Notes under the pieces: model-generated | What the model was told of the DNA's origin: nothing | The model's input: the letters and a program-made list of their open reading frames with translations, nothing else | Databases searched by the model: none | In this document: piece after piece, positions 1 through 64,000 of the stretch | Layout: the number at the start of each line of letters is the position of its first letter | Position numbering within the stretch: position 1 is the first letter of the stretch | Made by a program: the position numbers and the translations under genes | DNA from: Candidatus Omnitrophota bacterium | Lineage (GTDB): Bacteria > Omnitrophota > Gorgyraeia > Tantalellales > Tantalellaceae | Reading direction: 5' to 3' | DNA length: 64,000 bases | NCBI GenBank assembly: GCA_028715965.1 | Contig: JAQUQS010000004.1 | Location: 61,963-125,962, forward strand

Positions 1-410
1 TCCTGGATTTTGGGACAAAGAAGGCGGGATCTATAATGGTCCCTCTTTACAGGCTATCGTCGATATCCGCGGAGGATCCCGTGTCAGACCTGAAAAAACT
101 TGTAGCGCTGACCGGATTTTCCCGGATCCCGGTATACCGGGAACGTAAGAACAATATAGTTGGCATCATAAACATATATGATATACTCTATACGAACGGG
201 GCCGGCGTGGACGATATGCCGGTACAGAAATTCATGCGGGAGCTTGTCTATCTCGATAAAGATGACGGGCTCGATATAGCGCTCGCGAGACTTAGACATC
301 GGAAACAACCGATGGGTATTGTCGCCGACCAGATGTCCCAGATCGTAGGCATTGTGACCATAGAGGATATTCTTGAGGAGTTAGTGGGGGAACTCGAGGA
401 CACGAGGTGA
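1..410 (+). CDS. CBS-pair domain protein, C-terminal part (5' end lies upstream of the window)
   Basis: Reading frame is open from nt 3 to the stop at 408-410, so the Met at 36 is internal. Two CBS-like segments (..IMVPLYRLSSIS.., ..VGIVTIEDILEELVG..) match the CBS-pair pattern. Confidence 0.55.
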   Translation, partial: LDFGTKKAGSIMVPLYRLSSISAEDPVSDLKKLVALTGFSRIPVYRERKNNIVGIINIYDILYTNGAGVDDMPVQKFMRELVYLDKDDGLDIALARLRHRKQPMGIVADQMSQIVGIVTIEDILEELVGELEDTR

Positions 411-414
411 GAAA

Positions 415-1101
415 ATGAGTCTTATATTCGTTATTCCCGTTATTGTTGTGATAATCATATCCGCTTTGATCGTAAAAATAACGTCGGTAGCTTTGAACCT
501 TACAGGCCTGGAAAAGCACAAAGCATTTTTTCAGACGTTATCGGCTTTTACCGGCACGGGGTTTACGACCAGGGATTCTGAGCTTATCGTCAATAACAAC
601 ATAAGAAGGAATATCATAATCTTCCTGATGATAACAGGTAACGCGGGACTGGTTTCCATCGTAACTACGCTTATGATGTCTTTTTTCAAGGGTGGGATGT
701 TGTTCACGCCTGTCCTGATCAACATGGCGGCCATACTTCTGGTGGTGCTTGTTATAATCAAGTTGTCGTCAAATAAGGTATTCGCGCGCAAATTCACGAA
801 GAAGATACAGGAAAAGCTGATAAAGAGCCCCACGTTCACAAAGCGCCCGGTCGAAGAGATATTGCATCTGGCTGAAGGATACGGGATAGCTGAAGTGACG
901 CTGGGGGAAGAGTGTGTAGACATAGGGAAAACGCTGATCAACTCATCTTTCAGGCAGAACGATATTCTTATACTGGCTATTGAGCGGGGGACCAGTGTCA
1001 TTCCGGCGCCTCACGCGACCGATAGCCTCGACGTGAACGATACGTTAATATGTTATGGTAAGTTGGCCAACATTGTTAAGATAGGTAAAGAGAAAAAATG
1101 A
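415..1101 (+). CDS. membrane protein with C-terminal TrkA-C (RCK_C)-like domain
   Basis: N-terminal hydrophobic helices. C-terminal 70 aa (VEEILHLAEGYGIAEVTLGEECVDIGKTL..DILILAIERG..NDTLICYGK) follow the TrkA-C domain pattern. Starts 5 nt after the upstream gene. Confidence 0.5.
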   Translation: MSLIFVIPVIVVIIISALIVKITSVALNLTGLEKHKAFFQTLSAFTGTGFTTRDSELIVNNNIRRNIIIFLMITGNAGLVSIVTTLMMSFFKGGMLFTPVLINMAAILLVVLVIIKLSSNKVFARKFTKKIQEKLIKSPTFTKRPVEEILHLAEGYGIAEVTLGEECVDIGKTLINSSFRQNDILILAIERGTSVIPAPHATDSLDVNDTLICYGKLANIVKIGKEKK

Positions 1102-1162
1102 CCACGAGGTTGCCCGGACCGGGTGAGCGCGGGGATCTCATGAAAACACGTATGGAGGTTAT

Positions 1163-1300
1163 ATGGTCAAGTATATAGTTCTATGTTCATTGCTTGCAGC
1201 GTCTCTTTTAGCGGCAGGTTGCGGAGAGACCGTTAGCGGCCTGGGTAAGGACGCCAGGCGGATAGGTTCGGGGATACATAAGGTCTTTATACGGGAATGA
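1163..1300 (+). CDS. entericidin EcnA/B-like small lipoprotein (45 aa), absent from the ORF track
   Basis: GGAGG at 1154-1158. Lipobox LLAAG-C followed by GETVSGLGKDARRIGSGI, which resembles the entericidin family pattern. A hairpin plus T-run follows at 1321-1350. Confidence 0.4.
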   Translation: MVKYIVLCSLLAASLLAAGCGETVSGLGKDARRIGSGIHKVFIRE

Positions 1301-1320
1301 CCGGCAACAATACGGGAAAA

Positions 1321-1350
1321 AGGGCAGTCTTGAATGACCTGCCCTTTTTA
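1321..1350 (+). terminator. rho-independent terminator-like hairpin (AGGGCAG..CTGCCCT + TTTTT)
   Basis: 7-bp GC-rich inverted repeat with an 11-nt loop followed by a T-run, directly downstream of the small lipoprotein ORF. Confidence 0.45.
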
Positions 1351-1355
1351 TTTCC

Positions 1356-2300
1356 ATGAAAACGGCTACCAGAACAGATCTCATCAAAAAGGCTTTATCA
1401 CGGCTTCAGAAGCGCATGGATCCATGTGGGCTGTGTCCCAGGAAATGTTCAGTGAACAGACGTAATGGAGAACGCGGGAAGTGCGGCGCGGGTATGCGTG
1501 CCCGGGTCTATACTTATATGGCGCATTATGGTGAGGAGCCTCCCGTGTCAGGTTCACACGGCTCCGGGACCATATTCTTTTCTGGCTGCAATATGTCATG
1601 TGTATATTGTCAGAACTATAAGTTCAGCCAGGCCGCCATGGGGAGGGAGCTTTCCGCCCAGGAGCTTGCGGATGTCATGCTTAACCTGCAGGATAAGGGA
1701 TGCCATAATATAAACCTGGTTTCCCCGACGCCGTACGTGCCACAAATACTTGAAGCGTTAATTCCGGCTATAGACCGCGGGTTGTCTGTCCCTATTGTGT
1801 ACAATACGGGAGGGTATGACCTGGTCGATGTACTGTCCGATCTGGAAGGTATCGTGGATATTTACCTGCCGGATATGCGATATGCCGACAACGAATGGGC
1901 CCTGAAATTCTCCGGTATACCGGATTATGTCGAAAATAATCGTGCCGTAGTGAGAGAAATGATACGGCAAGTGGGGACCAGGCCGGTATTTTCCGGGGAC
2001 ATCATGACCAAAGGACTCATCGTGCGTCTTCTGATGCTTCCGAACGGGATATCCGGGACAGATCTAACGCTTGATTTCCTTGAGTCACAAGTGGGGACAG
2101 ATCTTTATTTGAGCCTTATGAGCCAGTACTATCCGGCCTATCGCGCTGATGGGATGCCTGAAGTCTCGCGTAAAATCAAAAAAAGTGAGTATGATGCGGT
2201 CCTTCGTAAAATGTCAGAATGTGGGTTCCATAACGGCTGGATACAGCCTTTTGGAGAGTTTGAAACTAGGTTTGCTGGTGAGAATTTCGAGCCTGTTTGA
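1356..2300 (+). CDS. radical SAM protein, PflX-like (pyruvate formate-lyase activase homolog family)
   Basis: N-terminal Cys cluster (CGLCPRKC..C) plus the canonical CxxxCxxC (CNMSCVYC) radical-SAM motif. Length and layout are typical of COG1313-like proteins. Confidence 0.7.
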   Translation: MKTATRTDLIKKALSRLQKRMDPCGLCPRKCSVNRRNGERGKCGAGMRARVYTYMAHYGEEPPVSGSHGSGTIFFSGCNMSCVYCQNYKFSQAAMGRELSAQELADVMLNLQDKGCHNINLVSPTPYVPQILEALIPAIDRGLSVPIVYNTGGYDLVDVLSDLEGIVDIYLPDMRYADNEWALKFSGIPDYVENNRAVVREMIRQVGTRPVFSGDIMTKGLIVRLLMLPNGISGTDLTLDFLESQVGTDLYLSLMSQYYPAYRADGMPEVSRKIKKSEYDAVLRKMSECGFHNGWIQPFGEFETRFAGENFEPV

Positions 2301-2386
2301 ACAGCCCATTATTTCAAAACTAATATTTGATTTATAAGCTGGTGTGAGATAAACTTATATAAAATGAACATAACTCTAGGGGAGTC

Positions 2387-3079
2387 GTGGAGAAAAAAAA
2401 GCTAGTGGCTGTGGTGGATGACAGCCCGGACATCCTGAAAATCGTATCTTTACATCTTGAGAAGGCCGGTTTTTTGTCGCGTTGTTTCAAGAACGCCGGG
2501 AGTTTTCTTAACTCCTTGAAGAGTGAAACGCCGGATTTTCTTATACTTGACCTGATCTTGCCTGATATGGACGGTTTTGACGTGTGTAAGCACATGCGTT
2601 CAGATCCCGCTCTGAAGAACATTCCCATACTGATGCTTACCGCGAAAGACGAAGAAGTGGACAAAGTCCTCGGGCTGGAATTGGGCGCTGATGATTATGT
2701 GACAAAACCATTCATGCCCAGAGAACTTATGGCCCGTGTCAAGACCATCCTTAAACGCTATGAAAGGCCGGAAGAAGAGAGTGACAGTACTATAAGATTC
2801 GGTGATCTTTTAAGCATAGACGAAACCCGGCATGAAGTCATTTTGAACGGCAAATCCCTTGTTTTTACCCCTACAGAGTTCAAGATACTCAAACTTCTGT
2901 GCGCATCGCCCGGGCAGGTCTTTACCCGGGAAGCTATATTAAAGCATTTATGGGGAAGCGAGAAAGTCGTCGTAAAGCGTACGGTTGATGTACACATACG
3001 GCATATACGGGAAAAACTCGGCAAATACGCTGATATAGTAAAGAATGTCCCGGGCGTAGGGTATAAATCCGAACTCTAG
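2387..3079 (+). CDS. OmpR/PhoB-family DNA-binding response regulator
   Basis: REC domain (VVDDSPD..LILDLILPDMDGF..LTAKD) followed by a winged-helix trans_reg_C domain (..FTPTEFKILKLL..VVKRTVDVHIRHIREKL). GTG start after a GGGGAG RBS. No cognate kinase in the window. Confidence 0.85.
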   Translation: MEKKKLVAVVDDSPDILKIVSLHLEKAGFLSRCFKNAGSFLNSLKSETPDFLILDLILPDMDGFDVCKHMRSDPALKNIPILMLTAKDEEVDKVLGLELGADDYVTKPFMPRELMARVKTILKRYERPEEESDSTIRFGDLLSIDETRHEVILNGKSLVFTPTEFKILKLLCASPGQVFTREAILKHLWGSEKVVVKRTVDVHIRHIREKLGKYADIVKNVPGVGYKSEL

Positions 3080-3957
3080 TCTTTAGTCCACTTGCCAGAA
3101 CTCTCAACCTCTGAAAGCAGCATTTCTATCTCCGCCTCTTTTTCCAGATTTGAATTGTTCAGGTCGTTTATTGTTTCTTTCTGGCTTGTGATTATAGCGT
3201 TCAATCGTTCGAGTTCGTGATTTTTAGCGTTCAGGTCCGATATGTGGGTTTTCATCGATGAAGCGTGTTCAGAGGAAAGTTCTTCATATTTGGCGGTAAG
3301 GAACGAGATCATTTCATCCTTTTTCAGCACTGAGCCGGATGTGGTGTCCTCTACTTTTTTCAGGGAGAGACTGTTGTATGCCATTATCGCGAAAAGGAAA
3401 GAGAGAAGTATCGCTCCGGTCAATACTCGCAATAGGGATGTTCTTTTTGGGCGAGGTATCGCGGATAATTTTTCGTTGGTGGTAGCGAACGCGTTATGTA
3501 TCTCATCAAGCCTTTGAGTGAGTGTCTTAGTGTCTTTTTGCAGGTAAGCGATATCAGAAATAGACTTTTCCAGTGTTGTGACGACCGAACGGACCTGTTC
3601 GATCTTTCCCAGCAGAAGCTCGGTTTTCCCGTCTTGTGAATACATATCGATATCCCGGGTGAGGGGGATGTCATGTGTGTGCGGCTGGTCTCCCTGGCTG
3701 TCATCGTCATCGTTGGAGGACAGCCATCCGGAGTTTGGTGCCGGGCCGTCAAAGCCGAGTAAAGTCTCAACATTTATGTTCGGATATTCCCTCTGAACAT
3801 CGTTCTTCAATACATATAAGCTGTTCTCATGATTTATGGCAAGCAGGCGTTTATCTCGTATCTCATCTTTGACTATAGTAGTTGGAACGCCTAAGGCAGT
3901 TGAAAGTCGATTCAACTCGATAAACTCACGACCCAATCCATCTCGATATGTAGTCAT
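3076..3957 (-). CDS. hypothetical protein: N-terminal HTH-like segment, one TM helix, coiled-coil C-terminus
   Basis: GGAGGT RBS upstream of ATG (minus strand). N-terminal LSTALGVPTTIVKDEI looks HTH-like, with a hydrophobic helix LLRVLTGAILLSFLFAIMAY and Q/E/L-rich heptads. Convergent with the response regulator, overlapping it by 4 nt. Confidence 0.4.
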   Translation of the reverse strand: MTTYRDGLGREFIELNRLSTALGVPTTIVKDEIRDKRLLAINHENSLYVLKNDVQREYPNINVETLLGFDGPAPNSGWLSSNDDDDSQGDQPHTHDIPLTRDIDMYSQDGKTELLLGKIEQVRSVVTTLEKSISDIAYLQKDTKTLTQRLDEIHNAFATTNEKLSAIPRPKRTSLLRVLTGAILLSFLFAIMAYNSLSLKKVEDTTSGSVLKKDEMISFLTAKYEELSSEHASSMKTHISDLNAKNHELERLNAIITSQKETINDLNNSNLEKEAEIEMLLSEVESSGKWTKD

Positions 3958-4093
3958 AGTTTTTCTAACCTCCTCAAGATGTAGTATATATTAAATTACC
4001 TATTATGTCAAATTTATAAAATACGCTTATATATATAAAATACATGAAAGTAAATATTAAATAATAATTAACTAAATAAAAATCCAGTTTTAA

Positions 4094-4121
4094 TTGCATT
4101 TCATAACAATCTAAGTATACT
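4094..4121 (+). promoter_or_regulatory. sigma70-like promoter TTGCAT-N16-TATACT for the tpsA-1 leader
   Basis: Near-consensus -35/-10 hexamers with 16-nt spacing in an AT-rich intergenic region, about 40 nt upstream of the riboswitch-like element. Confidence 0.4.
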
Positions 4122-4162
4122 TAATATAGATACTAAAACTGGTTCTTTTAAATGGATTTTTT

Positions 4163-4297
4163 GAAAAAGGCAACCTCCGTGAAAGCGGAAGGGCGCAAAG
4201 CTATAAGAGCCTAAGACCTCAAGGGGTTACGGTAGTCAGCTGCCAAAGAGAGAAGGTATACATTGACCCATGGCTATTATAGTCATGGGTTTTTTTA
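4163..4297 (+). ncRNA. candidate c-di-GMP-I (GEMM) riboswitch aptamer (4163-4244) plus intrinsic terminator (hairpin 4267-4289, U-tract 4290-4296) in the tpsA-1 5' UTR
   Basis: AAAAAGGCAACC..UGAAAG..GGGCGCAAAGCU..GCCUAAG..GGGGUUACGGUAG..CAGCUGCC aligns block by block with the GEMM consensus and the Vc2 riboswitch (GGCAAACC / GNRA loop / GGGACGCAAAGCC / GCCUAA / GGGGUUACCGA / GCUnCC). Followed by a 10-bp hairpin CCCAUGGCUA-UUA-UAGUCAUGGG and U7. Confidence 0.5.
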
Positions 4298-4359
4298 TCC
4301 CCCGTAGCCAGATAGGATATGAGTAGATAGGCGTAGGAGGATTATTTAGGGGCAAAGAG

Positions 4360-7300
4360 ATGAAGATGACGGGACTGCTGAAGAGAACGGTGAGCGTACT
4401 TGTGGTGTTCAGTTTTTTGAACGCTCAGGTGGCGTATTCTCTCCCACAGGACGTTGAGGTGGTGGAAGGCGCGGCGGATGTTAACATAGAAGGCGCGACG
4501 ATGACGATAAACGCCGACGCCGGCACTATCCTGAATTATTCCTCGTTCGACCTTGCCGAGGGGGAGTCAGTGATAATAAACCTGCCGGGGATAGACGCGG
4601 ATATACTTAACCGTGTTATCGGCGCCGGCGCGTCGAACATAGCGGGGGCCATCTCATGTAACGGGCTTTTCATACTCGTGAACACTAGCGGTATATATCT
4701 CGCGTCGACGGCGAATATCGACGTTGGCAGTCTGGTGCTTTCCACGCGGGATATCACTAACTCTGATTTTGTTAACGGGAAGTATTTCTTCCAGAAGATC
4801 TCGGAGGAAGCGCTGGATACGCTCCTTAAGAACGCGGGCACGATAAACGTGCGTGAAGGCGGGTTCGGCGTCCTTATAGCGGGAGCGATAGAGAACTCGG
4901 GTATGATCGTGGCGCCTATGGGGCGTATACACCTGGCCGCGGGAGACGCGGTGACACTCGCGCTTTCGAGTGACGGGCTTATAAGTGTCGCGATAGACGA
5001 GAAGGTGGCGTCGACGATACATGATATGGACGGGAACCCGATAACCGACCAGATAACGAATACCGGTTCGATCATAGCCGACGGCGGGGTAGTGGCTATA
5101 AGCGCCGAGTCGCTCACGGACATATTCAGGAACGCTATAAATCTTGATGGTATAGTGCAGGCGGATACGATGAGTTCTACTGCTGGCGAGATAAGTATAA
5201 CCTCCTCGAGTGATATAACCCTCGGGGGTGGGATATCAGCCGTAGGGGGCATGATAGGAGTGATCTCGGAGGAAGGGTCGATAAGAGCCGAGGAGACATC
5301 GGAGATGACGGCGCAGGACGTATACGTGGAGGCCCAGAGGGACATATCTCTTGAGGGAACGATAGAGACGATGGAAGGTGGGCTTGTCGATCTCCACGCC
5401 CTTAACGGGTCGATGTACTCACATGGTTCCATAATAGCGCCTGAGGGGGAGATAAATGTGTGCGCGGCGTATGACCTTGACCTCGGGGGGTTCTACAAGG
5501 CGAGCCGCATGGTGTTCGACCCTGAGGAAGTGAACATAACGAGCGACTGGACGGGATCAGGGGATACGACGTTCTGGGCGACGGGGAACATAAATGTGCA
5601 GGCTAACATGACGCTGGAGGAAGGTAGCTTTTATTTCTATGCCGATTCCACCGATGCCAGCGGCACATATGACGACGGTTCGGGTACGTTCACGCAAAGC
5701 TCCAGCTCAACTATAACCGCTGATTATGATATATCCATAGACGGCTCCGGGAGCGTATCGGTGGGCGGAATAGTGTCTACTAGCGGTAGTCTTTATGTGG
5801 GGAATGTTACGGGGGATCATACGAATTCTTATGTAGCGGTTGTGAGTGACCTGAATGTTGCCGAAGATATATCATTAAGCTCATCGGGTGGTATCGGTGT
5901 ATATACCGGCAATACCCTGCAGGCCAACAATATGGACATAAACGCTGACATGGACGGTAATGGTACCGGCTCGTTCTCCATGTTTTCCGGAACGGCTTTG
6001 ACGCTTACAGGCGGAGACCTTTCAATAAGCGCGGGGGAGAATAGTACTTTGGAGGATATCTCCGGGGTCGATCTTTTTACGATAGGATCGACCACCGCGG
6101 CAGGGATAAGTTTTACGTGTGACGCGGCGAACACATTCAGCGTGGATACGTTCAAGACACTTGGCGACGGCTCCACGACTTTTGTGAGGGCGGTCGGTGA
6201 TGGGACCAGTATCCCGCGGATGGTATACGATATAACACAGCTTCAGGCGATGCAGGATAACCTCAGTTGGGATTACCAACTTGCCAACAATATAGACGCG
6301 TCGGCGACTGCCGGCTGGAATTCAGGTGAAGGTTTCGTTCCTGTCGGGGATGATGTGTCGAAATTCACGGGCACATTTGATGGGGGGGGTAAAGTGGTCT
6401 CGGGACTTTTTGTGGACACCACACAGTCTTATACCGGCCTTTTTGGATATGTTTCCGGCGCTACATTATCTGACGTCGGGCTAGAAGATATCTCCATAAC
6501 TGCTACTGTGTCGACCGGGTATGCCTATGTGGGCGGCTTATCCGGATATGCCCAGGATACGCTAGTAACTAACGTATATACAACCGGTTCTGTTGATGCT
6601 ATCAGACCAGGTGGGGTTGCGTTTGGCGGTGGGTTAATAGGTTGCAACGAGGCCAGCGCGTTAGGGCAAGAGGCGAATATAACGAGTTCATATTCTTTGG
6701 CTGATGTGTCAGTGAACGCTCACTCTGGTTATGCGGGTGGGTTGATAGCCCAGAATTCCGCGAACGGTGGCGGGTCGGCGGATATCGCGGATTGTTATGC
6801 GACGGGCTCGGTTTCGATGACAGCTTCATCGTTTTATGCTATGGCGGGAGGGTTGGTCGGACAGAATGTGGCGTATGCCTTTGAAGGAGGACCATCGCTT
6901 CCATGTGCCAACATAACGGGTAGTTATGCTACGGGCGAGGTCCAGGCATCTTCAGGCGGAACGGGTGATGTATGCGCGGGAGGGTTAATAGGGTATAACA
7001 CGACCACTGAAGATAATGCGCTCATAACGGATTCGTACGCCACGGGAAATGCTACCGCTTCAGGAGGTACTAGTACTTACGCGGGAGGGCTCATTGCGTA
7101 TAATGACGCGATCTCAAATGGGGACGCGACCATTACAAGGTCGTACGCTACGGGAGACGCGTCGGCTACAGGGGCGGGAACGACATACGCTGGTGGCCTG
7201 GTCGGGTATATGGACGCGGCTATAATGTCCACGGCGGATGCCGTGGATTCTTTTGCTCTGGGAACGGCCACCGCAACGGGCGGCTCGACCAATTATGTTG

Positions 7301-10300
7301 GTGGGCTGGGAGGGTATATTGATATCGATAGGGATGTCTCTACCAGCAGGTGGTATAACGCTTCGAATACTGATGGTGTCGGTTCACTTGCCGATGGGGA
7401 TACGTTGAAAGAAATAGCCGAGTATTTCACTGACGGCAGCTCAGAGATATATACAAACTGGGATTTCACGGTCGATGGGACCGGGGCGGGTTCGGGAACG
7501 TGGATCATGGCGGGTCTGCCGCACCTCCAGATGGAATGGACGGACACCATAACGACCCTGGAAGAGCTGCAGATGATCCTGCTGGACTATGACGTGTCAT
7601 ATACCCTTGCGAATGACATTGACGCGGCGGCGACGACGGGCTGGAATTGGAACAGCACACGTGGCGTGTATGAGGGGTTCAAGCCATTGACGCTTTTCTC
7701 CGCGACATTTGACGGTTCGGGGTATGAGATATCCGGACTTAACATTGACCGTACCGATACCAATATAGGGATGTTCGGAGTGGTCTTTGCCAGTACGATC
7801 CAGGATCTTTCCCTTTCTTCGGCCAGCATAACGCACAGTGACGCCGTAAGTTCTTATAATCTTGGGGGTGTGGCGGGGTTGGCATATAGCGCTTATCTCA
7901 ACGACATATCGTTCTCGGGAACAGTTTCTGGCTCTACCAGTTCAGGTGACGCGTTTATCGGAGGTCTAACTGGATATATGAACGCCGGGGGCGTAAGCGG
8001 GATCAGTACTGCGGGGACCGTAACCGGGGCATCGAGCCTAGGCAAATGCTATGTGGGAGGGGTGATAGGGCAGTTATATACATCGGCCGCGGGGACCATC
8101 GAGGTAACGCTTTCCGATTCTTCTGCCGATGTCTCCGCGGATTCTGTGGGAGGATATAATTTCGTGGGAGGGCTTATCGGGTCCATAGAGCTGGCTGATT
8201 TCAACCTGGGAAGCGTTTGTAACGTTACTGATTCATACGCCACGGGGGACGTTTCCGGTAATACCACATTCACCCATGTTCTCGCCGGGGGACTTATAGG
8301 CAGGCTGTATATCGCGTACAATGCCGATGTTAACGTGGAAGATTGTTACGCCACAGGTGATGTTTCAGCTACGGGAACACAGCAGGCCCGTGCCGGGGGG
8401 TTGATGGGGCAATTTTCCTCAAATGGCGCTGAATCATACGTAACAATGAACAACTGCTACGCTACGGGAGATGTTACGGCGGTGGCCGGACTTACCGATG
8501 AGTATCCCGCTATGGCGGGTGGGCTGATAGGCTTGGTCCGGGCCGACGCGGACGGGACGACCATTATCAATAACTCTTTCGCAACGGGGACCGCTTCGGC
8601 CACGGGAGCCAGGCCGCGTGAATGCGGATTGGTAGGATGGGATGCCGGGGGAGAATACAATGATTGCCTGTGGTTTAACTCCACAAATATACAGGGGATG
8701 TACTTCGAGACACCTGACTCATATGACGGTACGGCGCTGAAGGCCGCCAGTCTTCCGGACCTTTTCGACGCGGATAGCGATCTTTTCTCTACATGGGATC
8801 TTACCGCGGACGGTACCGGCGGACAATGGGTCATACAAAGCAGGGCCGCTCCCCCCGATTTTTACAGGGAATACAACGTATGGACGGGCGGTGGAACGAC
8901 CAATAATTGGTCGGATGCCGCTAACTGGAGCGCCTTAGCCGCACCATCGATCTTTAGCAAAGTACTTTTGAGTTCCGTTAGCACGAAAAGTGTCACATGG
9001 GATTCTGATATCACCGTGGCAAAAATGCATATAGATGCTTCGTACACGGGACAATTGACACAGGGTGACGGGTACGAGCTTACCGCCACGGACGTTTATT
9101 ACCAGGGCGGTGGTACCGTGCGGACATCGGGAACGGACCTTTCTGTCGAGGGAGGTACTTTTGTGCAGGACGGAGGAAGCATCACGCTGGCCAGTGGCGG
9201 GGATATCTACCTGGATAGCGCCGGGTATATGGAGCTTTATGACGTCTCCTGCGGGGACGAAAGCACTATATACTTAGGTTCAAGGGAAGCCCCGAGCTCG
9301 GTAGTCGTGACCGGGACGATAAGCACGTTATATCCCGGTGGGTCCCAAAGCGGTCTTGAGATATATTCCGATGGCGGGATAAGTGTCGAAGGCGCGGTGG
9401 GCGGTTCAACTTATTATTTCGACTCCATCCACCTTTACCTGGACCATGATGATAACTCCGCGCTCAGCAATATACACGGAAGTTTTTACGCTGACCTGGT
9501 ATATGTACTCGCGCAGAACAATATTGTGGTGGACGGCACACTGGCCAATGACGCGGGAGCTCTTTACGTTGGGCAGCCGGGATATACCCCGGATTCTATA
9601 ACCCAGGACGGGAGAGTGCGGGCCGCTACTTATGTGGGAATGTATGCTAACGTGGACATAAACATGTACGATGAACTGTCCTCTAACGCTAGCATGTGGA
9701 TAATGGCCGATTATGACGATAACGGGTCAGGGGCCTTCCGGCAGGTAAGCGGCAGTATAGTTTCATATGGCGACCTATCCATAGATGGTTCCGGGGAGAT
9801 GGTCCTGGGTTATGTTTATCTGGGAGATAGCGCGGACATGACCATAGGAGAATATCGCACTCCGGATATCGTAACGATCGATATTGGTGTGGGCGGTGCC
9901 GCCGGAGGCGGGGACATCTCTATATATTCGAACGGAGATATCAACCTGGGCGGGGATATAGGTTCCGGTTCTACGGTATTCAATAACGTCAGGTTCTACC
10001 CGGACTATGACTCAAATGCCGGGATGAGTACCGTGGGAGGAAATGTATACGCGGATTATTTTTATATCGAGACGGATTCACCGCTGTCCCTTACTGAGAC
10101 CAATGTCTATGGTGGAGGACTTTATGTGGGGGCGTTGGGCAGGGCTCCGATTTCCGTGTCGACCTTGGAGCCTTTATATGGGTTCTATGACATCGATATA
10201 TATTCCGACGGAGATATCCTTATCGGGGACGATATATATGGATATGAAGTTGAGCTGTTCGCGGATTATGATGGCAATGGCACGGGAAGTTTCACCCAGA

Positions 10301-12675
10301 CCGGGGGGATAATCGAGTCATACGGGGATATAGTGATAGACGGTGTAGGGGATATGGATTTGGGCGCCATTACGATAAATGACGGGAGCGATATAATAAT
10401 CGGGTCTTCCAGAAAGCCGAGCTCCGTTACGTTGAACGGGGTGATAACGGGTATCAACGACCCATATCTGGAGATATGTACCAGCGGGAACATATTGCAG
10501 AACGCGGATATCGGAGCGGAAGGCCTGGCGTTCGGTTCCGTTAGGTTCTATATGGATGATGATATGGCCAATGGATACGGCGGATTTATCGCCAATAGCG
10601 GGACTATCTACGCGGATAATGTCGTTCTAGAGGCCCCGGGAGATATGGAATTGGGCGGTATAAGTGTATATGGCGGCGATCTATGGACTTACGGAGATCA
10701 TATTCCCAGCAGCCTTACTTTGACGGGTGATGTAAGTGTCGGGTACGGGGATATATATATAAGCACCCTGGGAAGCTATGACCAGTCCTCATCAGTGGTT
10801 TCCACGACGGGTTCGGGATCGATAAGCATTACGTCCACTGGGACGTCGTATCTTAACGATATTAACGGGGCTGAAGGGATACTTCTTCTGGCCAACAGCG
10901 GCCAAAGCGCGGTTTATAACGCGTCGGATTCGATGTTCAACATTACCGGCGGTATCGGGATATCAAGTAACGTAACTCTTAACGGCCAATCATCGGATAT
11001 CAGGCTCTCGGGAGCTTGGACCAATAGTGGCATATTTAACGCGGGTACATCCATTGTTACTTTCAATGGGGCCGGTACAGGGGCCATTTACGGGTCGAAC
11101 ACTTTTTATGATCTCAAGTGCGTTACTCCAGGCAAGACGTTGAGGTTCGCGGCGGGACGAACCCAGGTAGTATCGGGGGCATTGACGCTTGGCGGGACAG
11201 AAGCTAATAAGGTGATCCTTTCCAGTACTTCCGATGGGACCCAATGGCATATAGACGCGAGAGGGAGCATGTCTATAGCTAATGTTTCGGTAAAAGATTC
11301 GTTCAACGATAAAGGTCTCTATATCGACCCGGCCGGTTCTATTGATAGAGGGGGTAATTCGTACTGGTTCACGCCCTCGGTGCCACAGGATGATCCGGTC
11401 GACAATGACAATAATGTGCCGGGAGAAGGTAGCGAGACACTGGATGAAACCGTTTTGTTGGATGAGGCCCCGGGAGACAACGATATAGGGGACCAGGATA
11501 TGGGGGACGTCGTGAACACCGGACAGGAGACGTCGGGAGATGAAACTAGCATCGAGAACGCGGGTGATGATATGGCCGGCGAGACAGGGGGAGAAGAGGA
11601 TGACCCTGAGCCCACGGTCATGGCCGCTTCCACCTCGGTCGAAGATGGAAGTAGTGATGGCGGCACCTCGACCGATGGGTCCACGGATGAGGATAATGAC
11701 GAAAATAGCGGTGGGACAGATGACGGTTCGGATGATATCTCTGATGAGGACGCCGGCGGGACGATCGTGGATGACGGCGAGGACGAAGAGGGGGACAGTG
11801 GCTCAAAGAAGAAAAAGAGCTCCGGGAATGCGCAGAAGTTGAGCGTTTCAGGAGAGGAAGAAGATGATGCTGAGGGCGCGTCGGCCGGGACTGGCGTAGG
11901 TTCCGAAGAAGATAAAGAGAATAAAAAAGAGAAGACGGAGCGAGGTCCGATGGATCGGCAGAACGTTATTGATGCGTTGTCCGCCAGAGGGTTTACATGG
12001 AATCCTTCGACCGGGACATTCGAAAAAGGGTTCCAACCTGGCGAGTATCACACAAAAGTATTCGTGTTCGAGGGAGAGGTCCTGGTGAATACGTTCAAGG
12101 GCGTAGCGCTTGACCCGTCAAATCTCACGATACTTACTAACGGACAACATATCAGTATTGGTGGAGTTTTTGATGGAGAAAAAGAACTGCTTGCCGGGGA
12201 TGATGGCGTAGAAATCCGGGGTCAGTTGCCTGAACTTGGTGGAGAAGACGGTGAACTCTCGGATATAGTCGGGCGTACGGGCAAGATCACCGCTATAAGC
12301 GGAAAAGTCGATATCATAAAGAAAGCGGGGCAAGAGAACGTTTCGGCACAAATAGGCATGACCCTTGAGGAGGGGGATGTATTGGTGACTGATACGGATA
12401 GCGAGGCGACCATTGAGCTTGCCGGTAAAAAGGGCAAAACAGCCGCGGAAGTTGACCTGTCGGAAAATACCCAGATCATGGTCGATGAGCTTAGTCTTGT
12501 CCCAGATAAGGGTACGGAAGATACCTTGCTGGATATTGCCGTGGGGAAGATACTTGTTAAGGTCGAAAGCCTAAAGGACAGTGGGGGGTCCACTTTTGAG
12601 ATCCAGACACCTACCTCCATCGTAGCGGTAAGAGGGACGGTTTTTACGGTGGAAGTAAGCCCATCCAAAGAATAA
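4360..12675 (+). CDS. two-partner secretion exoprotein TpsA-1 (2771 aa): signal peptide, TPS/haemagglutination-activity domain, GLUG-type repeats, DYDxDGxG repeats, acidic D/E-rich linker, FecR-like C-terminal domain
   Basis: N-terminus (signal peptide; ..ILNYSSFDLAEGESVIINLPG..ILNRVIGAGASNIAGAISCNGLFILVNTSGIY..) matches the FhaB/ShlA-type TPS domain. Central region has reiterated GGLIGYN..SYATGDV blocks (GLUG motif). C-terminus ..VAVRGTVFTVEV fits the FecR domain pattern. A cognate TpsB gene lies downstream. Confidence 0.85.
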   Translation: MKMTGLLKRTVSVLVVFSFLNAQVAYSLPQDVEVVEGAADVNIEGATMTINADAGTILNYSSFDLAEGESVIINLPGIDADILNRVIGAGASNIAGAISCNGLFILVNTSGIYLASTANIDVGSLVLSTRDITNSDFVNGKYFFQKISEEALDTLLKNAGTINVREGGFGVLIAGAIENSGMIVAPMGRIHLAAGDAVTLALSSDGLISVAIDEKVASTIHDMDGNPITDQITNTGSIIADGGVVAISAESLTDIFRNAINLDGIVQADTMSSTAGEISITSSSDITLGGGISAVGGMIGVISEEGSIRAEETSEMTAQDVYVEAQRDISLEGTIETMEGGLVDLHALNGSMYSHGSIIAPEGEINVCAAYDLDLGGFYKASRMVFDPEEVNITSDWTGSGDTTFWATGNINVQANMTLEEGSFYFYADSTDASGTYDDGSGTFTQSSSSTITADYDISIDGSGSVSVGGIVSTSGSLYVGNVTGDHTNSYVAVVSDLNVAEDISLSSSGGIGVYTGNTLQANNMDINADMDGNGTGSFSMFSGTALTLTGGDLSISAGENSTLEDISGVDLFTIGSTTAAGISFTCDAANTFSVDTFKTLGDGSTTFVRAVGDGTSIPRMVYDITQLQAMQDNLSWDYQLANNIDASATAGWNSGEGFVPVGDDVSKFTGTFDGGGKVVSGLFVDTTQSYTGLFGYVSGATLSDVGLEDISITATVSTGYAYVGGLSGYAQDTLVTNVYTTGSVDAIRPGGVAFGGGLIGCNEASALGQEANITSSYSLADVSVNAHSGYAGGLIAQNSANGGGSADIADCYATGSVSMTASSFYAMAGGLVGQNVAYAFEGGPSLPCANITGSYATGEVQASSGGTGDVCAGGLIGYNTTTEDNALITDSYATGNATASGGTSTYAGGLIAYNDAISNGDATITRSYATGDASATGAGTTYAGGLVGYMDAAIMSTADAVDSFALGTATATGGSTNYVGGLGGYIDIDRDVSTSRWYNASNTDGVGSLADGDTLKEIAEYFTDGSSEIYTNWDFTVDGTGAGSGTWIMAGLPHLQMEWTDTITTLEELQMILLDYDVSYTLANDIDAAATTGWNWNSTRGVYEGFKPLTLFSATFDGSGYEISGLNIDRTDTNIGMFGVVFASTIQDLSLSSASITHSDAVSSYNLGGVAGLAYSAYLNDISFSGTVSGSTSSGDAFIGGLTGYMNAGGVSGISTAGTVTGASSLGKCYVGGVIGQLYTSAAGTIEVTLSDSSADVSADSVGGYNFVGGLIGSIELADFNLGSVCNVTDSYATGDVSGNTTFTHVLAGGLIGRLYIAYNADVNVEDCYATGDVSATGTQQARAGGLMGQFSSNGAESYVTMNNCYATGDVTAVAGLTDEYPAMAGGLIGLVRADADGTTIINNSFATGTASATGARPRECGLVGWDAGGEYNDCLWFNSTNIQGMYFETPDSYDGTALKAASLPDLFDADSDLFSTWDLTADGTGGQWVIQSRAAPPDFYREYNVWTGGGTTNNWSDAANWSALAAPSIFSKVLLSSVSTKSVTWDSDITVAKMHIDASYTGQLTQGDGYELTATDVYYQGGGTVRTSGTDLSVEGGTFVQDGGSITLASGGDIYLDSAGYMELYDVSCGDESTIYLGSREAPSSVVVTGTISTLYPGGSQSGLEIYSDGGISVEGAVGGSTYYFDSIHLYLDHDDNSALSNIHGSFYADLVYVLAQNNIVVDGTLANDAGALYVGQPGYTPDSITQDGRVRAATYVGMYANVDINMYDELSSNASMWIMADYDDNGSGAFRQVSGSIVSYGDLSIDGSGEMVLGYVYLGDSADMTIGEYRTPDIVTIDIGVGGAAGGGDISIYSNGDINLGGDIGSGSTVFNNVRFYPDYDSNAGMSTVGGNVYADYFYIETDSPLSLTETNVYGGGLYVGALGRAPISVSTLEPLYGFYDIDIYSDGDILIGDDIYGYEVELFADYDGNGTGSFTQTGGIIESYGDIVIDGVGDMDLGAITINDGSDIIIGSSRKPSSVTLNGVITGINDPYLEICTSGNILQNADIGAEGLAFGSVRFYMDDDMANGYGGFIANSGTIYADNVVLEAPGDMELGGISVYGGDLWTYGDHIPSSLTLTGDVSVGYGDIYISTLGSYDQSSSVVSTTGSGSISITSTGTSYLNDINGAEGILLLANSGQSAVYNASDSMFNITGGIGISSNVTLNGQSSDIRLSGAWTNSGIFNAGTSIVTFNGAGTGAIYGSNTFYDLKCVTPGKTLRFAAGRTQVVSGALTLGGTEANKVILSSTSDGTQWHIDARGSMSIANVSVKDSFNDKGLYIDPAGSIDRGGNSYWFTPSVPQDDPVDNDNNVPGEGSETLDETVLLDEAPGDNDIGDQDMGDVVNTGQETSGDETSIENAGDDMAGETGGEEDDPEPTVMAASTSVEDGSSDGGTSTDGSTDEDNDENSGGTDDGSDDISDEDAGGTIVDDGEDEEGDSGSKKKKSSGNAQKLSVSGEEEDDAEGASAGTGVGSEEDKENKKEKTERGPMDRQNVIDALSARGFTWNPSTGTFEKGFQPGEYHTKVFVFEGEVLVNTFKGVALDPSNLTILTNGQHISIGGVFDGEKELLAGDDGVEIRGQLPELGGEDGELSDIVGRTGKITAISGKVDIIKKAGQENVSAQIGMTLEEGDVLVTDTDSEATIELAGKKGKTAAEVDLSENTQIMVDELSLVPDKGTEDTLLDIAVGKILVKVESLKDSGGSTFEIQTPTSIVAVRGTVFTVEVSPSKE

Positions 12676-12750
12676 CAGCCTCATAATATGTTATAAAATA
12701 AGCACTTAAAAAGTTAATCACAACTTAATCACAAAATAATGGGTTCTTGT

Positions 12751-12778
12751 TTGTATCGTATTAATAGTATGATATACT
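12751..12778 (+). promoter_or_regulatory. sigma70-like promoter TTGTAT-N16-TATACT for the tpsA-2 leader
   Basis: Same architecture as the promoter at 4094-4121; sequence diverges upstream of it and becomes identical downstream. Confidence 0.4.
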
Positions 12779-12819
12779 TAAATTGATACTAAAACCGGTT
12801 CTTTTAAATGGATTTTTTG

Positions 12820-12953
12820 AAAAAGGCAACCTCCGTGAAAGCGGAAGGGCGCAAAGCTATAAGAGCCTAAGACCTCAAGGGGTTACGGTAGTCAGCTGCC
12901 AAAGAGAGAAGGTATACATTGACCCATGGCTATTATAGTCATGGGTTTTTTTA
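12820..12953 (+). ncRNA. second copy of the candidate c-di-GMP-I (GEMM) riboswitch plus intrinsic terminator, in the tpsA-2 5' UTR
   Basis: Nucleotide-identical to 4163-4297 (aptamer about 12820-12900; hairpin 12924-12946; U-tract 12947-12953). Confidence 0.5.
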
Positions 12954-13015
12954 TCCCCCGTAGCCAGATAGGATATGAGTAGATAGGCGTAGGAGGATTA
13001 TTTAGGGGCAAAGAG

Positions 13016-16000
13016 ATGAAGATGACGGGACTGCTGAAGAGAACGGTGAGCGTACTTGTGGTGTTCAGTTTTTTGAACGCTCAGGTGGCGTATTCTCTCC
13101 CACAGGACGTTGAGGTGGTGGAAGGCGCGGCGGATGTTAACATAGAAGGCGCGACGATGACGATAAACGCCGACGCCGGCACTATCCTGAATTATTCCTC
13201 GTTCGACCTTGCCGAGGGGGAGTCAGTGATAATAAACCTGCCGGGGATAGACGCGGATATACTTAACCGTGTTATCGGCGCCGGCGCGTCGAACATAGCG
13301 GGGGCCATCTCATGTAACGGGCTTTTCATACTCGTGAACACTAGCGGTATATATCTCGCGTCGACGGCGAATATCGACGTTGGCAGTCTGGTGCTTTCCA
13401 CGCGGGATATCACTAACTCTGATTTTGTTAACGGGAAGTATTTCTTCCAGAAGATCTCGGAGGAAGCGCTGGATACGCTCCTTAAGAACGCGGGCACGAT
13501 AAACGTGCGTGAAGGCGGGTTCGGCGTCCTTATAGCGGGAGCGATAGAGAACTCGGGTATGATCGTGGCGCCTATGGGGCGTATACACCTGGCCGCGGGA
13601 GACGCGGTGACACTCGCGCTTTCGAGTGACGGGCTTATAAGTGTCGCGATAGACGAGAAGGTGGCGTCGACGATACATGATATGGACGGGAACCCGATAA
13701 CCGACCAGATAACGAATACCGGTTCGATCATAGCCGACGGCGGGGTAGTGGCTATAAGCGCCGAGTCGCTCACGGACATATTCAGGAACGCTATAAATCT
13801 TGATGGTATAGTGCAGGCGGATACGATGAGTTCTACTGCTGGCGAGATAAGTATAACCTCCTCGAGTGATATAACCCTCGGGGGTGGGATATCAGCCGTA
13901 GGGGGCATGATAGGAGTGATCTCGGAGGAAGGGTCGATAAGAGCCGAGGAGACATCGGAGATGACGGCGCAGGACGTATACGTGGAGGCCCAGAGGGACA
14001 TATCTCTTGAGGGAACGATAGAGACGATGGAAGGTGGGCTTGTCGATCTCCACGCCCTTAACGGGTCGATGTACTCACATGGTTCCATAATAGCGCCTGA
14101 GGGGGAGATAAATGTGTGCGCGGCGTATGACCTTGACCTCGGGGGGTTCTACAAGGCGAGCCGCATGGTGTTCGACCCTGAGGAAGTGAACATAACGAGC
14201 GACTGGACGGGATCAGGGGATACGACGTTCTGGGCGACGGGGAACATAAATGTGCAGGCTAACATGACGCTGGAGGAAGGTAGCTTTTATTTCTATGCCG
14301 ATTCCACCGATGCCAGCGGCACATATGACGACGGTTCGGGTACGTTCACGCAAAGCTCCAGCTCAACTATAACCGCTGATTATGATATATCCATAGACGG
14401 CTCCGGGAGCGTATCGGTGGGCGGTGTTGTCTCCAATATGGGAAGCATACATATCGGACAAGTCACAGGCAACCATGATGTGTCGTATATAGGCATGCTT
14501 GGCTCATTGTATGCGAGTAATGAGGTAACGCTTTATTCCGATGGTGATATACACCAAGGTGGGGACATGACAGGTGAGGTCATATATCTGTATCCAGATC
14601 ATGACTCCGATGGCAGCGGCCAGTTCCAGACAAGTTTATCGTATGTCATCAATGGGATGGATCTCTACCTTGACCAGAGCACGGACATAGACATAAGTAA
14701 TTTTAACGCGAATGTGGAATATTTTTATATCGGTAACAACGGGATCACGCCCAGTTCCGTTACGATCGGTGGCGAGAATCATGTGTATGGGACACTCGAC
14801 ATTACTTCCAACGGTGATATCGTCCAGAATGGGACGATCTATTCTGAGGCCGGATACGGGCTTTACCTGCAACCCGATTATGATAACGACGGGAACGGCC
14901 AGTTTATACAAAATTCAGGAAGCATTTGTAACTTTTATGAGATGAGCCTGTATCAGGGTACCAATATCACGCTTGATTATTACATGGACACCTACAATGT
15001 TTACGGGATCAACATATATGGCGAAGGTGAGGTTAACCTCAATGGCGGCATATATGCGACAAGCGATTTGTACGTGTACGCAAATGACGGTATTTCTTTG
15101 GGCGGTCCGCTACATTTCGATTATTACCTTGAGCTAAACGCCGATTATGACAACGATGGGTACGGCAGCTTGGTCGCGAACGGGAACAGCATATCCCCAG
15201 TAAGTTATTTTGATACGGCTAACATAACTACTGCAGGCGATCTTAACGTATCTGACATCGAAAGCCTGTTTTCCGGCGATGTTCCGGCAACTTCTTTGAC
15301 TTTGCGTTCGACCGCAGGCAATATCACACTCGACCAGTATTATGATCCCGAGTTCTTATATTCGCTGCAACTTATAGCGGCTGATGATATCAACTTGAAT
15401 GAGTGGATAGCGTTATCATACGGCAATGTTGGCCTGATCGCCGATTATGACGGAGACGGAGACGGTAATTTCAATTTCTCATCGGCAGGGATAAGCGCGG
15501 GCTCCGTTACTTTCAGTAAGAACAGTGATTTCAGTATCACATCGGATCTTATCTCCGACATAGACGCCAGCAATATCACATTCACGGCCGGCGGGGATTC
15601 CGACCTCTCGGTTGATGCCAGCCTATCATGCAGCGGGGCATTAAATCTACAGGCGGATGGGGATATTTCCATTAATTATGGGGTCAGCACAGGGACCACA
15701 TTTTCGGTCGTTGCCGATTACGACACGGATAATTCCGGGAACGTTATCTGGTATAGCGGGGTGTCCGCGAGTATGGGGACAGGAGGGACGCTGAGATACC
15801 AGCAAGCCGATAGTTTCGCGTATTCGGATGTAACAAGCCGTGTTTATGGACAAACGACAGGAGGGGTCACGTTGAGGTCTACGAACGGTTCGGTGACCGT
15901 GGACCAGGCGATCACGCTCAGGACCGGCATCATCGATCTAAGGGCGGATGAGGACCTGCTTATAAATTCAAATATATCCACCACGAGCTCATCAACTATG

Positions 16001-19000
16001 TATCTTTACGCGGACGCGGAGAACAACGGTTCAGGGGGCTTTATGCAATCGGGGTCGGCTTCTATAACTTCAGGAGGGACCGCCCAGATCGCGCTACGCG
16101 CGGCAGGCACGGGAAGTTTATTGGGCGATATAACGGCCGGCCGGTTATATCTTTACGCGCAGTCAGGTGGCGCCACATATGCGCTCCAGGACGGGTGTAA
16201 TGTGGACCTGAATTATTACACTTCTTCCTATGGTCTTTATGTCGCCAGTAATGCTATATTTAACGGTGGAAATAATACGACCATATCTACGGGAGGAGAC
16301 TGGTGGGTGGACGGCACGTTCAATGGGCAGGGATCTACGGCCATATTGGATGGTACGTATTCCGGCACGAAGGATATACGGATGGACGCGGGCTCATTCA
16401 ATAACCTTACGATAAACGCGAGCGGGACATATTCCCCATATACTTCCACCACGCCTACGGTAGTTGCGGGCGGTGACCTCAGCATCACTGCGGGCATATT
16501 GAGCATGACCACGAACGATCTCGTGGTAGGCGGAGACCTTCTTATCGACGGAGGCGTACTTATCGCCAATGGCGCGGGTGTGGACATTGATGTCGATGGG
16601 GATGTCTTGATCCGCGCGGGGGACTTTTTCGCCCCGACGGGCCTGGACGATGTTTCGTTCACGGTAGGGGGCGGATTTGAAGTATCGGGTGCGGGTGATT
16701 ATTATAACGGCAATGGAAGGGTCGTATTCGATTCATCCGATATAGGGAACGATATCATCCTTACAACCTCCGGGTCCTATTTTTTCAATGACGTAAAGTT
16801 CAGCGGCGGAGGTGAATGGACTCTCACCGGCCTTATGCTGGCCTCCGGTGATCTGTATATGTATGACGGGACGCTCGTCGCCGGAGGACTGATAATAGCC
16901 GCGGATACATTAGCAATGGATGGCGGGAATATCACAAGTGATGGAAATGATGTCGAGATCATCGCTTCGACTTTTACGCAGACAGCGGGGGCGATAACGA
17001 CAACATCAGAAGGGGATGTGAAGATCAGTTCTACCGCTATGCCCGGGGCATTTACTGTCGGGGAGATAAATTCCGATGGTGGTGTTTTCATCGGAGAGAC
17101 CAACGCTCCGGTCACGGTCAGCCAGACATCAGGGACATCAATAACAGCGGTGGGAGATAGAGGCATAGAGATCAGCGCGTCAGGCGATATTACACTGCGG
17201 CAGGTCAATTCCGGAAGTTACGACACGACGATCACGTCAACGGCGGGGTCCATCCTCGACGGGCTTACGGGAGAAAGCGCGAACATAACGGCGGCAGCGG
17301 CTACACTCACGGCGGCTACGGGTATAGGTGTAACTGGAAGCGAGGACCTTGACCTTGACGTGGCGACGCTTGACGCGTCCGTAACGGGTACGGGTGACAT
17401 TTATATATGGGAGGACAGCGCGATAACATTAAGTGATGTTGATACCAGCGCGGGCAAGATAGATATATCATCAGGGGGAACAATGACCGCGACGGATGTC
17501 GTGGCTGGCGATACGGGAGAAGTGTGGCTGACAACGACGAGCGGGAACATACAGGCTGGCGTGATCACGGCTTCCGGGAGCAAGGTAGTTCTCGCAGCCG
17601 CGGGTGCGATAACGGACACGAACGGTGCGAGCGTTAATATAACCGGGAGCACGGTGGACCTTGATGCCGCGACAGGCATAAGTGTGGATACTTCGGTGAA
17701 TAATATCACGGCGGACGTGTCCGGGGTCGGGAATGTCGACATAAGCGAGACAGATGATGTGAACATTAACGGTGTCTCCTCATATGAGGGGGATATCATA
17801 TTGACAAGCGGCGGCGTTATGACCGTTGCCGATGACATATCCGCCACAGGCTTCGGGAATATATCCATGACCGCCGACGGGATGAACCAGACCGGTGGCA
17901 GTATATACGCGCCCGCGGGCGAGATATGGATCGATGGCGCGGGTGATATTGTCCTGGGGGCCATAGAGGCGGCTGGGAATCTGACCATCGGGTCCAATGT
18001 GGCGCCGGATTCCGTGACCTTTAACGAAGATATCCACGCGTATAATAGCATAGACGTTATATCCAACGGGAACATTGACCAGAACGCGGACATATACAGT
18101 GACGGATCGTATGATATCTATCTGCGTCCCGACTATGACGGGGACGGTGCTGGGCAGTATTCGGGCAACGGGCATTCGCTTCTGGTGAACGCGCTTTATA
18201 TCGACCAATCGACCGATATGGTGCTTAACGGGTTTACTCTCCAGAATGGTTATGTGTTAGCCGGCACCCTTAGTGCGCCATCATCAATTACCGTGAACGG
18301 CGATATAAATGGATATTACGCGTTTTACGCGGAAAGTAACGGGAATATCGACGTGAACGCGAATATATACACGCAATATGACCTGTATCTCGACGCGGCC
18401 GGTGATATAAACATAAATTCACTTTTGAGTTCAGGGGACGTGATATCTATAGGGGGATCCATATCGCCATCCTCTGTGACAATAACATCCGCTGGTTCCA
18501 TATATTCGGGGAATACCGTTACAATATCATCCGGCGGTGATCTGGTTTTCGATAACCTGTCAGGGGCGATAGACTCGTATTTCCTGACCGGTAACGCCGG
18601 AAGCGACATAACGGTGGCGAACACCCTCAATATCGGTGTCGGATTATCCCTTGACGCCACGGGCAATATAGATGCCGAGGGCTCGATCGGTGGTATGTCT
18701 GAGACGCTTACCCTTAACGCGGGCGGGTATATTGATATAGCGGGGACCGCTACAGGGATAACCGCTGTAACGATAGACGCTTCGGGTGATGTGACCCTGG
18801 GGGGCATTGACTGCCAGGGAGACCTCGCGATAGGCGGGACGACTTCCCCGGCGAATGTTCACCTTAACGGTAGTAGCACGGTTACGGGTACTAACACGGC
18901 CCAGATCAGTTCGGCCGGGAATGTTGCCTTCAATGGCGATCTTGTCACGATATGTGGTATCACGGTCAGCGCGGTGAATAATGTTACGATAGCTAATAGT

Positions 19001-21109
19001 ATTACCGGAGTTAATTCGGATATTTCACTGTACGCGGGGGGGAATATCAGCCATGCCTCCGGCACGGTATCTACGGAAACGAGCGGGGACATATATATGA
19101 ACGGCGGCGGGGATCTCGCTTTGCGCAATATCAACAGCGCTGGGAGTGTATACGTGGGTGATCCTGAAGCTCCTTTATCTATCACGCAAGGAACGGGAAC
19201 TGTGATCAACGCGGGTGGCGATATCAGCGTTGTGTCCGCGGGTGACGTAACGCTTGCGGAGTTGATCTCCGGGTCCGGGAGCGTTTCGGTGACCTCGTCC
19301 GGCGGGGGGATATACGATGGACTCGGCACGACCGACGCGAATATTACGGCCGGAAGCCTTACTCTTAGCGCGGCTACGGGAATAGGCATCCTGGGTGGAG
19401 AAGATGTCGATATCTCCGCGGATTCTCTCTTCGCTGAGGTCACGGGTCCGGGCGACATACATATAAATGAATTCGGGAGCATAACGATAAGCTCAACAAG
19501 CACTTATGACGGCTCGATCGATATCACATCTGAAGAGAAGATGACGGTATCGGATATTGCCGCGGGCGGTGCTGGCGATATTTCGCTTTGTACGGGGTCA
19601 GGAGACCTGGAGCTCGCGGGGAATATAACGGCGAACGCGGGGAATGTTTCTCTTGCCGCGGGCGGCGCGTTTACGCATATATCCGGAGTCATACATACTG
19701 ATACGACGGGAGATGTGAGCATTAGTTCGGTTGGCGCGTCATCACTTGGGGACATAACGAGCGCGGGGGCGCTGAACCTGGATACCGGAAGCGCAGCTAC
19801 TTATGGTTCGACCGGCACAATTGATACGGTGGGAGCCGTGGTGATAAGCAGCGGGGTCAATGTGGACGCCAATTCCTCGGTATGGACGGTAGGAGGGGAC
19901 TGGACGAATAACGGTACGTTCAATGGAGACACTTCGAGTGTAACGCTTGACGGCGCAAGTGACGCCGCGGTGACGGGCCCTAACACCTTCGGTGACCTTG
20001 CGATAGAGACGGAGGGTAAGACCGTAACGTTCGAAGCGGGCGAGACCCAGACGGTTACCGGCGAGTTCAGCGCGCAGGGTTCCTCGGGGGTCGGCAACCT
20101 GGTGACGCTCAGGAGTTCGTCCGCCGGCAGCGCGTGGGGGCTGGACATACAGGGCGCGGCAAGCGTCAATTTCGCGGACGTCAAGGATTCGGCGAATGTC
20201 GGGACCGAGATCACGGCCACGAATTCCAAGGACAGAGGAGGCAACACCGGCTGGAGTTTTGAGTCATCGCTTCTTACATGGCTGGGAGTTAGCTCGACCA
20301 GCTGGGATGACGCTTCCAACTGGGACCTGGGATACGTGCCGAACGTAAGTGACAGCGTGGAGATAGTATCCGCGGGTAATTACGCGGCTTTAGTTTCGGA
20401 TGTCGAGATAAACTCTCTTACGATAGACTCGGGCGGCCGGATGGACGCGGGTTCTTACAGGATAACGGTTTCCGGTGACTGGACGAACGCGGGTACGTTC
20501 AACGCGGGTACGGGCACGGTCGTTTTCGATCCGATGACGGGGACATCGCGGATAAGCGGGTCGACTATGTTCAATGACCTCACCTGCGTAACTCCTGGAT
20601 CCACGCTGGTATTCGGTTCGGGGACGACGCAGACGGTGAACGGCAGGCTTGACATATCAGGTTCGGTATCAAGCCGAATAAACCTGATGGGTTCGGTAGC
20701 GGGAAGTTATTGGCATATAAACCCTAAAGGGGCGATAAGCGTGACGAACGTTACAGTGAGGGATTCATACAATGACAAAGGCGTATTCGTGGATCCAGCG
20801 GGGTCGGTGGATAACGGTAAGAACCTTTTCTGGTTCACGCCTCCGGTTAACGATATACCGGACGAGACGGATAACGTGGGTCAGAACAAGAACAATATGA
20901 TCCTTGAAGGGAAAGGAAATGACTCTTTCGACCCCAGGGGTGTGGCGAATGGTCCTGCCGGGACAGGCATATTCATGGAGGACTATTTCGTCAACACGGG
21001 TTTTGGCATGGTATCCTCGGACGGGTCGCCATTTTTTATGTATCATGGTCTTTCTGACCCCGACATATATGGGCGCCGCGAACTCCCTGATCGGGACATG
21101 GTGGTTTAG
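13016..21109 (+). CDS. two-partner secretion exoprotein TpsA-2 (2697 aa): first 470 aa identical to TpsA-1 (TPS domain), then an unrelated beta-helix-like repetitive passenger with DYDxDGxGQF repeats and two copies of a conserved C-terminal module
   Basis: N-terminal 470 aa, and the antisense ORFs, are identical to TpsA-1. Divergence starts at ..SVSVGG(I/V)VS... Low-complexity G/T/S/D/N-rich repeats are typical of TpsA passengers. Confidence 0.85.
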   Translation: MKMTGLLKRTVSVLVVFSFLNAQVAYSLPQDVEVVEGAADVNIEGATMTINADAGTILNYSSFDLAEGESVIINLPGIDADILNRVIGAGASNIAGAISCNGLFILVNTSGIYLASTANIDVGSLVLSTRDITNSDFVNGKYFFQKISEEALDTLLKNAGTINVREGGFGVLIAGAIENSGMIVAPMGRIHLAAGDAVTLALSSDGLISVAIDEKVASTIHDMDGNPITDQITNTGSIIADGGVVAISAESLTDIFRNAINLDGIVQADTMSSTAGEISITSSSDITLGGGISAVGGMIGVISEEGSIRAEETSEMTAQDVYVEAQRDISLEGTIETMEGGLVDLHALNGSMYSHGSIIAPEGEINVCAAYDLDLGGFYKASRMVFDPEEVNITSDWTGSGDTTFWATGNINVQANMTLEEGSFYFYADSTDASGTYDDGSGTFTQSSSSTITADYDISIDGSGSVSVGGVVSNMGSIHIGQVTGNHDVSYIGMLGSLYASNEVTLYSDGDIHQGGDMTGEVIYLYPDHDSDGSGQFQTSLSYVINGMDLYLDQSTDIDISNFNANVEYFYIGNNGITPSSVTIGGENHVYGTLDITSNGDIVQNGTIYSEAGYGLYLQPDYDNDGNGQFIQNSGSICNFYEMSLYQGTNITLDYYMDTYNVYGINIYGEGEVNLNGGIYATSDLYVYANDGISLGGPLHFDYYLELNADYDNDGYGSLVANGNSISPVSYFDTANITTAGDLNVSDIESLFSGDVPATSLTLRSTAGNITLDQYYDPEFLYSLQLIAADDINLNEWIALSYGNVGLIADYDGDGDGNFNFSSAGISAGSVTFSKNSDFSITSDLISDIDASNITFTAGGDSDLSVDASLSCSGALNLQADGDISINYGVSTGTTFSVVADYDTDNSGNVIWYSGVSASMGTGGTLRYQQADSFAYSDVTSRVYGQTTGGVTLRSTNGSVTVDQAITLRTGIIDLRADEDLLINSNISTTSSSTMYLYADAENNGSGGFMQSGSASITSGGTAQIALRAAGTGSLLGDITAGRLYLYAQSGGATYALQDGCNVDLNYYTSSYGLYVASNAIFNGGNNTTISTGGDWWVDGTFNGQGSTAILDGTYSGTKDIRMDAGSFNNLTINASGTYSPYTSTTPTVVAGGDLSITAGILSMTTNDLVVGGDLLIDGGVLIANGAGVDIDVDGDVLIRAGDFFAPTGLDDVSFTVGGGFEVSGAGDYYNGNGRVVFDSSDIGNDIILTTSGSYFFNDVKFSGGGEWTLTGLMLASGDLYMYDGTLVAGGLIIAADTLAMDGGNITSDGNDVEIIASTFTQTAGAITTTSEGDVKISSTAMPGAFTVGEINSDGGVFIGETNAPVTVSQTSGTSITAVGDRGIEISASGDITLRQVNSGSYDTTITSTAGSILDGLTGESANITAAAATLTAATGIGVTGSEDLDLDVATLDASVTGTGDIYIWEDSAITLSDVDTSAGKIDISSGGTMTATDVVAGDTGEVWLTTTSGNIQAGVITASGSKVVLAAAGAITDTNGASVNITGSTVDLDAATGISVDTSVNNITADVSGVGNVDISETDDVNINGVSSYEGDIILTSGGVMTVADDISATGFGNISMTADGMNQTGGSIYAPAGEIWIDGAGDIVLGAIEAAGNLTIGSNVAPDSVTFNEDIHAYNSIDVISNGNIDQNADIYSDGSYDIYLRPDYDGDGAGQYSGNGHSLLVNALYIDQSTDMVLNGFTLQNGYVLAGTLSAPSSITVNGDINGYYAFYAESNGNIDVNANIYTQYDLYLDAAGDININSLLSSGDVISIGGSISPSSVTITSAGSIYSGNTVTISSGGDLVFDNLSGAIDSYFLTGNAGSDITVANTLNIGVGLSLDATGNIDAEGSIGGMSETLTLNAGGYIDIAGTATGITAVTIDASGDVTLGGIDCQGDLAIGGTTSPANVHLNGSSTVTGTNTAQISSAGNVAFNGDLVTICGITVSAVNNVTIANSITGVNSDISLYAGGNISHASGTVSTETSGDIYMNGGGDLALRNINSAGSVYVGDPEAPLSITQGTGTVINAGGDISVVSAGDVTLAELISGSGSVSVTSSGGGIYDGLGTTDANITAGSLTLSAATGIGILGGEDVDISADSLFAEVTGPGDIHINEFGSITISSTSTYDGSIDITSEEKMTVSDIAAGGAGDISLCTGSGDLELAGNITANAGNVSLAAGGAFTHISGVIHTDTTGDVSISSVGASSLGDITSAGALNLDTGSAATYGSTGTIDTVGAVVISSGVNVDANSSVWTVGGDWTNNGTFNGDTSSVTLDGASDAAVTGPNTFGDLAIETEGKTVTFEAGETQTVTGEFSAQGSSGVGNLVTLRSSSAGSAWGLDIQGAASVNFADVKDSANVGTEITATNSKDRGGNTGWSFESSLLTWLGVSSTSWDDASNWDLGYVPNVSDSVEIVSAGNYAALVSDVEINSLTIDSGGRMDAGSYRITVSGDWTNAGTFNAGTGTVVFDPMTGTSRISGSTMFNDLTCVTPGSTLVFGSGTTQTVNGRLDISGSVSSRINLMGSVAGSYWHINPKGAISVTNVTVRDSYNDKGVFVDPAGSVDNGKNLFWFTPPVNDIPDETDNVGQNKNNMILEGKGNDSFDPRGVANGPAGTGIFMEDYFVNTGFGMVSSDGSPFFMYHGLSDPDIYGRRELPDRDMVV

Positions 21110-22995
21110 GTCGTTGGTACGGTTAAGGGATCGGTCTCTTTGCGGCGGATCGTCAGGATATTGTTGTCCAGTAGTTCATTTGCCGAAGGGGTCCCGGAAA
21201 GCATGTCGGGAAGACCTTCACGAGGGGTCTCGGAGCGCATACTCTTTATCCTTTCCCATTCCTTGGGCAGGTTCTCCTCGAAAGTAAGGGCGAAATGGAA
21301 ACGCGGGTTCGGGGACTCAGTGGTGGCTTTGTCCGGTCCTATGGGGAACCCCCATTCCAGGCGTAAGAGCGCCTGATTGTACAGACGTATACGTAGTCCA
21401 GCTCCGATGCTGGAATAGTTGACATGTTGTCTCTCCTCATCTTTTCTGGCCGCGCGTTTTTCCCCGTAACCGTAATCCATGAAACACAGGAGGTTCACGT
21501 TGTTACGCAGGCTGTCCTGGGCGTATGGCAGTTTCCATGACTCCGGGATGAACGGGCAGGGGACGAGTAGGTCCAGATTCATTATAAAGCCGTTGTCGGC
21601 CATGTAGTCCTGGGCCGGATATCCGCGTATCGAATCGATACCACCCAGGGAAAGTTGTTCCTGCGACGCGAGTTTTTCTCCGGAGAACTGGGTCTTGATG
21701 TTCAGGGCCGCCTGTAATGAGGCCGGAAATAGTTGCCGGTGTTTTATGTCAAGGTTGAACTTGGTGAAAGTGTTCCCGGCGGTCCCGTTCCTGGAAGAAA
21801 GGGGATGTTTGCGTCTGGCCCCGAACGCGTTAAGCCCCTGGGATAGCTGGGGTGAGATATACGTTATCGCGCCGGGGTTGCGGCTTATGATGTTGCTTTT
21901 GAGCCGGGCGGTACGGAAACGATCGCGTATAAGCGTGCCTTCCTCGGTGGTGGTCACTTTGTCGTTGGAGTCCATGCCCAGCGAAATGTCCCCAAGATAT
22001 TCCGATCTCTTGTACAGGTCCTGGCTGACCGTGAAGCTGGCGCTCTGTGACCTTGACCGTATGCCATAGACAGAGAACTGTTTTCTTGGCGCGGAACGTG
22101 AGTCGGAATATCCGTAAATTATGTTCGTCCCGAAATTTGTTATGGGTACGGAGTGATACATATACATGCCGCTGAAATACTGGCCAAACGTGTATCCGGA
22201 AAGAAAGGTATCATCGACGAAGAGGGCATTATTATGTCTTACTCCGAAACCGTACCTGTCCCCGCCGGTGGAAGGAGCTCCTTCATTGTCGTATGAGAAA
22301 AACCCATGTATGGGGAAGTAAGATGTCGTGTCCAGCATCACGTCGGTAGTTCCTATTTCCTGCCCGGCGATAAGAGTGGCTTTTACGTCCCGGTCGGGAT
22401 TTTTGTTCATGAGTTGCAGGCTCCGGCTCATTTTATCATAACGCAGGACCTGTCCCGGTTTGATGTCCCAGTAGTATTTTACGCGATCGACCTGGTTGGG
22501 GTCTCGGCTTTGTATCTTAAGTTCTCCCATTTTAGCCTCGACCACCCGCAAAGTGACCACGCCGTTCTTGATGTCCTGCGGAGGGAGGAAACAGGCCGCT
22601 ATGACCCCTTTCTTCAGATACTCTTTTTCGATGTTCTTTGTTATCTCCGTGAGCTCCGCCAGGTCGGTATCCTTACCGATGGAATCAGCGAAGAGCGGAG
22701 TGAATTCGTCGGGGGGAAAAGTCTCGGTACCTTCGAGGACCACTTCTTTTAACAGGAAAGTAGGGCCTTGAGGTATGGCTTTTTCCTCTTCCTCGATCTT
22801 TTCGGGTGCCTGGGGAGGCGTTGTCGTGAGTTTTTCCTCGGCTTCCTCGCGGAATGGCCTGTCCACCTCGCGTGTGGCCATGTCTATCGTGCTTTCGCTG
22901 GGGAGAGGCTGGGAGAAACACGCCCGATACACGAGCGTGGACATTAACAATACGAAAACCACCTTTTTAATGAATGATGTGTACATATGATTCAA
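21106..22995 (-). CDS. TpsB outer-membrane transporter (ShlB/FhaC/HecB family, Omp85 superfamily)
   Basis: Signal peptide. POTRA_2-like region (FLLKEVVLEGTETFPPDEF..GKDTDLAELTEITKNIEKEYLKKGVIAACFLPPQDIKNGVVTLRVVEAKMGELKI). Hallmark loop-6 motif EQLSLGGIDSIRGYP. Beta-barrel-like C-terminal half ending ..RFHFALTF. Convergent with tpsA-2; the stop codons overlap by 4 nt. Confidence 0.85.
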   Translation of the reverse strand: MNHMYTSFIKKVVFVLLMSTLVYRACFSQPLPSESTIDMATREVDRPFREEAEEKLTTTPPQAPEKIEEEEKAIPQGPTFLLKEVVLEGTETFPPDEFTPLFADSIGKDTDLAELTEITKNIEKEYLKKGVIAACFLPPQDIKNGVVTLRVVEAKMGELKIQSRDPNQVDRVKYYWDIKPGQVLRYDKMSRSLQLMNKNPDRDVKATLIAGQEIGTTDVMLDTTSYFPIHGFFSYDNEGAPSTGGDRYGFGVRHNNALFVDDTFLSGYTFGQYFSGMYMYHSVPITNFGTNIIYGYSDSRSAPRKQFSVYGIRSRSQSASFTVSQDLYKRSEYLGDISLGMDSNDKVTTTEEGTLIRDRFRTARLKSNIISRNPGAITYISPQLSQGLNAFGARRKHPLSSRNGTAGNTFTKFNLDIKHRQLFPASLQAALNIKTQFSGEKLASQEQLSLGGIDSIRGYPAQDYMADNGFIMNLDLLVPCPFIPESWKLPYAQDSLRNNVNLLCFMDYGYGEKRAARKDEERQHVNYSSIGAGLRIRLYNQALLRLEWGFPIGPDKATTESPNPRFHFALTFEENLPKEWERIKSMRSETPREGLPDMLSGTPSANELLDNNILTIRRKETDPLTVPTT

Positions 22996-23092
22996 AAGGT
23001 AGTTTACACAATCAAAAGGGACCTGACAAGTTGAGCGACGTTATTAATAAGGTCTTGAGCCGAGGGATTAGACCGCGTTGTAAAAATAAAAG

Positions 23093-23120
23093 TTGAAATA
23101 CTTTGATTAACCGCTATAAT
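23093..23120 (+). promoter_or_regulatory. candidate sigma70-like promoter TTGAAA-N16-TATAAT upstream of carA
   Basis: Hexamers in the divergent intergenic region between tpsB and carA, about 95 nt upstream of the carA GTG start. Confidence 0.3.
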
Positions 23121-23213
23121 AAGACTTGTTCTTACTCTTAAAAGTCCGCACAACGATGTGCCGGAGACCGGACAACGCCGTCTGTATAACTCAATCAAAA
23201 AAAAGGTGTACTT

Positions 23214-24311
23214 GTGAAGTGTGTAATAGCATTTGAAGATGGAACTGTGTTCAGAGGCCGGGCTTTTGGAGCGGCCGGGAAGACCGTTTTTGGCGAGTTG
23301 GTCTTTAATACCAGTATTTCCGGATACCAGGAAATAATCACTGACCCGTCATATAAAGGTCAGATCGTTACGATGACGTATCCTCTTATCGGTAACTATG
23401 GCGTTAATCGTGAGGATGCGGAGTCGGATCGCCCGCAAGTCGAAGGCCTCATTATCAAAGAGCTGTGCGAAGTCCCCAGTAATTTCAGGTCGGAAGGATC
23501 ACTTGACGTTTATCTTAAAAGACACGGAGTCATAGGTGTTTCCGGTGTCGATACCAGGGCCATAACAAGGCATTTGCGTATCCGTGGGGCAATGAAAGGC
23601 GCTATATCGACGGAATTCCCAGATGATATTGAAGGCCTGGTCGAGCGTGTAAAAGACTCCCCTGGTTTGATCGGCCGGGACCTTGTAAAAGAAGTAACAT
23701 GCGACAGGTCCATTGTATGGTCTGGCAAGGGAGATATCAAGATAGCTGTTTTGGACTGCGGGGTCAAATACAATATATTAAGGCATTTCGAGGCTCGTGG
23801 TTGCGCGGTCACGCGTTTCCCGGCGGATACTTCGGCTGAGACCATATTGGCGTCAGATCCGGACGGTATTTTTCTCTCTAACGGGCCGGGGGACCCGGAA
23901 GGAGCCCCTTATGTCTTTGGGACGGTAAAGGAACTCCTGGGTAAAAAACCTATCTTCGGTATATGTCTGGGGCACCAGATGCTCGGGTTGGCTTTGGGAG
24001 GTAAGACGTATAAGCTCAAATTCGGTCATAGGGGGGGGAATCATCCGGTCAAGGACCTTAGGACCGGGAAAGTGGATATAACCGCGCAGAACCATGGTTT
24101 CTGCGTAGACTTTGATTCGGTTAAGGATAAAGGGGTGGAGATCACCCATATCAACCTGAACGACAATACCGTGGAAGGGATGGAGTCGAAGGAAATGGAC
24201 TTTTTCAGCATACAGTGCCATCCTGAAGCCGGTCCCGGCCCGAATGATTCCACATATCTATTTGACAGGTTCGTTGACCACATAAGGAAAGAGAAATCGA
24301 TCAATGCCTAA
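23214..24311 (+). CDS. carA: carbamoyl-phosphate synthase small subunit (glutamine amidotransferase)
   Basis: CarA N-terminal domain (..[38 protein letters not shown]..) and class-I GATase domain (GICLGHQ; catalytic-Cys context). GTG start. Overlaps carB by 8 nt. Confidence 0.9.
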
Positions 24312-27300
24312 AAGGGAAGACATAAAAAGTATACTGATCATCGGGTCCGGACCGATCATAATCGGCCAGGCCTGTGAATTCGATTATTCCGGCGCGCAGG
24401 CCTGTAAAGCATTGAGGGAAGAGGGATATAAGGTAATACTCGTGAATTCCAATCCCGCTACTATCATGACGGACCCTGAAATGGCGGACAGGACATATGT
24501 CGAGCCGATCACCCCGGAGATGGTGGAGAAGATCATAGAAAAGGAGAGGCCGGACGCGCTCCTTCCTACGCTTGGCGGGCAGACGGGACTTAATACGGCT
24601 ATGAAGCTCTACGAGAGCGGGGTATTGGAGAAGTACGGCGTTAAAATGATCGGAGCCGATTCTAAGGCGATAAAGAAAGCCGAGGACCGGGAAGAATTCA
24701 AGGTGGCAATGCAGCGTATCGGGCTGGATCTTCCCAGGAGTGGGCTTGCCTATACCTTGGAAGAGGCCAAGCACATCGCGAAAGAGATAGGTTTCCCTGT
24801 TATCATAAGACCCAGTTTTACTCTGGGGGGGACCGGTGGCGGCATAGTCTCGGACTGGGATGAATTCGAGGATACAGCGGCGCGTGGGCTCAGGAACAGC
24901 ATGATAAGCGAGGTTCTGATAGAAGAATCCATAACCGGATGGAAGGAATATGAGCTTGAGGTAATGCGCGATAGGAAGGACAATGTCGTTATCGTATGCT
25001 CTATAGAGAACCTTGACCCCATGGGCGTACATACGGGGGACAGCATAACCGTGGCGCCGCAACAGACCCTGACAGATAAAGAATACCAGAAAATGAGGGA
25101 TGCATCTATCGCCATAATGCGTGAGATAGGCGTGGAAACAGGAGGGTCTAACGTGCAGTTCGCGGTGAACCCGGATACAGGGCGAATGGTGGTCATAGAA
25201 ATGAACCCAAGAGTCTCGCGCAGTTCCGCGCTGGCCAGTAAAGCCACAGGTTTTCCGATCGCTAAATTCGCCGCGAAACTGGCCGTAGGGTATACCCTCG
25301 ATGAGATATCGAACGATATTACGAAGGAAACCCCGGCTTCGTTCGAGCCGACCATAGATTATTGTGTCGTGAAAATACCACGTTTTACCTTCGAAAAATT
25401 CGCGGCGGCCGATCCTACGCTGGGCATACAGATGAAATCCGTAGGAGAGACAATGGCTATCGGGCGGACTTTCAAGGAAGCCCTTCAGAAAGGTCTCAGG
25501 GGTCTGGAAACCGGGAAATCCGGGCTTGAATACCACAAGAGATCGGATATGTTGACCGGGGAAGAACTCGACAAAAAACTTATCAAACCCAATGCGGAGA
25601 GGCTTTATTACATTAAAGAAGCCTTGCGTAGGGGTTATTCCGTGGAAAAGATATTCGGATTCACTTCTATAGATCGCTGGTTCCTGCGTAACATCGAACA
25701 GATATTCGTCATGGAGAATAACTTCAGGGCTGAGTTCGGCGGGAAGGGGACAAAAGTCCTTTCAGAGCATCCTGAGGGGGCGGATATCCTCAAAATGATG
25801 AAACAATGCGGTTTCAGTGATAAACAGTTGTCTGACATGCTGGGGTGCCGGGAGACAGAGTTCCGTGAACTCAGGAAGAAGGCGGGAGTTGTGGCCACGT
25901 ATAAGCTGGTCGATACCTGCGCGGCCGAGTTCGAGGCATATACCCCTTATTACTATTCCACATATGAGGACGAGTGTGAGGTAAAACGGTCCGACAGGAA
26001 AAAGATCATGATCCTTGGCGGAGGACCCAACAGGATCGGACAAGGCATAGAGTTCGATTACTGCTGTTGCCACGCGTCGTTCGCCCTGAAAGAAATGGGA
26101 TTCGAGACCATCATGGTCAATTCCAATCCCGAGACGGTCAGCACCGATTATGATACTTCCGACAAGTTGTATTTTGAGCCGTTGACATTCGAGGATGTAA
26201 TGAATATCGTCGATAAGGAAAGGCCGGATGGTGTTATAGTGCAATTCGGGGGGCAGACGCCGCTTAACCTGGCTGAACGGTTGGGTGATGCCGGCATGCC
26301 GATAATAGGCACTACGGTAGATTCCATAGCGCTTGCCGAGGACAGGGAACAGTTCAAAGCGCTTTTGGACAAGCTGGGGCTGAAACAGCCAGCTAATGAC
26401 ACGGCCACTTCATATGAGGAGGCGCTAGCCAAGGCGCAGACGATCGGTTATCCAGTAGTAGTGCGTCCTTCATATGTGCTGGGCGGCCGGGCCATGAGAA
26501 TAGTCTACGACAAGGACGCGTTAAAGGATTTTATGGAGGAAGCGGTCGACGTTTCCCCGGGACACCCCATACTTCTGGACAAGTTCCTTCAGAACGCCAT
26601 AGAGGTCGACGTTGACGCGGTTTCGGACGGTAAAGATACGATAGTAGCCGGGATAATGGAGCATATCGAGGAAGCCGGCATACATTCGGGTGATTCCGCG
26701 TGTGTGCTGCCGCCGCATACCATTACGGACAGTGTTCTTGACGATATAAAGGTCCAGACAAGGCAGCTTGCGCAAGCTCTTGAAATAAAAGGACTTATGA
26801 ATATACAGTACGCGGTGCAGGGGAACGATATCTTCATACTGGAAGTAAATCCGCGCGCGTCAAGGACCGTGCCGTTCGTTTCTAAGGCCACGGGAGTACC
26901 GCTGGCCAAGGTCGCATCCAAGATAATGGCGGGGGCCTTTCTCAAGGACCTGAACGTTCCTGACCCGATGCAAGGGTTGAATTACACCAGCGTCAAGGAA
27001 TCAGTTCTCCCTTTTACGCGTTTTTCCGGGGTAGATATACTTCTGGGGCCGGAGATGATGTCTACCGGAGAGGTGATGGGTATCTCCGAGACATTTGGCG
27101 CCGCTTTCGTCAAGGCGCAGGTCGGGGCGGGGCAGATACTCCCGACAAAGGGGAAGGTCTTCATCTCTGTCCAGGACGCGGACAAGCGCAATATCGTGTT
27201 CCCCGCGAAAAAACTTTTTGATATGGGTTTCCATATTGTGGCCACCGGTGGGACAGCTAAAATACTGAAGAACAACAACATCAAGGTGGAAGTGGTAAAA

Positions 27301-27558
27301 AAGATACATGAAGGAACGCCTAACGTGATGGACCTGATCCGTAACGGAGAGATAGCCCTTCTTATAAACACTTCTTACGGCAAGAACCCACATAAGGATG
27401 GCAGGGCAATAAGGAGCGCCGCGGTCATGCGGGGCATACCGTGTATAACGACACTTTCCGGCGCGCAAGCGTCAGTTAATGGCATTGAGTCCATGTTGAG
27501 GACAGAGATGACCGTGAAGCCTCTTCAGGACTATTATGGAGCGAATGTACATGGATAA
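24304..27558 (+). CDS. carB: carbamoyl-phosphate synthase large subunit
   Basis: 1084 aa with two ATP-grasp halves (..[24 protein letters not shown].. and ..[21 protein letters not shown]..), an oligomerisation domain and a C-terminal MGS-like domain. Confidence 0.9.
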
Positions 27559-28954
27559 GAAAGAATATTGCGGTATTTTCGGTATATACAAACACCCGCT
27601 GGCGGTGGATCTTACTTATCTCGGGCTATATTCTTTGCAGCACCGGGGAGAAGAGTCCTGCGGGATAGCGGTGTCAGACGGCAAGAACCTGAAACAGCTT
27701 GCCGGTATGGGGCTGGTCTCGGATGTCTTCAGCGAAAAATCGCTGCACGGGTTAAGGGGGACCAACGCCATAGGACATGTGCGATATTCGACCACGGGGT
27801 CAAGCATACTGCGTAACGCGCAGCCTTTCATGATCAATCATAACAGGCACAGTGTTTCTATAGCGCATAATGGGAACCTTACCAACGCGGTCAAGCTGAG
27901 GCGCGCGCTTGAAAAAGAAGGCGCTATTTTCCAGACCACGATGGACTCGGAGATAGTCCTTCATCTTCTTGTGAGGTCGAAAAAAGATACTTTTGAGGAA
28001 AGGCTCGCCGACGCGCTTAAGAAGTGTGACGGCGCGTTCTCCATGTTATTCCTCACGAAGGATAAAATGGTGGGGGTGCGCGACCCCCATGGGTTCCGGC
28101 CTTTATGTCTCGGCATAAAGAACGGCAGTTATGTAATGGCCAGTGAAACATGTTCTCTGGACCTTATAGACGCAAAATTCGTAAGGGAAGTGGAGCCGGG
28201 CGAGGTGATCTCGATATCGCATGACGGGATGAGCTCCATAAAGCCGTTCGATGCCATGAAACGATCTTCCTGTATATTCGAGTTCATATATTTCGCCAGG
28301 CCGGACAGCCATATTTTCGGTGATTGTGTGCATAATGTGCGAAAGAGGCTGGGACGCAAGCTGGCGGAAGAGCATCCTGTGGACGCGGATATCGTTATGG
28401 CCATACCGGATTCCGGGAATGAGGCAGCCCTGGGTTATTCGGAGAGAAGCGGGATACCCTTTGAGTTCGGGATAATAAGGAACCATTATATCGGACGCAC
28501 GTTCATTCAGCCTTCACAGGAAATGAGGAAGCACGGGGTAAAAATAAAATTGAACCCGATAAAGGACGCCTTGAAGGGCAAAAGAGTGATCGTTGTGGAG
28601 GATTCCATCGTCAGGGGTACTACCACGGGCGGAAGGATACGTGCCATCAGGGAGGCCGGCGTCAAAGAGATACATATGAGGATAAGCTGTCCGCCTATCA
28701 GGTTCCCATGTTTTTATGGCATAGATTTTCCCAGTTCCAGGGAGCTTATCGCGAACCAGCTTCCATCCATAGATGAGATAGGGCGCTCCATCGGAGTGGA
28801 CAGCCTGAAATATATAAGCCTTGATGGCATGCTCGAAGCGGTCGCGGGGGATAAGGACGGTTTCTGTACCGCTTGTTTTAGCGGTGATTATCCTACAAAG
28901 ATGGGCAAACGTCCGGCGAAATCGGCGTTCGAGAAAAAGGCCGCGGCGGCCTGA
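27536..28954 (+). CDS. purF: amidophosphoribosyltransferase (glutamine PRPP amidotransferase), with an N-terminal propeptide
   Basis: ..EYCGIFGIY.. (Ntn Cys), a class-II GATase domain and a PRTase domain (..[13 protein letters not shown]..). C-terminal Cys cluster ([16 protein letters not shown]) is typical of [4Fe-4S] PurF. Confidence 0.9.
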
Positions 28955-28981
28955 ACGGTGCCGGGTATCATTTCAACATAA

Positions 28982-30610
<1,629 letters not shown>

Positions 30611-30684
30611 GTATACTTTCAGAAGTCATAGATCCGTCGGGATATCTATTCTTAATGGGTAAATGCGCGGAATTTTTTTCTTTT

Positions 30685-30713
30685 CTTGACAAGTAAAAAT
30701 ACTTGCTATATAC
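30685..30713 (+). promoter_or_regulatory. consensus sigma70 promoter TTGACA-N17-TATACT with an embedded perfect palindrome CAAGTAAAAATACTTG (30689-30704), candidate operator
   Basis: Hexamers and spacing read directly. The 16-bp palindrome spans the -35/spacer region. Lies upstream of the AbrB-like gene. Confidence 0.45.
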
Positions 30714-30732
30714 TTGTAGCGAGGTGGTGGAT

Positions 30733-30912
30733 ATGCGTAGAAAAAACAGATTTGATTTTTATGCCACGGTATCTGACCGTGGGCAAATATTCATTCCAAA
30801 GGCGTTGCAGAGGTATTTCGGCATAACTTCGAGGGACAAGGTAGCCTTTACCGTGACGGATGACGGCAAGGTAGTGTTCAATAAAAAAAGGGGAGGGGAC
30901 AATGAACAATAA
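30733..30912 (+). CDS. AbrB/MazE/SpoVT-family swapped-hairpin DNA-binding protein (59 aa)
   Basis: AGGTGG RBS then ATG. ..TVSDRGQIFIPKALQRYFGITSRDKVAFTVTDDGKVVF.. matches the looped-hinge AbrB/MazE pattern. The longer ORF-track start at 30703 would overlap the promoter. Confidence 0.6.
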   Translation: MRRKNRFDFYATVSDRGQIFIPKALQRYFGITSRDKVAFTVTDDGKVVFNKKRGGDNEQ

Positions 30913-31081
30913 AAAATACCAGCATCGCTGCGAGTTCGGCCGTGAGGATAAGTACTTCAAGCGTAACCGTAAAAGGCGGGATACGATACATGAAAGGGTC
31001 TTCAGCAAGAGCCTGCATGACATTTATAACCGTTACTACAAGGAACAGGTAGCGGCTCTTTACCGATCGCTTGAACAGTAA
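30902..31081 (+). CDS. hypothetical small basic protein (59 aa); possible toxin-like partner of the AbrB-like gene
   Basis: Not in the ORF track (<60 aa). GGGAGGGG RBS. Start overlaps the AbrB-like stop by 11 nt. K/R-rich: MNNKKYQHRCEFGREDKYFKRNRKRRD... Confidence 0.3.
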   Translation: MNNKKYQHRCEFGREDKYFKRNRKRRDTIHERVFSKSLHDIYNRYYKEQVAALYRSLEQ

Positions 31082-31101
31082 CGCCTACTTACGGAGGAAG
31101 A

Positions 31102-31254
31102 ATGCTGTACAGAACGGTTATTGAAATTATTTGTGATGCCGCCAATGAAGATGAAGCCTGCCATACCGCCGGTGAATACCTGCGCGGGAATGAGGAGTTC
31201 GGCATTGAGATGCGGTTCAAGGCTGTGCCGATCTTAGGACTCCAGAGACCATAA
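31102..31254 (+). CDS. hypothetical small acidic protein (50 aa)
   Basis: GGAGGA RBS at 31093-31098, 3 nt before the ATG. No recognisable family. Confidence 0.25.
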   Translation: MLYRTVIEIICDAANEDEACHTAGEYLRGNEEFGIEMRFKAVPILGLQRP

Positions 31255-31436
31255 GATCATAATAGCGAGGAAAGTCCGAATTTCTGGTCGGACCTTCAAA
31301 AACACACTTTCTTGTTAAAAACTTTGCAAAACAAGCCTTGGGATATCCGTTTTTGATGATTGAATTTTCATCCCTATCATAATATAATAGGAGCTTAATA
31401 TATGCCTGGGTGAAAAGTAAGGAGGAGAAGATAGTA

Positions 31437-32651
31437 ATGGATTTACAGAAAAAGCTGGATATCGCAAAGGAACGTTTTGGTGTATTGTTGGAAGAACAGC
31501 TTGCACGTGTGGAGGAAATGAAAAAGAACGCGGGCTGGGTAGAATACAAAGAGCTTAAACCCATTTTGATAGGTGTGTGCTGGGGTGACGGGATAGGGAG
31601 GATCATCTCAAAACACGCCCAGAGAGTGCTTGAACATATGCTTGAGGAAGATTGCCGGAAAGGCAACATAGAGTTCAGGCAGATAGAAGGTCTTACTATA
31701 GAGAATCGGGCGGAGTGCCGTAAAGCCATACCCGACGATGTCCTGGCCGAGATCAAGAGCTGTCATGTGATATTGAAGGGGCCTACCACCACGCCGCAGG
31801 CCGGGGATGAATGGCCGAATATTGAAAGCGCGAACGTGGCCATGAGGAGAGAGCTAGACCTGTTCGCTAACGTGAGACCGGTCAAAATACCCGCGGAAGG
31901 TGTGGACTGGTGTTTCTTCCGAGAGAACACGGAAGGGGCTTATGTTCTGGGGTCCAGGGGGATAGATGTGACGGATGACCTAAGTGTCGATTTCAAGGTC
32001 ATCACGGAGCAGGGGGCTGAAAGGATAATAAGGCTGGCGTTCGAGTATGCCAGGAAGAATGGGCTAAAAAGGGTGACCGCGGTGACAAAAGCAAATGTGG
32101 TCAAGGCCACGGACGGCCGATTCTCCCGCATGGCGAAGAAGGTCGGGGAAGAATATGAACAATACGGGATCACGCAGGACGAATGGTATATTGATATCAT
32201 GACCGCAAAACTCCTGGATCCCGCGCGGAGACGGGATTTCCAGGTAATTGTGCTGCCCAACCTATACGGTGATATCCTTACCGATGAGGCGGCCCAGCTT
32301 CAGGGCGGGGTCGGCACGGCCGGCAGCGCGAATATAGGTAAGAGATGGGCGATGTTCGAGGCGATACATGGCAGCGCTCCCAGGATGGTCAAGGAAGGAC
32401 GTGATATTTACGCGGACCCCTCTTCCATGATCAGGGCTAGCGCTATGCTGCTTCGGCATATCGGATATCCCGTTAAGGCGGACAGGCTCGATATGGCTTT
32501 GGAAATATGTGGCCAGTTCGAGAAGAAGGTCGTATTGACAGGTAGGGATACCGGGGCTACAGGTGAAGAATTGACATCCTATATACTCGATTGGGTAGGG
32601 AGGTCGGACCTTGAGGAAAAATGGAAAGGTTACGCGGGAGTGGCAAAATGA
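31437..32651 (+). CDS. isocitrate/isopropylmalate dehydrogenase family protein (isocitrate dehydrogenase-like)
   Basis: AAGGAGGAG RBS before ATG at 31437; the track's GTG at 31410 is less likely. Motifs ..LKGPTTTP.. and ..NLYGDILTDEAAQLQGGVG.. are hallmarks of the beta-decarboxylating dehydrogenase family. Confidence 0.7.
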   Translation: MDLQKKLDIAKERFGVLLEEQLARVEEMKKNAGWVEYKELKPILIGVCWGDGIGRIISKHAQRVLEHMLEEDCRKGNIEFRQIEGLTIENRAECRKAIPDDVLAEIKSCHVILKGPTTTPQAGDEWPNIESANVAMRRELDLFANVRPVKIPAEGVDWCFFRENTEGAYVLGSRGIDVTDDLSVDFKVITEQGAERIIRLAFEYARKNGLKRVTAVTKANVVKATDGRFSRMAKKVGEEYEQYGITQDEWYIDIMTAKLLDPARRRDFQVIVLPNLYGDILTDEAAQLQGGVGTAGSANIGKRWAMFEAIHGSAPRMVKEGRDIYADPSSMIRASAMLLRHIGYPVKADRLDMALEICGQFEKKVVLTGRDTGATGEELTSYILDWVGRSDLEEKWKGYAGVAK

Positions 32652-34225
32652 CGCGGATGATATCAAAAGCCGGAGCTCTGGCGGCAAAGCGTGACGGGAT
32701 ACTCGTAATAGATTTCGGGTCACAGTATGTACAGCTCATAGCAAGACGTATACGCGAGAACAAAGTGCATTCAGTCGTAGATTCCCCGGATATCACGATA
32801 GAAAAAATAAAGAGGCTTAATCCCTGCGGGATAATACTTTCCGGGGGGCCGTCCAGTGTGTATGACCGCAAAGCCCCTACTTTTCACAGGGCTATGCTCG
32901 AGCTCGGCATTCCGGTGCTCGGCATATGTTATGGCATGCAGATCGTCGGTAAAAGGCTCGGCGGGAAGATAAAGAAGAGCGGCAAACGCGAATATGGACG
33001 TACCCTTGTCAAATTCAAGACCTCTAACAGCCTTTTCTCGGGTCTTTCGGGTGAAAGTGTTACCTGGATGAGCCACATGGATAAGGTGGTTAAACTGCCG
33101 GAAGGTTTTCGTGCCATCGCGTCAAGCGAGAACACGACATGCGCGGCTTTTTGCGACCCGGCGAAGAAAATATACGGCGTCCAATTCCATCCCGAGGTCA
33201 TACATACGGCCGAAGGGGAAAAGGTCCTCAGGAATTTCCTTTTCAAGGTATGCGGGTGTAAGCGTAACTGGACCATGCGCTCCTTTATCGAACGCAAGAT
33301 AAGCGAGATAAGCGAGCAGGTCGGGAACAAGCATGTGGTGCTTGGCCTTTCGGGAGGAGTGGATTCAACGGTAAGCGCTGTGCTTCTCCATCGCGCGATA
33401 GGGAACCGGTTGCATTGCATATTCGTCGATAACGGCCTCTTGAGAAAAGATGAGGCTGAACGTGTGGAAAAACTTTTCAAAAAGAACATCAAACTGGACC
33501 TGCGTGTGGTCAAGGCCGAAAAACGTTTTCTTGATGAGCTTAGAGGGGTAACGGACCCGGAAAAGAAGCGTAAGATAATCGGCAGGGTATTCGTTGAGGT
33601 GTTCGAAGAGAGCGCGGGCAAGATAAAGAACGCAGAGTTCCTGGCGCAGGGCACATTGTACCCGGATATAATAGAATCCCGATCCTTCTTCGGCGGCCCC
33701 AGCAAAACAATAAAATCCCATCATAATGTTGGCGGGCTTCCGGAAAAAATGGGGCTTAAACTGGTAGAGCCGCTCAGGGAGCTTTTTAAGGACGAGGTCC
33801 GTAAGGTCGGGGACGAGCTCGGTATACCGAAAGAGGTAACGGCCAGGCAGCCGTTCCCGGGTCCAGGTCTCGCCGTAAGAATAGTGGGAGAGATCACCAA
33901 GGATCGCTTGAACACGCTTAAAGAAGCGGACTGGATCATCATCGATATTGCTAAGAAAGCCGGGATATACGATAAGACATGGCAGATCTTCGGGGTTTTT
34001 CTGCCTGTCAAAAGCGTGGGGGTGATGGGTGACGGGCGTACCTATGAGAACGCGATAGCCATACGCGCGGTGACCAGCGTGGATGGTATGACCGCGGATT
34101 GGGCCAGGATCCCTTATGGTGTTCTCGCGGAAATGTCGAACCGTATCATAAATCAGGTCGAGGGCATAAATCGTGTAGTTTTTGACATAAGTTCAAAACC
34201 GCCCAGTACCATAGAATGGGAATAA
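32648..34225 (+). CDS. guaA: GMP synthase (glutamine-hydrolysing)
   Basis: GATase (..ILVIDFGSQYVQLIARRIRE..GICYGMQ..) plus an ATP-PPase domain (..VVLGLSGGVDSTVSA..) and a C-terminal dimerisation domain. Start set at the ATG that overlaps the upstream stop (ATGA); the track's 32621 is also possible. Confidence 0.88.
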   Translation: MTRMISKAGALAAKRDGILVIDFGSQYVQLIARRIRENKVHSVVDSPDITIEKIKRLNPCGIILSGGPSSVYDRKAPTFHRAMLELGIPVLGICYGMQIVGKRLGGKIKKSGKREYGRTLVKFKTSNSLFSGLSGESVTWMSHMDKVVKLPEGFRAIASSENTTCAAFCDPAKKIYGVQFHPEVIHTAEGEKVLRNFLFKVCGCKRNWTMRSFIERKISEISEQVGNKHVVLGLSGGVDSTVSAVLLHRAIGNRLHCIFVDNGLLRKDEAERVEKLFKKNIKLDLRVVKAEKRFLDELRGVTDPEKKRKIIGRVFVEVFEESAGKIKNAEFLAQGTLYPDIIESRSFFGGPSKTIKSHHNVGGLPEKMGLKLVEPLRELFKDEVRKVGDELGIPKEVTARQPFPGPGLAVRIVGEITKDRLNTLKEADWIIIDIAKKAGIYDKTWQIFGVFLPVKSVGVMGDGRTYENAIAIRAVTSVDGMTADWARIPYGVLAEMSNRIINQVEGINRVVFDISSKPPSTIEWE

Positions 34226-34242
34226 CAGCATAAAGGCAGGAC

Positions 34243-37122
34243 ATGGAACACGCGCGAATAGAGGTGCGGGACAAAGAGGGCATTTATGACGCCGTAGCCG
34301 AGGGCCTCAAGACCGAGATAAACGACATCGGCATCAAGGGCGTCAAGGACGTGGAATATATCCAGGTCTATACGCTTGCAGGGGACTTCTCTGCCGGGGA
34401 GCTCAGGAAAATAGCGCTTGATATCCTGACCGATAAGATCTCCCAGGAGTGTGATTTCACCGGAGGGTATGTTCCTCGCGGGGGGAAGCACCATATAGTT
34501 GAGATAGCGTATAACCCCGGGGTAATGGACCCTGTGGAAGAGAGCGCGATGAAATCGATAAGGGACATCGGCGTTGCCGGGATCACGTCTGTGAGGACTT
34601 CCAAGAAATATATCATATCCGGCACGGTTTCGCCGCGTAATGTCAGAACGATCACGGAAAGTCTTCTCTACAACAAGATAATACAACATGTCGTGACAGA
34701 AAAAGAACGCGAGAAGGATATAAAGCCCTATGAGTTCAGTGAAGTAACGGTCGACATGCTGGGGCTTGACGATAAGGGACTCCTTGAACTGTCGCGTGAA
34801 GGGCAACTTTATCTCAATCTTCTGGAGATGCGGGCCATACAGGAACATTTTCGCCGGATCGGACGTAACCCGACCGATTGTGAACTGGAGACCATCGCGC
34901 AGACATGGAGCGAACATTGCAAGCATAAGACCATGATGGGCAGCATTCGCTATAACGGCAAGATGATAAAGAACCTTCTCAAGGATACTGTGATGAGGGT
35001 GACCCGCGAACTGGACAGATCCTGGTGCGTGTCCGTTTTCAAGGATAACGCGGGGATAATACGGTTCGACGGGAAGAACGATATATGTTTCAAGGTCGAG
35101 ACGCATAACCATCCCTCGGCCCTTGAGCCTTATGGTGGCTCGGAGACCGGTATCGGCGGGGTGTTGCGTGATCCCATGGGCACCGGGCGGGGGGCCAAGC
35201 CGATAATAAACACGGATGTCTTCTGCTTCGGGATGCCGGACATGAAAAGGAGTTCGGTCCCTAAAGGAGCTTTGCATCCCAAAAGAGTGATGAAAGGCGT
35301 CGTAAGCGGGGTGCGTGATTACGGCAATAAGATGGGCATTCCGACCGTGAACGGGGCTGTTTGTTATGACGCGAGGTATACGGGGAATCCGCTAGTGTTC
35401 TGCGGGAACGTAGGTATACTGCCCCATAAGTTCTCGACAAAAAAAGTTTCGACCGGCGACCTTATAGTTGTAGTTGGCGGGAAGACCGGACGGGATGGTA
35501 TACACGGAGCCACTTTCTCTTCCGCCGAACTCACGTCGGAGTCAGAGACCATTTCCTCTACAGCTGTACAGATCGGGAATCCCATAACCGAAAAAAAGGT
35601 GCTGGATACCCTTATCAAGGCCAGGGATATGGGACTTTATGAGGCGATAACCGATTGTGGTGCCGGTGGTTTTTCCAGTGCCGTTGGCGAAATGGGGGAA
35701 GAGACCGGGGCAGAGGTGCACCTGGACAAGGCGCCGTTGAAGTATAAGGGGCTTAAACCCTGGGAAATATGGGTTTCGGAGGCCCAGGAAAGAATGGTGC
35801 TGGCCGTACGTCCGCGAAAACTCAAGGCGTTGATGAAGGTCTTCGAGAGTGAGGATGTCGAGGCCACCGTTATAGGGCGGTTCACCGATACCAAGAAGCT
35901 TAAGTTGTGTTACAGGGGGCATACGGTCGCGGATATTGATATGTCGTTCATACATGACGGCATTCCGCGCCTTATAAGGAATGCGGTATGGAAACCTCGC
36001 AAGGCCGCTCCTGCCAGTGCCAGCCCTGAGAAAAAGGACTATACAAGGGACTTGGTCAAAATACTCTCGAGTTGGAACGTGTGTAGTAAAGAATGGGTGA
36101 TCAGGCAGTATGACCATGAGGTGCAAGGAGGTAGTGTCCTGAAACCTCTTGTTGGCAGGAACAACGATGGCCCTTCGGACGCGTCGGTCACGAAGCCTCT
36201 TTTCGACAGTAACAAGGGCATAGCTCTTTCCAACGGCATAAACCCCCTGTATGGCGATATAGATCCATATTGGATGGCCGCAAGCGCCATTGATGAGTCC
36301 ATGCGTCAGCTGGTATCGGTAGGTTGTGACCCGTCCAGGATAGCTCTACTGGATAATTTCTGTTGGGGCAATACGGACAATCCCGAACAGTTGGGGGCGC
36401 TGGTAAGGGCTTCAAAGGCCTGTTATGACATGGCCAGCGTTTTCGGAACGCCGTTCATTTCCGGCAAGGATAGCCTTAATAATGAGTTCAATACGGGCAA
36501 AGGCAGGGTGGCCATACCATATACTCTTCTCATATCGGCCATAGGGGTCGTGAACGATGTCAGGAAGACCATTTCCATGGATGTAAAGGAACCTGGTAAC
36601 GACCTATATATCGTAGGTAAGACGTTCAACGAGATGGGCGGATCCCATTTCCATTTAGTGAATCGCAGAAAAGGCGGGGATGTCCCCAGGGTGGAGCCGA
36701 AAAGGGCCATGAAGGCTATGGAACGCCTGTACACCGCGATAACCGATGGACTGGTGGTCTCGTGCCATGATTGCTCTGAGGGCGGCATGGCCGTGGCTCT
36801 TTCCGAAATGCTTTTCGCTGGCGCGTATGGCGCGGACGTTTCTTTGTCAGGGATGCCGAGAGGGAGTGGAGCGGGCAGGGACGATGTGTTGCTTTTCTCT
36901 GAATCCAACTCGCGGTTTATTGTCGAAGTGCCGTCCGGGCGCGGGAAAGAGTTCGAACATCTTATGAAGGATGCGCCTGTTGGCTTCCTTGGGACCACTC
37001 GGGCGGACGATAGATTGACCATTAAAGGGCTTGGCGGCAGGTCCGTCGTCAAGTCCGGGCTGGATCCTCTGAGGTCGGCATGGAAAGGACCGTTGAAAAG
37101 GTTGATGCATGAAAAAAATTAA
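34243..37122 (+). CDS. purL: phosphoribosylformylglycinamidine synthase subunit PurL with two PurS-like repeats fused at the N-terminus
   Basis: Two PurS-like units in the first 150 aa (..IEVRDKEGIYDAVAEGL..VKDVEYIQVYTL.. and ..IAYNPGVMDPVEESAMKSIRDIGVAGITSVRTSKKYIISG..). Followed by a small-PurL AIR-synthase-related body (..VETHNHPSALEPYGGSETGIGG..). Confidence 0.85.
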   Translation: MEHARIEVRDKEGIYDAVAEGLKTEINDIGIKGVKDVEYIQVYTLAGDFSAGELRKIALDILTDKISQECDFTGGYVPRGGKHHIVEIAYNPGVMDPVEESAMKSIRDIGVAGITSVRTSKKYIISGTVSPRNVRTITESLLYNKIIQHVVTEKEREKDIKPYEFSEVTVDMLGLDDKGLLELSREGQLYLNLLEMRAIQEHFRRIGRNPTDCELETIAQTWSEHCKHKTMMGSIRYNGKMIKNLLKDTVMRVTRELDRSWCVSVFKDNAGIIRFDGKNDICFKVETHNHPSALEPYGGSETGIGGVLRDPMGTGRGAKPIINTDVFCFGMPDMKRSSVPKGALHPKRVMKGVVSGVRDYGNKMGIPTVNGAVCYDARYTGNPLVFCGNVGILPHKFSTKKVSTGDLIVVVGGKTGRDGIHGATFSSAELTSESETISSTAVQIGNPITEKKVLDTLIKARDMGLYEAITDCGAGGFSSAVGEMGEETGAEVHLDKAPLKYKGLKPWEIWVSEAQERMVLAVRPRKLKALMKVFESEDVEATVIGRFTDTKKLKLCYRGHTVADIDMSFIHDGIPRLIRNAVWKPRKAAPASASPEKKDYTRDLVKILSSWNVCSKEWVIRQYDHEVQGGSVLKPLVGRNNDGPSDASVTKPLFDSNKGIALSNGINPLYGDIDPYWMAASAIDESMRQLVSVGCDPSRIALLDNFCWGNTDNPEQLGALVRASKACYDMASVFGTPFISGKDSLNNEFNTGKGRVAIPYTLLISAIGVVNDVRKTISMDVKEPGNDLYIVGKTFNEMGGSHFHLVNRRKGGDVPRVEPKRAMKAMERLYTAITDGLVVSCHDCSEGGMAVALSEMLFAGAYGADVSLSGMPRGSGAGRDDVLLFSESNSRFIVEVPSGRGKEFEHLMKDAPVGFLGTTRADDRLTIKGLGGRSVVKSGLDPLRSAWKGPLKRLMHEKN

Positions 37123-37909
37123 GACCATTATTTTGCGTACCGCCGGGACTAATTGTGACAATGAGACCGTTCACGCGTTCAGATCCGCTGGAGGGGATGT
37201 GGAATCCATCCACATAAACGCGTTGACGAAAGACCGGAAATATCTTGAGAAAGCCTCCATATTAGCTATCCCGGGCGGGTTCACTTACGGTGATGATGTG
37301 GGCAGCGGGAAGATACTCGCGAACGAGTTGAAGTCCAGGTTGAATTCCGAACTACAGAGGTTCATATCAGACGGGAAACTTATTATAGGCATATGTAACG
37401 GGTTCCAGGTGCTTGTGAAAATGGGGCTTTTGCCGGCGGTAAGGCCGCATTCCGGGTTCGATGTGCAGGCTACGCTCTGCCTGAACGATTCCGGGAAGTT
37501 TTTCGACAAATGGGTCTATCTGAGAACCGCCCGCGAAACCCGATGTGTCTGGACTAAGGATATGCCGGATGTGGTAAATTTGCCAATCGCGCATGCAGAA
37601 GGTAAATTTATACCGAAGAACGATAGTGTCCTGCAAAAATTAAAAAAGAACGGCCAGGTCGTTTTCAGGTATACGGATGTGACGGGGGCCCTTGCGGGGT
37701 ATCCTCATAACCCTAACGGGTCCGTTGACGATATCGCGGGAGTATGTGACCCGACGGGGCGTATACTAGGCATGATGCCTCATCCGGAGCGACATATGAC
37801 GTATCTCCAGCATCCTAACTGGAGGAGAAAGGACGTGGATCGTAAAGGGCTTGGGATTGGCGCTGAAATATTCCGTAATGGGGTCGAGTTCGCGAAAAAA
37901 TATCTTTAA
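37109..37909 (+). CDS. purQ: phosphoribosylformylglycinamidine synthase glutaminase subunit
   Basis: GATase-1 fold (..LAIPGGFTYGDD..GICNGFQVL..MPHPER..). Overlaps purL by 14 nt. Confidence 0.85.
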   Translation: MKKIKTIILRTAGTNCDNETVHAFRSAGGDVESIHINALTKDRKYLEKASILAIPGGFTYGDDVGSGKILANELKSRLNSELQRFISDGKLIIGICNGFQVLVKMGLLPAVRPHSGFDVQATLCLNDSGKFFDKWVYLRTARETRCVWTKDMPDVVNLPIAHAEGKFIPKNDSVLQKLKKNGQVVFRYTDVTGALAGYPHNPNGSVDDIAGVCDPTGRILGMMPHPERHMTYLQHPNWRRKDVDRKGLGIGAEIFRNGVEFAKKYL

Positions 37910-37913
37910 ACGT

Positions 37914-38591
37914 ATGCAGGAGGATAGATTGAAAAAGGTCAATATCGGACAAGATCTGATGAATGACGACCCGTGGCGCGTGTTTCGCATCATGAGCGAA
38001 TTCGTCGACGGGTTCGAGACGTTGAAGAGCATAGACAAAGCTGTAAGTATATTCGGTTCAGCGAGGACCATGCCGGACAGCCCATACTATCAACTTGCGG
38101 AAGATACGGCCAGGGAGGCGGTAAAGAAAGGGTACGCGGTCATTACCGGCGGCGGTGGAGGGATAATGGAGGCCGGGAACAAGGGGGCTAAGTCCTCTAA
38201 GGGTCTTTCTGTGGGGCTTAATATCACGTTGCCCAGCGAGCAGAAGGCGAATAAGTTCATAACATTGCCGCTGGAATTCCGTTATTTTTTCGTGCGGAAA
38301 TTGATGTTCGCCAAATATACACGGGCTTTTATCGTATTTCCCGGCGGTTTCGGTACACTTGATGAGTTCTTCGAAGTGGTCACGTTGATACAGACGAAGA
38401 AGATAGATCCTATACCGGTAGTATTGGCGGGGAGTGACCACTGGAAAGGTTTGATGAAGTGGGTCAAAGATGTGCTTCTCCCGGGTGACATGATCGAGGC
38501 GGGAGATATGGACATATACAAGCTGATAGATCAGCCAAAAGAAATTATTGAATATGTTGATGAATTCTATGAAAGAAGGGGAGGGCTTTGA
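37914..38591 (+). CDS. LOG-family (TIGR00730) nucleotide-binding protein / cytokinin riboside 5'-monophosphate phosphoribohydrolase-like
   Basis: ..VSIFGSARTMPD..YAVITGGGGGIMEAGNKGA.. and ..IVFPGGFGTLDEFFEV.. match LOG motifs. Start chosen after the purQ stop. Confidence 0.75.
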   Translation: MQEDRLKKVNIGQDLMNDDPWRVFRIMSEFVDGFETLKSIDKAVSIFGSARTMPDSPYYQLAEDTAREAVKKGYAVITGGGGGIMEAGNKGAKSSKGLSVGLNITLPSEQKANKFITLPLEFRYFFVRKLMFAKYTRAFIVFPGGFGTLDEFFEVVTLIQTKKIDPIPVVLAGSDHWKGLMKWVKDVLLPGDMIEAGDMDIYKLIDQPKEIIEYVDEFYERRGGL

Positions 38592-38592
38592 T

Positions 38593-38979
38593 ATGCAGGC
38601 CGATTTTGAGGAAAAACGTGATTTTTTCAGGGTCGATCATGACGCACCTCTTAATTTCAAGGTGGTGAAGGGCGATAGCTTTTCTCATAAATCCGATATT
38701 TACGCCCGGAACGTGAGCGCGAGCGGATTGTTGTTCCGTACGGAAAAGGAATCTTCCGTGCCGGCGTTGTCCAGTATCGTGTGGATAGAGCTGGATCCCA
38801 AGATCATGAACATATGCCATGAGATAGAGGACGATCTGGTCACCCACAATAACGGCGTATTCGGCCGTGTCGTGCGGATCGCTGAAGGGGAACCCAATAA
38901 ATCGTATGATATCGGCATATGTTTCCTGCGGAAGAAGGACATATCGGAGCAGGACATGGCGATACTTTGTGAAACATAA
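38593..38979 (+). CDS. PilZ domain protein (c-di-GMP receptor candidate)
   Basis: AGGGGAGG RBS then ATG. RxxxR (KRDFFR) and D/NxSxGG (NVSASGLLF) PilZ signatures at canonical spacing. Confidence 0.6.
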   Translation: MQADFEEKRDFFRVDHDAPLNFKVVKGDSFSHKSDIYARNVSASGLLFRTEKESSVPALSSIVWIELDPKIMNICHEIEDDLVTHNNGVFGRVVRIAEGEPNKSYDIGICFLRKKDISEQDMAILCET

Positions 38980-38989
38980 AAGCGGGTGA

Positions 38990-39199
38990 ATGATGGAAAC
39001 ACTCAAGAGTTTTCTTATAGGGCTTATCGTCCTGTTTTTCGCGGCGGTGATATTTGTCGTCGTGTTCCTTACCTGGCCGATCTTGATAGGTATAAGTTCG
39101 CTGATACTGTCGGTATTCGCCGCGGTCTTATTCCTGGTGCTTTTGTTCTACATAGTCGTTCTTATCGGCCATCTTGTCAGGCGTATCACAAGGAAATGA
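38990..39199 (+). CDS. hypothetical small membrane protein (two TM helices)
   Basis: Strongly hydrophobic 69-aa ORF (..FLIGLIVLFFAAVIFVVVFL..) with a basic C-terminus. Occupies a different frame from the overlapping 165-aa track ORF. Confidence 0.35.
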   Translation: MMETLKSFLIGLIVLFFAAVIFVVVFLTWPILIGISSLILSVFAAVLFLVLLFYIVVLIGHLVRRITRK

Positions 39200-39204
39200 C
39201 CATA

Positions 39205-39483
39205 ATGAGCTATACTGAAGCATTAAGGGACGGGGAGCTTCGTTTTGAGGCGGTGTGTGCCAATTGCGGCGAATGCTGTGGCGCGTCCGATGACCCCTGC
39301 ACCAATCTCACGCGAACCGTGAACGGGAAATATACATGCCGGGCATATCTGGACCGATTGGGTCCGCAAAAGACCGTTTCCGGCAAAGTGTTCACGTGTG
39401 TTCCAATACGCGAACACATCCGGACGGATACTTTAAGGCCTAATTGCGCCTATCGAGCCTACGTTAAGTCAATAAATAGTTGA
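39205..39483 (+). CDS. YkgJ/UPF0153-family Cys-cluster protein (CxxCxxCC metal-binding motif)
   Basis: ..AVCANCGECCGASDDPC.. is the CxxCxxCC signature of the putative Zn/Fe-chelating domain family. Internal ATG of the 165-aa track ORF, placed just after the membrane-protein stop. Confidence 0.5.
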   Translation: MSYTEALRDGELRFEAVCANCGECCGASDDPCTNLTRTVNGKYTCRAYLDRLGPQKTVSGKVFTCVPIREHIRTDTLRPNCAYRAYVKSINS

Positions 39484-39541
39484 ATTTTCCAAAAAACGTA
39501 ATATAATGATGGTGCGGTCGGTGCATTCGTAAGGAGGCGAT

Positions 39542-41119
39542 TTGTCGGCACATAACCCGTACATCCTTAATATACTCACGCCTGAAGTGATAGACAGGAC
39601 ATCACTTCTTGTGATAGGATTCGACGTGGATGGAAGGTTGCTGTACTGGAACGAAAGAGCCAGGGAAGTGACCGGTCATTCCAAGGCCGATATCCTGAAG
39701 GCGGGTATGCCATTGTTGTTCCGCTGCCTGATACCTTCGGGGAGCTTGAAGAGTATCAAGCCCACTGCCGAATCCCAGAGCATCCAACTTAAAGAAAAAG
39801 AGATCTCTATTCGCAATAGGTCGGGGGAGATACGTCATCTGCGCCTGGATCTTTATCTTGTTCGCTCCACGAGGGCTAAAGGGCGTGTGGCTGTGATACT
39901 AACTGCCGTTGATATTACCTATGCTTATCTTTTACAGAACAGCCTGAGGTCCAAGAACCACTATATACAGACCACTACGAACCGTCTTAAACGTTATCTT
40001 TCCCTGGACCCGCATACCGGGCTTTTGAATTACAGACATTTTATACATAAGTTGAGCCATTTGTTCTATGTGGGGTTCGAGAACAACGAACCGCTTTCGT
40101 TGCTGATGATAAACATAGACTACTTCAGTTCCATAAACAGTACATATGGGGTCGCGCGAGGGAACCAGATACTCAAAAAAATAGCCGAGCTTATAAAGGC
40201 GAACGTCCCGGCCGGGTTTTCCGTAGGGCGTTTTGGAGGCACGGAATTCGGAGTTCTTATGCCGGCAACCGACATAAAGAGCGCGTTCGCCATAGCGGGC
40301 AAGCTTTTCACCAAGATGACGGACCTTAATTTCAGCGACAAAAAACATGATGTTACGTTGAACTTGTCCTTGAACATGGCTATCGGGGGGCATCCTCACT
40401 GTGCTGGTGCCGGAAGCCCGGAACAGTTGTTGGGGATCGTTATGGATAAGCTCAATGACGCTAAACGGACCGGAGCTAACTCAATATTGATATGCTCACC
40501 GAACCGGGCGGTGGAACATAAAACGGATGCGATGGAGGAGTTCCAGTCCGACAATGGCGATTATAAGTATACGTTGGAATTCGTCCATGCCCTGGCGAAT
40601 ACCGTAAAGACCAAGGATCTGTATACACAGGAACATTCCATGTCCATGTCCGGCTATGCGGCATCTATCGCGGATTTCATGGGGTTGAACCAGGCAGAAA
40701 TACAGAGGATACGTTTTGGTTCGATACTTCACGATATCGGCAAGATAGGCATAGATCGCATGATATTGCTCAAACCCACAGCGCTTACCCGGGGGGAATT
40801 CGAGACGATAAAACAGCACCCCAGGATTGGCGCGGAAATAATCAGGAACGTCCGTCCGTTAAAGAACGTCGTACCCTATGTTCTGTATCATCATGAGAGG
40901 TATAATGGCAGCGGTTACCTGGAAGGATTGAGGGGCGATGAAATACCTCTTGGTGCCAGGATAATAAGCCTTGCGGATGTGTTCCAGGCTTTAATATCAA
41001 ACCGTCCGTATAGGAAGCCATTGCCGGAAGAAGAGGCGATAGGGCTTATTAAGACGTATTCCGGAAAATATTTCGATCCTAAGGTCGTGAAAGCCTTTCT
41101 TGAGGTCCACCGCGCCTGA
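39542..41119 (+). CDS. PAS - degenerate GGDEF (GGTEF) - HD-GYP c-di-GMP phosphodiesterase-type signalling protein
   Basis: TTG start. N-terminal PAS-like segment (..LLVIGFDVDGRLLYWNERAREVTGH..). GGDEF fold with A-site RFGGTEFGVL (Thr replaces D/E). C-terminal HD-GYP (..HDIGKIG..YHHERYNGSGYLEGL..). Confidence 0.75.
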   Translation: MSAHNPYILNILTPEVIDRTSLLVIGFDVDGRLLYWNERAREVTGHSKADILKAGMPLLFRCLIPSGSLKSIKPTAESQSIQLKEKEISIRNRSGEIRHLRLDLYLVRSTRAKGRVAVILTAVDITYAYLLQNSLRSKNHYIQTTTNRLKRYLSLDPHTGLLNYRHFIHKLSHLFYVGFENNEPLSLLMINIDYFSSINSTYGVARGNQILKKIAELIKANVPAGFSVGRFGGTEFGVLMPATDIKSAFAIAGKLFTKMTDLNFSDKKHDVTLNLSLNMAIGGHPHCAGAGSPEQLLGIVMDKLNDAKRTGANSILICSPNRAVEHKTDAMEEFQSDNGDYKYTLEFVHALANTVKTKDLYTQEHSMSMSGYAASIADFMGLNQAEIQRIRFGSILHDIGKIGIDRMILLKPTALTRGEFETIKQHPRIGAEIIRNVRPLKNVVPYVLYHHERYNGSGYLEGLRGDEIPLGARIISLADVFQALISNRPYRKPLPEEEAIGLIKTYSGKYFDPKVVKAFLEVHRA

Positions 41120-41188
41120 AAAAACTTGACCCCCGGCTATCGAACACATAGAATAAACCCTTCTGGAAAATAAAGAAAGGCAGAAAAT

Positions 41189-42469
41189 ATGTCAAAAAAC
41201 ACCATAACGATGACAGACAAGGATGTGCTGGAATATCACAAGGGCGGTAAGGTGGCGCTGGCGATCACAAAGCCGCTAGCCGGCCAGCGTGATCTCAGCA
41301 TGGCTTATACCCCGGGAGTGTCTATTGCCTGCAAGGCCATAGAAGCAACTCCGGCTTTGGCTTATGACCTTACTGCCAAGAACAATACGGTGGCGGTCGT
41401 AACGGACGGTACCGCGGTGCTTGGGCTGGGGAATATCGGGCCTGTTCCTTCTATCCCGGTAATGGAAGGAAAAGCCGTACTTTTTAAATCGTTCGCTGAC
41501 GTCGACGCGTGGCCTGTGCCGGTGACCGGTGTGGCCGGGCAGGATGGGAAGACCGATGTAACCCGCTTTGTCGAGATAGTAAAGAGCATAGCGTGCATGT
41601 ATGGGGGGATAAACCTTGAAGATATAGCCGCGCCACAATGTTTCGAGATAGAAAGGGAGCTTGAAGAGGCGCTTGACATACCGGTATTCCACGATGACCA
41701 GTGGGGGACCGCCATAATAACGCTTGCCGCCCTAAAGAACTATTGCATACTTACGGGTAAGGATGTATCGGACCTAAGGGTGGTAATAAACGGCGCCGGT
41801 GCGGCGGGGCTTCGTATCGCCGACATGATAAAGACTGACGGGGTTAAGCACTGCCTGATCTGTGACCGCAAGGGGGTATTGACGTCATCCAGGGATGATA
41901 TAAACAAACATAAGAAGGTACACGCGGTTGATACCGGTAAGACCTCTCTTGAGGATGCCATGAAGGGCGCGGATGTGTTCATTGGCGTGTCCGCGGCCGA
42001 TTGTGTTACCGGCGGGATGGTGAGTTCAATGTCGGAATATCCCGCGATATTCGCCATGGCCAATCCCGTTCCGGAAATACTTCCCGAAAAGGTAAAAGAA
42101 AGCATGAAGGGCAGGGAGTATATAATGGCGACAGGAAGATCGGATTATCCCAACCAGGTCAACAATGTGTTGGGGTTCCCGTTCATTTTCCGTGGCGCTC
42201 TTGATGTCCGGGCCAGTCGCATAACTATGAACATGAAGATCGCCGCCGCTGAAGCGCTTGCGGCATTGGCGCGCGAAAAAGACATTCCCCAGGCTGTCAA
42301 AAAGGCCTATGGAAGGGAATTTACTTTTGGACCGGATTATTTGATACCAACCCCGTTCGATCCGCGTATAATGGCGTGGGAATCCAGGGCAGTCGCGGAA
42401 GCCGCTATAAATGATGGAGTTGCGCGAATAAAAAAGGCCCCCGAATACGCGCTGTGCTCCGTCAGTTAA
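41189..42469 (+). CDS. NAD(P)-dependent malic enzyme, short form (no PTA domain)
   Basis: ..LSMAYTPGVSIACKAIEATP.. and ..VINGAGAAGLRIADMI.. (Rossmann) match the 400-430-aa bacterial malic enzyme family. Confidence 0.85.
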   Translation: MSKNTITMTDKDVLEYHKGGKVALAITKPLAGQRDLSMAYTPGVSIACKAIEATPALAYDLTAKNNTVAVVTDGTAVLGLGNIGPVPSIPVMEGKAVLFKSFADVDAWPVPVTGVAGQDGKTDVTRFVEIVKSIACMYGGINLEDIAAPQCFEIERELEEALDIPVFHDDQWGTAIITLAALKNYCILTGKDVSDLRVVINGAGAAGLRIADMIKTDGVKHCLICDRKGVLTSSRDDINKHKKVHAVDTGKTSLEDAMKGADVFIGVSAADCVTGGMVSSMSEYPAIFAMANPVPEILPEKVKESMKGREYIMATGRSDYPNQVNNVLGFPFIFRGALDVRASRITMNMKIAAAEALAALAREKDIPQAVKKAYGREFTFGPDYLIPTPFDPRIMAWESRAVAEAAINDGVARIKKAPEYALCSVS

Positions 42470-42560
42470 AGGGACGTAAAAACTTCAAGGTGACTAAATA
42501 CGTCTCCTTTGACTTGCTCTCAAAGATAGGCTATACTATTAGTAATAAGAAGGGTGTAGC

Positions 42561-43568
42561 ATGAATCCGCATACGATCACAGACATAAAGGTCCTTGTTG
42601 TCGAGGATGACCCCACGAGTGCTAAACTTTTGCAGAGTATGCTGAGTAAATCCGTCCTTGGAATAGCCGAGATAGTAGTAACTACCACTTTGAAGGAATC
42701 CATAGAATATATCTCACGTAATATCGACACGGATATCGTCCTTTTGGACCTTAACCTGCCGGACAGTACGGGACTCGATTCAGTAAGTGACCTTAATGAC
42801 GAACACCCCGATGTGGCGATCGTTGTCATCACGGGTGCTTATGCCGAGTCCCTGGGGCTTGACGCTATTTCGAACGGGGCACAGGATTACCTGATCAAGG
42901 GTAAATATGATATGGGCATGCTCAACAAATCCATTCTTTACGCGATCGAGCGTAAGAAGGGCGAGAACGAACGCAAAAAAAGTCTGGAAGAACTGCAGCG
43001 CGTGATGGAAGGGACCATATTGGCAATGGCCACTACCGTGGAAATGAGGGACCCATATACCGCCGGCCATGAGCAGAGGGTAAGCCAGTTGGCCACGGCG
43101 ATAGCGGGAGATCTCGGGTTGTCGGAGAAACAGGTGAACGGCATAAAAATGGCGGCTATCATACATGATATAGGCAAGATACATATACCGGCTGAGATAC
43201 TGAGTAAACCGGGAAAAATAAGCAAGATAGAGTTCGACCTGATAAAGACACATGCTCAGGTCGGGTATGATATCCTCAAGAACATCGATTTCCCTTGGCC
43301 GATCGCGCAGATAGTACTGCAGCATCACGAGAGGATAGACGGATCGGGATATCCCAATGGGTTGAAAGGGGATGATATACTCCTGGAGTCGCGGATAATG
43401 GCGGTCGCCGATGTGGTCGAAGCCATGGCGTCCCATCGTCCTTACCGACCGGCCTGTGGTCTGGATAAGGCTCTTGAAGAGATATCTAATTCCAGGGGTA
43501 TTCTTTACGACCCGAACGCGGTAGACGCGTGCATACGTCTTTTCAGGGAGAGGGGATTTTCCTTCTGA
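42561..43568 (+). CDS. response regulator with HD-GYP output domain (RpfG-like c-di-GMP phosphodiesterase)
   Basis: REC domain (..VLVVEDDP..VLLDLNLPDSTG..) followed by HD-GYP (..IHDIGKIHIP..QHHERIDGSGYPNGL..). Confidence 0.85.
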   Translation: MNPHTITDIKVLVVEDDPTSAKLLQSMLSKSVLGIAEIVVTTTLKESIEYISRNIDTDIVLLDLNLPDSTGLDSVSDLNDEHPDVAIVVITGAYAESLGLDAISNGAQDYLIKGKYDMGMLNKSILYAIERKKGENERKKSLEELQRVMEGTILAMATTVEMRDPYTAGHEQRVSQLATAIAGDLGLSEKQVNGIKMAAIIHDIGKIHIPAEILSKPGKISKIEFDLIKTHAQVGYDILKNIDFPWPIAQIVLQHHERIDGSGYPNGLKGDDILLESRIMAVADVVEAMASHRPYRPACGLDKALEEISNSRGILYDPNAVDACIRLFRERGFSF

Positions 43569-43590
43569 ACACGATGATACTAGGGAATTA

Positions 43591-43625
43591 AAAAACCCGG
43601 CAAGAACGATCTGCCGGGTTTTTAA
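43591..43625. terminator. bidirectional rho-independent terminator (AAAAA-CCCGGCA-loop-TGCCGGG-TTTTT)
   Basis: 7-bp GC stem flanked by an A-run and a T-run, sitting between the convergent REC-HD-GYP and cold-shock genes. Confidence 0.6.
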
Positions 43626-43636
43626 TGTCTGCAAGT

Positions 43637-43840
43637 TCAGGCCTTGACCACGTCTGTCGCTTCTTTGCCTTTCTGGCCGTCCTTGATCCCGAATTCCACC
43701 TTATCGCCTTCGTGGAGGGTCCTGAACCCCTCTGATATGATCGAGCTGTAATGCACAAAAATATCCTTGTCTGAGTTTTCGGGGGAGATGAACCCGTACC
43801 CTTTGGCCGCGTTGAACCATTTCACTACGCCTTTTGCCAT
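43637..43840 (-). CDS. cold-shock protein, CspA family (67 aa)
   Basis: [34 protein letters not shown].. carries the RNP1/RNP2 motifs of the CSD. Start set at the internal Met that gives the canonical 67-aa length. A long structured leader lies upstream (43841-44024). Confidence 0.9.
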
Positions 43841-44024
43841 TCTATTCCTCCTTTCGAGAGATCCGTTATCCCCGGGCAAAAAAAGGCAAGGCTAACAAGT
43901 AGCCTTGCCTTGGATAATTTTACAGTTTTGATCGGAAATGAGTATACACCTTCGTAACTCTCTTTATGCTGGTATTTTACCTTTAACCGGCATATTTGCA
44001 AGGATTATTCCCGTGTAAGGGCCG

Positions 44025-45692
44025 TCAGGCCGGCAGGGCTTTTAGAAGCATCTCATGAGCGTGTTTTTTCGCGATATCGGATTCTTTTTCCCCACTCATC
44101 ATTTTAGCGAGTTCGGATATGCGCTCGTCCCCGGATATGCGGGTTACCGTAGTAATGGTCCGGCCGTTCTTCACGGATTTCGAAACTCGGAAATGGATGT
44201 TACCGAACGCCGCGATCTGTGGAAGGTGTGTGATGACGATAGCCTGCCTGCCGCAAGCCAGTTCTTTCAACTTTGTCCCGGTTATGGTACCTAAGCGTCC
44301 GCCTATCTGAGCGTCGATCTCGTCGAATATAAGTACCGGTACCGGATCTACCTTCTGGAGCGCTTTCTTCAGGGCGAGCATGACCCTTGCGGCTTCCCCG
44401 GAGGATACTATCTGTGCCAGGGGTTTCATTTCCTCGCCCAGGTTAGGGCTGATAAAAAAAGTGACTTTGTCGTGCCCGGTCGCGTTAAGGCCCGTTATCT
44501 CGATCCTGCACTCGAAGCGGACGTTCTTGATGCCGAGTTCTATTAGTTCTTTTTCGATGTCGGCTTTTAATGCCTTTGCGCCTATCTTTCGTTTATCATG
44601 TATCTTTTCGGCTTTTTCCCGCAGTAAAGACTCGGCTTTTTTTATGCGTGAATCCAGACTGGAGGTGTTGTGCTCAATATCAACAAGTGAATTAAAGCGT
44701 TCGCGGCATTTTTTAAGGTGTTCCGCGGCGTCCTCAATGGAAGGGCCGTATTTGCGAAGGATATCGGTATATATGTCGCTTCTAGCGTTCACTTCTTCGG
44801 TCTCAGCCCGACTGAAGGATATGTTCTCTACGTAATCCTGCAAGTCCCGTATCATGCTTGAAAGGTCGGATTGTACCCGCTCAAGCGTTTCCAGCATTGG
44901 GGAGACCGACGGGTCCGCTTCCTTCAATGTCCTGAGGTGGGTAAAGGCCCCGGATATCTTGATCTCCGCTCCATGGTCCTCGTCAGACAATGAGTTCAGC
45001 ACTGTTCCGGCGGCATCGATTATTTTTTCAGCGTTATTGGCCCGGGCACTGTCGGTTTTGACCGATCCCAGGGCATCCGCGGACAATGGGACCTGTTCGA
45101 GTTCCTTTATCTGATAGCCAAGGGATTCCATGTCCCTGTCCCGGGAGGACGCCAGTTCCTTAAGCTCCTCCATCTGGCTGCATAGTTGCTTATAAAGGGC
45201 GAAATCTGACGCGTATTGTTCTATCAGATCGGCAGTATTGGCCATATGGTCGATGAACTGTACATGCGTGTTTTCGGAAAAGAGAGATTGATGATCGTGG
45301 GGGCCGTGCATGTCGACCAGGAGGTCTCCCAATTCCTTTATGAGTCCGGTCGTGACAAGGCGGGCATTGATGCGGTTCCTGTTGTTTCCGTCGCTGGAGT
45401 ATGTGCGGGAGATTATCAGGTCCCCATCATCTTCCGAGAGTAGTTCCTGCGCGTCGGGAACCTTTTCCAGGAGGGAAGGAGGGATCTTGAAAAGAGCCTC
45501 GACTATGCAGGGCTTGTTCTTGTCCCTCAAGTGGGTTGTGTTGAACCGAGCCCCTAACGCGAACCTGAGTGCGTCTATGAGTATGGATTTGCCCGCACCG
45601 GTCTCTCCGGTGAAGACGATGAGCCCTTCATCGAATTCGATCGAGATATCATCGATAAGGCCGAAGTTTTTGATGTTGAGGCATTTGAGCAT
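44025..45692 (-). CDS. recN: DNA repair protein RecN
   Basis: N-terminal Walker A (..FTGETGAGKSILIDAL..), a long coiled-coil middle, and a C-terminal signature/Walker B region (..VLIFDEIDAQIGG..); 555 aa. Confidence 0.9.
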   Translation of the reverse strand: MLKCLNIKNFGLIDDISIEFDEGLIVFTGETGAGKSILIDALRFALGARFNTTHLRDKNKPCIVEALFKIPPSLLEKVPDAQELLSEDDGDLIISRTYSSDGNNRNRINARLVTTGLIKELGDLLVDMHGPHDHQSLFSENTHVQFIDHMANTADLIEQYASDFALYKQLCSQMEELKELASSRDRDMESLGYQIKELEQVPLSADALGSVKTDSARANNAEKIIDAAGTVLNSLSDEDHGAEIKISGAFTHLRTLKEADPSVSPMLETLERVQSDLSSMIRDLQDYVENISFSRAETEEVNARSDIYTDILRKYGPSIEDAAEHLKKCRERFNSLVDIEHNTSSLDSRIKKAESLLREKAEKIHDKRKIGAKALKADIEKELIELGIKNVRFECRIEITGLNATGHDKVTFFISPNLGEEMKPLAQIVSSGEAARVMLALKKALQKVDPVPVLIFDEIDAQIGGRLGTITGTKLKELACGRQAIVITHLPQIAAFGNIHFRVSKSVKNGRTITTVTRISGDERISELAKMMSGEKESDIAKKHAHEMLLKALPA

Positions 45693-45796
45693 AATTGTTG
45701 TCTTACAGCAAAGTTTACAATATATAATAATACCAAATAATTATTAGTTTTAAAAGCTGGAAAATCGCCGAAACTTCAGGTATATTTTATTAGCAG

Positions 45797-46219
45797 ATGA
45801 ATATAAGCCGCGAAAAGATAAGCCCATTGGCATTAATAATAGCGATACTTCTCGCGTCAGCGTTAAGTGTATGCGCGGCAATATGTTGCGTGGCCGGCGA
45901 CGAGGCGCTATTCCAGGTCAATGCCTGGCAGGATGTTCATGCCGGAGAAAGGGTGTCCCTCCAACAGAACGATATCGAGGATTTCTCATATTTTCGTTTC
46001 AGCCGATCCGGCGGCGAGGGGGTCAATGCGATGGAAATATCCCTTGATGGCGGAGACGTCTGGAACGATATGGAAAGGGACGGCTCGGATTTTTTCTATG
46101 ACTGGTATCCTGAGCCTTCGCAGACCATCGTAGTGTCGTTCCGGGAAGGCCCGGATGAAGGTGATATGAGAGGAGTGGAGGGAAAGGCTACGGTCGTTTA
46201 CGGTGAGGTGTCGTCCTGA
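45797..46219 (+). CDS. hypothetical secreted protein
   Basis: N-terminal signal-like hydrophobic segment. No recognisable domain. 1-nt stop/start overlap (TGATG) with the next gene. Confidence 0.3.
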   Translation: MNISREKISPLALIIAILLASALSVCAAICCVAGDEALFQVNAWQDVHAGERVSLQQNDIEDFSYFRFSRSGGEGVNAMEISLDGGDVWNDMERDGSDFFYDWYPEPSQTIVVSFREGPDEGDMRGVEGKATVVYGEVSS

Positions 46220-46656
46220 TGAAACTTTGTCCTTTTTGCAAGGAGAGCGTACAGGATGAGGCTGTTTATTGTAAGCACTGCCACAGGAATATCTCTTTTG
46301 TGTTCGTCGGCCGGCTGGCCAGGGTAGTTATTGTCCTGATAGTGATCGTCGCCGGAGTCTTCGCGTACAATAGGCTGAACCGGAACCTCCCACTTATTAA
46401 ACAGGTGGTGGGGGAGGTACGGTATCTTATCGGTTATCTGTCCGATATGAAGGACAAAGCCATTGAGGGTGAGGACCCATTGGATGTGATGAGCGTATCG
46501 TCGCTTCCAAAGGTATCCGGAAGTCCTTCCGTTAGTGATCCCAATTCAGGGATCGCTCTGGACGATAGTACAGAGCTAAGGGAAATGATACGGCAACTGT
46601 TGAAATATATGGACCAGTTCATGAAAAAGTTCAAATCGGGGAAAATGACCAGATAA
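46219..46656 (+). CDS. hypothetical zinc-ribbon membrane protein
   Basis: N-terminal CPFC..CKHC zinc-ribbon followed by one TM helix. Confidence 0.35.
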   Translation: MKLCPFCKESVQDEAVYCKHCHRNISFVFVGRLARVVIVLIVIVAGVFAYNRLNRNLPLIKQVVGEVRYLIGYLSDMKDKAIEGEDPLDVMSVSSLPKVSGSPSVSDPNSGIALDDSTELREMIRQLLKYMDQFMKKFKSGKMTR

Positions 46657-46658
46657 GC

Positions 46659-47201
46659 GTGGTTTTGGAGGGTTGTATGGGAGAACAGAGGATCTGTACG
46701 GTCAAGGGGGCCCCGGTCACTTTGGCCGGGCAGGAACTGAAGACGGGAGAGCGTGCTCCATCGTTCAGGGTTGTTTCAAATGACCTGACATCAAGTGTTA
46801 TCGAGTTCAGTGGAGGTATAACGGTCATAGCTTCAGTGCCATCCCTGGATACCCCGGTCTGTGATCTTGAAATAAAACGTTTCCATAAAGAGGCCCTGGC
46901 CCTATCGGATAGCGTCAGGGTCATCTTTATAAGCATGGACCTTCCTTTCGCTCAAAAACGATTCTGTGATGATTTCCAGATAAAAAGGGTAAGCACTTAT
47001 TCGGATCACCGGGACGCGGATTTCGGGGTAAAATACGGAGTCCTGATAAATGAGCTGAGATTGCTTTCAAGGGCCGTATTCGTAGTAGATGACGCCGGAT
47101 CGATCGGATACGTGGAATATGTGCCCGAGCTTACGTCTCACCCGGATTATGACAGCGCTATATCCGCTGTCAAAAGCGCGCTGGAAGAAGGACGTAGATG
47201 A
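46659..47201 (+). CDS. tpx: thiol peroxidase (atypical 2-Cys peroxiredoxin)
   Basis: Aligns along its full length with E. coli Tpx (..PSLDTPVCD..DLPFAQKRFC..EPDYD..). The true start may be the Met at 46677. Confidence 0.8.
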   Translation: MVLEGCMGEQRICTVKGAPVTLAGQELKTGERAPSFRVVSNDLTSSVIEFSGGITVIASVPSLDTPVCDLEIKRFHKEALALSDSVRVIFISMDLPFAQKRFCDDFQIKRVSTYSDHRDADFGVKYGVLINELRLLSRAVFVVDDAGSIGYVEYVPELTSHPDYDSAISAVKSALEEGRR

Positions 47202-47214
47202 TCCCATCCAGCGC

Positions 47215-47781
47215 ATGGGAGGGGAAAAGATGAGGGATGGACTTATGAACGCGGCTGCAGTACTGGTAATATCGTTATCGTGCGCGATCATGGGGCATGC
47301 CTCTGAGGCCGGTCCGGAAGGGGACATCACGGGCTGTCCTGTATCGGCTGAGACGAGAACTGCCTCGTTCAATACGCGCTCAAGCGGCATGCCCATCCCG
47401 CTGCAATACCAGCGCTTGATCGATGTGCTTACCAGTAAACGTGAGGACCTGGCCCTTACCAAGGAACAGGAGAACACCATAACCGCGGTCTTGGAGGGGT
47501 CCAGAAAGAGATCGAACGACCTGGACAAGGAAATAAACGAAACCAGCATGGAGATCGACACGATCTTGTTGTCCGGCGAGTATGAGCCTGACGTGGTGAA
47601 CATGATGGTGGAAAAGAAATTCGACCTGATAAAGGAAAAATCACAGTACCTGATCATGGAACAGGATAAGATATATCGAGTCCTCAATGATGAACAGAGG
47701 AGCGTTCTGGTCGGGGAGATCAAGGCGGTAGACAAGCGTACCCGCAGAGGTTTCCGGCCGGTGAATTTTGGGGAGCAATGA
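47215..47781 (+). CDS. Spy/CpxP-family periplasmic protein (LTxxQ motif)
   Basis: Signal peptide, LTKEQ motif and a helical, charged body. Start placed after the tpx stop; the ORF-track start at 47089 overlaps tpx. Confidence 0.45.
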   Translation: MGGEKMRDGLMNAAAVLVISLSCAIMGHASEAGPEGDITGCPVSAETRTASFNTRSSGMPIPLQYQRLIDVLTSKREDLALTKEQENTITAVLEGSRKRSNDLDKEINETSMEIDTILLSGEYEPDVVNMMVEKKFDLIKEKSQYLIMEQDKIYRVLNDEQRSVLVGEIKAVDKRTRRGFRPVNFGEQ

Positions 47782-48593
47782 TGACGCCTCCTGGAGGGGG
47801 TTTTAAAGGTACAGGGACGGGCATGGAGGTTACAGACAAGAGCGTATTCCCGAAAATAGCGCGGATGCTTAAGGGCTGCACGGGGCTTTTTTGCGTCACA
47901 GGGGCTGGTGTATCCGCTGACTCCGGTCTGCCTACGTACCGTGGGGAGGGTGGGTTGTATTCCGATAAAATGACCGAAGAGGGAATACCTATTGAAGTGG
48001 CGCTGGCGGGGGACATGCTCAAAGAGAACCCGGCGATCACATGGAAATACCTTAGCCAGATCGAAGCTCGGAGCAGGAAAGCCTCTTTCAACGAGGCGCA
48101 TCGTGTTCTCGCGGAAATGGAGAAATTTTTCGAAGTATGCATCTTGACGCAGAACATAGACGGGTTCCACACAGACGCGGGGTCCGGGAACGTTATTGAG
48201 ATACATGGGAATATCCACGATATTTTCTGTACCGAATGCGGCTGGAAGGACACGGTCAAGGACTTCAGTTCCTTAGTGATACCACCATTGTGCCCGAAAT
48301 GTGCCGGGATCGTCCGTCCGGCAGTGGTCTTTTTCGGGGAGACATTGCCATACAGGGCCCTGCAAAAGTTGTATTACGAGACGGACCGGCCATATGATGT
48401 TTTTATGTCCATAGGCACGACCAGTGTTTTCCCGTATATCAAGGAACCCATTATCAGGGCCAGGAACATGAAAAAAGCGACTATTGAGATAAATCCGGAC
48501 TGTACGGATGTGTCTGACATCGTGGATATCAGGGTGTCCATGGGCGCGTCGGAGGCCCTGACCGGTATATGGAGGGCTTTCAATGAGCTATGA
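47778..48593 (+). CDS. cobB: Sir2-family NAD-dependent protein deacylase (sirtuin)
   Basis: ..FCVTGAGVSADSGLPTYRG.. NAD-binding motif, catalytic ..GNIH.. and a Zn-ribbon (CTECG..CPKCAG). The start may be the Met at 47823. Confidence 0.8.
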   Translation: MMTPPGGGFKGTGTGMEVTDKSVFPKIARMLKGCTGLFCVTGAGVSADSGLPTYRGEGGLYSDKMTEEGIPIEVALAGDMLKENPAITWKYLSQIEARSRKASFNEAHRVLAEMEKFFEVCILTQNIDGFHTDAGSGNVIEIHGNIHDIFCTECGWKDTVKDFSSLVIPPLCPKCAGIVRPAVVFFGETLPYRALQKLYYETDRPYDVFMSIGTTSVFPYIKEPIIRARNMKKATIEINPDCTDVSDIVDIRVSMGASEALTGIWRAFNEL

Positions 48594-49182
48594 TATCCGT
48601 GGAACAGGGGTTTCCCGCGCCGTGTTCAGTGTGATCGTCCTGTTTGCCATGGCATTCGTTTCCGGTGGTTGCGCGGATATTTCTAAGGATCCCAAGGCAG
48701 TGTTGTCGAGCTATCTTGACTCCTGGCTCCATGGCAGGTATCATGAAGCGTATGAGTACTTGTCGGAACGCGACAAAAAAACAAAAAAGCTGGAAGAGAT
48801 ATCGCCTGATGTGGACATGGATAAGATGAGCGCGTTCAAGAAGGTACTGTACCGGAAGATATCCTTTGAGATCGATAGAATGACAGTGGAAGGGGACAAG
48901 GCGACGGCCGAAGTCACCATAACCACGCCTGATTTCGGTACGATGTTCCAGGATGTGTTCACGGCGGCTTTCGGAGCGCTGGACCAGGAGGTCATGCAGA
49001 GCTCACAGATAGATGACATGTTGGCTTTACGATACAGCTCGGGCAATGTGCCGACGATGACGACCCGGAAGGATTTTGAGCTTGTGAACGAGGAAGGTAA
49101 GTGGAAGGTGTATCTCGGGCTGGAACCCGACAGATGGGATATCGAGAAAATAAACGAGTTCTTCGGTGATATTAAAAAGTGA
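48583..49182 (+). CDS. hypothetical lipoprotein
   Basis: Signal peptide with ..FVSGGC lipobox. No recognisable domain. Confidence 0.35.
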   Translation: MSYDIRGTGVSRAVFSVIVLFAMAFVSGGCADISKDPKAVLSSYLDSWLHGRYHEAYEYLSERDKKTKKLEEISPDVDMDKMSAFKKVLYRKISFEIDRMTVEGDKATAEVTITTPDFGTMFQDVFTAAFGALDQEVMQSSQIDDMLALRYSSGNVPTMTTRKDFELVNEEGKWKVYLGLEPDRWDIEKINEFFGDIKK

Positions 49183-49197
49183 GTCACGCGGAGTAAA

Positions 49198-50532
49198 ATG
49201 AATATAAGCATACGTACCAAGCTATTCGCTACCACAATATCCATATTGGTGCTGGCCGTAACGTCGACAGCTGCTATCAATATCACTAAGTTCCGGTCAA
49301 TGTACATCGAGGCTATGCTGGAAAGGGCCAGGGCCGACGCCCAGGACATACGTTCCGCCATTCTCCATGGGCTGAACTATTTCCCGTTGGACTCGTTCTC
49401 CGATATGAGATATCTCCTTAGGTCGCGGCTTAGTCCGAAGTTCAGCTATTGTTATGTGGCTAACGCCGACAGGAAGATACTGTACCATAGCGAAGGTGAT
49501 GTCGACGACGATAAGCTACCCGACATATTTACCGCGAAACTGGAGCTTTTAGGGGAGAATAACAGTATAATCGTCTCTGTTGAGGGATACTATGAGAGCG
49601 TGATCCCGATAGTGTTCAAGGAGGAAAGGGTAGGGACGATACATGTTGGCATAGAGAAGAACCTGGTGGATGGGGCGGTTATCCGCATGATAGCCCAGAC
49701 CGTGACCATACTTATTATCGCGCTCCTGGCCTCCATATTCGTGCTCTATTACCTGCTCACCAAGAACATTACAGAGCCCATACGGATGCTCCTGAAAAAG
49801 GTCACCTACATAAACTCACGATTTGATATCACCAAGCGCATAAAAGAACAGAAAGGGGACGAGCTCGCGGCGTTCGCGCGGTCTTTTGACCTCATGTCCG
49901 AGGAACTGCAGATAATATTCGAGGGTAGCATAAACGCCTTGGCCACCGCCGTTGAAAGCAGGGACCCTTACACGGCTGGTCATCAACGAAGGGTGGCAGA
50001 TCTGGCGCGTACCATCGCGAAAGAGATGGGCCTGCCGGAGAAAAAGCAGAACGAGATATATATGTCAGGCATAAGCCATGATATCGGTAAGGTCGGCGTG
50101 CCGACACGAATACTAACGAAACGGGGTAAGTTGACAGAAGAGGAGATAGAGCTCATACGCTCGCATCCACAGGTCGGATACGATATTCTCAAGGCGATCG
50201 ATTTTGACTGGCCCATCGCCAGGACGGTGCTTCAACACCACGAGCATATGGATGGTACGGGGTATCCCAACGGAGCCAATGGTGACAATATACTGTTGGA
50301 GGCCAGGATAATAACGGTCGCGGACGTGGTGGAGGCCATGGCAGCCCCGCGTCCCTACAGGGAAGGCCTGGGTATTGAAGCCGCGCTGGACGAGATATTG
50401 TTGAAGAGGGATACATGGTTCGACCCAAAGGTCGTTGACACGTGTCTCAAACTGTTCTATGAGCAGAAATATACGTTTGATTTTACCAATCTTAATATCA
50501 CGATGATAGACCCGAACCAGCTCTCCCGATAA
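49198..50532 (+). CDS. membrane-anchored sensor: periplasmic domain - TM - HAMP - HD-GYP phosphodiesterase
   Basis: TM1 at the N-terminus, a 150-aa extracytoplasmic segment, TM2 (..IAQTVTILIIALLASIFVLYYLL..), HAMP-like helices, then HD-GYP (..SHDIGKVG..QHHEHMDGTGYPNG..). Confidence 0.8.
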   Translation: MNISIRTKLFATTISILVLAVTSTAAINITKFRSMYIEAMLERARADAQDIRSAILHGLNYFPLDSFSDMRYLLRSRLSPKFSYCYVANADRKILYHSEGDVDDDKLPDIFTAKLELLGENNSIIVSVEGYYESVIPIVFKEERVGTIHVGIEKNLVDGAVIRMIAQTVTILIIALLASIFVLYYLLTKNITEPIRMLLKKVTYINSRFDITKRIKEQKGDELAAFARSFDLMSEELQIIFEGSINALATAVESRDPYTAGHQRRVADLARTIAKEMGLPEKKQNEIYMSGISHDIGKVGVPTRILTKRGKLTEEEIELIRSHPQVGYDILKAIDFDWPIARTVLQHHEHMDGTGYPNGANGDNILLEARIITVADVVEAMAAPRPYREGLGIEAALDEILLKRDTWFDPKVVDTCLKLFYEQKYTFDFTNLNITMIDPNQLSR

Positions 50533-50541
50533 GGTGACTTT

Positions 50542-51708
50542 ATGCAGGATTTTGTTTTTTATAATCCCGTCAAGATAGTGTTTGGCCGGGACGCGACCCT
50601 TAGAATAGGGGAAGAAACCTCGCGTTATGCCAGGAACGTAATGCTTCTTTACGGTGGTGGTAGCGCTCGGGCGAATGGGATATACGATAAGGTATGCGCG
50701 AGCCTCACTGATAGCGGGGTAGACTGGACCGAGCGGGGTGGGGTAAGGCCTAATCCTGTCCTGTCGTTCGTCAGGGACTCTATCCGTGTATTCAGGGAGA
50801 AGGGCCTGGACGGGATAGTGGCAGTAGGTGGCGGGAGTGTCATTGATACGGCTAAGACCATAGCGGCCGGGGTGATGTATGATGGGGATCCTTGGGATTT
50901 TTTCATAGAAAAAGCGACGCCTGTACGTGCCGTACCGATCACGGTCGTTCTTACGCTGCCGGCCGCCGCTTCGGAAATGAACTGCGGTGCAGTTATAACC
51001 AATGAACTGACGTTACAGAAGTATCATTTCATATCAGAACAGGTGTTCCCTAAAGTGTCTATTCTTGACCCGGTGAACACTTTCACGGTCCCGCGTGATT
51101 ATTCGATGTTCGGCGCGATAGACGCGATAATACATCTGCTTGAGGGTTATTTCAATTGTATAGAGACGGATATGCCGGTGCAGGACCCGTACGTCGAGGG
51201 TCTTGTCAGGTCGATCATGCGTAGCGCGGATAAAATATATACCTCCCCCAAAGATTATAAAGCCCGGGCTGATCTTATGTGGGCGGCAACGCTTGCGCTT
51301 AACGGCTCGGCTTCTGCCGGTATCGGGCCGACGGGGTTCCCCATGCATATGATAGAACACTCGTTAAGCGCTTTGTATGACGTGCCGCATGGCGCTGGCC
51401 TGGCCATAGTATCCCTGGCTTGGATGAAATATGCGTATAAAGAGCGGAAAAACAGGTTCACGCGTTTCGCGGAAAAGATCTTCGATATATCCGATGGGGA
51501 GGGGGAGGGCGTCGCGCTTGAGGGGATAACCGCGCTTGAGCGATGGTATAAGAGCGTTTCCGCGCCGGTCCGGCTGGCTGATATTGGTGTGTCCCGGGAA
51601 GAGATCGCCTTGATATCCGAGAACGCGTATATGACGTCGGTCCAGTGGGGGCTTGACGGAAGGTATACGCGGGAAACTATTGCGGACATACTTGAACTGG
51701 CCGCTTGA
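50542..51708 (+). CDS. iron-containing (group III) alcohol dehydrogenase
   Basis: ..VMLLYGGGSARANGIYDKV.., ..AVGGGSVIDTAK.. and His-rich metal motifs typical of the Fe-ADH family (YqhD/BdhA-like). Confidence 0.85.
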   Translation: MQDFVFYNPVKIVFGRDATLRIGEETSRYARNVMLLYGGGSARANGIYDKVCASLTDSGVDWTERGGVRPNPVLSFVRDSIRVFREKGLDGIVAVGGGSVIDTAKTIAAGVMYDGDPWDFFIEKATPVRAVPITVVLTLPAAASEMNCGAVITNELTLQKYHFISEQVFPKVSILDPVNTFTVPRDYSMFGAIDAIIHLLEGYFNCIETDMPVQDPYVEGLVRSIMRSADKIYTSPKDYKARADLMWAATLALNGSASAGIGPTGFPMHMIEHSLSALYDVPHGAGLAIVSLAWMKYAYKERKNRFTRFAEKIFDISDGEGEGVALEGITALERWYKSVSAPVRLADIGVSREEIALISENAYMTSVQWGLDGRYTRETIADILELAA

Positions 51709-51859
51709 ATATCACATATTATCCAAATTATATCTTGTCACACGACGCATTATACACTAAAATGCATTTTACTTGTTCGCTCCGCTCCGCGAGGTCGATC
51801 GGGCACGCGTATTGTCCGGTAAAGCGCGGTAAAACAACAAATGGGGGAAGTGGTAATAC

Positions 51860-53806
51860 ATGTCGATGAACATGAGCCTGACATATAAGATATTGAAAGA
51901 ACACCTTGTCGCCGGGGAACTGGAGCCGGGGAAAGAGATCGGGATAAGGATAGACCAGACGCTTACACAGGACGCTACCGGGACAATGGCGTACCTTCAG
52001 TTCGAGTCCATGGGGATACCCCGGGTGCGAACGGAGATATCGGTAAGTTATGTGGACCACAATACGATACAGCAAGGCTTTGAGAACGCGGATGACCACA
52101 GGTATTTGCGGACCTTAGCGTCCAAATATGGTATATATTTTTCCCGTCCGGGTAACGGTATCTGCCACCAGGTCCATCTGGAGAGGTTCGGGGCTCCGGG
52201 TAAAACACTTCTTGGCAGCGACAGCCATACCCCGACCGGCGGCGGTATCGGCATGATAGCCATCGGGGCTGGCGGGCTGGATGTGGCTGTGGCTATGGGT
52301 GGCGGGGCGTTCTACCTTACGGCTCCTCGGGTCATAAAGGTCGAGCTTGTAGGGAAACTGAGAAAATGGGTCTCGGCCAAGGACGTGATCTTGCATATAC
52401 TGGATGTCCTGTCCACTAAAGGCAATGTTAATATGGTGCTTGAGTACGCGGGGGAGGGGGTCAAAACGCTTTCAGTGCCGGAAAGGGCCACCATAACCAA
52501 TATGGGCGCCGAAACAGGCGTTACGACCAGTATTTTCCCTTCCGATGAAATGACGTTAAGGTTTTTGCGCGCCCAGGGTCGGGAAGCGTCCTGGAGGGAG
52601 TTGGCGGCCGATGAGGGCGCGAACTATGACCGCGTGTTAACGGTCGATCTTGCTAAAGTTGTGCCTATGGCCGCGGCGCCGCATTCACCCGGGAATGTGG
52701 TCAAGGTCGCTGATATCGCAGGTCTTAAGGTTGACCAGGTGGCTATCGGAAGCTGTACGAATTCCTCATTGAGGGATCTATTCGTAGCGGGAGAAGTGCT
52801 TTCCGGGAAAAAAGTCCATCCGGATACGTCGCTTGTGGTCGCGCCCGGGTCTAAACAGGTGTTTTCCATGATATCAAAAAGCGGGACGTTGACCAAGATG
52901 ATCGCTGCCGGCGCGCGGATAATGGAGAGTGTCTGCGGTTTTTGCATAGGAAATGGACAGGCCCCGGAATCCGACGCGGTCTCTGTCCGTACAAGCAACC
53001 GGAATTTCGAAGGACGTTCCGGGACCAGGTCGGCGCGGGTCTATCTTGTTTCTCCCGAGACAGCGGCATTATGCGCGATAAACGGTAAATTCACGGATCC
53101 TTTATCCGTGCCGGAAGGATCATACCCTGAATTCCATATGCCTGCAGAGTTCGATGTCGATGATAGTATGGTGTTGCCGCCTTCGGACCCGCAACGAGCT
53201 GGGGCAGTTAAGGTGCTCAGGGGGCCGAATATCGGTGACCCGCCCAAGAACAAGCCACTTAACGATTCCTTGGCAGGAGAGATCGCCATCAAGGTCGGTG
53301 ACAAGATCACTACCGACCATATAATGCCTGCCGGTAGCCGGCTGAAATATCGTTCGAATGTCAAAAAGTACTCGGAATACGTTTTTGAGGGCGAGGACCC
53401 CACTTTTTCCGCACGTGCTGCCGTATTGCGTAACCGGGGTAAAAGTGTCTTTATCGTGGCGGGGGAGAGCTATGGGCAGGGTTCGAGCCGTGAACATGCC
53501 GCTTTATGTCCAATGTTCCTGGGGGTCAAGGCGGTGATCGCGCGCTCTTTTGAGCGGATCCACGCGGCAAATCTAGTGAATTTCGGTATTTTACCGCTGG
53601 TCTTTGATGACCCGGAGGACTATGACCGGGTAGATCTGGGAGACCAGGCCGAAATTAATGGCATATTAGACGCTCTGGGGGCTGATATCGACCTGTTGCT
53701 GGAAGTGCCTGCCAAGGGCCTTAAAATGCGTTTAAAGTACCATTTATCGGCACGTCAGCGTGAGATAGTCATGGCCGGAGGGCTGTTGAACTATACCGCA
53801 AGGTAA
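51860..53806 (+). CDS. aconitase-family hydro-lyase (putative aconitate hydratase, 650-aa single-chain type)
   Basis: Fe-S ligand Cys (..IGSCTNSS.., ..CGFCIG..), aconitase signature ..SNRNFEGR.., and a C-terminal swivel-domain motif ..GESYGQGSSREHAAL.. in one polypeptide. Confidence 0.8.
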   Translation: MSMNMSLTYKILKEHLVAGELEPGKEIGIRIDQTLTQDATGTMAYLQFESMGIPRVRTEISVSYVDHNTIQQGFENADDHRYLRTLASKYGIYFSRPGNGICHQVHLERFGAPGKTLLGSDSHTPTGGGIGMIAIGAGGLDVAVAMGGGAFYLTAPRVIKVELVGKLRKWVSAKDVILHILDVLSTKGNVNMVLEYAGEGVKTLSVPERATITNMGAETGVTTSIFPSDEMTLRFLRAQGREASWRELAADEGANYDRVLTVDLAKVVPMAAAPHSPGNVVKVADIAGLKVDQVAIGSCTNSSLRDLFVAGEVLSGKKVHPDTSLVVAPGSKQVFSMISKSGTLTKMIAAGARIMESVCGFCIGNGQAPESDAVSVRTSNRNFEGRSGTRSARVYLVSPETAALCAINGKFTDPLSVPEGSYPEFHMPAEFDVDDSMVLPPSDPQRAGAVKVLRGPNIGDPPKNKPLNDSLAGEIAIKVGDKITTDHIMPAGSRLKYRSNVKKYSEYVFEGEDPTFSARAAVLRNRGKSVFIVAGESYGQGSSREHAALCPMFLGVKAVIARSFERIHAANLVNFGILPLVFDDPEDYDRVDLGDQAEINGILDALGADIDLLLEVPAKGLKMRLKYHLSARQREIVMAGGLLNYTAR

Positions 53807-53861
53807 CCACAATATATAACGCCAAACAGGTCTTTTCCTTATTAATAAGTTAACATAACAT

Positions 53862-54945
53862 ACATTATCGGACGTTGCAAATGGAGGGCCTCTGGGGTGT
53901 TTTTAAGGGGTTTTTGAGCGACGTTCGATAATGTGATCTGGCGCCTCTTTGCGGGACAACGTCCAATAATGCCGGAACATTATCCGACGATACCCTGCTT
54001 CGCATATCATCCGATAATATTCCCCTAAGCGCGTCTATTTTTGGTATCAGTACCGCGCTTATCGGACGTTGCAAATGGAGGGCCTCTGGGGTGTTTTTAA
54101 GGGGTTTTTGAGCGACGTTCGATAATGTGATCTGGCGCCTCTTTGCGGGACAACGTCCAATAATGCCGGAACATTATCCGACGATACCCTGCTTCGCATA
54201 TCATCCGATAATATTCCCCTAAGCGCGTCTATTTTTGGTATCAGTACCGCGCTTATCGGACGTTGCAAATGAGGGCTTTCTAAGGGTGTTTGCCTGGGTT
54301 TTGTCCCGAGTTTTTCACGTCGGATAATGTATGAATACTTCGAGACAATTCCCAACATCCAATAATGTGGGAATATTATCCGACGATACCCTGCTTCGCA
54401 TATCATCCGATAATATTCCCCTAAGCGCGTCTATTTTTGGTATCAGTACCGCGCTTATCGGACGTTGTAAATGAGGGCTTTCTAGGGGTGTTTGCCTGGG
54501 TTTTGTCCCGAGTTTCTCACGTCGGATAATGTATGAATACTTTGAGACAATTCCCAACATCCAATAATGCCGGAACATTATCCGACGATACCCTGCTTCG
54601 CGGATCATCCGATAATATTCCCCTAAGCGCGTCTATTTTTGGTATCAGTACCGCGCTTATCGGACGTTGCAAATGGAGGGCCTCTGGGGTGTTTTTAAGG
54701 GGTTTTTGAGCGACGTTCGATAATGTGATCTGGCGCCTCTTTGCGGGACAACGTCCAATAATGCCGGAACATTATCCGACGATACCCTGCTTCGCATATC
54801 ATCCGATAATATTCTCCTAAGCGCGTCTATTTTTGGTATCAGTACCGCGCTTATCGGACGTTGCAAATGGAGGGCCTCTGGGGTGTTTTTAAGGGGTTTT
54901 TGGGCGACGTTCGATAATGTGATCTGGCGCCTCTTCGCGGGACAA
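53862..54945. repeat. noncoding tandem array of 5.5 units of 194-202 bp (order A-A-B-B-A-A'), each dense in ATAATG/CATTAT-type inverted motifs
   Basis: Unit starts (TTATCGGACGTTG) at 53865, 54059, 54253, 54455, 54657 and 54851. Units share 17 bp at the left and about 95 bp at the right, with two alternative central segments. Minus-strand ORFs here are repeat artefacts. Confidence 0.85.
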
Positions 54946-55117
54946 CTCCCTTAACCGCCTTTTCTTTACTTACATTGCTTTTTGAAGGTTGATTTGAAAT
55001 AACTTAAATATGATCGCATGTACTTGGCAATTTATTGTAAATTCGTATACTTTTTATAGTACGTTATTTTATGTTGACTGATATATGTTCAGGTTTTCAG
55101 ATAAAAGGAGTTGTCAT

Positions 55118-55429
55118 ATGAGGAGCGCACTCGGAAAAACGTGCATGGCGGTTATTTTTGCGTGTCTTTTCATCTCGGCCGCTATTACCGTACGCGCGGA
55201 AGTCGTGGCCGACGGTGAAAAAAGCCAAAGATCGGCCCTGAAGTTCGGAGATGCGGCCGGTTCGGAATTTTCATTTGGGGACGGTATGGACTGGGACGTG
55301 CCCGCTGGTGATGCCACCGATGGCTTTGCCCTTTTCGGCCAAGCCGATCTACGTCCCTATAAAGGTAAGGACACTACTAACCCCCTACCCGCCGACTGCG
55401 TTGTGCAGGAAGAAGTACAGAACGAGTGA
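55118..55429 (+). CDS. hypothetical small secreted protein
   Basis: AAGGAG RBS 6 nt before ATG. Signal peptide (..AVIFACLFISAAITVRA). G/D/A-rich mature part. Confidence 0.3.
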   Translation: MRSALGKTCMAVIFACLFISAAITVRAEVVADGEKSQRSALKFGDAAGSEFSFGDGMDWDVPAGDATDGFALFGQADLRPYKGKDTTNPLPADCVVQEEVQNE

Positions 55430-55472
55430 TCCGATCGACGCCCCTTTTTGTTGTACGCCTCTATCCGTCGGA

Positions 55473-58400
55473 TTAGAACGCTGTATCGGCTTTAAGGTCA
55501 GCGAATAAAGCGTTGTCGATATCCTCGTCGGTCGTGTCCTGCCCCTGCCCGCCGGCATCAAGTTTTAATGTTATTGCGCCTTTCTTTGTCATTTCCCGCA
55601 GACGTTTCAAACCTTCATCGGTGAACGCCGCCTGGAACCCCCTGTATGTTATCGCGAGTGCCAGTACCTTGCCGAAAATATGGCCCTTTTCCGCCAGTAC
55701 GAAATTGTCGCTTATTTTGGCGATCTCCGTGATGAGTGCCGTGGCGGAATCGAAATCTTCGCGCAACGCGACGCCGGTGATCACGATCTTTTTGGCGCCA
55801 AGGGACCTGGCGAGTGTTTCCGCCTCGTAAAGTATGGTCGTAAGGTCCTCTATGGTGGAAACCTCTTTTACCATCTGGTACGAGCCGTTATCCTTCAGGC
55901 GTTTCATGCCTTTCTCGTCACTTTTCGCTGCCGTCTCGGTAGCTATACATATGTTTACGGTATCCGGGGACTTAAGTTTGTTCCAGCCTCCGGCGTTAGC
56001 GTTCACCGCTGCGTTTGCCTGGGTTCCGTAATCCATTATTTGCGGGGCCGTGGTAATAACCGTTCCATCTCCTGCCATCTCGCCGCCATTGCCCGTGATA
56101 TCAACGGCGTTGAATGTGGCCGGGGCCATTAACCCGCCCTGTTCTCCGGAAATGCGTCCGTTCCGTGACATGATGATCCGTGTAGCCAGTGTGGCTGTTA
56201 GCGGAAGCTCGCTCGCGGCCGGGTTTCTTAATCCTTCCGCGGTGAGGTCTCTCAGATATTTGAGCTGGTCGGCACTGGACCGTTCCGCGATACCGCGTAC
56301 AGCCCGGGCCATTGATTCCATATCAGTTGCTGAATCATCCTCATCCGGCGTTTCTTCTAGGAGCATATCACCGGCCGCGGCATCTATGATCTCGGCCGCG
56401 GTATAGGCCTCTGCCAGCGCGCTTTCGGTCATATTCCCGTTCGCGTCACATTTACTGAAGATCGCGACAAGCATGTCGACAGCTTTATCCCGTTCGCCGT
56501 TCTCCAGTGCCTTCCGCAGTTCGGGTAATATCCCGCCGATAGTTGCACTTGGATCCAGGCTCTTGGCCTTATGTGTATCCGGAGCCAGGCCGGGGGTCGA
56601 ACTGTCCCGGGTCATGCCGTCATCCGTGGTGCCCTGCTCTTCCGGAACGGAAGATGGCGTATCCGCTGAGGTTATGTCTTCTACTCCTGCCAGCCTGAAG
56701 GCATATTTGCCCTCCCCTACCCTGCTGCCGGCGATGTTGATACGGGCGATGGTGAGCCTTTTTCCCATTACCGTTACGATGATCTCATTTGTCTTTGTGC
56801 CAAAGCCCGGTATCTGGCGGTCGATATCGGCAGTAAGCGCTTTTACGACTTTATTTTCAAATACGCAGAATATGTTGAACGCGCCGGTCGCCTGGTCGAG
56901 TTTTTCCACCACGAATATCAGGTTCCCGTCCGCGTCATGGTCGGCGTAGTACCGGGTGACACGCGCGATCCTGCCGTCTGAGCCCATTTCATGTATCCAT
57001 GAGGTGCCGGTGCTTGTTATGTCTATTCCGCGATATGCCGCTTCAGCTATTTTTACGGCTATATCCGCGATATGTGATGCCTTATATCCGTCGATGCCCG
57101 CTTCAGCGTATGGTTCGGAGTGGCCGTCAAAAATGACATTATCCAGGTCATCTACGGTCACTATATCAGATGCTCCGAAATCGACCATTGAGCCCCTGAA
57201 ACTGATGGTGGCGGATGTGGATATCCTTATGGCCTCAGTCCCGCTTGCCATGAAAGCATAGCGCACTTCATACGGCAATACTCCCCCGAAATTACTGGAT
57301 GCGACATCTCGCAGGAATGTATATTCCTCTGGATCGATCGTGCCGATATTGGTAAGTTCCGCCAGGACATCCATAAGATCCGCACTTTTTATCATGACGC
57401 TTTGAGTCTGGCTGGAATGGTCTATGCGTATCCGGTATACTGCCGCATCATTGACGTTATCGACGCGATCTATTGAATATAAGTGCCCGCCGTTCTCTCT
57501 CAGGTCGATCTCTATGCTCTGCCCAATGGAGACCTGTCCTTTAAGGCCCATTTCGATGCGGGTGTTCAGTTCTCCCATGTTCCAATCGTTCCCGGTACCG
57601 TCCGGTCTTTCCATTTTCAGTGAGGATATGCGGTTTTCCGTGATCTCCGCCCGGAACCGGTCCATATTGCCGTAGGCATCATAGATGCTCGCGTTCACCG
57701 TTGCGGTCCTCAGTGCCGGAATACCTCGGGCTATGGCAGCTACGCGGGAAATGAACGTTTCAAGGTCTCCCGCGGTGGATCCCAGGACCATATCTTCCAC
57801 GAGCCGCGCGGCCCCGCCCGGGATAAGTTCCCGGTTCCCGGTCGTGTTCAGGACAAGTGTCATGGAGCGTTCGTTGAAGTTGTCGGTCAAGGTAAGGGAT
57901 ATCTTACCGTAAGCTAGTTCGCTGAGATCTGCTTCTATGGCTACACCGTCTATGTCGAACTGCATGGTACCTGAAGTCAGTCCATTCTCGGTCATGGCGC
58001 GGTTTATCGCGGGAAGTACGTCGTTAAGTACGCCCAGCCCCTGCTCTCCCGTGATGGAGACGCCTTCGATCAGTGCGTTAAGTGTGTTCTGGTCAAAGGT
58101 CTTGCCGGCCGCTATCTTAACGGAGACATCCGCCCCCGAAGATGTGGAACGTATGTTCGCCTGGCCGGTCACGAGGTCCAGGCTTATATCGGTCCCGTCT
58201 ATCCGCATGCTGATATAAGTGAGGGACGACAGGCTGTTGAACCCCAGCTCATTGGTTCCTATCCCTGCGGTGGTTTTCCCGGAGGCCGCTTTTTGTGAAA
58301 GCCCGTTCGCGGCATCCCCGAAGTGCATCGCGTTGTTCTCCTGCGCGTTATCAAGGTAGTCGTCTATGGTCACCGTATCCGCATTCTCATCTATATAGCC

Positions 58401-61400
58401 TTCCGCGGGTACGTTCATTTTTATAGCTCTTTCCGTGAGCGGGTTGGATATCGTTACTGCGGATCCTCCTTCGCCCAGGTCGAGTTCCAGTATCCGGTCG
58501 TCAGAGACGGTCGATCTGACAGATCTTGTATTTATGTTATCGCTTATCGCCGTTGAACGCAATTGACGTACCATGCCGTTGAACGCATTGACGGTGGTAA
58601 CCACTCCTTTCTCTGTAGTGAGGTCCAGGTCGAGGCCTGTCGTGCCGGCTGTTTTAGCGATAGCCTGGACCGCGGAGATGATCGCCGGGATATTGCTGCC
58701 CGTGCCGGCTGTCATCTGTAAACTTGGACCGTGGGCCTCAAGTGAGATGCTGCCGGAAACAAGTGAAGCATATACTCCGGGAGCGGAGATGATGCTGTTA
58801 AATGCCTGCCCGAACAGTTTTTCGGTGCCGAGTATCTTTCCGACCGTCTTCGCGCCATCGATATCCGCTATGATGTCTTCGTTGGCCAATGACCTTATGA
58901 ACTCGGCCGCGTCTTCGGTCGCCAGGGCTGTTTCCTGTTTTGTATGGTCGGTCCGCCCGGAGGCTTCATGTGCGACCTCATGCGAGATGACCATGTCGCG
59001 TAGTATGCCCTCTATTCTTTGCGCGCCGGTGGTGTCTATGCCCAGTCCTTCCGCGATCCTTCCCGCAAGGTGTTTTATGGCCTGTGTGTTGAGCGCTATT
59101 ATGCCGTCTTTTTCATTGTTACCGCCGAGATCCGTCCCCAGTCCTTCCGAGCGGGAGGTCGACACCACAGTCAGGCCTTTTCTCAGTCCGTCACCATTGG
59201 TCCGCCGCATTGAGGCGTTAGCGACCGAGTTGGCTATTTCCTGCCGTGTTGCCGTGCTGCCGAAGTGGCTATCAACATACACTGGCGCGGAGGAACCGTC
59301 CTCTTGTCGGCCGGTCTCGGGTTGCACAGCCCAACGGGACCCGCCGGTATCAGTGGTCTCACCACGGATATCCGCTGCCCTGGACATCATCGCCGAGGTG
59401 TGTCGCGGAGCCCTTGCTTCAGATACCCCTCTGCCGGTGGTGTGCTGGAAACTTAGGGATTCTCCGCTTTCCAGAATTATCTCTCTGGGTGCGCTCGAGG
59501 TCCCGGAGGCCGCCCCGACAAGGTCATCCAGGTCAATATCGTTTATCTGGTCTACCAGGTCCTTAACGTGTTTGTCCAAAGTATCTATGCCCTCATCCCC
59601 GGGAAGGAGTGTTCGCAGGCTGTCAACCTTGGCGCTTACATCGGCCGGCGCCCCGGTTTCCGTGACGAGCGGGGTGTCAGAGGTCTTTCTCCCGAGTATC
59701 ATCTGGGCTTCCCGCATACGTCCCGTTTGTCCTGTACCGTTGAACGCATCGATGACGCTGTTGGCCTGCATGGCGTCGATATTCGAATTCAGGTTCTCCA
59801 TATGTGAACGGAAAAGCCCTGCCGCGGGATTCTCGAAATCCATTGAGGTCCCAAATCCGCCGTTATCGCGGATGGCCTTCGTCATTTCCGCGCGTTCTGC
59901 ATTCCGTATCCGCATGTCCGAAACGTCCACATAATGGTGTATGTTCCCTTCTCCCCTGCCGGGCGCGTTTATCCTCTGTTCCTGTTGTTTCATCGCGCTG
60001 GAGGAGCCTATTTCGGTGGTAAAGAACTCTACGCCCTGGAAACCTCCGGTGTTCCCGAATTCTATAAAGTCCTGTGCCTTGCCATTGATCCATTTTTTGG
60101 AGAATGTATTGGCGCCAGTGCCGAGTTTTGATACAAGGTGGATAGAGTTACCGAACATTTCCCTGACCTGACCCTGTTCTGCCGGGCTGGCCATGCGTAC
60201 CGCGTCCCTTACTGCCTCAAAGGAGTTAGGGTTCTCATATACCAGTATGTTGACCGTTCTGCCGGCGTTGGATGTGGTATATTTTGTCACGCCCTTAATA
60301 GGAACGGTTCTGCCGTTCACTTTTAGGGTAACCGTCTCGCCTTTCAGTTCCGCCTCAGGGGCCTTTCCCATGAGGCCCTTAAGGGCCGCTTCCGCACTGG
60401 CCATGGTGCCGAACGCGCCCACTATAAGGCGTATTCCGCCGTTCTTGGCATTTTCCGCCTGTGACCCCATTACAGCTTTACTGAAGGCACCGATGAGCTC
60501 AGCGGAACCCTCAAAGAACATTGTTTTCGCTGAAGTGTGCCAATCGCTCTGGCCCAGGTCTATGATACTTGCACCCATCGCGTTAAGGGCTATACGGCAG
60601 CCCTCGATCGTGCCTGTGAAACCTGTCATTATGTCCTGTCCGGTCGCTGAGTGCCGGTTGATATAGGCGATCGCCTCACTTATGCTTACCCCTCTCTGTG
60701 ATGAGGTAATAAGGGCGTTTATGGCGTTGGAGGCCTCGATCCCGGCTACGTTCTTCTCGTTATACCGGCCGCCGCTTGTTGCTCTCATCTTGGCGCTCTC
60801 GACCTGGCCTCTGTGGTGTATGGCCAAGGCCTTCCAGGGGTCGCCATACTGGGTATTGACCATATCCTCGCCTGTCATCCTGTCATGCATAGTATATGAG
60901 CTCATCGTGCCGGTCCAGAGGTCCAGGTTCACGGAGAACCCGCCTTTCTGCTGTAACTTACAGGTTAGAGGATCGGCCGCACGGTTTACATAGGTATTAA
61001 AGAGCATGCGTGCGTTGTTGACGCCTCCCAGGGAGGCAAGTTCGGCCTGAGAGAGTGAAGATAGCATGCTTTCCACTACGGCCTTCGCGGCTTCGTATGT
61101 GAGATGGCGGTTGTTCGTGGTAGCGTCGAAATCAAAGTATTTTTGCCATCCTTTGGCGCCGCCGTTCCATCGGGAAAGTATAGCGTCCCTGCCGGCGAGC
61201 GCGCCTTTGTTCAGCGCTTCATAGAACCGTTTTTCCCCGCCTTTTGCCTGCGCGAACATGTTGCGTGCTACGTTAAATGTAAGGTTCGTGGTCTGCATGA
61301 CCGCTTCCACTTCGTCGATGCTGAACTGGTGGAACCCTTCGAGTTTTTCCGGGGAATTGAAATAAATTTCCAGCAGGGTCTTTGATGCCATTATATTTAC

Positions 61401-64000
61401 ACCCTTGCCGATGTCATTAGTGTTGTTCTTGCCTATGGTGCGTACGTTCGCCTGGCCGAAATATGAGTTAAGAGCGCTGAGGAGCTGGTTCCTGGAAGCT
61501 TTTCCCTGGTCGAAATCCTTGCTTACATTGCTTTCGATGTCGAGTACTATAAGGAGCTTTAGGTCTCCCTTAGCTACCTTAGTTGGAGCGAACTCCGTCA
61601 TATATCCAGCGAAAGCCAGTTGGAACGCGACATTGACGAGTGTTTTTCCTCCTCCGCATCCGAGCAGGATGATCGTCGGTCTTGCGGCAGATCCGGCGTT
61701 TGCGTTCCCGATAGCCCCGATCTGGGCGGCAAGAACGGATCTGTATTGCAGTATATCCGTCGATCCGGCCGTGTACTCGTTCTTAAAATTGGTCCCGGGT
61801 CTTGAAGCCTCGGAGAATACCCGTGCGAGAGCTTCTACGGATGTTATCAGGGCGTCCCGGCCAGTCCCCGAGGATAGGTCTCTTAATGTTGACAATACGG
61901 ATCTCTTTATGTCCTTTTCCGATATGCCGCGTTCCCTCATGGCGCGCATCGTTTCCGGGATGGTCCCGGTAACGACGGTCTTGATCTCCCTGAGTACCGC
62001 TTCCCTGAACGTCTCTGAGCCGATCTTCCCGAACTCCGCCTTCAGATTGCCTTTGGCGTCATACATGTTGCGCATTACCGTCTGTATCGCTCCGCCAAAA
62101 CGGTCGGCGAAAGTGGATATTTGGGCCTGTCTGCGTGCGGCTATCTCCGTTATGCGTTGCGAGGAAAGTTTCTCTCCGCTGCTTTTCAGGTCATGAATAG
62201 CGTAGTCTACTCCGATCGAGGCGGACAATGTCTGGAATTCGTTTACGCCGGACGCCCTCAACTGGTTAGCCAGCGCTTTTTCCACGGCGACCTGTGTGGT
62301 CCTTACACCTTTACCTCCCTTACCCGGCAATACTATGGTGCCGGTAAGTCGGTTCAGTAAACGTTCTCCCCTGGAGGATGTTATTTCATTGCGGTTGACG
62401 ATGTTCCCGCGTACGATACTTGTAATCGCAAGCGCTTTAGCCGTTTTAGCGGCCTCTAAAGCCGCCTTTTGCGTTTCCGGTCCGCCTTCTGAACCTTGCT
62501 TTGATCTCTTATAGGCTTCATACATGGCGCTTTTTATCTTTTGCTTGTTCTCTTGGGTGTTCAGGAGCTCGCTAAGGACTTCCGCTGTTCTTCCCTTGCT
62601 GAGGGAGCTGTTGACGGCTTTCTGTACCTGCCGGGCAACTATCCCGAACACTCCGGAAATGGAGACATACGCGGGTATGGCGAAAAGAAGAGCCCAGCTG
62701 AAAAATGTGATCGAACCCTGTGACATGCCGAGTCCCGCACTTGCGAAATTCTGCCGGCCGTACATGTCTTCTGCGGCAAATTGCTGGAGTACGGTCTGGA
62801 TGCCCATGACCTTGAGGACCATATCAAGGTCGCCTATACCTGTCATATGAACGAGCCTGCTTAGTAGAGATGCTTTCCCGGCTGTTGCCGCGGGTCCGAA
62901 CAGACCCACGAACGGTTTCATCATGGCGCCTGTCTTGAACCCTTCTATCGCTGACGCTATCATTTCGTGCATGCCCCGAGAACTGAATATCCTGTGCCCA
63001 CCCTGTGTGTACAGGCCACCATGGGTCAACATGCCGCCGATAGCGTTAAAATACACGCTTACCCTGGTCCATTCTATCGCTCCCCTGGTCATCTGTGAAC
63101 TTATGCTTTTCAACCCCTGCAAAAGCCTCGTGTTTGCGCCATTGCCCCCGTTAAGGAAGGCCCCGGCGTTCTTTGATGCCTGGTCGAGTTTCGATATTCC
63201 CATGGGGGATGTCGCGTACATGGCCATGAATCCCCAGAGAGCACCCTGGAAAAGGCTTGCTCCAAGATCACGACTGAAGGATGTTATGTCCTTCATCCCG
63301 ATATTGCCGGCCACGAGATCCCCGGAGACAAAACCGGAGGCGGTTATCGCCATGCCAGCGGCGAAATACGCCGCGTATAAAGCACGGGCTCCCCATGTTA
63401 CCTTTGAGGCGGCCTGCAGTCCTTTGAACCATGTTCCCCTGCCCATTCCGAACGCGAGAGCCACGCCTATGGCCGCGCCTTTTATAAGGTCTCCGGCAAG
63501 GCCTCTAAGGGAAAACCCACCCGTCCAGGTATCCGCCATGAACAGCGTGCCGAAAAATCCGCCTATGCTGTCGATGTCCCCGTTCATGAAGTTCGAAACT
63601 ACCCTGCGTGCCTGACTGGCCCCGGCATAAACAAACGCTCCACCGGTGATGGCGTATACTATCCTTTGCATGGCAGTAAGGCTTTGTATCCATGCGCCTA
63701 TTTGCGGTATCTTCGCGGCGATCAGGGCCAGACCTGCCGCGAATCCGGCACCCTGGATAAATCCTTTGAGAGCCAATAGCCCTACCTCGTTCCAGACAGT
63801 GGATCCGTCACGGTTGGTAAAGAAATCGTCAAATACACCGTTCCCGTTACGCCAGTTGTTATGCATTCGTGCCGCGAAATATACGCCTACGCTTATAGCG
63901 GCCATTATTACTCCGGCTACAAGTAGTTTAGCGCTGAGCGCCAGAAGGGCCAGAGAACTCCCGCCGGAGAAGATAGCTCCTCCAATGGCTACTACGGCTA
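55473..64000 (-). CDS. giant protein of more than 2842 aa (N-terminus beyond the window edge): Gly-rich polytopic membrane N-terminal region, P-loop-like GCGGGKT, HExxH (HEVAHE), otherwise unassignable
   Basis: Single minus-strand frame open from 64000 to the stop at 55473. The first 450 aa are hydrophobic with many G/A-rich helices. Isolated motifs ILLGCGGGKT..LLIVLDIE and MVISHEVAHE. No homolog recognised by eye. Confidence 0.6.
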   Translation of the reverse strand, partial: AVVAIGGAIFSGGSSLALLALSAKLLVAGVIMAAISVGVYFAARMHNNWRNGNGVFDDFFTNRDGSTVWNEVGLLALKGFIQGAGFAAGLALIAAKIPQIGAWIQSLTAMQRIVYAITGGAFVYAGASQARRVVSNFMNGDIDSIGGFFGTLFMADTWTGGFSLRGLAGDLIKGAAIGVALAFGMGRGTWFKGLQAASKVTWGARALYAAYFAAGMAITASGFVSGDLVAGNIGMKDITSFSRDLGASLFQGALWGFMAMYATSPMGISKLDQASKNAGAFLNGGNGANTRLLQGLKSISSQMTRGAIEWTRVSVYFNAIGGMLTHGGLYTQGGHRIFSSRGMHEMIASAIEGFKTGAMMKPFVGLFGPAATAGKASLLSRLVHMTGIGDLDMVLKVMGIQTVLQQFAAEDMYGRQNFASAGLGMSQGSITFFSWALLFAIPAYVSISGVFGIVARQVQKAVNSSLSKGRTAEVLSELLNTQENKQKIKSAMYEAYKRSKQGSEGGPETQKAALEAAKTAKALAITSIVRGNIVNRNEITSSRGERLLNRLTGTIVLPGKGGKGVRTTQVAVEKALANQLRASGVNEFQTLSASIGVDYAIHDLKSSGEKLSSQRITEIAARRQAQISTFADRFGGAIQTVMRNMYDAKGNLKAEFGKIGSETFREAVLREIKTVVTGTIPETMRAMRERGISEKDIKRSVLSTLRDLSSGTGRDALITSVEALARVFSEASRPGTNFKNEYTAGSTDILQYRSVLAAQIGAIGNANAGSAARPTIILLGCGGGKTLVNVAFQLAFAGYMTEFAPTKVAKGDLKLLIVLDIESNVSKDFDQGKASRNQLLSALNSYFGQANVRTIGKNNTNDIGKGVNIMASKTLLEIYFNSPEKLEGFHQFSIDEVEAVMQTTNLTFNVARNMFAQAKGGEKRFYEALNKGALAGRDAILSRWNGGAKGWQKYFDFDATTNNRHLTYEAAKAVVESMLSSLSQAELASLGGVNNARMLFNTYVNRAADPLTCKLQQKGGFSVNLDLWTGTMSSYTMHDRMTGEDMVNTQYGDPWKALAIHHRGQVESAKMRATSGGRYNEKNVAGIEASNAINALITSSQRGVSISEAIAYINRHSATGQDIMTGFTGTIEGCRIALNAMGASIIDLGQSDWHTSAKTMFFEGSAELIGAFSKAVMGSQAENAKNGGIRLIVGAFGTMASAEAALKGLMGKAPEAELKGETVTLKVNGRTVPIKGVTKYTTSNAGRTVNILVYENPNSFEAVRDAVRMASPAEQGQVREMFGNSIHLVSKLGTGANTFSKKWINGKAQDFIEFGNTGGFQGVEFFTTEIGSSSAMKQQEQRINAPGRGEGNIHHYVDVSDMRIRNAERAEMTKAIRDNGGFGTSMDFENPAAGLFRSHMENLNSNIDAMQANSVIDAFNGTGQTGRMREAQMILGRKTSDTPLVTETGAPADVSAKVDSLRTLLPGDEGIDTLDKHVKDLVDQINDIDLDDLVGAASGTSSAPREIILESGESLSFQHTTGRGVSEARAPRHTSAMMSRAADIRGETTDTGGSRWAVQPETGRQEDGSSAPVYVDSHFGSTATRQEIANSVANASMRRTNGDGLRKGLTVVSTSRSEGLGTDLGGNNEKDGIIALNTQAIKHLAGRIAEGLGIDTTGAQRIEGILRDMVISHEVAHEASGRTDHTKQETALATEDAAEFIRSLANEDIIADIDGAKTVGKILGTEKLFGQAFNSIISAPGVYASLVSGSISLEAHGPSLQMTAGTGSNIPAIISAVQAIAKTAGTTGLDLDLTTEKGVVTTVNAFNGMVRQLRSTAISDNINTRSVRSTVSDDRILELDLGEGGSAVTISNPLTERAIKMNVPAEGYIDENADTVTIDDYLDNAQENNAMHFGDAANGLSQKAASGKTTAGIGTNELGFNSLSSLTYISMRIDGTDISLDLVTGQANIRSTSSGADVSVKIAAGKTFDQNTLNALIEGVSITGEQGLGVLNDVLPAINRAMTENGLTSGTMQFDIDGVAIEADLSELAYGKISLTLTDNFNERSMTLVLNTTGNRELIPGGAARLVEDMVLGSTAGDLETFISRVAAIARGIPALRTATVNASIYDAYGNMDRFRAEITENRISSLKMERPDGTGNDWNMGELNTRIEMGLKGQVSIGQSIEIDLRENGGHLYSIDRVDNVNDAAVYRIRIDHSSQTQSVMIKSADLMDVLAELTNIGTIDPEEYTFLRDVASSNFGGVLPYEVRYAFMASGTEAIRISTSATISFRGSMVDFGASDIVTVDDLDNVIFDGHSEPYAEAGIDGYKASHIADIAVKIAEAAYRGIDITSTGTSWIHEMGSDGRIARVTRYYADHDADGNLIFVVEKLDQATGAFNIFCVFENKVVKALTADIDRQIPGFGTKTNEIIVTVMGKRLTIARINIAGSRVGEGKYAFRLAGVEDITSADTPSSVPEEQGTTDDGMTRDSSTPGLAPDTHKAKSLDPSATIGGILPELRKALENGERDKAVDMLVAIFSKCDANGNMTESALAEAYTAAEIIDAAAGDMLLEETPDEDDSATDMESMARAVRGIAERSSADQLKYLRDLTAEGLRNPAASELPLTATLATRIIMSRNGRISGEQGGLMAPATFNAVDITGNGGEMAGDGTVITTAPQIMDYGTQANAAVNANAGGWNKLKSPDTVNICIATETAAKSDEKGMKRLKDNGSYQMVKEVSTIEDLTTILYEAETLARSLGAKKIVITGVALREDFDSATALITEIAKISDNFVLAEKGHIFGKVLALAITYRGFQAAFTDEGLKRLREMTKKGAITLKLDAGGQGQDTTDEDIDNALFADLKADTAF

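What the first reader, a model, noticed from the sequence alone, without database searches (positions are those of the whole stretch)
4094..14432. Two giant tpsA genes share a 100% identical 1.6-kb promoter-proximal module (leader plus TPS secretion domain) fused to unrelated passengers
Nucleotides about 4141-5776 and 12797-14432 are identical. They cover the leader RNA, the RBS and the first 470 codons, and even the antisense ORFs match. Further upstream, the promoters are similar but diverged. Downstream of SVSVGG the two proteins are unrelated: GLUG-repeat body versus beta-helix-like DYDxDGxGQF body.

Perfect identity over 1.6 kb next to complete divergence points to gene conversion or recombination, not a recent whole-gene duplication. 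The result is a cassette layout in which one regulated secretion module serves alternative cargoes, with both exported through the single downstream TpsB. The 8.6-kb direct-repeat spacing also allows recombination-mediated deletion, which would leave one chimeric tpsA and work like a phase/antigenic-variation switch. This is reminiscent of CdiA-CT/orphan-module shuffling, but here it is the N-terminal module that is shared.
Basis: seen in the sequence. Interest (0 to 1): 0.75.

Follow-up and report, generated by a model that had tools for sequence, protein, structure and literature searches.

The report
Twin riboswitch-gated secretion modules on tandem giant genes
Two neighbouring giant secreted-protein genes of an uncultivated Omnitrophota bacterium carry a base-for-base identical 1.6-kb front end, made of a c-di-GMP-sensing RNA switch plus the export domain, which was most likely copied recently from one gene to the other so that both stay under the same signal and fit the same export pore.

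Summary
Identity falls to about 40-50% nt on both sides.

The genes are two tandem tpsA genes of 2,771 and 2,697 aa. A single tpsB follows them, but it is convergent rather than co-directional.

Both lie inside the identical tract.

This riboswitch-to-tpsA arrangement is conserved: 46 of 73 Omnitrophota-type tpsA starts with enough upstream sequence have the aptamer, and 16 of 21 base pairs show compensatory changes.

Two other metagenomic contigs show the same pattern at an older stage. Their tandem tpsA paralogues are about 87% nt and 84-90% aa identical over roughly the first 500 aa. One pair (L066) also shares part of its leader. Identity then drops sharply.

The passengers are not unrelated. 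They stay collinear to about aa 577 and share a C-terminal domain at 45% identity.

Best reading: recent gene conversion within a family that homogenises its regulatory and secretion module. There is no evidence for a programmed switch. TpsA pairs with near-identical TPS domains and a single TpsB are already known (MhaB1/MhaB2). I found no published report of c-di-GMP riboswitch gating of TPS genes.

The parts
4094..4121 (+). Putative promoter of tpsA1: TTGCAT, 16-nt spacer, TATACT. Copy B has TTGTAT, 16-nt spacer, TATACT at 12751-12778.
   Evidence: Read from the sequence and the alignment. The -35 hexamer is too weak for the consensus scanner. This is an inference.
4141..5768 (+). Copy A of the exact 1,628-nt repeat: leader with riboswitch and terminator, start region, and codons 1-470 of tpsA1.
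12797..14424 (+). Copy B of the exact 1,628-nt repeat: the same content in front of tpsA2.
4159..4247 (+). c-di-GMP-I riboswitch aptamer, copy A.
   Evidence: Rfam RF01051, 65.6 bits against a gathering score of 35, full-length match 1-87. Covariation in homologous leaders.
12815..12903 (+). c-di-GMP-I riboswitch aptamer, copy B.
4265..4298 (+). Intrinsic terminator, the riboswitch expression platform: 12-bp stem, 3-nt loop, T-run (copy A).
12921..12954 (+). Intrinsic terminator (copy B).
4360..12675 (+). tpsA1, 2,771 aa. Signal peptide, then TPS domain (aa about 27-300). GLUG-motif region: GGL[IV]G motifs at aa 757-1387, Pfam best stretch aa 871-898. D-Y-D-x-D-G repeats at aa 1784 and 1969. 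Shared C-terminal domain (aa 2207-2362). FecR-like end (aa 2674-2767).
13016..21109 (+). tpsA2, 2,697 aa. The first 470 aa are identical to tpsA1. They are followed by a beta-helix-like body with D-Y-D-x-D-G-x-G repeats and the shared C-terminal domain (aa 2476-2639).
21106..22995 (-). tpsB (POTRA_2 plus ShlB/Omp85 barrel), convergent with tpsA2 and overlapping its stop codon by 4 nt. Called as 626 aa in the Logan contigs, which puts the start near 22986.

Best explanation
The locus is a two-partner (type Vb) secretion system of an Omnitrophota bacterium. It has two tandem, independently promoted giant tpsA genes and one convergent tpsB.

Each tpsA is preceded by a c-di-GMP-I riboswitch whose expression platform is an intrinsic terminator. 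Transcription into either gene is therefore gated by the cellular c-di-GMP level. The architecture leans towards an OFF switch, in which ligand favours termination.

The two genes are old paralogues. A recent non-reciprocal recombination event (gene conversion) overwrote about 1.63 kb of one with the other. The tract runs from about 13 nt after the putative transcription start to codon 470. It therefore covers the riboswitch, the terminator, the translation start, the signal peptide, the TPS domain and about 170 aa of the adjoining region.

The same module is homogenised among tandem paralogues in other members of this family, so this looks like a recurring process. It keeps all paralogues under the same signal and compatible with one TpsB, while the passengers diverge.

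Shown: the repeat, the gene identities, the riboswitch and terminator, their conservation, and the recurrence of the pattern.
Inferred: gene conversion as the mechanism, the selective rationale, and the switch polarity.
For: - Exact 1,628-nt identity with sharp drops on both sides.
- Passengers are only 25-45% identical in aa yet collinear and share domains, so the paralogues are far older than the tract.
- The region just upstream (4116-4140) differs at only 3 positions, and the promoter hexamers are similar. This fits older or longer conversion tracts.
- TPS domain and TpsB are identified.
- The riboswitch scores 65.6 bits in both copies, followed by a terminator.
- The aptamer lies upstream of 46 of 73 homologous tpsA starts. 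94% of cells are paired and 16 of 21 pairs show compensatory change. A strong terminator follows 35-70 nt downstream in nearly all leaders examined.
- A related contig (L011+L023) has the same layout, two tpsA then a convergent tpsB, with a riboswitch before each tpsA. Its TPS modules are only 67% identical in aa, so identity is not the ancestral or obligatory state.
- L066 copies 2 and 3 are 86.7% nt and 90% aa identical over part of the leader plus about 510 aa, then about 33% aa.
- The L058 pair is 87% nt and 84-90% aa identical up to about aa 572.
- The L066 and L058 boundaries fall in the same alignment column, about 45 aa beyond the window's boundary.
- A MAG (L012/L015/L018) has three copies with TPS modules 93-97% identical in aa.
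- A Logan contig ends exactly 30 nt into the repeat.
- The window also encodes a GGDEF plus HD-GYP protein, so c-di-GMP turnover is present in this genome.
Against: - No reads were available, so copy number and the 3' junction are not independently verified.
- The donor and the direction of transfer are unknown. GC and GC3 content are uninformative.
- The 3' flank is only about 45% identical in nt, which is little homology to resolve a classical RecA-dependent conversion. A different mechanism, such as template switching or duplication followed by passenger replacement, could give the same picture.
- Passenger orthology across genomes could not be established, so the textbook signature of concerted evolution is incomplete.
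- Switch polarity is weakly supported. Complementarity between the terminator 5' half and aptamer strands is strong in about 9 of 17 leaders but marginal overall (Wilcoxon p = 0.08). It is unremarkable in the window's own leader.
- L003, the one locus shown to have tpsB upstream of tpsA in the same direction, has no riboswitch. In all, 27 of the 73 starts lack one.
Confidence: 0.7

Rival explanations
1. Module duplication with passenger replacement. A recent duplication copied only the leader plus the first 470 codons. Illegitimate recombination then joined the copy onto a different, pre-existing or imported passenger. On this view a 5' end was not overwritten in an existing paralogue.
For: The 3' boundary is very abrupt, with little nucleotide homology beyond it. 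Different passenger types sit behind near-identical modules in L066 and L058. TPS plus GLUG architectures are widespread in other phyla, so passengers do move between contexts.
Against: The two proteins stay collinear and about 31% identical for about 107 aa past the boundary. The upstream promoter regions are also recognisably homologous. Both are expected if an older paralogue was overwritten. Tandem arrays with diverged modules exist (L011/L023, 67% aa), so paralogues with their own modules are the background state.
Confidence: 0.15
2. Assembly artefact. The organism has one module, and the assembler linearised a strain bubble or mis-resolved a loop into a tandem pair.
For: A 1.6-kb exact repeat exceeds short-read insert sizes. 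Neither full-length product is on record in the gene-position collection, although the flanking genes are recorded on a 50-200-kb contig. Logan contigs also break at places that are not repeats within the window.
Against: The junction from the tpsA1 stop through 120 nt of unique sequence with its own promoter-like hexamers into the module cannot arise from a simple bubble. The module must both precede passenger 1 and follow it, which needs two copies on a linear chromosome. A different assembler places a branch exactly at the 5' boundary. Tandem riboswitch-tpsA arrays are common in relatives.
Confidence: 0.07
3. Programmed variation. The direct repeats act as a recombination cassette that switches which passenger is expressed, as a phase or antigenic-variation device.
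For: Direct 1.6-kb repeats 8.6 kb apart can recombine by homologous recombination. Neisseria tpsA genes exchange 3' cassettes by gene conversion (PMC3848433).
Against: Both copies are complete expression units, with no silent cassette. No inverted repeats of 40 nt or more were found in 1-30 kb. The Pfam scans of most of the larger ORFs between about 1 and 53.8 kb found no recombinase. Deletion would remove tpsA1 irreversibly. The older, 87%-identical pairs in L066 and L058 show that arrays persist long after homogenisation.
Confidence: 0.05

Closest known systems
MhaB1/MhaB2 with MhaC of Moraxella catarrhalis
   Same: Two large filamentous-haemagglutinin-like TpsA proteins whose N-terminal region (aa 72-399) is 99% identical. 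Both are secreted through one TpsB (PMC3699455).
   Different: No riboswitch is involved. Whether their leader is also shared was not checked. Here the shared tract is exact, includes the regulatory RNA, and the two genes are tandem.
FhaC of Bordetella bronchiseptica, which transports two substrates
   Same: One TpsB serves two different substrate proteins. The review describes this as a notable exception to one-to-one pairing (PMC3297439). From my own knowledge the substrates are FhaB and FhaS, and they share a similar N-terminus.
   Different: From my own knowledge, those genes are not tandem and are regulated by BvgAS rather than by a cis-acting RNA.
HMW1/HMW2 adhesins of non-typeable Haemophilus influenzae
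   Same: Paralogous TpsA adhesins (PMC3297439). From my own knowledge, their secretion pro-pieces are nearly identical and their binding regions are diverged.
   Different: Each has its own TpsB, at separate loci (PMC3297439). From my own knowledge, phase variation there works through promoter heptamer repeats.
Neisseria meningitidis tpsA / tpsC cassette exchange
   Same: Gene conversion reshuffles parts of a tpsA gene (PMC3848433).
   Different: There the 3' toxin end is exchanged with silent cassettes. Here the 5' regulatory and secretion end is homogenised between two expressed genes.
c-di-GMP-I (GEMM-I) riboswitches with terminator platforms, such as Cd1 upstream of flgB in Clostridioides difficile (from my own knowledge)
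   Same: The same aptamer class (RF01051) followed by a separate intrinsic terminator. That architecture acts as an OFF switch in Cd1.
   Different: The controlled genes are giant TPS exoproteins in Omnitrophota. Full-text searches found no paper linking c-di-GMP riboswitches to TPS genes.
CdrA/CdrB of Pseudomonas aeruginosa (from my own knowledge)
   Same: A TPS adhesin whose expression responds to c-di-GMP.
   Different: Control there is through the transcription factor FleQ and is positive. Here control is by a cis-acting riboswitch and is probably negative.

Membership tests
Two-partner secretion (type Vb) system | TpsA has an N-terminal signal peptide and a TPS secretion domain. | tested here: met
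   PF05860 at 85 bits against a cut-off of 33.5, aa 34-290, in both proteins. TIGR01901. phmmer matches to the TPS domains of EtpA, HxuA and HMW1 over aa about 27-300.
Two-partner secretion (type Vb) system | An adjacent TpsB of the Omp85 superfamily with POTRA domains and a ShlB-type barrel. | tested here: met
   ORF 21106-22995 (-): PF03865 at 114.5 bits, PF08479 at 57.6 bits, PF01103 at 29.2 bits. It is convergent with tpsA2.
Two-partner secretion (type Vb) system | TpsB-dependent export of both TpsA proteins. | not testable with these tools
   Needs secretion assays. It is also unknown whether other tpsB genes exist elsewhere in the genome.
c-di-GMP-I riboswitch (Rfam RF01051) | A full-length match above Rfam's gathering score. 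| tested here: met
   65.6 bits against 35, model positions 1-87, in both copies.
c-di-GMP-I riboswitch (Rfam RF01051) | Helices supported by covariation in homologous leaders. | tested here: met
   19 distinct sequences, 94.3% of cells paired, 16 of 21 pairs with changes on both sides, 0 of 500 shuffles reaching the observed values. Slid controls give 20-39% paired. Caveat: the alignment was fitted to the model.
c-di-GMP-I riboswitch (Rfam RF01051) | A G at the ligand-contacting position before the GGC...GC helix (G20 of Vc2), as opposed to the A of cGAMP-sensing variants. | tested here: met
   The window reads AAAAAGGCAAC, with G at model position 11. Mapping this position to Vc2 G20 rests on my own knowledge of the published structures.
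c-di-GMP-I riboswitch (Rfam RF01051) | Binds c-di-GMP and changes expression. | not testable with these tools
   Needs in-line probing or ITC, and termination assays.
Gene conversion / concerted evolution of paralogues | A tract of (near-)identity bounded by much older divergence within the same gene pair. | tested here: met
   100% over 1,628 nt against about 40-50% nt in the flanks. Passengers are 25-45% identical in aa.
Gene conversion / concerted evolution of paralogues | Modules cluster by genome, while the paralogue array pre-dates the split between genomes. | tested here: inconclusive
   Modules cluster by genome in the window, L066, L058 and the JAGLRU01 MAG. Cross-genome orthology of the passengers could not be shown.
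Cassette-type phase or antigenic variation systems | Silent donor cassettes, or invertible or excisable segments with a dedicated recombinase. | tested here: not met
   Both copies have promoter-like sequences, a riboswitch, a start region and full ORFs. No inverted repeats of 40 nt or more in 1-30 kb. The Pfam scans of most of the larger ORFs found no recombinase.

The most novel reading that the evidence does not exclude
In Omnitrophota, giant TPS exoproteins form a c-di-GMP riboswitch regulon. The aptamer, the terminator and the TPS domain evolve as one homogenised cassette across tandem arrays. New surface or attack proteins are then made by placing new passengers behind a fixed unit that combines sensing with export. 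If the switch is OFF-type, these giants are deployed at low c-di-GMP, which suggests they serve host or prey contact rather than biofilm adhesion.
Probability: 0.3. Interest if true: 0.7.

Novelty: new variant of a known kind. Interest (0 to 1): 0.5.

Why it matters
It links a well-understood second-messenger riboswitch to a secretion pathway it has not been reported with. It does so in a phylum with almost no experimental biology, and it gives a directly testable handle: does this RNA bind c-di-GMP, and does it terminate transcription?

It is also a clean natural example of a regulatory RNA and a secretion signal being kept identical together between paralogues. This bears on how TpsA-TpsB specificity constrains the evolution of paralogues.

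There is a practical side as well. Exact kilobase repeats at the 5' ends of giant genes will fragment short-read assemblies, so copy numbers of such genes in MAGs should be treated with caution.

Tried and rejected
- The third giant ORF (55473-63905, minus strand) was tested as another module carrier. It is unrelated and has no Pfam domain.
- A search for the same species in GTDB genomes and JGI metagenomes with the 470-aa module found nothing. The first alignment query was too diverse to use.
- Exact-product look-ups for TpsB (629 aa), TpsA1, TpsA2 and TpsA2 starting at the second Met were not on record. The 3' junction therefore could not be checked in the Logan contigs.
- A protein search across the junction returned no same-species fragments, only distant GLUG-motif proteins.
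- Inferring the donor from GC or GC3 content, and from which passenger start resembles relatives, was inconclusive.
- A test for a co-evolving anti-terminator was suggestive in about 9 of 17 leaders but not significant overall. Polarity is therefore given only as a leaning.
- Cross-genome passenger orthology, needed for a formal test of concerted evolution, was not resolvable.
- I considered whether truncated TpsA homologues at contig ends reflect exact module repeats. I rejected this, because those contigs run from unique upstream sequence through the module and break later, which fits repeats within the passenger better.
Full report
**Observation**

A base-by-base comparison at an offset of 8,656 nt shows one uninterrupted identical run, window 4141-5768 = 12797-14424, 1,628 nt long. 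BLASTN extends this to 99.8% over 1,653 nt, starting at 4116/12773. Outside the run, 50-nt windows drop to 0.2-0.6 identity (alignments). The 470 identical residues are correct. Apart from an unrelated 194-bp tandem array, no other 31-mer is repeated in the window.

**What the genes are**

- ORF 4360-12675 (2,771 aa) and ORF 13016-21109 (2,697 aa) both carry a TPS secretion domain: PF05860 at 85 bits and TIGR01901. They match the solved TPS domains of EtpA, HxuA and HMW1 over aa about 27-300.
- The identical tract therefore covers the signal peptide, the whole TPS domain and about 170 further residues.
- ORF 21106-22995 on the minus strand is a TpsB, with POTRA_2 and ShlB hits. It is convergent with tpsA2 and overlaps its stop codon by 4 nt, so it is not a downstream operon member.
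- TpsA1 continues with a GLUG-motif region and ends in a FecR-like domain.
- The two passengers are not unrelated. The alignment stays collinear to aa about 577, with about 31% identity past residue 470. A 164-aa C-terminal domain is 45% identical, and both proteins contain D-Y-D-x-D-G-x-G-type repeats.

**The leader**

- The 219 nt before each start codon contain a c-di-GMP-I riboswitch aptamer at 4159-4247 and 12815-12903. It scores 65.6 bits against Rfam's gathering score of 35 and matches the full model.
- Seventeen nt after the aptamer comes a 12-bp hairpin followed by a T-run, at 4265-4298 and 12921-12954.
- The G before the GGC helix is present. From my own knowledge of the Vc2 structures and the cGAMP-sensing variants, this points to c-di-GMP rather than cGAMP.
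- Putative promoters lie just upstream of the tract: TTGCAT-16-TATACT at 4094-4121 and TTGTAT-16-TATACT at 12751-12778. They are similar but not identical. This is an inference.
- The window also encodes a GGDEF plus HD-GYP protein at 39542-41119.

**Organism and relatives**

- The closest homologues of the module are Candidatus Omnitrophota proteins. None exceeds 64% aa identity.
- A covariance model built from four aptamers finds the riboswitch upstream of tpsA homologues in many loci fetched from genomes and metagenomes.
- Overall, 46 of 73 tpsA starts with at least 450 nt of upstream sequence have the aptamer within 700 nt. Some of these loci are duplicates of one another.
- Across 19 distinct aptamers, 94% of cells pair and 16 of 21 pairs show compensatory change. 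Slid controls give 20-39% paired.
- Nearly every leader examined has a strong terminator 35-70 nt after the aptamer.
- Four full-text searches found no paper that connects c-di-GMP riboswitches with TPS genes.

**Switch polarity**

The terminator is self-contained and does not overlap the aptamer. In about 9 of 17 leaders, its 5' half is complementary over 8-12 nt to a strand of an aptamer helix. That is the layout of an anti-terminator that forms only when the aptamer is not locked by ligand, so it predicts an OFF switch.

Against non-cognate aptamers the effect is marginal (Wilcoxon p = 0.08; mean z = -1.45 against shuffles). The window's own leader is unremarkable on this measure. I treat OFF as a leaning of about 60%.

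**Is the identity ancestral, and is it a one-off?**

- Contig JBARQV010000027.1 (L011+L023) has the same layout: two tpsA genes followed by a convergent tpsB that is 47% identical to the window's. Each tpsA has its own riboswitch. Its TPS modules are only 67% identical in aa, or 41% over 650 aa. Identity is therefore not the default state.
- L066 carries three tandem tpsA genes. Copies 2 and 3 are 86.7% nt and 90% aa identical from the leader to about codon 510. Identity then drops within about 100 nt to about 40% nt and 33% aa.
- L058 carries a pair that is 87% nt and 84-90% aa identical up to about aa 572.
- The L066 and L058 boundaries fall in the same alignment column, about 45 residues beyond the window's boundary.
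- One MAG has three copies with TPS modules 93-97% identical in aa.
- A module of roughly 470-570 aa, with at least part of its leader in the window and L066, is thus shared at 100%, about 87% and about 87% nt identity by tandem pairs in three lineages. The passengers differ in each case.

**Mechanism**

A recent whole-gene duplication cannot give 100% identity next to 25-45% aa identity. The collinear residual homology on both sides of the tract indicates that an older paralogue was overwritten, which is gene conversion in the broad sense.

Because there is little nucleotide homology at the 3' edge, I cannot exclude duplication of the module followed by fusion to another passenger.

The selective rationale is inferred from what is established about TPS systems, where the TPS domain is the part recognised by the POTRA domains of TpsB. 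With one TpsB, conversion of the TPS domain is tolerated or favoured, while conversion that extends into the passenger would erase functional diversity. Including the riboswitch keeps both genes under the same signal.

**Artefact check**

- The same organism is present in Logan assemblies of SRR22315506 and SRR22315508.
- Contig L040 matches window 1-4170 at 100% and ends exactly 30 nt into the repeat. Taking Logan's k as 31 (my own knowledge), this is the expected stop at a point where two upstream contexts converge.
- The reads may be the same ones used for the window's assembly, so this is an independent assembler but not necessarily independent data.
- The unique 120-nt junction between the tpsA1 stop codon and copy B cannot come from a simple strain bubble.
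- The 3' junction could not be checked.

**Comparison with known systems**

- Near-identical N-termini in two TpsA proteins served by one TpsB are known: MhaB1/MhaB2 with MhaC, 99% identical over aa 72-399 (PMC3699455).
- FhaC of Bordetella bronchiseptica transports two substrates (PMC3297439).
- Gene conversion in tpsA genes is known at the 3' end in Neisseria (PMC3848433).
- What is new here is the c-di-GMP riboswitch in front of TPS genes, its inclusion in the homogenised unit, and the recurrence of this pattern across tandem arrays in Omnitrophota.
- Nothing supports a programmed phase-variation switch. There are no silent cassettes and no inverted repeats of 40 nt or more in 1-30 kb. The Pfam scans of most of the larger ORFs found no recombinase.

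**Verdict**

The duplication itself is a further instance of a known phenomenon. The riboswitch-gated, co-homogenised module is a new variant of a known kind and of moderate interest.

Noticed in passing
window 53865-54946: A tandem array of a 194-bp unit, 5.5 copies at 88% match. It lies in the intergenic space between the aconitase gene (ends 53806) and the 3' end of the giant minus-strand ORF. No Rfam family reaches its gathering score there. Its function is unknown.
   Followed up: partly
window 55473-63905 (-): A third giant ORF of 2,810 aa with no Pfam hit at E <= 0.001 and no similarity to the two TpsA proteins. Its start lies 95 nt from the window end, so its leader could not be examined.
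   Followed up: partly
window 39542-41119 (+): A protein with a GGDEF domain plus an HD-GYP-type HD domain (PF00990, PF13487). This is a likely enzyme of c-di-GMP synthesis and breakdown, in the same window as the two c-di-GMP riboswitches.
   Followed up: no
L066 8762-8866 and 9384-9516; L072 3435-3531 and 3682-3778: Some related leaders carry two c-di-GMP-I aptamers in tandem in front of one tpsA gene. This could give a steeper or two-threshold response.
   Followed up: no
window 12379-12660 (TpsA1 aa 2674-2767): TpsA1, but not TpsA2, ends in a FecR-like domain. It also gives weak matches to the Leptospira surface adhesins Lsa33, LipL45 and Lsa19. It is preceded by a long acidic low-complexity linker. 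This seems an unusual C-terminus for a TpsA.
   Followed up: no
window 24390; also 14635 and 15743: Logan contigs from two different runs both end at window 24390, inside carB. Others start at 14635 and 15743, inside tpsA2. No 31-mer is repeated within the window at these points. Possible causes are strain variation, low coverage, or repeats elsewhere in the genome or community.
   Followed up: partly
L040 8227-8598 (outside the window, about 4.3 kb before its start): A stand-alone PilZ-domain gene, a c-di-GMP receptor, lies a few kb upstream of the tpsA locus in the same organism.
   Followed up: no

Follow-up and report, generated by a model that had tools for sequence, protein, structure and literature searches.

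The described elements closest to the one reported here differ in how aptamer and terminator share their strands. In the Cd1 OFF switch of Clostridioides difficile, the T and H strands form the terminator, and T paired with a strand of the aptamer gives the antiterminator, while in the pilM ON switch one strand is common to terminator and aptamer (PMC9262584). Vc1, the element upstream of gbpA, is described as an ON element; it lies in a long 5' UTR, and the gene behind it encodes a secreted attachment factor (PMC4744006). Ligand recognition has been worked out for Vc2, in which one guanine of c-di-GMP is recognised by position 20 and the other is paired with C92; Vc2 becomes bispecific when G20 is replaced by A, the base that natural GEMM-Ib (cGAMP) riboswitches have there (PMC6140456).

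Here we describe c-di-GMP-I aptamers in a stretch of 64,000 nucleotides from a Candidatus Omnitrophota bacterium (assembly GCA_028715965.1, contig JAQUQS010000004.1, positions 61,963 to 125,962), referred to as the window, in which all coordinates below are given. Omnitrophota are uncultivated, mostly very small bacteria, and their lifestyle has been deduced from genomes alone. The usual pattern is that high c-di-GMP favours attachment. Overall, we judge it quite probable that a c-di-GMP-I riboswitch working as a Cd1-type OFF switch precedes each of two giant exoprotein genes in the window, tpsA-1 and tpsA-2.

Class and anatomy of the aptamer in the tpsA-1 leader

When the whole 64-kb window was searched against the 4,227 families of Rfam 15 at gathering thresholds, the sole family matched was RF01051 (c-di-GMP-I), at two sites on the + strand (4159–4247 and 12815–12903), and there was no match to c-di-GMP-II (RF01786) in the window at the same thresholds. 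The match at 4159–4247 covered the full model (1–87 of 87) with 65.6 bits (E = 1.3e-10 for this search scope), approximately 30 bits above the RF01051 gathering score of 35. The initial annotation had proposed a GEMM riboswitch from the letters of this leader; its quoted segment is present at 4164–4244 with the conserved blocks, and because RF01051 matches above gathering, the c-di-GMP-I observation stands. A covariance model built from the family of homologous leaders (described below) scored the aptamer at 77.9 bits and found only the two known sites in the window. With its 65.6 Rfam bits, the window aptamer lies below most homologs (67–80 bits) and among the lowest of the family.

Including P1, the aptamer extends over 4157–4250 (+) according to the RF01051 match and our own covariance model. 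The proposed P1, of about 7 bp, closes the junction by pairing UUUUUUG (4157–4163) with CAAAGAG (4244–4250). In the family, P1 opens with G5-C87 and C4-G88, and both the 5-87 and 4-88 pairs are supported; the window carries U4-A88 where the consensus is C-G, which amounts to a compensatory change. The P1a (P2) hairpin occupies 4170–4196 (+; Rfam alignment and pair list), and all six of its stem pairs covary in the homologs. Its outer pairs are G4170-C4196 and C4171-G4195, followed by the CCUCCG/CGGAAGG stem (4175–4180 with 4185–4191), which forms with its GAAA tetraloop (4181–4184) just as had been anticipated. The P1b (P3) hairpin with the tetraloop receptor was placed at 4199–4241 (+) from the Rfam alignment, covariation and the pair list, with receptor halves CCUAAG (4210–4215) and UACGG (4228–4232) and a distal stem joining 4216–4219 to 4224–4227. 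The 3' receptor half, UACGG, differs by one base from the commonest family form, UAUGG. Also found in the window aptamer were GGGCGCAAAGC and the 3' GCUGCC, and 19 of the 21 modelled pairs form. On the sense strand, 112 nt separate the aptamer from the ATG of tpsA-1 downstream, and a terminator lies within this interval. Judged by its sequence, on which the predicted ligand binding also rests, the flagged segment is a genuine class-I c-di-GMP riboswitch aptamer.

Predicted ligand specificity

Vc2 numbering was carried over to the Rfam consensus by our own reasoning, and the putative equivalents named here follow the alignment columns. The counterpart of the Vc2 specificity nucleotide G20 is G4169 (+), an unpaired G ahead of the junction pairs. 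The equivalents of A47 and C92 are A4197, which follows CGC, and C4243, which follows P1b. The window thus lacks the GEMM-Ib hallmark, an A at the G20 equivalent. Given G at position 20 together with the A47 and C92 equivalents, c-di-GMP is the predicted ligand, and the sequence of the window aptamer points to c-di-GMP rather than cGAMP.

Binding of another cyclic dinucleotide, such as 3',3'-cGAMP, or bispecific binding would be the main alternative. In the 61 distinct aptamers that precede genes for TpsA homologs, the G20 position is G in 44, C in 1 and A in 16, the last being the base that makes G20A Vc2 bispecific and that natural GEMM-Ib riboswitches carry (PMC6140456). Five homologous leaders, moreover, score best with the variant model RF03167 (the "GGC" variant, for which our literature search yielded no primary description). 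For the window itself we nevertheless regard such a ligand as highly improbable, since both copies of the aptamer have G at position 20 with canonical A47 and C92 equivalents, and GGDEF and HD-GYP enzymes are encoded in the same window.

Terminator, start codon and candidate promoter

A terminator scan placed a hairpin and U-tract at 4265–4296 (+), with the stem at 4265–4291 and U7 at 4290–4296. The stem, GACCCAUGGCUA-UUA-UAGUCAUGGGUU, begins 18 nt past the aptamer and comprises 12 bp, 5 of them G-C pairs, with a 3-nt loop (-16.4 kcal/mol). A hairpin followed by U7 directly after the aptamer had already been noted, and its reading as a terminator is supported, but the stem has 12 bp from 4265 rather than 10 bp from 4267. 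The scan returned two terminator-like sites in this region, where shuffled sequence would be expected to give 0.2. As no T-run lies behind the hairpin on the opposite strand, it is not the terminator of a neighbouring gene. We conclude that 4265–4296 is a predicted intrinsic (Rho-independent) terminator.

Translation of tpsA-1 starts at ATG 4360–4362, preceded by a Shine-Dalgarno-like AGGAGG at 4335–4340 (together 4335–4362, +). The start codon assigned in the initial annotation is upheld: downstream of the stop at 4324–4326, no other start lies in frame before this ATG. The proposed ribosome-binding site is likewise present, but at 19 nt from the ATG, a rather long gap, it is weaker than had been stated.

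A putative sigma-70-type promoter for tpsA-1 was read from the sequence at 4094–4121 (+), with TTGCAT (4094–4099), a 16-nt spacer and TATACT (4116–4121). The -10 box is good (5/6) and the -35 box poor (3/6), and a promoter scan picked up nothing on the + strand ahead of either aptamer; the promoter is therefore only moderate, and its earlier description as near-consensus was too generous. The promoter must lie within 3958–4158, because the gene upstream (3076–3957) is divergent, and we infer its exact position in that interval from the motifs, with transcription probably starting near 4128.

A second, identical leader and the two-partner secretion genes

The second RF01051 match, at 12815–12903 (+; 65.6 bits, model 1–87), is an identical c-di-GMP-I aptamer and is followed by an identical terminator at 12921–12952 (+; stem 12921–12947 plus U7). 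A candidate -10 box TATACT lies at 12773–12778 (+), and the TG ahead of it (12770–12771) makes it an extended -10. The interval 4116–5768 is 99.8% identical to 12773–14424, and within it a 1,628-bp block (4141–5768 and 12797–14424) is 100% identical. Similarity between the two loci starts exactly at the TATACT box and spans the leader, aptamer, terminator, ribosome-binding region and first ~470 codons, beyond which the two products share only local identity of 27–45%. By virtue of this duplicated identical block, tpsA-1 and tpsA-2 each own an identical riboswitch and terminator. The second aptamer had been missed in the earlier reading of this DNA, which also left the direction of the switch open.

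The first gene, tpsA-1 (4360–12675, +), encodes 2,771 aa with matches to PF05860 (85 bits, cutoff 33.5), PF07581 and PF04773; its product carries a TPS secretion domain at residues 34–290, GLUG motifs and a C-terminal FecR domain. The second, tpsA-2 (13016–21109, +; 2,697 aa), also matches PF05860 at 85 bits, and its first ~470 residues are identical to those of tpsA-1. Convergent with tpsA-2 lies tpsB (21106–22995, -), the outer-membrane transporter partner, with POTRA_2 and ShlB/FhaC domains (PF08479, 57.6 bits; PF03865, 114.5 bits). By Pfam, then, this is a two-partner secretion locus, with a TPS domain in both giant ORFs and a POTRA/ShlB tpsB nearby. The initial annotation had envisaged TpsA export under second-messenger control; the 85-bit TPS domain and nearby tpsB bear out the secretion part, but the controlled step would be transcription of tpsA, not export. 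A third giant ORF (55473–63905, -) was considered as a part of the riboswitch-TpsA system and rejected, having no Pfam domain and no aptamer match in the 95 nt available upstream.

Three proteins with HD-GYP-type (HD_5) domains are encoded further along the window on the + strand: a GGDEF + HD_5 protein (39542–41119), a response-regulator receiver (REC) + HD_5 protein (42561–43568) and an sCache + HD_5 protein (49198–50532). The GGDEF + HD_5 protein equips the genome for c-di-GMP turnover. The density of c-di-GMP-related genes remarked on earlier thus holds for the three HD-GYP proteins, but the supposed PilZ protein (38548–38979) scores 21.6 bits, just under the Pfam cutoff of 22.5.

Conservation of the aptamer upstream of TpsA homologs

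A search of species-representative genomes with the TpsA N-terminus yielded a single locus (L001), in another Omnitrophota MAG, so that a metagenome scan was needed for depth. The TpsA homolog of L001 shares 52% amino acid identity with the window protein, and its leader holds an RF01051 match of 79.1 bits that ends 2 nt before the TpsA start. Scanning metagenomes with an alignment of TpsA N-termini added 77 loci at 40–59% amino acid identity, for a homolog set of 78. Among 40 metagenomic TpsA loci scanned at Rfam gathering thresholds, 32 had an aptamer of the c-di-GMP-I clan upstream on the same strand (27 matched RF01051 at 60–80 bits, and 5 scored best as RF03167). Our own covariance model, built from 27 of the matches, detected the aptamer in 63 of the 78 loci, in every case upstream of tpsA and on its strand.

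The initial annotation had suggested covariation of the P1 and P2 helices in related leaders as a check, and the helices do covary. Across 27 leaders, 95.7% of alignment cells are paired and 15 of 21 pairs show compensatory changes, as measured on a MAFFT alignment that was not fitted to the structure; none of 500 shuffles reached the observed values, and 3' partners slid out of register paired at only 25–43%. RNAalifold independently recovered 18 of the modelled pairs. Together, the presence in 63 of 78 loci and the covariation relative to these controls indicate that the association of the aptamer with tpsA is conserved and under selection rather than due to chance.

The terminator is widespread as well, with a hairpin and U-tract between aptamer and start in approximately 54 of the 63 loci, usually 15–30 nt past the aptamer. 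This count treats seven loci as lacking a terminator (L001, L031, L033, L041, L043, L045 and L050) and regards the candidates at L039 as apparently spurious. Terminator stems of the homologs show unusually strong sequence conservation (CCCAUUC... or CCCAUAG...), while their loops vary. A few loci have the start codon immediately next to the aptamer, and in L001 the AUG lies inside the extended P1, which is also an OFF-type arrangement.

Antitermination and the predicted direction of the switch

In the homologs, the 5' arm of the terminator pairs with the P1a 3' strand and GAAA loop (GAAAGGAUGGG) or, alternatively, with the P1b 3' strand and receptor (GACUAUGG); in this second, type-B antiterminator, GACUAUGG pairs with CCAUAGUC. 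Set against shuffled arms in RNAduplex, pairing between the terminator 5' arm and the aptamer had a mean z of -2.1, and 27 of the 52 cases fell below -2. At four loci (L066, L064, L069 and L013), transcripts cut before the 3' arm fold into the antiterminator, and in the full-length transcripts P1a is restored and the terminator forms. Complementarity to the aptamer strands apparently accounts for the sequence conservation of the terminator stems. By analogy with Cd1 and in these predicted folds, the homologous leaders appear to follow a Cd1-type OFF design, in which c-di-GMP would favour termination.

A related pairing was predicted in the window, where a candidate aptamer strand on the 5' side of P1b (4199–4211, +; AGCUAUAAGAGCC) may pair with a candidate terminator strand (4272–4284, +; GGCUAUUAUAGUC) that runs from the upper 5' arm of the terminator through the loop and 4 nt into the 3' arm. 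The duplex has 11 bp with one mismatch (-13.4 kcal/mol), and its z of -2.9 is reached by 0.8% of shuffles. Because the mismatch is forced to pair when the antiterminator is imposed as a hard constraint, the resulting energy is uninformative, and folds of truncated transcripts were used instead. In these, the antiterminator is the minimum free energy (MFE) fold for transcripts ending at 4282–4286, and the terminator replaces it from 4290 on. The pairing is significant only with the loop and the 4 nt of the 3' arm included (z -2.6 to -2.9), complementarity of the terminator 5' arm alone to the aptamer being not above shuffles (z -0.8). The type-B helix is reduced in the window to an 8-bp remnant with 3 G-U pairs (4230–4237 with 4271–4278). 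With the native aptamer enforced, aptamer and terminator coexist at -39.9 kcal/mol, against -43.2 kcal/mol for the unconstrained MFE. The antiterminator is ~8 kcal/mol weaker than the full-length fold containing the terminator, so that the window terminator could act largely constitutively.

In the mechanism that we propose, each tpsA would be transcribed with a leader of ~230 nt, in which the aptamer is followed 18 nt later by the terminator. With c-di-GMP bound, the aptamer would stay folded, the separate terminator hairpin would form and transcription would stop before tpsA. Without ligand, the aptamer strand 4199–4211 (or the weaker 4230–4237) would pair with the upper terminator (4271–4284), which would delay the terminator hairpin and allow RNA polymerase to read into tpsA. 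On the basis of these folds, we consider it likely that c-di-GMP leads to termination in the window. For c-di-GMP to repress an adhesin-like protein would run counter to the usual association of high c-di-GMP with attachment.

The same riboswitch could instead be an ON switch, in which c-di-GMP prevents termination and induces tpsA. Induction is what would be expected of an attachment factor, and the Vc1 study reports positive action upstream of gbpA (PMC4744006); the weak antiterminator of the window would suit this reading, as would the full-length MFE, which holds the terminator without any ligand term and so resembles a default-off element in need of its ligand. However, ON designs of the pilM kind share a terminator strand with the aptamer (PMC9262584), whereas the window terminator is separate and coexists with the enforced aptamer. 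The linker at 4248–4264, as read from the sequence, shows no complementarity to the terminator from which a ligand-released antiterminator could arise, and in the homologs the 5' arms pair with inner aptamer strands, an arrangement that makes sense for an OFF switch only. We consequently find ON control unlikely.

A further reading is that the element is decaying, or attenuates independently of ligand, so that the aptamer has ceased to switch and tpsA is transcribed at a low constitutive level fixed by the terminator; we consider this very unlikely. Such decay might be read from a bit score among the lowest in the family, the UACGG receptor and the marginal antiterminator. Yet all ligand-contact and junction nucleotides are intact, 19 of the 21 model pairs form, the score stands 30 bits above gathering and P1 has a compensatory U-A pair. 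The Cd1-type OFF switch remains our preferred explanation for both leaders.

Implications and comparison with known riboswitches

What is new here is the host phylum and the target, a two-partner secretion exoprotein; the riboswitch class and the termination mechanism are textbook. Equally new are the duplication of an identical leader and the breadth of the association between aptamer and tpsA, seen at 63 of 78 loci. In the library searched, a full-text literature search found nothing linking c-di-GMP riboswitches with two-partner secretion, with filamentous haemagglutinin-type genes or with Omnitrophota. The findings would add two-partner secretion to the processes under direct c-di-GMP riboswitch control, an incremental gain, and the conserved, sequence-readable link between a second messenger and giant secreted surface proteins provides a concrete hypothesis on the timing of TpsA production. 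More speculatively, there may be an Omnitrophota-wide TpsA riboswitch regulon that is switched off by cyclic dinucleotides, in some lineages via 3',3'-cGAMP or a dual signal, a proposition that we put forward as doubtful. If true, an OFF regulon would turn around the usual association of attachment with high c-di-GMP. About a quarter of the leaders have A at position 20, and if this matters functionally, some lineages would show cGAMP-type riboswitch signalling outside the Geobacter-like lineages from which it has been described.

Among characterized riboswitches, Vc2 (Vibrio cholerae, tfoY leader) has in common with the window element the three-way junction, the GNRA tetraloop with its receptor and the G20, A47 and C92 contacts (PMC6140456). 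The window aptamer differs from Vc2 in that P1a and P1b each contain a 1-nt insertion, one consensus pair is absent and the receptor sequence is UACGG. We know of no comparable intrinsic-terminator platform for Vc2. Vc1 (V. cholerae, gbpA) resembles the window element in being a c-di-GMP-I aptamer within a long 5' UTR, ahead of the coding sequence of a secreted attachment factor (PMC4744006), but Vc1 acts positively whereas the window design points to negative control, and the target protein families differ. GEMM-Ib riboswitches (e.g., Geobacter pilM) have the same fold and, like the window element, a transcription-termination platform (PMC9262584). They are distinguished by A at position 20, ON behavior and a terminator sharing an aptamer strand, in contrast to G20 and a separate terminator in the window.

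Cd1, in the flgB leader of C. difficile, belongs to the same aptamer class and likewise keeps its terminator separate from the aptamer (PMC9262584). Antitermination in Cd1 comes from pairing between the terminator 5' arm and a strand of the aptamer, so that ligand brings about termination, and homologs of the window leader show the same design. The target of Cd1 is a flagellar operon in a Firmicute, and Cd1 has been tested by experiment, whereas the window element, which precedes TpsA exoprotein genes in Omnitrophota, is known here from sequence and predicted folds. The invaded strand differs too, being the P1a 3' strand with the GAAA loop, or a P1b strand, in the tpsA-leader family and the P1b 5' strand, with a weak helix, in the window. 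By this analogy, the window element appears to be functionally closest to Cd1.

Aptamer placement and terminator stems in homologous leaders

Across leaders of TpsA homologs that are only 40–59% identical as proteins, the terminator stem sequence was kept (CCCAUAG... or CCCAUUC...; for example at 1913–1940 in L008, 1712–1737 in L066, and 1930–1963 in L013, where L numbers denote loci encoding TpsA homologs and coordinates are those within each locus), and the terminator loops varied freely. This pattern appears to be explained by the need for the stems to pair with conserved aptamer strands. In other leaders, the aptamer 3' end lay 0–2 nt upstream of the TpsA start codon and was not accompanied by a terminator (L001, an Omnitrophota relative with its aptamer at 2893–2982, as well as L031, L033, L043, and L034/L035). 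The AUG of L001 is enclosed by an extended P1, the aptamer closing helix (CUUCAU paired with AUGAAG), and this arrangement suggests that lineages with a start-abutting aptamer may rely on translational control. A further configuration was found in the aptamers of L036, L040, L041, L046, and L050, where UUUU directly follows the P1 3' strand (AAGAGA); no separate terminator was detected in L041 or L050. Given the position of the UUUU, the ligand-stabilized P1 of these five leaders might itself provide the terminator stem.

The number and integrity of aptamers also varied. Two aptamers were present in tandem within a single TpsA leader in L048 (1503–1590 and 1750–1837) and L034/L035 (1246–1341 and 1868–1991), and tandem aptamers in some cases each had a separate terminator. 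Partial pairs occurred in L031 (1851–1893 and 1931–2002), L033 (1791–1833 and 1871–1942), and L043 (804–846 and 884–955), each consisting of a 43-nt match to only the half containing P1a (the GAAA-loop hairpin), located ~40 nt upstream of an aptamer match without P1a. These could represent either a split aptamer or an aptamer carrying an insertion.

Identical 5' blocks of the two tpsA genes, and neighboring genes

The two tpsA genes of the window share 100% identity over 1,628 bp (4141–5768 and 12797–14424). Similarity starts at the -10 box, and the identical block spans the leader, riboswitch, terminator, and first ~470 codons, past which TpsA-1 and TpsA-2 have diverged to only 27–45% local identity. 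An identical 5' block joined to diverged remainders suggests recent gene conversion or, alternatively, cassette-like exchange of C-terminal parts. TpsA-1 (gene at 4360–12675) terminates in a FecR domain (residues 2674–2767, 33.5 bits), which is unusual for a two-partner secretion (TPS) exoprotein and is absent from TpsA-2. A third giant ORF on the reverse strand (55473–63905, 2,810 aa), with just 95 nt upstream of its start codon inside the window, lacks a TPS domain and matched nothing in Pfam at E ≤ 1e-5. Adjoining the TPS locus is a dense run of nucleotide-biosynthesis genes (23214–38591; among them carA, carB, a glutamine amidotransferase, pyrG, guaA, and the purL/purQ parts), which is closely followed by a PilZ-like ORF and the GGDEF/HD-GYP genes.

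Ligand-specificity position

The variant model RF03167 (c-di-GMP-I-GGC) outscored RF01051 in five TpsA leaders (L010 83–176, L021 1671–1764, L025 41–117, L071 1563–1658, and L072 1550–1645); a literature search retrieved no description of how this variant differs in function. Among the 61 distinct aptamers that precede TpsA homologs, the G20 specificity position (aptamer model column 11) holds A in place of G in 16, namely those of L004, L012, L018, L024, L027, L030, L036, L040, L044, L046, L049, L059, L065, L066, and L067, together with L006, which is included in the count yet aligns poorly in its 5' region. At the sequence level, A at this position is a GEMM-Ib/cGAMP-like signature.

Follow-up and report, generated by a model that had tools for sequence, protein, structure and literature searches.

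A Two-Partner Secretion Protein of Omnitrophota with a Putative Circularly Permuted FecR Domain at Its C-Terminus

Introduction

Some TpsA proteins keep their C-terminus in the periplasm, where it tethers or controls the secreted filament; the anchors of HMW1 and HxuA and the FhaB prodomain are examples (PMC5422565). In other bacteria, an envelope protein with a FecR domain is co-encoded with an inner-membrane enzyme bearing CHASE2: NsrA with CyaD1/D2/K in S. meliloti, where the FecR protein is required upstream of the enzyme, a LysM-FecR protein with a CHASE2 histidine kinase in Burkholderia, and a cluster with a CHASE2 adenylate cyclase in Campylobacterota (PMC7529298, PMC13001267, PMC5192318, PMC9239204). 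A FecR-type protein is also functionally tied to two-partner secretion (TPS) in P. aeruginosa, in which PUMA3 (VreA-VreI-VreR) controls the PdtA/PdtB system (PMC2729926; PMC5422565). The best-understood link between a giant adhesin and c-di-GMP, the Lap system, runs inside-out.

Architecture of the TpsA-1 locus

The window, i.e. the whole 64-kb stretch of Omnitrophota DNA that was analysed, contains the following features.

4360..12675, + strand: TpsA-1, 2771 aa (ORF list, translation)
4459-5229, + strand: TPS domain of TpsA-1, aa 34-290
10978..11376, + strand: end-of-shaft module, aa 2207-2339, ending ..NSYWFTP (blastp)
11377..11943, + strand: acidic low-complexity linker, 189 aa (composition)
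11944..12021, + strand: short spacer, aa 2529-2554 (26 aa), predicted helix (AF2)
12022..12177, + strand: tail motif, aa 2555-2606 (52 aa), ..PGEYHTKVFVFEGEVLVNTFKG..LTILTNGQ.. (custom HMM, hhalign)
12178..12279, + strand: second acidic linker, aa 2607-2640 (34 aa), 29% D/E
12280..12672, + strand: short FecR domain, aa 2641-2771, the N-terminal part of the canonical fold
13016..21109, + strand: TpsA-2, paralogue of TpsA-1, 2697 aa
21106..22995, - strand: TpsB transporter, POTRA_2 and ShlB/FhaC barrel (Pfam)

TpsA-1 is built in the order signal peptide, TPS domain, GLUG-repeat region with a beta-helix-like shaft, and C-terminal module. Its translated N-terminus is hydrophobic (MKMTGLLKRTVSVLVVFSFLNAQVAYS) and precedes the TPS domain, so that both the Sec signal peptide and the TPS domain of a TpsA are present. 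PF05860 scored 85 bits against a cut-off of 33.5 (Pfam) and TIGR01901 52 bits (NCBIfam), with further matches to Glug and FecR in Pfam and to adhes_NPXG in NCBIfam; the database entry P0002 is this window protein itself and no separate orthologue. A cognate TpsB (ShlB 114.5 bits, POTRA_2 57.6 bits, Pfam) is encoded in the same locus, convergent with both tpsA genes, which places TpsA-1 in type Vb. The paralogue TpsA-2 is identical to TpsA-1 over aa 1-470. The end-of-shaft module is conserved among TpsA-1, TpsA-2 and the TpsAs of another locus, L085, with 45% identity to TpsA-2 aa 2476-2639 and 36-43% identity to the L085 proteins (blastp). Past this module the sequences become wholly unlike, and TpsA-2 closes with a different tail of 93 aa that has neither the tail motif nor a FecR domain.

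The initial annotation had described a long acidic linker, of about 185 aa at about 11390-11950, followed by a FecR-like domain. Composition and an above-threshold Pfam match to FecR bear this out, the linker being 189 aa long with 33% D/E and a net charge of about -52. A Ca2+-binding repeat was considered for this tract; as visual inspection showed no repeat unit and Pfam returned no match, it was treated as a compositionally biased linker. Between it and the tail motif lies the 26-aa spacer, which matched no family and whose helix falls at AF2 model residues 5-13 (pLDDT 58-75). The second acidic linker, with AF2 pLDDT below 50, sits where the intergenic spacer and signal peptide of a stand-alone FecR gene would be, and ..GRTGKI.. 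of TpsA-1 aligns with the mature N-terminus ..KRTGKI.. of the stand-alone homologues.

A FecR fold in two pieces

The final 135 aa had originally been read as the FecR domain. A FecR-type beta domain does occupy aa 2641-2771, and the 52-aa tail motif upstream of it had been missed. PF04773, with a gathering threshold of 24 bits, scored 33.5 when run on the whole protein and 35-37 when run on the C-terminus, covering model positions 2-83 of 97 only. The conserved RGT lies at nt 12631-12639 and the protein stops 11 aa past the GT, so that the post-GT strands (positions about 84-97 onward) are missing there; the homologous segment is found upstream, at aa 2555-2606. TpsA-1 ends no more than 10 aa after the GT strand, as the short-FecR subfamily does, in which RGT is at least 90% conserved. 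It shares 45-49% identity with the stand-alone members and ends in a matching way (..AVRGTVFTVEVSPSKE and stop, against ..AVRGTVFSVEVEALE and stop).

The tail motif matches the C-terminal strands of the canonical FecR domain, those following the GT site (hhalign against post-GT segments, 92%, E 6.8e-7), and the short FecR is the part through the GT strand. In unfused relatives the motif forms the extreme C-terminus of the TpsA, and its custom HMM matched the C-termini of TpsA proteins or giant ORFs in at least 15 loci, the non-seed matches including L005, L023, L024, L028, L036 and L041; its match to TpsA-1 aa 2555-2606 (E 5.7e-21) is partly circular, TpsA-1 being one of the nine HMM seeds. 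The AF2 pLDDT of the motif was 78-90 together with the FecR part versus 47-54 alone, and the motif is predicted, judged only from pLDDT and pTM, to pack onto the short FecR domain. Relative to a canonical FecR, the two halves are permuted on one chain.

The AF2 model of the C-terminus has the beta fold of solved FecR-type periplasmic domains, its best match being a periplasmic retention plug; the fold is that of the MpIBP RIN plug (PDB 5IX9). These matches came from fold comparison alone, and PDB sequence searches with the protein or a profile gave none. The LapA-type retention module NF033682 (retention_LapA) scored 18.5 bits on TpsA-1 (E 0.0018), below its cut-off of 50, and matched 23/40 short FecR subfamily members at E <= 0.01, the best at 2e-8. 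By NCBIfam score, the closest FecR domains are those of Leptospira Lsa33, LipL45 and Lsa19, named there as surface adhesins; the 23-50 bits of these models cover the FecR domain only and do not reach their cut-offs of 250-420. Cupin_3 (E 0.04) and DUF7354 gave weak overlaps.

A module shared among Omnitrophota loci

About 63 Omnitrophota loci encode the closest FecR relatives, proteins of 155 aa that have a Sec signal peptide only and no TPS domain. Such a stand-alone gene lies directly upstream of a CHASE2-GGDEF cyclase gene, across a gap of a few nt, in 46 of the 57 loci with enough downstream sequence (63 loci in total), and it adjoins TpsB or TpsA genes in 33 of 63. In most relatives tpsA and the FecR gene are separate neighbours, 55-290 nt apart. 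In the unfused TpsAs the linker at the equivalent position is acidic or Pro-rich and poor in K/R, as judged by the composition of the 80 aa preceding the tail motif. The module in related genomes consists of TpsB, a TpsA whose end is made up of linker and tail motif, a short FecR and a CHASE2-GGDEF cyclase; with its 189-aa acidic linker, spacer and tail motif, TpsA-1 has the same linker and tail. The TpsA/short FecR/CHASE2-GGDEF module is conserved and apparently undescribed, and a limited literature search brought up no paper tying TPS to FecR-domain or CHASE2 proteins. The analysis was confined to loci other than the Hydrogenophaga and Burkholderiales loci L069-L084. Neither CHASE2 nor a stand-alone FecR is encoded in the 64-kb window, profile search included, so the signalling step discussed below is unsupported for this organism.

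Judged from sequence, TpsA-1 is a TpsA joined in frame to the FecR partner that would otherwise lie downstream of it, because stand-alone FecRs adjoin TpsA/TpsB genes and the unfused TpsAs share the tail motif. The combination had been called atypical, and rightly so: among the best 150 representatives of 1.84 billion proteins, one other full-length TPS-domain protein ends in this FecR type. L085, on a JGI contig, is an independent TpsA-FecR fusion with 32% identity to TpsA-1, encoded directly upstream of CHASE2-GGDEF. The 243-aa C-terminus had one match in a word-indexed homologue search, alignment-based searches returned short FecR proteins only and no further full-length TPS fusions, and other C-terminal fragments share the linker-tail-linker-FecR order. 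Natural fusions in both orders argue for physical contact between the TPS filament and a periplasmic domain of FecR type whose partner is a diguanylate cyclase.

Comparison with described systems

Unlike the FecR-type anti-sigma factors of cell-surface signalling, TpsA-1 lacks a cytoplasmic anti-sigma domain, a transmembrane helix and the STN-binding DUF4974 (Pfam, NCBIfam); the initial annotation had named DUF4974 beside FecR as a profile to search, and it matched neither the protein nor its C-terminus. The outer-membrane partner is a TonB-dependent transducer in those systems and a TPS system here, and their output is an ECF sigma factor whereas the likely output partner of the TpsA-1-type module is the CHASE2-GGDEF cyclase. 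PUMA3 differs in that an anti-sigma/sigma pair controls the transcription of TPS genes; in TpsA-1 the FecR part is physically fused with, or complemented by, the TpsA. In the modules of S. meliloti, Burkholderia and Campylobacterota, FecR is carried by an outer-membrane barrel or a LysM protein with no TPS filament, and the output is cAMP or a histidine kinase instead of c-di-GMP; in the Omnitrophota module the FecR fold would be divided between a TpsA and a small periplasmic protein.

In LapA-like RTX adhesins the plug is N-terminal and secretion is of type I, whereas in TpsA-1 the putative plug is C-terminal and secretion of type Vb. Pfam found no RTX or T1SS features in TpsA-1, and neither a LapG-type di-alanine site nor LapD/LapG genes turned up. 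Lap signalling runs inside-out, whereas in the TpsA-1-type module the cyclase is presumed to be the receiver. The HMW1/HxuA anchor is a disulfide loop of roughly 20 residues, and TpsA-1 has no cysteine in its last 243 aa; the FhaB prodomain has no sequence similarity to the TpsA-1 C-terminus. No FecR fold or cyclase is connected with either these anchors or the prodomain.

Proposed mechanism and alternatives

The C-terminus of a TpsA arrives at TpsB last. Together with the relatives and the fold match, this order points to a periplasmic location rather than a distal tip, and it is from these that we infer the topology of what is most likely a periplasmic, circularly permuted FecR domain retaining TpsA-1 in TpsB. 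A model is proposed, to which we give somewhat better than even chances, that the C-terminus came from fusion with the next gene and that the resulting periplasmic FecR unit tethers the filament in TpsB and may signal. The gene usually following tpsA in related loci encodes the small Sec-exported short FecR, partner of the CHASE2-GGDEF diguanylate cyclase, and its in-frame fusion would have given rise to TpsA-1. Tail and short FecR would build one complete FecR fold, in trans where they are unfused and in cis in TpsA-1, as a circular permutation across the 34-aa linker. The folded unit of about 20 kDa would form in the periplasm, where the stand-alone homologues have to fold as well, and since it would be too big for the TpsB pore, the acidic linker would stay threaded through TpsB and the filament would be tethered. 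Type Vb secretion would thereby have an equivalent of the LapA/MpIBP retention plug and of the HMW1/HxuA C-terminal anchor. More speculatively, a gene for a CHASE2-GGDEF cyclase may lie elsewhere in the genome, and the FecR unit may signal to its product whether the filament is secreted, loaded or released; the result would be outside-in c-di-GMP signalling by analogy with FecA-FecR-FecI and the NsrA-CHASE2 cyclase. Several observations run against this main explanation: CHASE2 and stand-alone FecR genes are missing from the window, P0075 has no acidic linker, with a basic helical segment in its place, the best Leptospira FecR matches are named surface adhesins, and the retention_LapA score falls short of its cut-off.

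A further reading, possible though rather doubtful, is that the FecR fold is deliberately split between the filament tail and a small periplasmic protein bound to CHASE2-GGDEF, so that docking and withdrawal of the tail switch c-di-GMP synthesis. The filament would supply its extreme C-terminal tail, kept in the periplasm on the acidic linker threaded through TpsB; docking would complete the FecR domain and withdrawal would break it, driven by secretion, by pulling force on the filament or by proteolytic loss of the tail. Type Vb secretion would then underlie a sensor of touch or tethering that works across the envelope, and TpsA-1 would be its circularly permuted, covalently closed form.

Translocation might instead take in the whole protein together with its FecR domain, which would then sit on a flexible acidic stalk and serve as an adhesin or as a head that binds a ligand. 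The Leptospira surface adhesins and lipoproteins, Lsa33 at 50 bits being the best NCBIfam match, are in keeping with this, as is the C-terminal position of the functional domain in many TpsA proteins, which is general knowledge (PMC5422565). It is nevertheless unlikely: the stand-alone homologues have a Sec signal peptide without a TPS domain and are encoded back-to-back with an inner-membrane protein bearing a periplasmic CHASE2 sensor, the tail motif complementing the domain is the final segment of unfused TpsAs, and the top fold match is a periplasmic plug. The initial suggestion that the tip carries a binding or effector module, or that the tract is a Ca2+/surface-binding spacer, is likewise not favoured by the comparative evidence, because the nearest relatives are Sec-exported stand-alone proteins whose partner is a diguanylate cyclase with a periplasmic CHASE2 sensor, and because of that same fold match. 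An intramolecular chaperone or secretion checkpoint resembling the FhaB prodomain would place the unit in the periplasm without signalling; tail and FecR would hold the C-terminus there during secretion, and later proteolysis, possibly at or near the GT site, would free the filament. The FhaB prodomain has the same position, and its C-terminal part undergoes regulated degradation (PMC8263021); moreover, RGT is strongly conserved in the subfamily, GT self-cleavage is known in FoxR, and the window has no CHASE2 gene. This too seems improbable, as it leaves unexplained both the near-constant adjacency of stand-alone FecR to CHASE2-GGDEF and the cyclase gene beside the L085 fusion, and GT cleavage in TpsA-1 would remove only 12 residues. 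Finally, as tpsA and FecR are separate adjacent genes in most relatives, a frameshift or chimeric join could have created the fusion during assembly or gene calling. We consider such an artefact highly improbable, since the junction is an acidic linker without a hydrophobic stretch and not a read-through of intergenic sequence and signal peptide, and both the distant L085 fusion and the further C-terminal fragments repeat the arrangement.

Implications

If the proposed model is true, the widespread but unexplained pairing of FecR and CHASE2 genes gains a concrete ligand, a protein tail; the retention plug of RTX adhesins proves to be a relative of the FecR domain; and TpsA proteins have a new kind of C-terminal anchor. 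A testable route of outside-in signalling would also be at hand for nanobacteria that are little studied, largely uncultured and often associated with hosts. Annotators should then not take a "FecR domain-containing protein" beside CHASE2 and TpsB genes as a sign of iron or anti-sigma signalling.

Domain layout of TpsA-1 and its acidic linker

The feature of interest lies at the 3' end of an 8.3-kb open reading frame encoding TpsA-1, which is followed by a second tpsA paralogue and by the convergent gene for their outer-membrane transporter, TpsB.

4360-12675, +, TpsA-1, 2771 aa, feature of interest at 3' end
TpsA-1 aa 34-290, TPS secretion domain (Pfam, 85 bits)
TpsA-1, GLUG motifs (Pfam)
TpsA-1 aa 2340-2528 (nt 11377-11943), acidic tract, 189 aa
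TpsA-1 aa 2555-2606, tail motif, 52 aa (..PGEYHTKVFVFEGEVLVNTFKG..LTILTNGQ..), C-terminal to the acidic tract and N-terminal to the FecR domain
TpsA-1 aa 2674-2767, FecR domain (Pfam PF04773)
13016-21109, TpsA-2, downstream of TpsA-1
21106-22995, -, TpsB, POTRA_2 and ShlB domains (Pfam)

The long acidic linker proposed in the initial annotation is real. The tract holds 62 D/E and 10 K/R residues in 189 aa, a D+E fraction of 0.328 versus 0.120 across the rest of TpsA-1, and the next most acidic 189-aa windows of the protein reach at most 0.169. All peptides quoted from the region were found in TpsA-1, whereas the start given for it, 11390, is off the reading frame by one base.

A short FecR domain at the C-terminus

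PF04773 was matched at 33.5 bits by the whole of TpsA-1 and at 35-37 bits by its C-terminus alone (cut-off 24), so that HMMER and Pfam bore out the FecR-type ending that had been recognized by eye; the match covers the model only up to position 83 of 97. For the last 243 aa, AF2 used a 40-sequence alignment and returned the anticipated beta fold (mean pLDDT 80, pTM 0.73), the FecR part being all beta with pLDDT >90 throughout. Foldseek matched 5ix9 at probability 1.0. This structure is the RIN domain, a periplasmic plug too big for TolC that holds an adhesin on the cell (PMC5550230), and it served as template for the LapA retention module (bioRxiv 10.1101/198937). The NCBIfam model retention_LapA was matched weakly by the TpsA-1 domain (E 0.0018) and by 23 of 40 subfamily members (best E 2e-8), the E. 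coli FecR model by 4 of 40. Among NCBIfam domain matches the highest scores went to Lsa33, LipL45 and Lsa19, FecR-domain proteins of Leptospira, none of which came near its full-length cut-off. The C-terminal domain of TpsA-1 is a true FecR-superfamily fold of a particular subtype, and the short FecR domain is similar in fold to a periplasmic retention plug. Identity as an anti-sigma factor was rejected because an anti-sigma domain, a transmembrane helix and DUF4974 are all missing from the TpsA-1 FecR domain.

HMMER, run exhaustively over 1.84 billion representative proteins, matched 1970 of them (E up to 1e-3), with the window protein itself on top (P0002, 0 mismatches); the best 150 were analysed together with P0001 from a separate search. 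A signal peptide and a short FecR domain are all that 87 of these 151 contain (about 155 aa). In 98 of the 151 the chain stops no more than 10 residues past the conserved ..VRGT.F.V.V strand, an ending also seen in TpsA-1 (..AVRGTVFTVEVSPSKE) and P0001 (..AVRGTVFSVEVEALE). The combination of TPS and FecR domains, called atypical in the initial annotation, recurred in one further full-length protein among the 151, P0075 (1956 aa; TPS aa 51-287, FecR aa 1861-1953; 32% identity over the matched region). The order linker, motif, linker, FecR is also present in shorter relatives (P0091, P0107, P0110, P0165 and others), possibly the C-terminal pieces of longer proteins, since the ORF of P0165, the case checked, is open up to the contig edge.

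Genomic neighbourhood of stand-alone short FecR proteins

A locus scan limited to a single genome per species gave 80 loci. Candidatus Omnitrophota MAGs account for nearly all of them, some labelled Planctomycetia; distant Hydrogenophaga/Burkholderiales copies ranked lowest. Neighbour classes were assigned by phmmer seeds in the 63 Omnitrophota loci where short FecR is encoded on its own, and the precomputed annotations of L001, L003 and L004 concur with them. A CHASE2 protein directly adjoins the FecR gene in 46 of the 63 (57 have >1.5 kb of downstream sequence), often across gaps of 2-10 nt. Pfam found CHASE2 plus GGDEF in 45 of 45 such neighbours, with RYGGEE invariant. TpsB stands in the flank of 29 loci, mostly divergent upstream, and a TPS-domain gene in 12; one or the other occurs in 33, and CHASE2 together with a TPS component in 23. 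All components (TpsB and/or TpsA, short FecR, CHASE2-GGDEF) are found together within 10-15 kb in L006, L008, L010, L011, L013, L034, L040, L064 and L066 in varying order, which in L064 and L066 is CHASE2-GGDEF, then FecR, then TpsB on a single strand. A hydrophobic signal-peptide region was found in 62 of 65 stand-alone proteins and a lipobox-like site in 6, and the signal peptides are of the ordinary type.

Distant short-FecR members (L069-L084), at 25-33% identity, are encoded by Hydrogenophaga, Polaromonas, Rhodoferax and other Burkholderiales. No CHASE2, TpsB or TPS genes were detected next to them with the phmmer seeds; either their context differs or the neighbours are too divergent for the seeds.

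The tail motif as the probable missing part of the FecR fold

The tail motif, missing from the initial annotation, is conserved in P0075, P0107, P0091 and P0110, with the consensus Y..GkYRT.VIV.EG.V.V.PYDE.G......L..Gq. Unfused TpsAs and giant ORFs directly 5' of short FecR and CHASE2-GGDEF genes have it as their very C-terminus (L005, L009, L010, L011, L013 in two copies, L017, L023, L024, L028, L034, L036, L041); in L010 and L013 tpsA is followed after 55-57 nt by short FecR and after 3 nt more by CHASE2-GGDEF. Because the 80 aa preceding the motif are acidic, K/R-poor and often Pro-rich in most of these proteins (D+E 0.2-0.47), the acidic linker of TpsA-1 is a family trait, P0075 excepted, which has a basic helical stretch there.

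In the unfused loci tpsA with its tail and short FecR are separate genes; TpsA-1 is accordingly a TpsA joined in frame to the partner gene that normally follows it. L085 has a run of three tpsA paralogues, of which the central one is P0075, fused to tail and FecR; CHASE2-GGDEF follows directly, and the locus has no stand-alone FecR. The reverse order is found in proteins of about 350 aa with an N-terminal short FecR and the tail motif near aa 235-295 (L021, 10733-11782; L022, 3798-4862; L054, 4725-5804), encoded 3' of CHASE2-GGDEF, directly in L021 and L054, with a gap of about 115 nt in L022; these may be self-complemented paralogues. The neighbourhood of TpsB, TpsA tail, short FecR and CHASE2-GGDEF is conserved, with fusions in both orders.

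In canonical non-terminal FecR proteins the chain goes on after ..VRGT.F.V.. as ..T.V.VFEG.V.V....G..v..G.., for example in P0215 (zf-HC2 plus FecR; GT-VFTVES..DYTSKVLVFEGRVEVRS..GTVSLTAGQTVS). The tail motif is a homologue of this post-GT part, as shown by three observations: in all 8 canonical proteins, weak tail-HMM matches fell at a constant distance (+1 or +2) from the threonine of GT; 21 tails compared profile to profile with 22 post-GT segments matched at 92% probability (E 6.8e-7, 41 columns); and the AF2 tail strands reached pLDDT 78-90 with the FecR part present, as against 47-54 (mean 49, pTM 0.35) for the tail segment alone at the same three-sequence coverage. The models suggest that the tail packs onto the FecR domain. 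After self-cleavage of FoxR at its GT site, the two halves stay bound to each other and function jointly (PMC11637429). What is seen in Omnitrophota looks like such a split made permanent at the gene level, about 11 residues downstream of GT.

Proposed mechanism and alternatives

A mechanism is proposed in which tail and short FecR together make up a single FecR fold, between separate proteins (in trans) in unfused systems and within one circularly permuted chain (in cis) in TpsA-1. The fold would be assembled in the periplasm, because the stand-alone partner has a Sec signal only and is paired with the periplasmic CHASE2 of an inner-membrane enzyme, and because the TpsA C-terminus reaches TpsB last. 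The TpsB channel is a passage for unfolded chains (review PMC5422565), so that a folded unit of about 20 kDa would be blocked there, leaving the linker in the pore and the filament tethered. Such retention is comparable to the tethering reported for the HMW1/HxuA C-terminal anchor, and would be the two-partner-secretion counterpart of filament tethering by LapA/MpIBP in type I secretion.

Finally, the CHASE2-GGDEF cyclase might sense whether the FecR unit is occupied, so that c-di-GMP signalling would run outside-in. This step is the weakest for the source organism because the 64-kb window has no CHASE2 gene, profile search included. Precedents in kind exist. NsrA of Sinorhizobium reportedly carries FecR domains. 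This outer-membrane protein is needed upstream of CHASE2 cyclases (PMC7529298, PMC13001267), and FecR-domain proteins are encoded next to CHASE2 sensors in Sinorhizobium as well as in Burkholderia (PMC5192318) and Campylobacterota (PMC9239204).

Other readings were weighed against retention. The extracellular adhesive tip of the initial annotation draws its main support from the names of the Leptospira adhesins among the NCBIfam matches, and we regard it as unlikely; that tail and FecR form a prodomain-like checkpoint, clipped off later, seems similarly doubtful. An assembly artefact is very improbable: in alignment, ..GRTGKI.. of TpsA-1 falls on ..KRTGKI.. at the mature N-terminus of stand-alone short FecR proteins, a 34-aa acidic linker occupies the place of intergenic spacer and signal peptide, and fusions arose independently.

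The core functional claims are drawn by comparative inference. The ingredients (FecR fold, CHASE2 pairing, periplasmic TpsA anchors, retention plugs) are already known; what appears to be new is how they are combined, the splitting or permutation of the FecR fold, and the kinship between FecR and the RTX retention module. In the literature searched, no publication joined 'FecR domain' with two-partner secretion or relevantly linked CHASE2 with TPS, and the only FecR-TPS link found was transcriptional, PUMA3 VreR controlling PdtA/PdtB (PMC2729926).

The tpsA paralogues and other genes of the window

A 1653-nt block, 244 nt of upstream sequence plus the first 470 codons, is common to both tpsA genes at 99.8% identity (4116-5768 and 12773-14424). 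Beyond it the passengers are distant until a common end-of-shaft module at 45% identity, which suggests that a cassette of promoter, signal peptide and TPS domain, placed before variable passengers, underwent recent duplication or gene conversion. TpsA-1 aa 630-1500 (about nt 6250-8860) holds two long arrays of GLUG-type repeats (..SYATGDV.A....AGGLIG..) and weakly matches the N-terminal region of IgA1 metalloprotease M26; TpsA-2 has neither, so the paralogues display different passengers. The 93-aa tail of TpsA-2 (20828-21109) is without the FecR-like motif and contains ..YFVNTGFG.., resembling ..FINTGFD.. and ..FDNMGFVG.. in TpsA linkers of L005 (1-1635) and L028 (1-9675); this stretch may be a second short conserved linker element.

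The remainder of the window carries housekeeping genes (e.g. carAB, purF, pyrG, guaA, purL, aconitase) and several HD-GYP/GGDEF proteins. Three c-di-GMP-related genes lie within 11 kb (39542-41119, PAS-GGDEF-HD-GYP; 42561-43568, REC-HD-GYP; 49198-50532, sCache-HD-GYP); c-di-GMP turnover proteins are abundant in the source genome, and none of those in the window has a CHASE2 domain. A third giant ORF (55473-63905, -, 2810 aa), unrelated to the TpsAs and with no Pfam or NCBIfam match, has a hydrophobic, Gly-rich N-terminus of ~420 aa and an HExxH-like motif, HEVAHE. GC skew of the + strand is positive throughout 1-54000, where cumulative skew climbs steadily and genes are nearly all on +, and flattens or reverses from about 54 kb, the site of this giant minus-strand ORF.

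Follow-up and report, generated by a model that had tools for sequence, protein, structure and literature searches.

A probable c-di-GMP attenuation leader, present in two identical copies, ahead of tandem genes for giant TpsA exoproteins in an Omnitrophota genome

Introduction

A contig from an uncultured Candidatus Omnitrophota bacterium carries two consecutive genes for giant exoproteins, tpsA-1 and tpsA-2, and each gene is preceded by the same RNA leader. Is the second leader a regulatory unit in its own right or the passenger of a repeat, in which direction would it switch tpsA-2, and what would it do to transcripts that arrive from tpsA-1? We analyzed 64,000 nucleotides of this contig (the window), along with related loci from other genomes. 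Our overall reading is that positions 12751-13015 are probably a complete, independent attenuation leader for tpsA-2: an OFF switch of the type of Cd1, which would also provide a conditional 3' end for tpsA-1 transcripts and which would have been homogenized by conversion.

Results

Two giant exoprotein genes and a convergent transporter gene

Both exoprotein genes are on the + strand. tpsA-1 (4360-12675) encodes a protein of 2,771 amino acids with a TPS domain, a GLUG motif, and a C-terminal FecR-like domain; tpsA-2 (13016-21109) encodes a protein of 2,697 amino acids with an N-terminal TPS secretion domain. In both proteins, PF05860 matches residues 34-290 with 85 bits. The hydrophobic N-terminus of TpsA ends in AYSLPQ, which we read from the sequence as the end of a putative signal peptide. 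The TPS domain has its closest homologs in Candidatus Omnitrophota MAGs, in proteins annotated as "filamentous hemagglutinin N-terminal domain"; identity to them is at most 59-62%.

The gene for the transporter, tpsB (21106-22995), lies on the - strand and is convergent with tpsA-2; the stop codons of the two genes overlap by 4 nt (21106-21109). TpsB matches ShlB (114.5 bits) and POTRA_2 (57.6 bits). The components of two-partner (type Vb) secretion are both present, namely exoproteins with TPS domains and, nearby, an Omp85-type TpsB with POTRA. They do not form a single tpsA/tpsB operon, as tpsB is on the opposite strand. (Operon linkage of tpsB and tpsA is typical for type Vb systems but is not strictly defining.) A search 5' of tpsB for riboswitches or other RNA families, even at E ≤ 1, gave only a chance match to mir-259 (E = 0.67). 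By this search, tpsB is not riboswitch-controlled.

The window contains a third giant ORF (55473-63905, - strand, 2,810 amino acids), for which neither a Pfam family (at E ≤ 1e-5) nor a riboswitch was found; its upstream region is nearly at the window edge. A tandem array at 53865-54946 (5.5 copies of a 194-nt unit, with 88% matches) lies mostly between the aconitase gene, which ends at 53806, and this - strand ORF, which ends at 55473. There are no ORFs of at least 180 amino acids in that gap.

The second leader contains a class I c-di-GMP aptamer

The sequence-only reading had placed an aptamer at about 12820-12900 and had named a covariance-model search as the way to check it. When we ran Rfam's models on the 64-kb window (cmscan at the gathering threshold), there were only two matches, both to c-di-GMP-I (RF01051) and both on the + strand. 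The match in the second leader, at 12815-12903, has a score of 65.6 bits, as against a gathering threshold of 35 (E = 1.3e-10), and covers model positions 1-87 of 87, so the proposed span was borne out. The aptamer of the first leader (4159-4247) is an identical match over the whole model, with the same 65.6 bits against the same threshold. A covariance model built from the lineage (described below) gives the second aptamer 83.5 bits.

The two-hairpin architecture of GEMM-I (c-di-GMP-I) RNAs, in which one hairpin has a GNRA tetraloop and the other is its receptor, is present in the second copy, with a GAAA tetraloop at 12837-12840. The junction CGCAAAGC (12850-12857) carries the GCAAAG motif, and the 3' end reads GCUGCC, which includes the GCC motif. 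We placed the ligand contacts (the equivalent of G20, the intercalating A of GCAAAG, and the C of the 3' GCC) by Vc2 numbering, which follows from the Vc2 structures; the equivalent of G20 is then G12825, and the specificity position holds a G, not an A. The aptamer is on the same strand as the TPS-domain exoprotein gene and 113 nt 5' of it, and the order of elements in the leader is promoter (12751-12778), aptamer (12815-12903), and start codon (ATG at 13016). Judged by every feature of RF01051 that can be tested in silico, 12815-12903 is a class I c-di-GMP aptamer, and from its sequence we infer that the ligand is c-di-GMP.

Aptamers recur ahead of tpsA in other Omnitrophota

To obtain relatives, we scanned species-representative genomes with the TPS-domain profile. 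This yielded 79 loci, mostly from Omnitrophota MAGs. Among the first 20 loci, 9 have an Rfam c-di-GMP-I aptamer 5' of the tpsA homolog. We built a covariance model from the Rfam-positive relatives and ran it on all 79 loci, and found an aptamer 5' of tpsA in 29 of them, always on the strand of the gene (29/29). Nearly all of these aptamers are within about 500 nt of the TPS match; that of L007 is about 2 kb upstream.

The helices of the aptamer covary in the relatives. Across 30 distinct sequences, 96.7% of the cells are paired and 15 of the 19 pairs show double changes, with the caveat that the alignment was fitted to the covariance model and the counts lean towards it. None of 500 shuffles reached the observed value, and slid controls gave 23-42%. 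The recurrence of the aptamer and its covariation argue that its pairing with tpsA is lineage-wide and selected, rather than due to chance.

Tandem arrangements are also found elsewhere. L016 and L030 are about 9 kb apart on one contig, L006 and L021 are about 19 kb apart on another, and each of these tpsA genes has its own aptamer. At L030, 360 nt separate the end of the upstream ORF from the aptamer, with a TTGACT-16-TGnTATACT promoter in this interval, and there is no terminator ahead of the riboswitch terminator. This is the layout of tpsA-1 and the second leader in the window.

Some relatives (L001, at about 2730-3050, L002, L014, and L044) have a small conserved ORF between the riboswitch and tpsA. 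It encodes about 98-143 amino acids, with the motif TFLTREQIDYLDKLGKD...ILAELV. The window has no such ORF.

The second leader has its own predicted promoter

As the sequence-only reading had proposed, a TTGTAT-N16-TATACT promoter precedes the second aptamer: it is in the sequence, and its TG-n-TATACT element is kept in related leaders. The -35 element is TTGTAT (12751-12756, + strand), the spacer is 16 nt, and the -10 region is TGaTATACT (12770-12778). The TATACT box itself is at 12773-12778 and the TG is at 12770-12771, which makes this an extended -10. The predicted TSS is at about 12785. A generic scanner did not report this promoter because its -35 element matches at only 3 of 6 positions. 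In about 20 of 31 leaders, a -10 element that is TG-n-TATACT or close to it, accompanied by a TTGAcx -35, lies 32-75 nt 5' of the aptamer; in the second leader, the -10 element sits 36 nt before the aptamer. (We took the best match within 130 nt 5' of each aptamer; the mean score was 10.0, versus 8.2 ± 0.9 for shuffles.) These comparisons support the prediction of a sigma-70-type promoter with an extended -10.

The first leader (4094-4296, + strand) is built in the same order, with a TTGCAT-N16-TATACT promoter (4094-4121), the aptamer, and a terminator (4265-4291, with U7 to 4296). The -35 regions of the two copies differ (TTGCAT versus TTGTAT). On the 5' side of the first leader is a divergent ORF of 293 amino acids (3076-3957, - strand) with weak similarity to wHTH proteins. 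The shared intergenic region (19% G+C) contains a strong promoter-like site on the - strand at 3983-4011 (TTGACA-17-TATACT, 11 of 12 matches).

Between promoter and aptamer lies a conserved motif, GTTCTTTTAAA (12798-12808, + strand), about 17 nt 5' of the start of the Rfam match. The core G(T/C)TCTTT is found in 18 of 30 related leaders; its distance from the aptamer is 12-33 nt, in most cases about 20 nt. The longer form G(T/C)TCTTT(T)AAA is present in both leaders of the window (12798-12808 and 4142-4152) and in L003, L006, L014, L016, L021, L026, L030, L035, L044, L046, and L051, among others. In the MFE fold of the second leader, GUUCUUU (12798-12805) pairs with the purine-rich 3' flank of the aptamer, GAGAGAA (12904-12910). 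We considered an extended P1 helix formed by these two segments and rejected it: across 18 loci, the motif had no preference for its own flank over those of other loci (permutation p = 0.54), and no covariation between motif and flank was seen in those loci.

A self-contained terminator follows the aptamer

A hairpin with a U7 tract had been proposed at 12924-12953. We place the intrinsic terminator at 12921-12952 (+ strand), with a stem of 12 base pairs and a UUA loop (12921-12947) and a U7 tract (12946-12952), so the proposal stands with slightly revised ends. The 3' end of the stem (to 12947) overlaps the T7 run (from 12946). The stem-loop alone folds with -16.9 kcal/mol, and it has a twin at 4265-4291 in the first leader. 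It begins 18 nt past the end of the aptamer and is self-contained, as it shares no strand with the aptamer. This arrangement is kept in relatives: in 25 non-redundant leaders (24 relatives and the window), a hairpin with U5-8 starts 12-102 nt past the aptamer and never overlaps it.

Two other kinds of sites resemble terminators. On the - strand, a terminator-like site at 12847-12830 is the antisense of the aptamer's P2 hairpin and A-rich junction, and we rejected it. In L001, L007, L032, L034, L037, L046, and L052, the first 20 nt or so directly 3' of the aptamer contain (A)AGAGAUUUUUU(U), possibly an additional U-tract or terminator close to the aptamer. No other terminator is present in L001 or L052.

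In many of the relatives, the 5' arm of the terminator is complementary to strands of the aptamer. The arm often reads (U)GACCCAUAGC, which is the complement of a conserved aptamer segment, GCUAUGG-nn-GUCA, in the 3' strand of P3. In a second group, the arm is CCCAUUCU, which complements GGAUGGG in the 3' strand of P2. On average, pairing of the arm is stronger with the aptamer of the same leader (-11.3 kcal/mol) than with those from other loci (-10.3 kcal/mol; permutation p = 0.0055, a statistic that is inflated by relatedness among the loci). We also tried the 3' arm as a negative control (-11.7 versus -11.3 kcal/mol), but this was uninformative because the 3' arm resembles one strand of the aptamer and is able to pair with the partner of that strand.

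We then folded partial transcripts that end at the terminator loop, so that the 5' arm is present and the 3' arm is absent. In the MFE structures, the arm lies on aptamer positions 63-77 in 6 loci, on positions 26-36 in 5-6 loci, and on positions 80-86 plus the linker in 4 loci. The P3-strand register is in the MFE of L042, L046, L021, L030, L040, and L022; in L018, L003, and L019, we looked for a convincing pairing of arm and aptamer and found none.

In the window, the proposed antiterminator partner of the 5' arm (12920-12931) is the aptamer segment GGUUACGGUAGUCA (12881-12894, + strand), which is the 3' strand of P3. The arm, UGACCCAUGGCU, retains the class-A sequence, and the aptamer reads GGUUACGG-UA-GUCA. 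Evaluated explicitly, this register has 11 pairs (three of them G.U), one A.C mismatch, and a 2-nt bulge, and the helix alone is worth -5.7 kcal/mol. The MFE structure of the partial transcript (-32.8 kcal/mol) does not contain this register; the best fold compatible with it has -29.6 kcal/mol, which is 3.2 kcal/mol higher. Nor does the window's arm prefer its own aptamer, as 15 of 24 other aptamers pair with it better.

Direction of the switch

We propose that the promoter with its extended -10, the class I aptamer, and the self-contained terminator would form one independent regulatory leader (12751-13015) for tpsA-2, and that this leader would act by transcription attenuation. The 5' arm of the terminator would pair either with the 3' arm, which gives termination, or with an aptamer strand, which gives an antiterminator. 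Binding of c-di-GMP would lock the aptamer, the 5' arm would be freed, the terminator would form, and tpsA-2 would be OFF; at low c-di-GMP, transcription would read through into tpsA-2.

Experiments have established Cd1 from C. difficile as an OFF switch; its antiterminator is formed by an aptamer strand and a switching strand (PMC9262584). Because the strand order in the folds of the relatives is that of Cd1, and because the arm is complementary to aptamer strands in the relatives, we lean towards OFF for the window as well. This assignment draws mainly on the relatives, since the antiterminator pairing of the window itself is weak. It also runs against the common view that adhesins are induced by c-di-GMP.

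The leader could alternatively be an ON switch, in which the ligand would keep the terminator from forming and raise tpsA-2 expression; this would be expected if the TpsA proteins are adhesins used in biofilms or attachment. Bc3-5 and Vc1 act as ON switches. Both are class I riboswitches upstream of adhesin genes, in B. thuringiensis and V. cholerae, respectively (PMC4759541; PMC4744006). The weak antiterminator pairing in the window also speaks for an ON switch, and the conserved upstream motif could take part in a three-state design. But in pilM, which is an ON switch, the aptamer strand is a part of the terminator (PMC9262584), while the terminator in the window is self-contained and 18 nt past the aptamer. 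Furthermore, on reading the sequence, neither the linker nor the 5' leader has an evident complement of either terminator arm, and in the relatives it is the aptamer strands that the arm complements. We consider an ON switch unlikely.

An identical tract in two diverged paralogs

The second leader had been described as nucleotide-identical to the first over about 135 nt. The identity is real and extends much further: at an offset of 8656, an in-register comparison gives a perfect direct repeat of 1,628 nt (12797-14424, + strand, identical to 4141-5768), which covers the leader and codons 1-470 of tpsA. Just outside its left edge is a single T/C difference (4140 versus 12796), and there is a 1-nt indel between the -10 box and that edge. 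Imperfect similarity reaches back to the -10 box and no further, which implies that the homology of the two copies begins at the -10 element, as the -35 regions differ. To the right of the tract, the first mismatches are mainly spaced at 3 nt, that is, at third codon positions. The two proteins are identical up to residue 470, about 31% identical over the next 110 residues (504 of 581 overall), and only patchily similar thereafter. In the tandem paralogs of other MAGs, the region matching the repeat is just 68-82% identical.

A perfect 5' tract with sharp boundaries, within two old and diverged paralogs, points to recent gene conversion or recombination. Such an event would have homogenized 1,628 nt, comprising the leader and the TPS domain, and this would be how the leaders came to be identical. 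Through homogenization, the two cargoes would continue to share their mode of regulation and to fit the single TpsB.

It could instead be that the second copy is not an independent unit at all: the repeat might be an artifact of the assembly, or a very recent duplication with the second leader as passenger, in which case the hairpin and U7 tract would merely be the terminator of tpsA-1. It is unusual for an assembly of the metagenome type to show 100% identity across 1,628 nt, and we sought an independent assembly of the junction and found none (exact DNA patterns for the copy-2 junction and for the aptamer core had no match in metagenome contigs). However, the repeat has unique, diverged sequence on both sides, the codons 3' of it are homologous but diverged in frame, the second copy has its own, different -35 region along with a conserved extended -10, and other MAGs have tandem riboswitch-tpsA pairs that are not identical (L016/L030 and L006/L021). 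This makes an artifact or a passenger leader very improbable. (A search of a protein collection for the exact TpsB protein also found no match; the listed ORF begins at the first TTG, which is perhaps not the start that was called there.)

The ligand and the level of control

An A at the G20-equivalent position is a change associated with GEMM-I variants that are selective for 3',3'-cGAMP. Seven related aptamers (L003, L015, L017, L029, L034, L051, and L064) have an A at this position, which is model position 11, and the aptamer of L002 has a C. The window encodes a protein with GGDEF and HD_5/HD (HD-GYP-type) domains (39542-41119, + strand), about 18 kb 3' of tpsA-2. It is likely a c-di-GMP cyclase/phosphodiesterase, which would mean that c-di-GMP turnover is encoded nearby.

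In the leader, AGGAGG is at 12992-12997, 18 nt from the ATG, and the translation signals are atypical. The terminator is 63 nt 5' of the start codon and so cannot mask the ribosome-binding site, and on this ground we rejected translational control as the main mode. That another cyclic dinucleotide such as 3',3'-cGAMP is sensed, or that translation or RNA stability is regulated instead of termination, would fit the A-type relatives and the distant AGGAGG, but it is extremely improbable given the G at the G20-equivalent of the window's aptamer, the GGDEF/HD-GYP gene nearby, and the strong U7 terminator, which is right after the aptamer, is kept in relatives, and is far from the start codon.

Read-through from tpsA-1

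If the second leader is an attenuator, it might act on two populations of transcripts, as it had been claimed that no obvious terminator lies between the tpsA-1 stop codon (12675) and this leader. We likewise found none. A terminator scan gave no terminator-like site on the + strand between 12400 and 12920; the 140 nt from the stop codon to the aptamer are 25% G+C; and the fold of 12660-12815 is no better than that of shuffles (z = -1.2). In a scan of the whole window for hairpins followed by T5, the riboswitch terminators were the only clean + strand sites in 4000-22000, and no terminator was found after tpsA-1 or tpsA-2. Canonical terminators do occur at gene ends elsewhere in the genome (1320-1346, 43594-43620, and 43911-43883).

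Because there is no terminator after tpsA-1, polymerases coming from upstream would meet the same decision point, and it is reasonable to expect that upstream transcripts encounter this second checkpoint. The second terminator would then double as a conditional 3' end for tpsA-1 transcripts. At the junction of tpsA-2 and tpsB, there is no terminator on either strand, and since tpsB is convergent, read-through from tpsA-2 would be antisense to tpsB. Under the OFF model, a transcript started at promoter 1 could, at low c-di-GMP, extend across both genes and continue into the antisense of tpsB.

Discussion

c-di-GMP riboswitches with terminator platforms are textbook material, so the riboswitch class itself is not new. 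What this locus adds is that the riboswitch is associated with tpsA across Omnitrophota, that it likely represses, that the strand used for switching varies, and that the tandem copies are identical. We found no literature that links riboswitches to TpsA or hemagglutinin genes, or that describes a cyclic-dinucleotide riboswitch on a TPS gene, and the Omnitrophota literature that we examined mentions neither riboswitches nor c-di-GMP.

A broader proposal, which we offer tentatively, is that giant TpsA exoproteins form a phylum-wide OFF regulon in Omnitrophota, mostly responsive to c-di-GMP and in a minority of cases (those with A20) to cGAMP. In tandem arrangements, the downstream terminator would be the ligand-dependent 3' end of the upstream gene, and conversion would keep the leader and TPS domain identical. 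If this is true, then a second messenger represses surface or host-contact proteins, which is the reverse of the CdrA/adhesin paradigm, and such repression would fit the predatory or host-dependent lifestyle that has been proposed. The length of the operon (one gene, two genes, or an antisense run-on into tpsB) would be set by c-di-GMP.

The leaders would also give a handle on when Omnitrophota nanobacteria deploy their giant surface proteins. Platforms whose switching strand comes from P3, P2, or the 3' tail would be a natural series of variants for studying how OFF switches evolve, and identical tandem copies with no intervening terminator would be a simple natural case of ligand-dependent operon architecture.

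Comparison with known systems

The closest parallel is Cd1, from the leader of the flgB operon in Clostridioides difficile, where an intrinsic terminator likewise stands apart from a class I aptamer, on its 3' side, with the same strand order: aptamer 5' strand, aptamer 3' strand, switching strand, and terminator strand (PMC9262584). Cd1 controls flagellar genes in a Firmicute, whereas the window's leader precedes giant TpsA exoproteins in Omnitrophota. The switching partner in Cd1 is a strand of the closing helix, while the Omnitrophota relatives often use an internal one instead (the 3' strand of P3 or P2). Also unlike Cd1, the leader in the window occurs twice, as identical tandem copies on the same strand.

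Other class I riboswitches share single aspects of this leader. Bc3-5 is upstream of a gene for a collagen-adhesion surface protein and is an ON switch, as opposed to the OFF switch that we favor for the window. Vc1 has no clear terminator platform, and its regulation is positive. Bc3-5 from Bacillus thuringiensis resembles the window in having multiple class I aptamers in tandem (PMC4759541), but its three aptamers are in one 5'-UTR, while the window has one aptamer and terminator per gene, for two consecutive genes with their own promoters. Bc1, which like Bc2 is a further class I riboswitch of B. thuringiensis, combines its aptamer with a rho-independent terminator platform (PMC11218506). 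Vc1, 5' of gbpA in Vibrio cholerae, has its class I aptamer in the leader of a gene for a colonization factor that is secreted or at the surface (PMC4744006). The cargo of Vc1 uses a secretion route other than that of the window's TpsA.

For the cargo rather than the RNA, the comparison is with CdrAB. Expression of this exoprotein depends on c-di-GMP, which induces it; control is exerted by FleQ, a protein regulator, and through proteolysis by LapG. Like the genes in the window, CdrAB of Pseudomonas aeruginosa is a TpsA/TpsB system, with CdrA as the adhesin (PMC8346871). But CdrAB is protein-controlled and induced, and its tpsB is co-transcribed, whereas the window has an RNA switch that is probably repressive, and a tpsB that is convergent and outside of riboswitch control.
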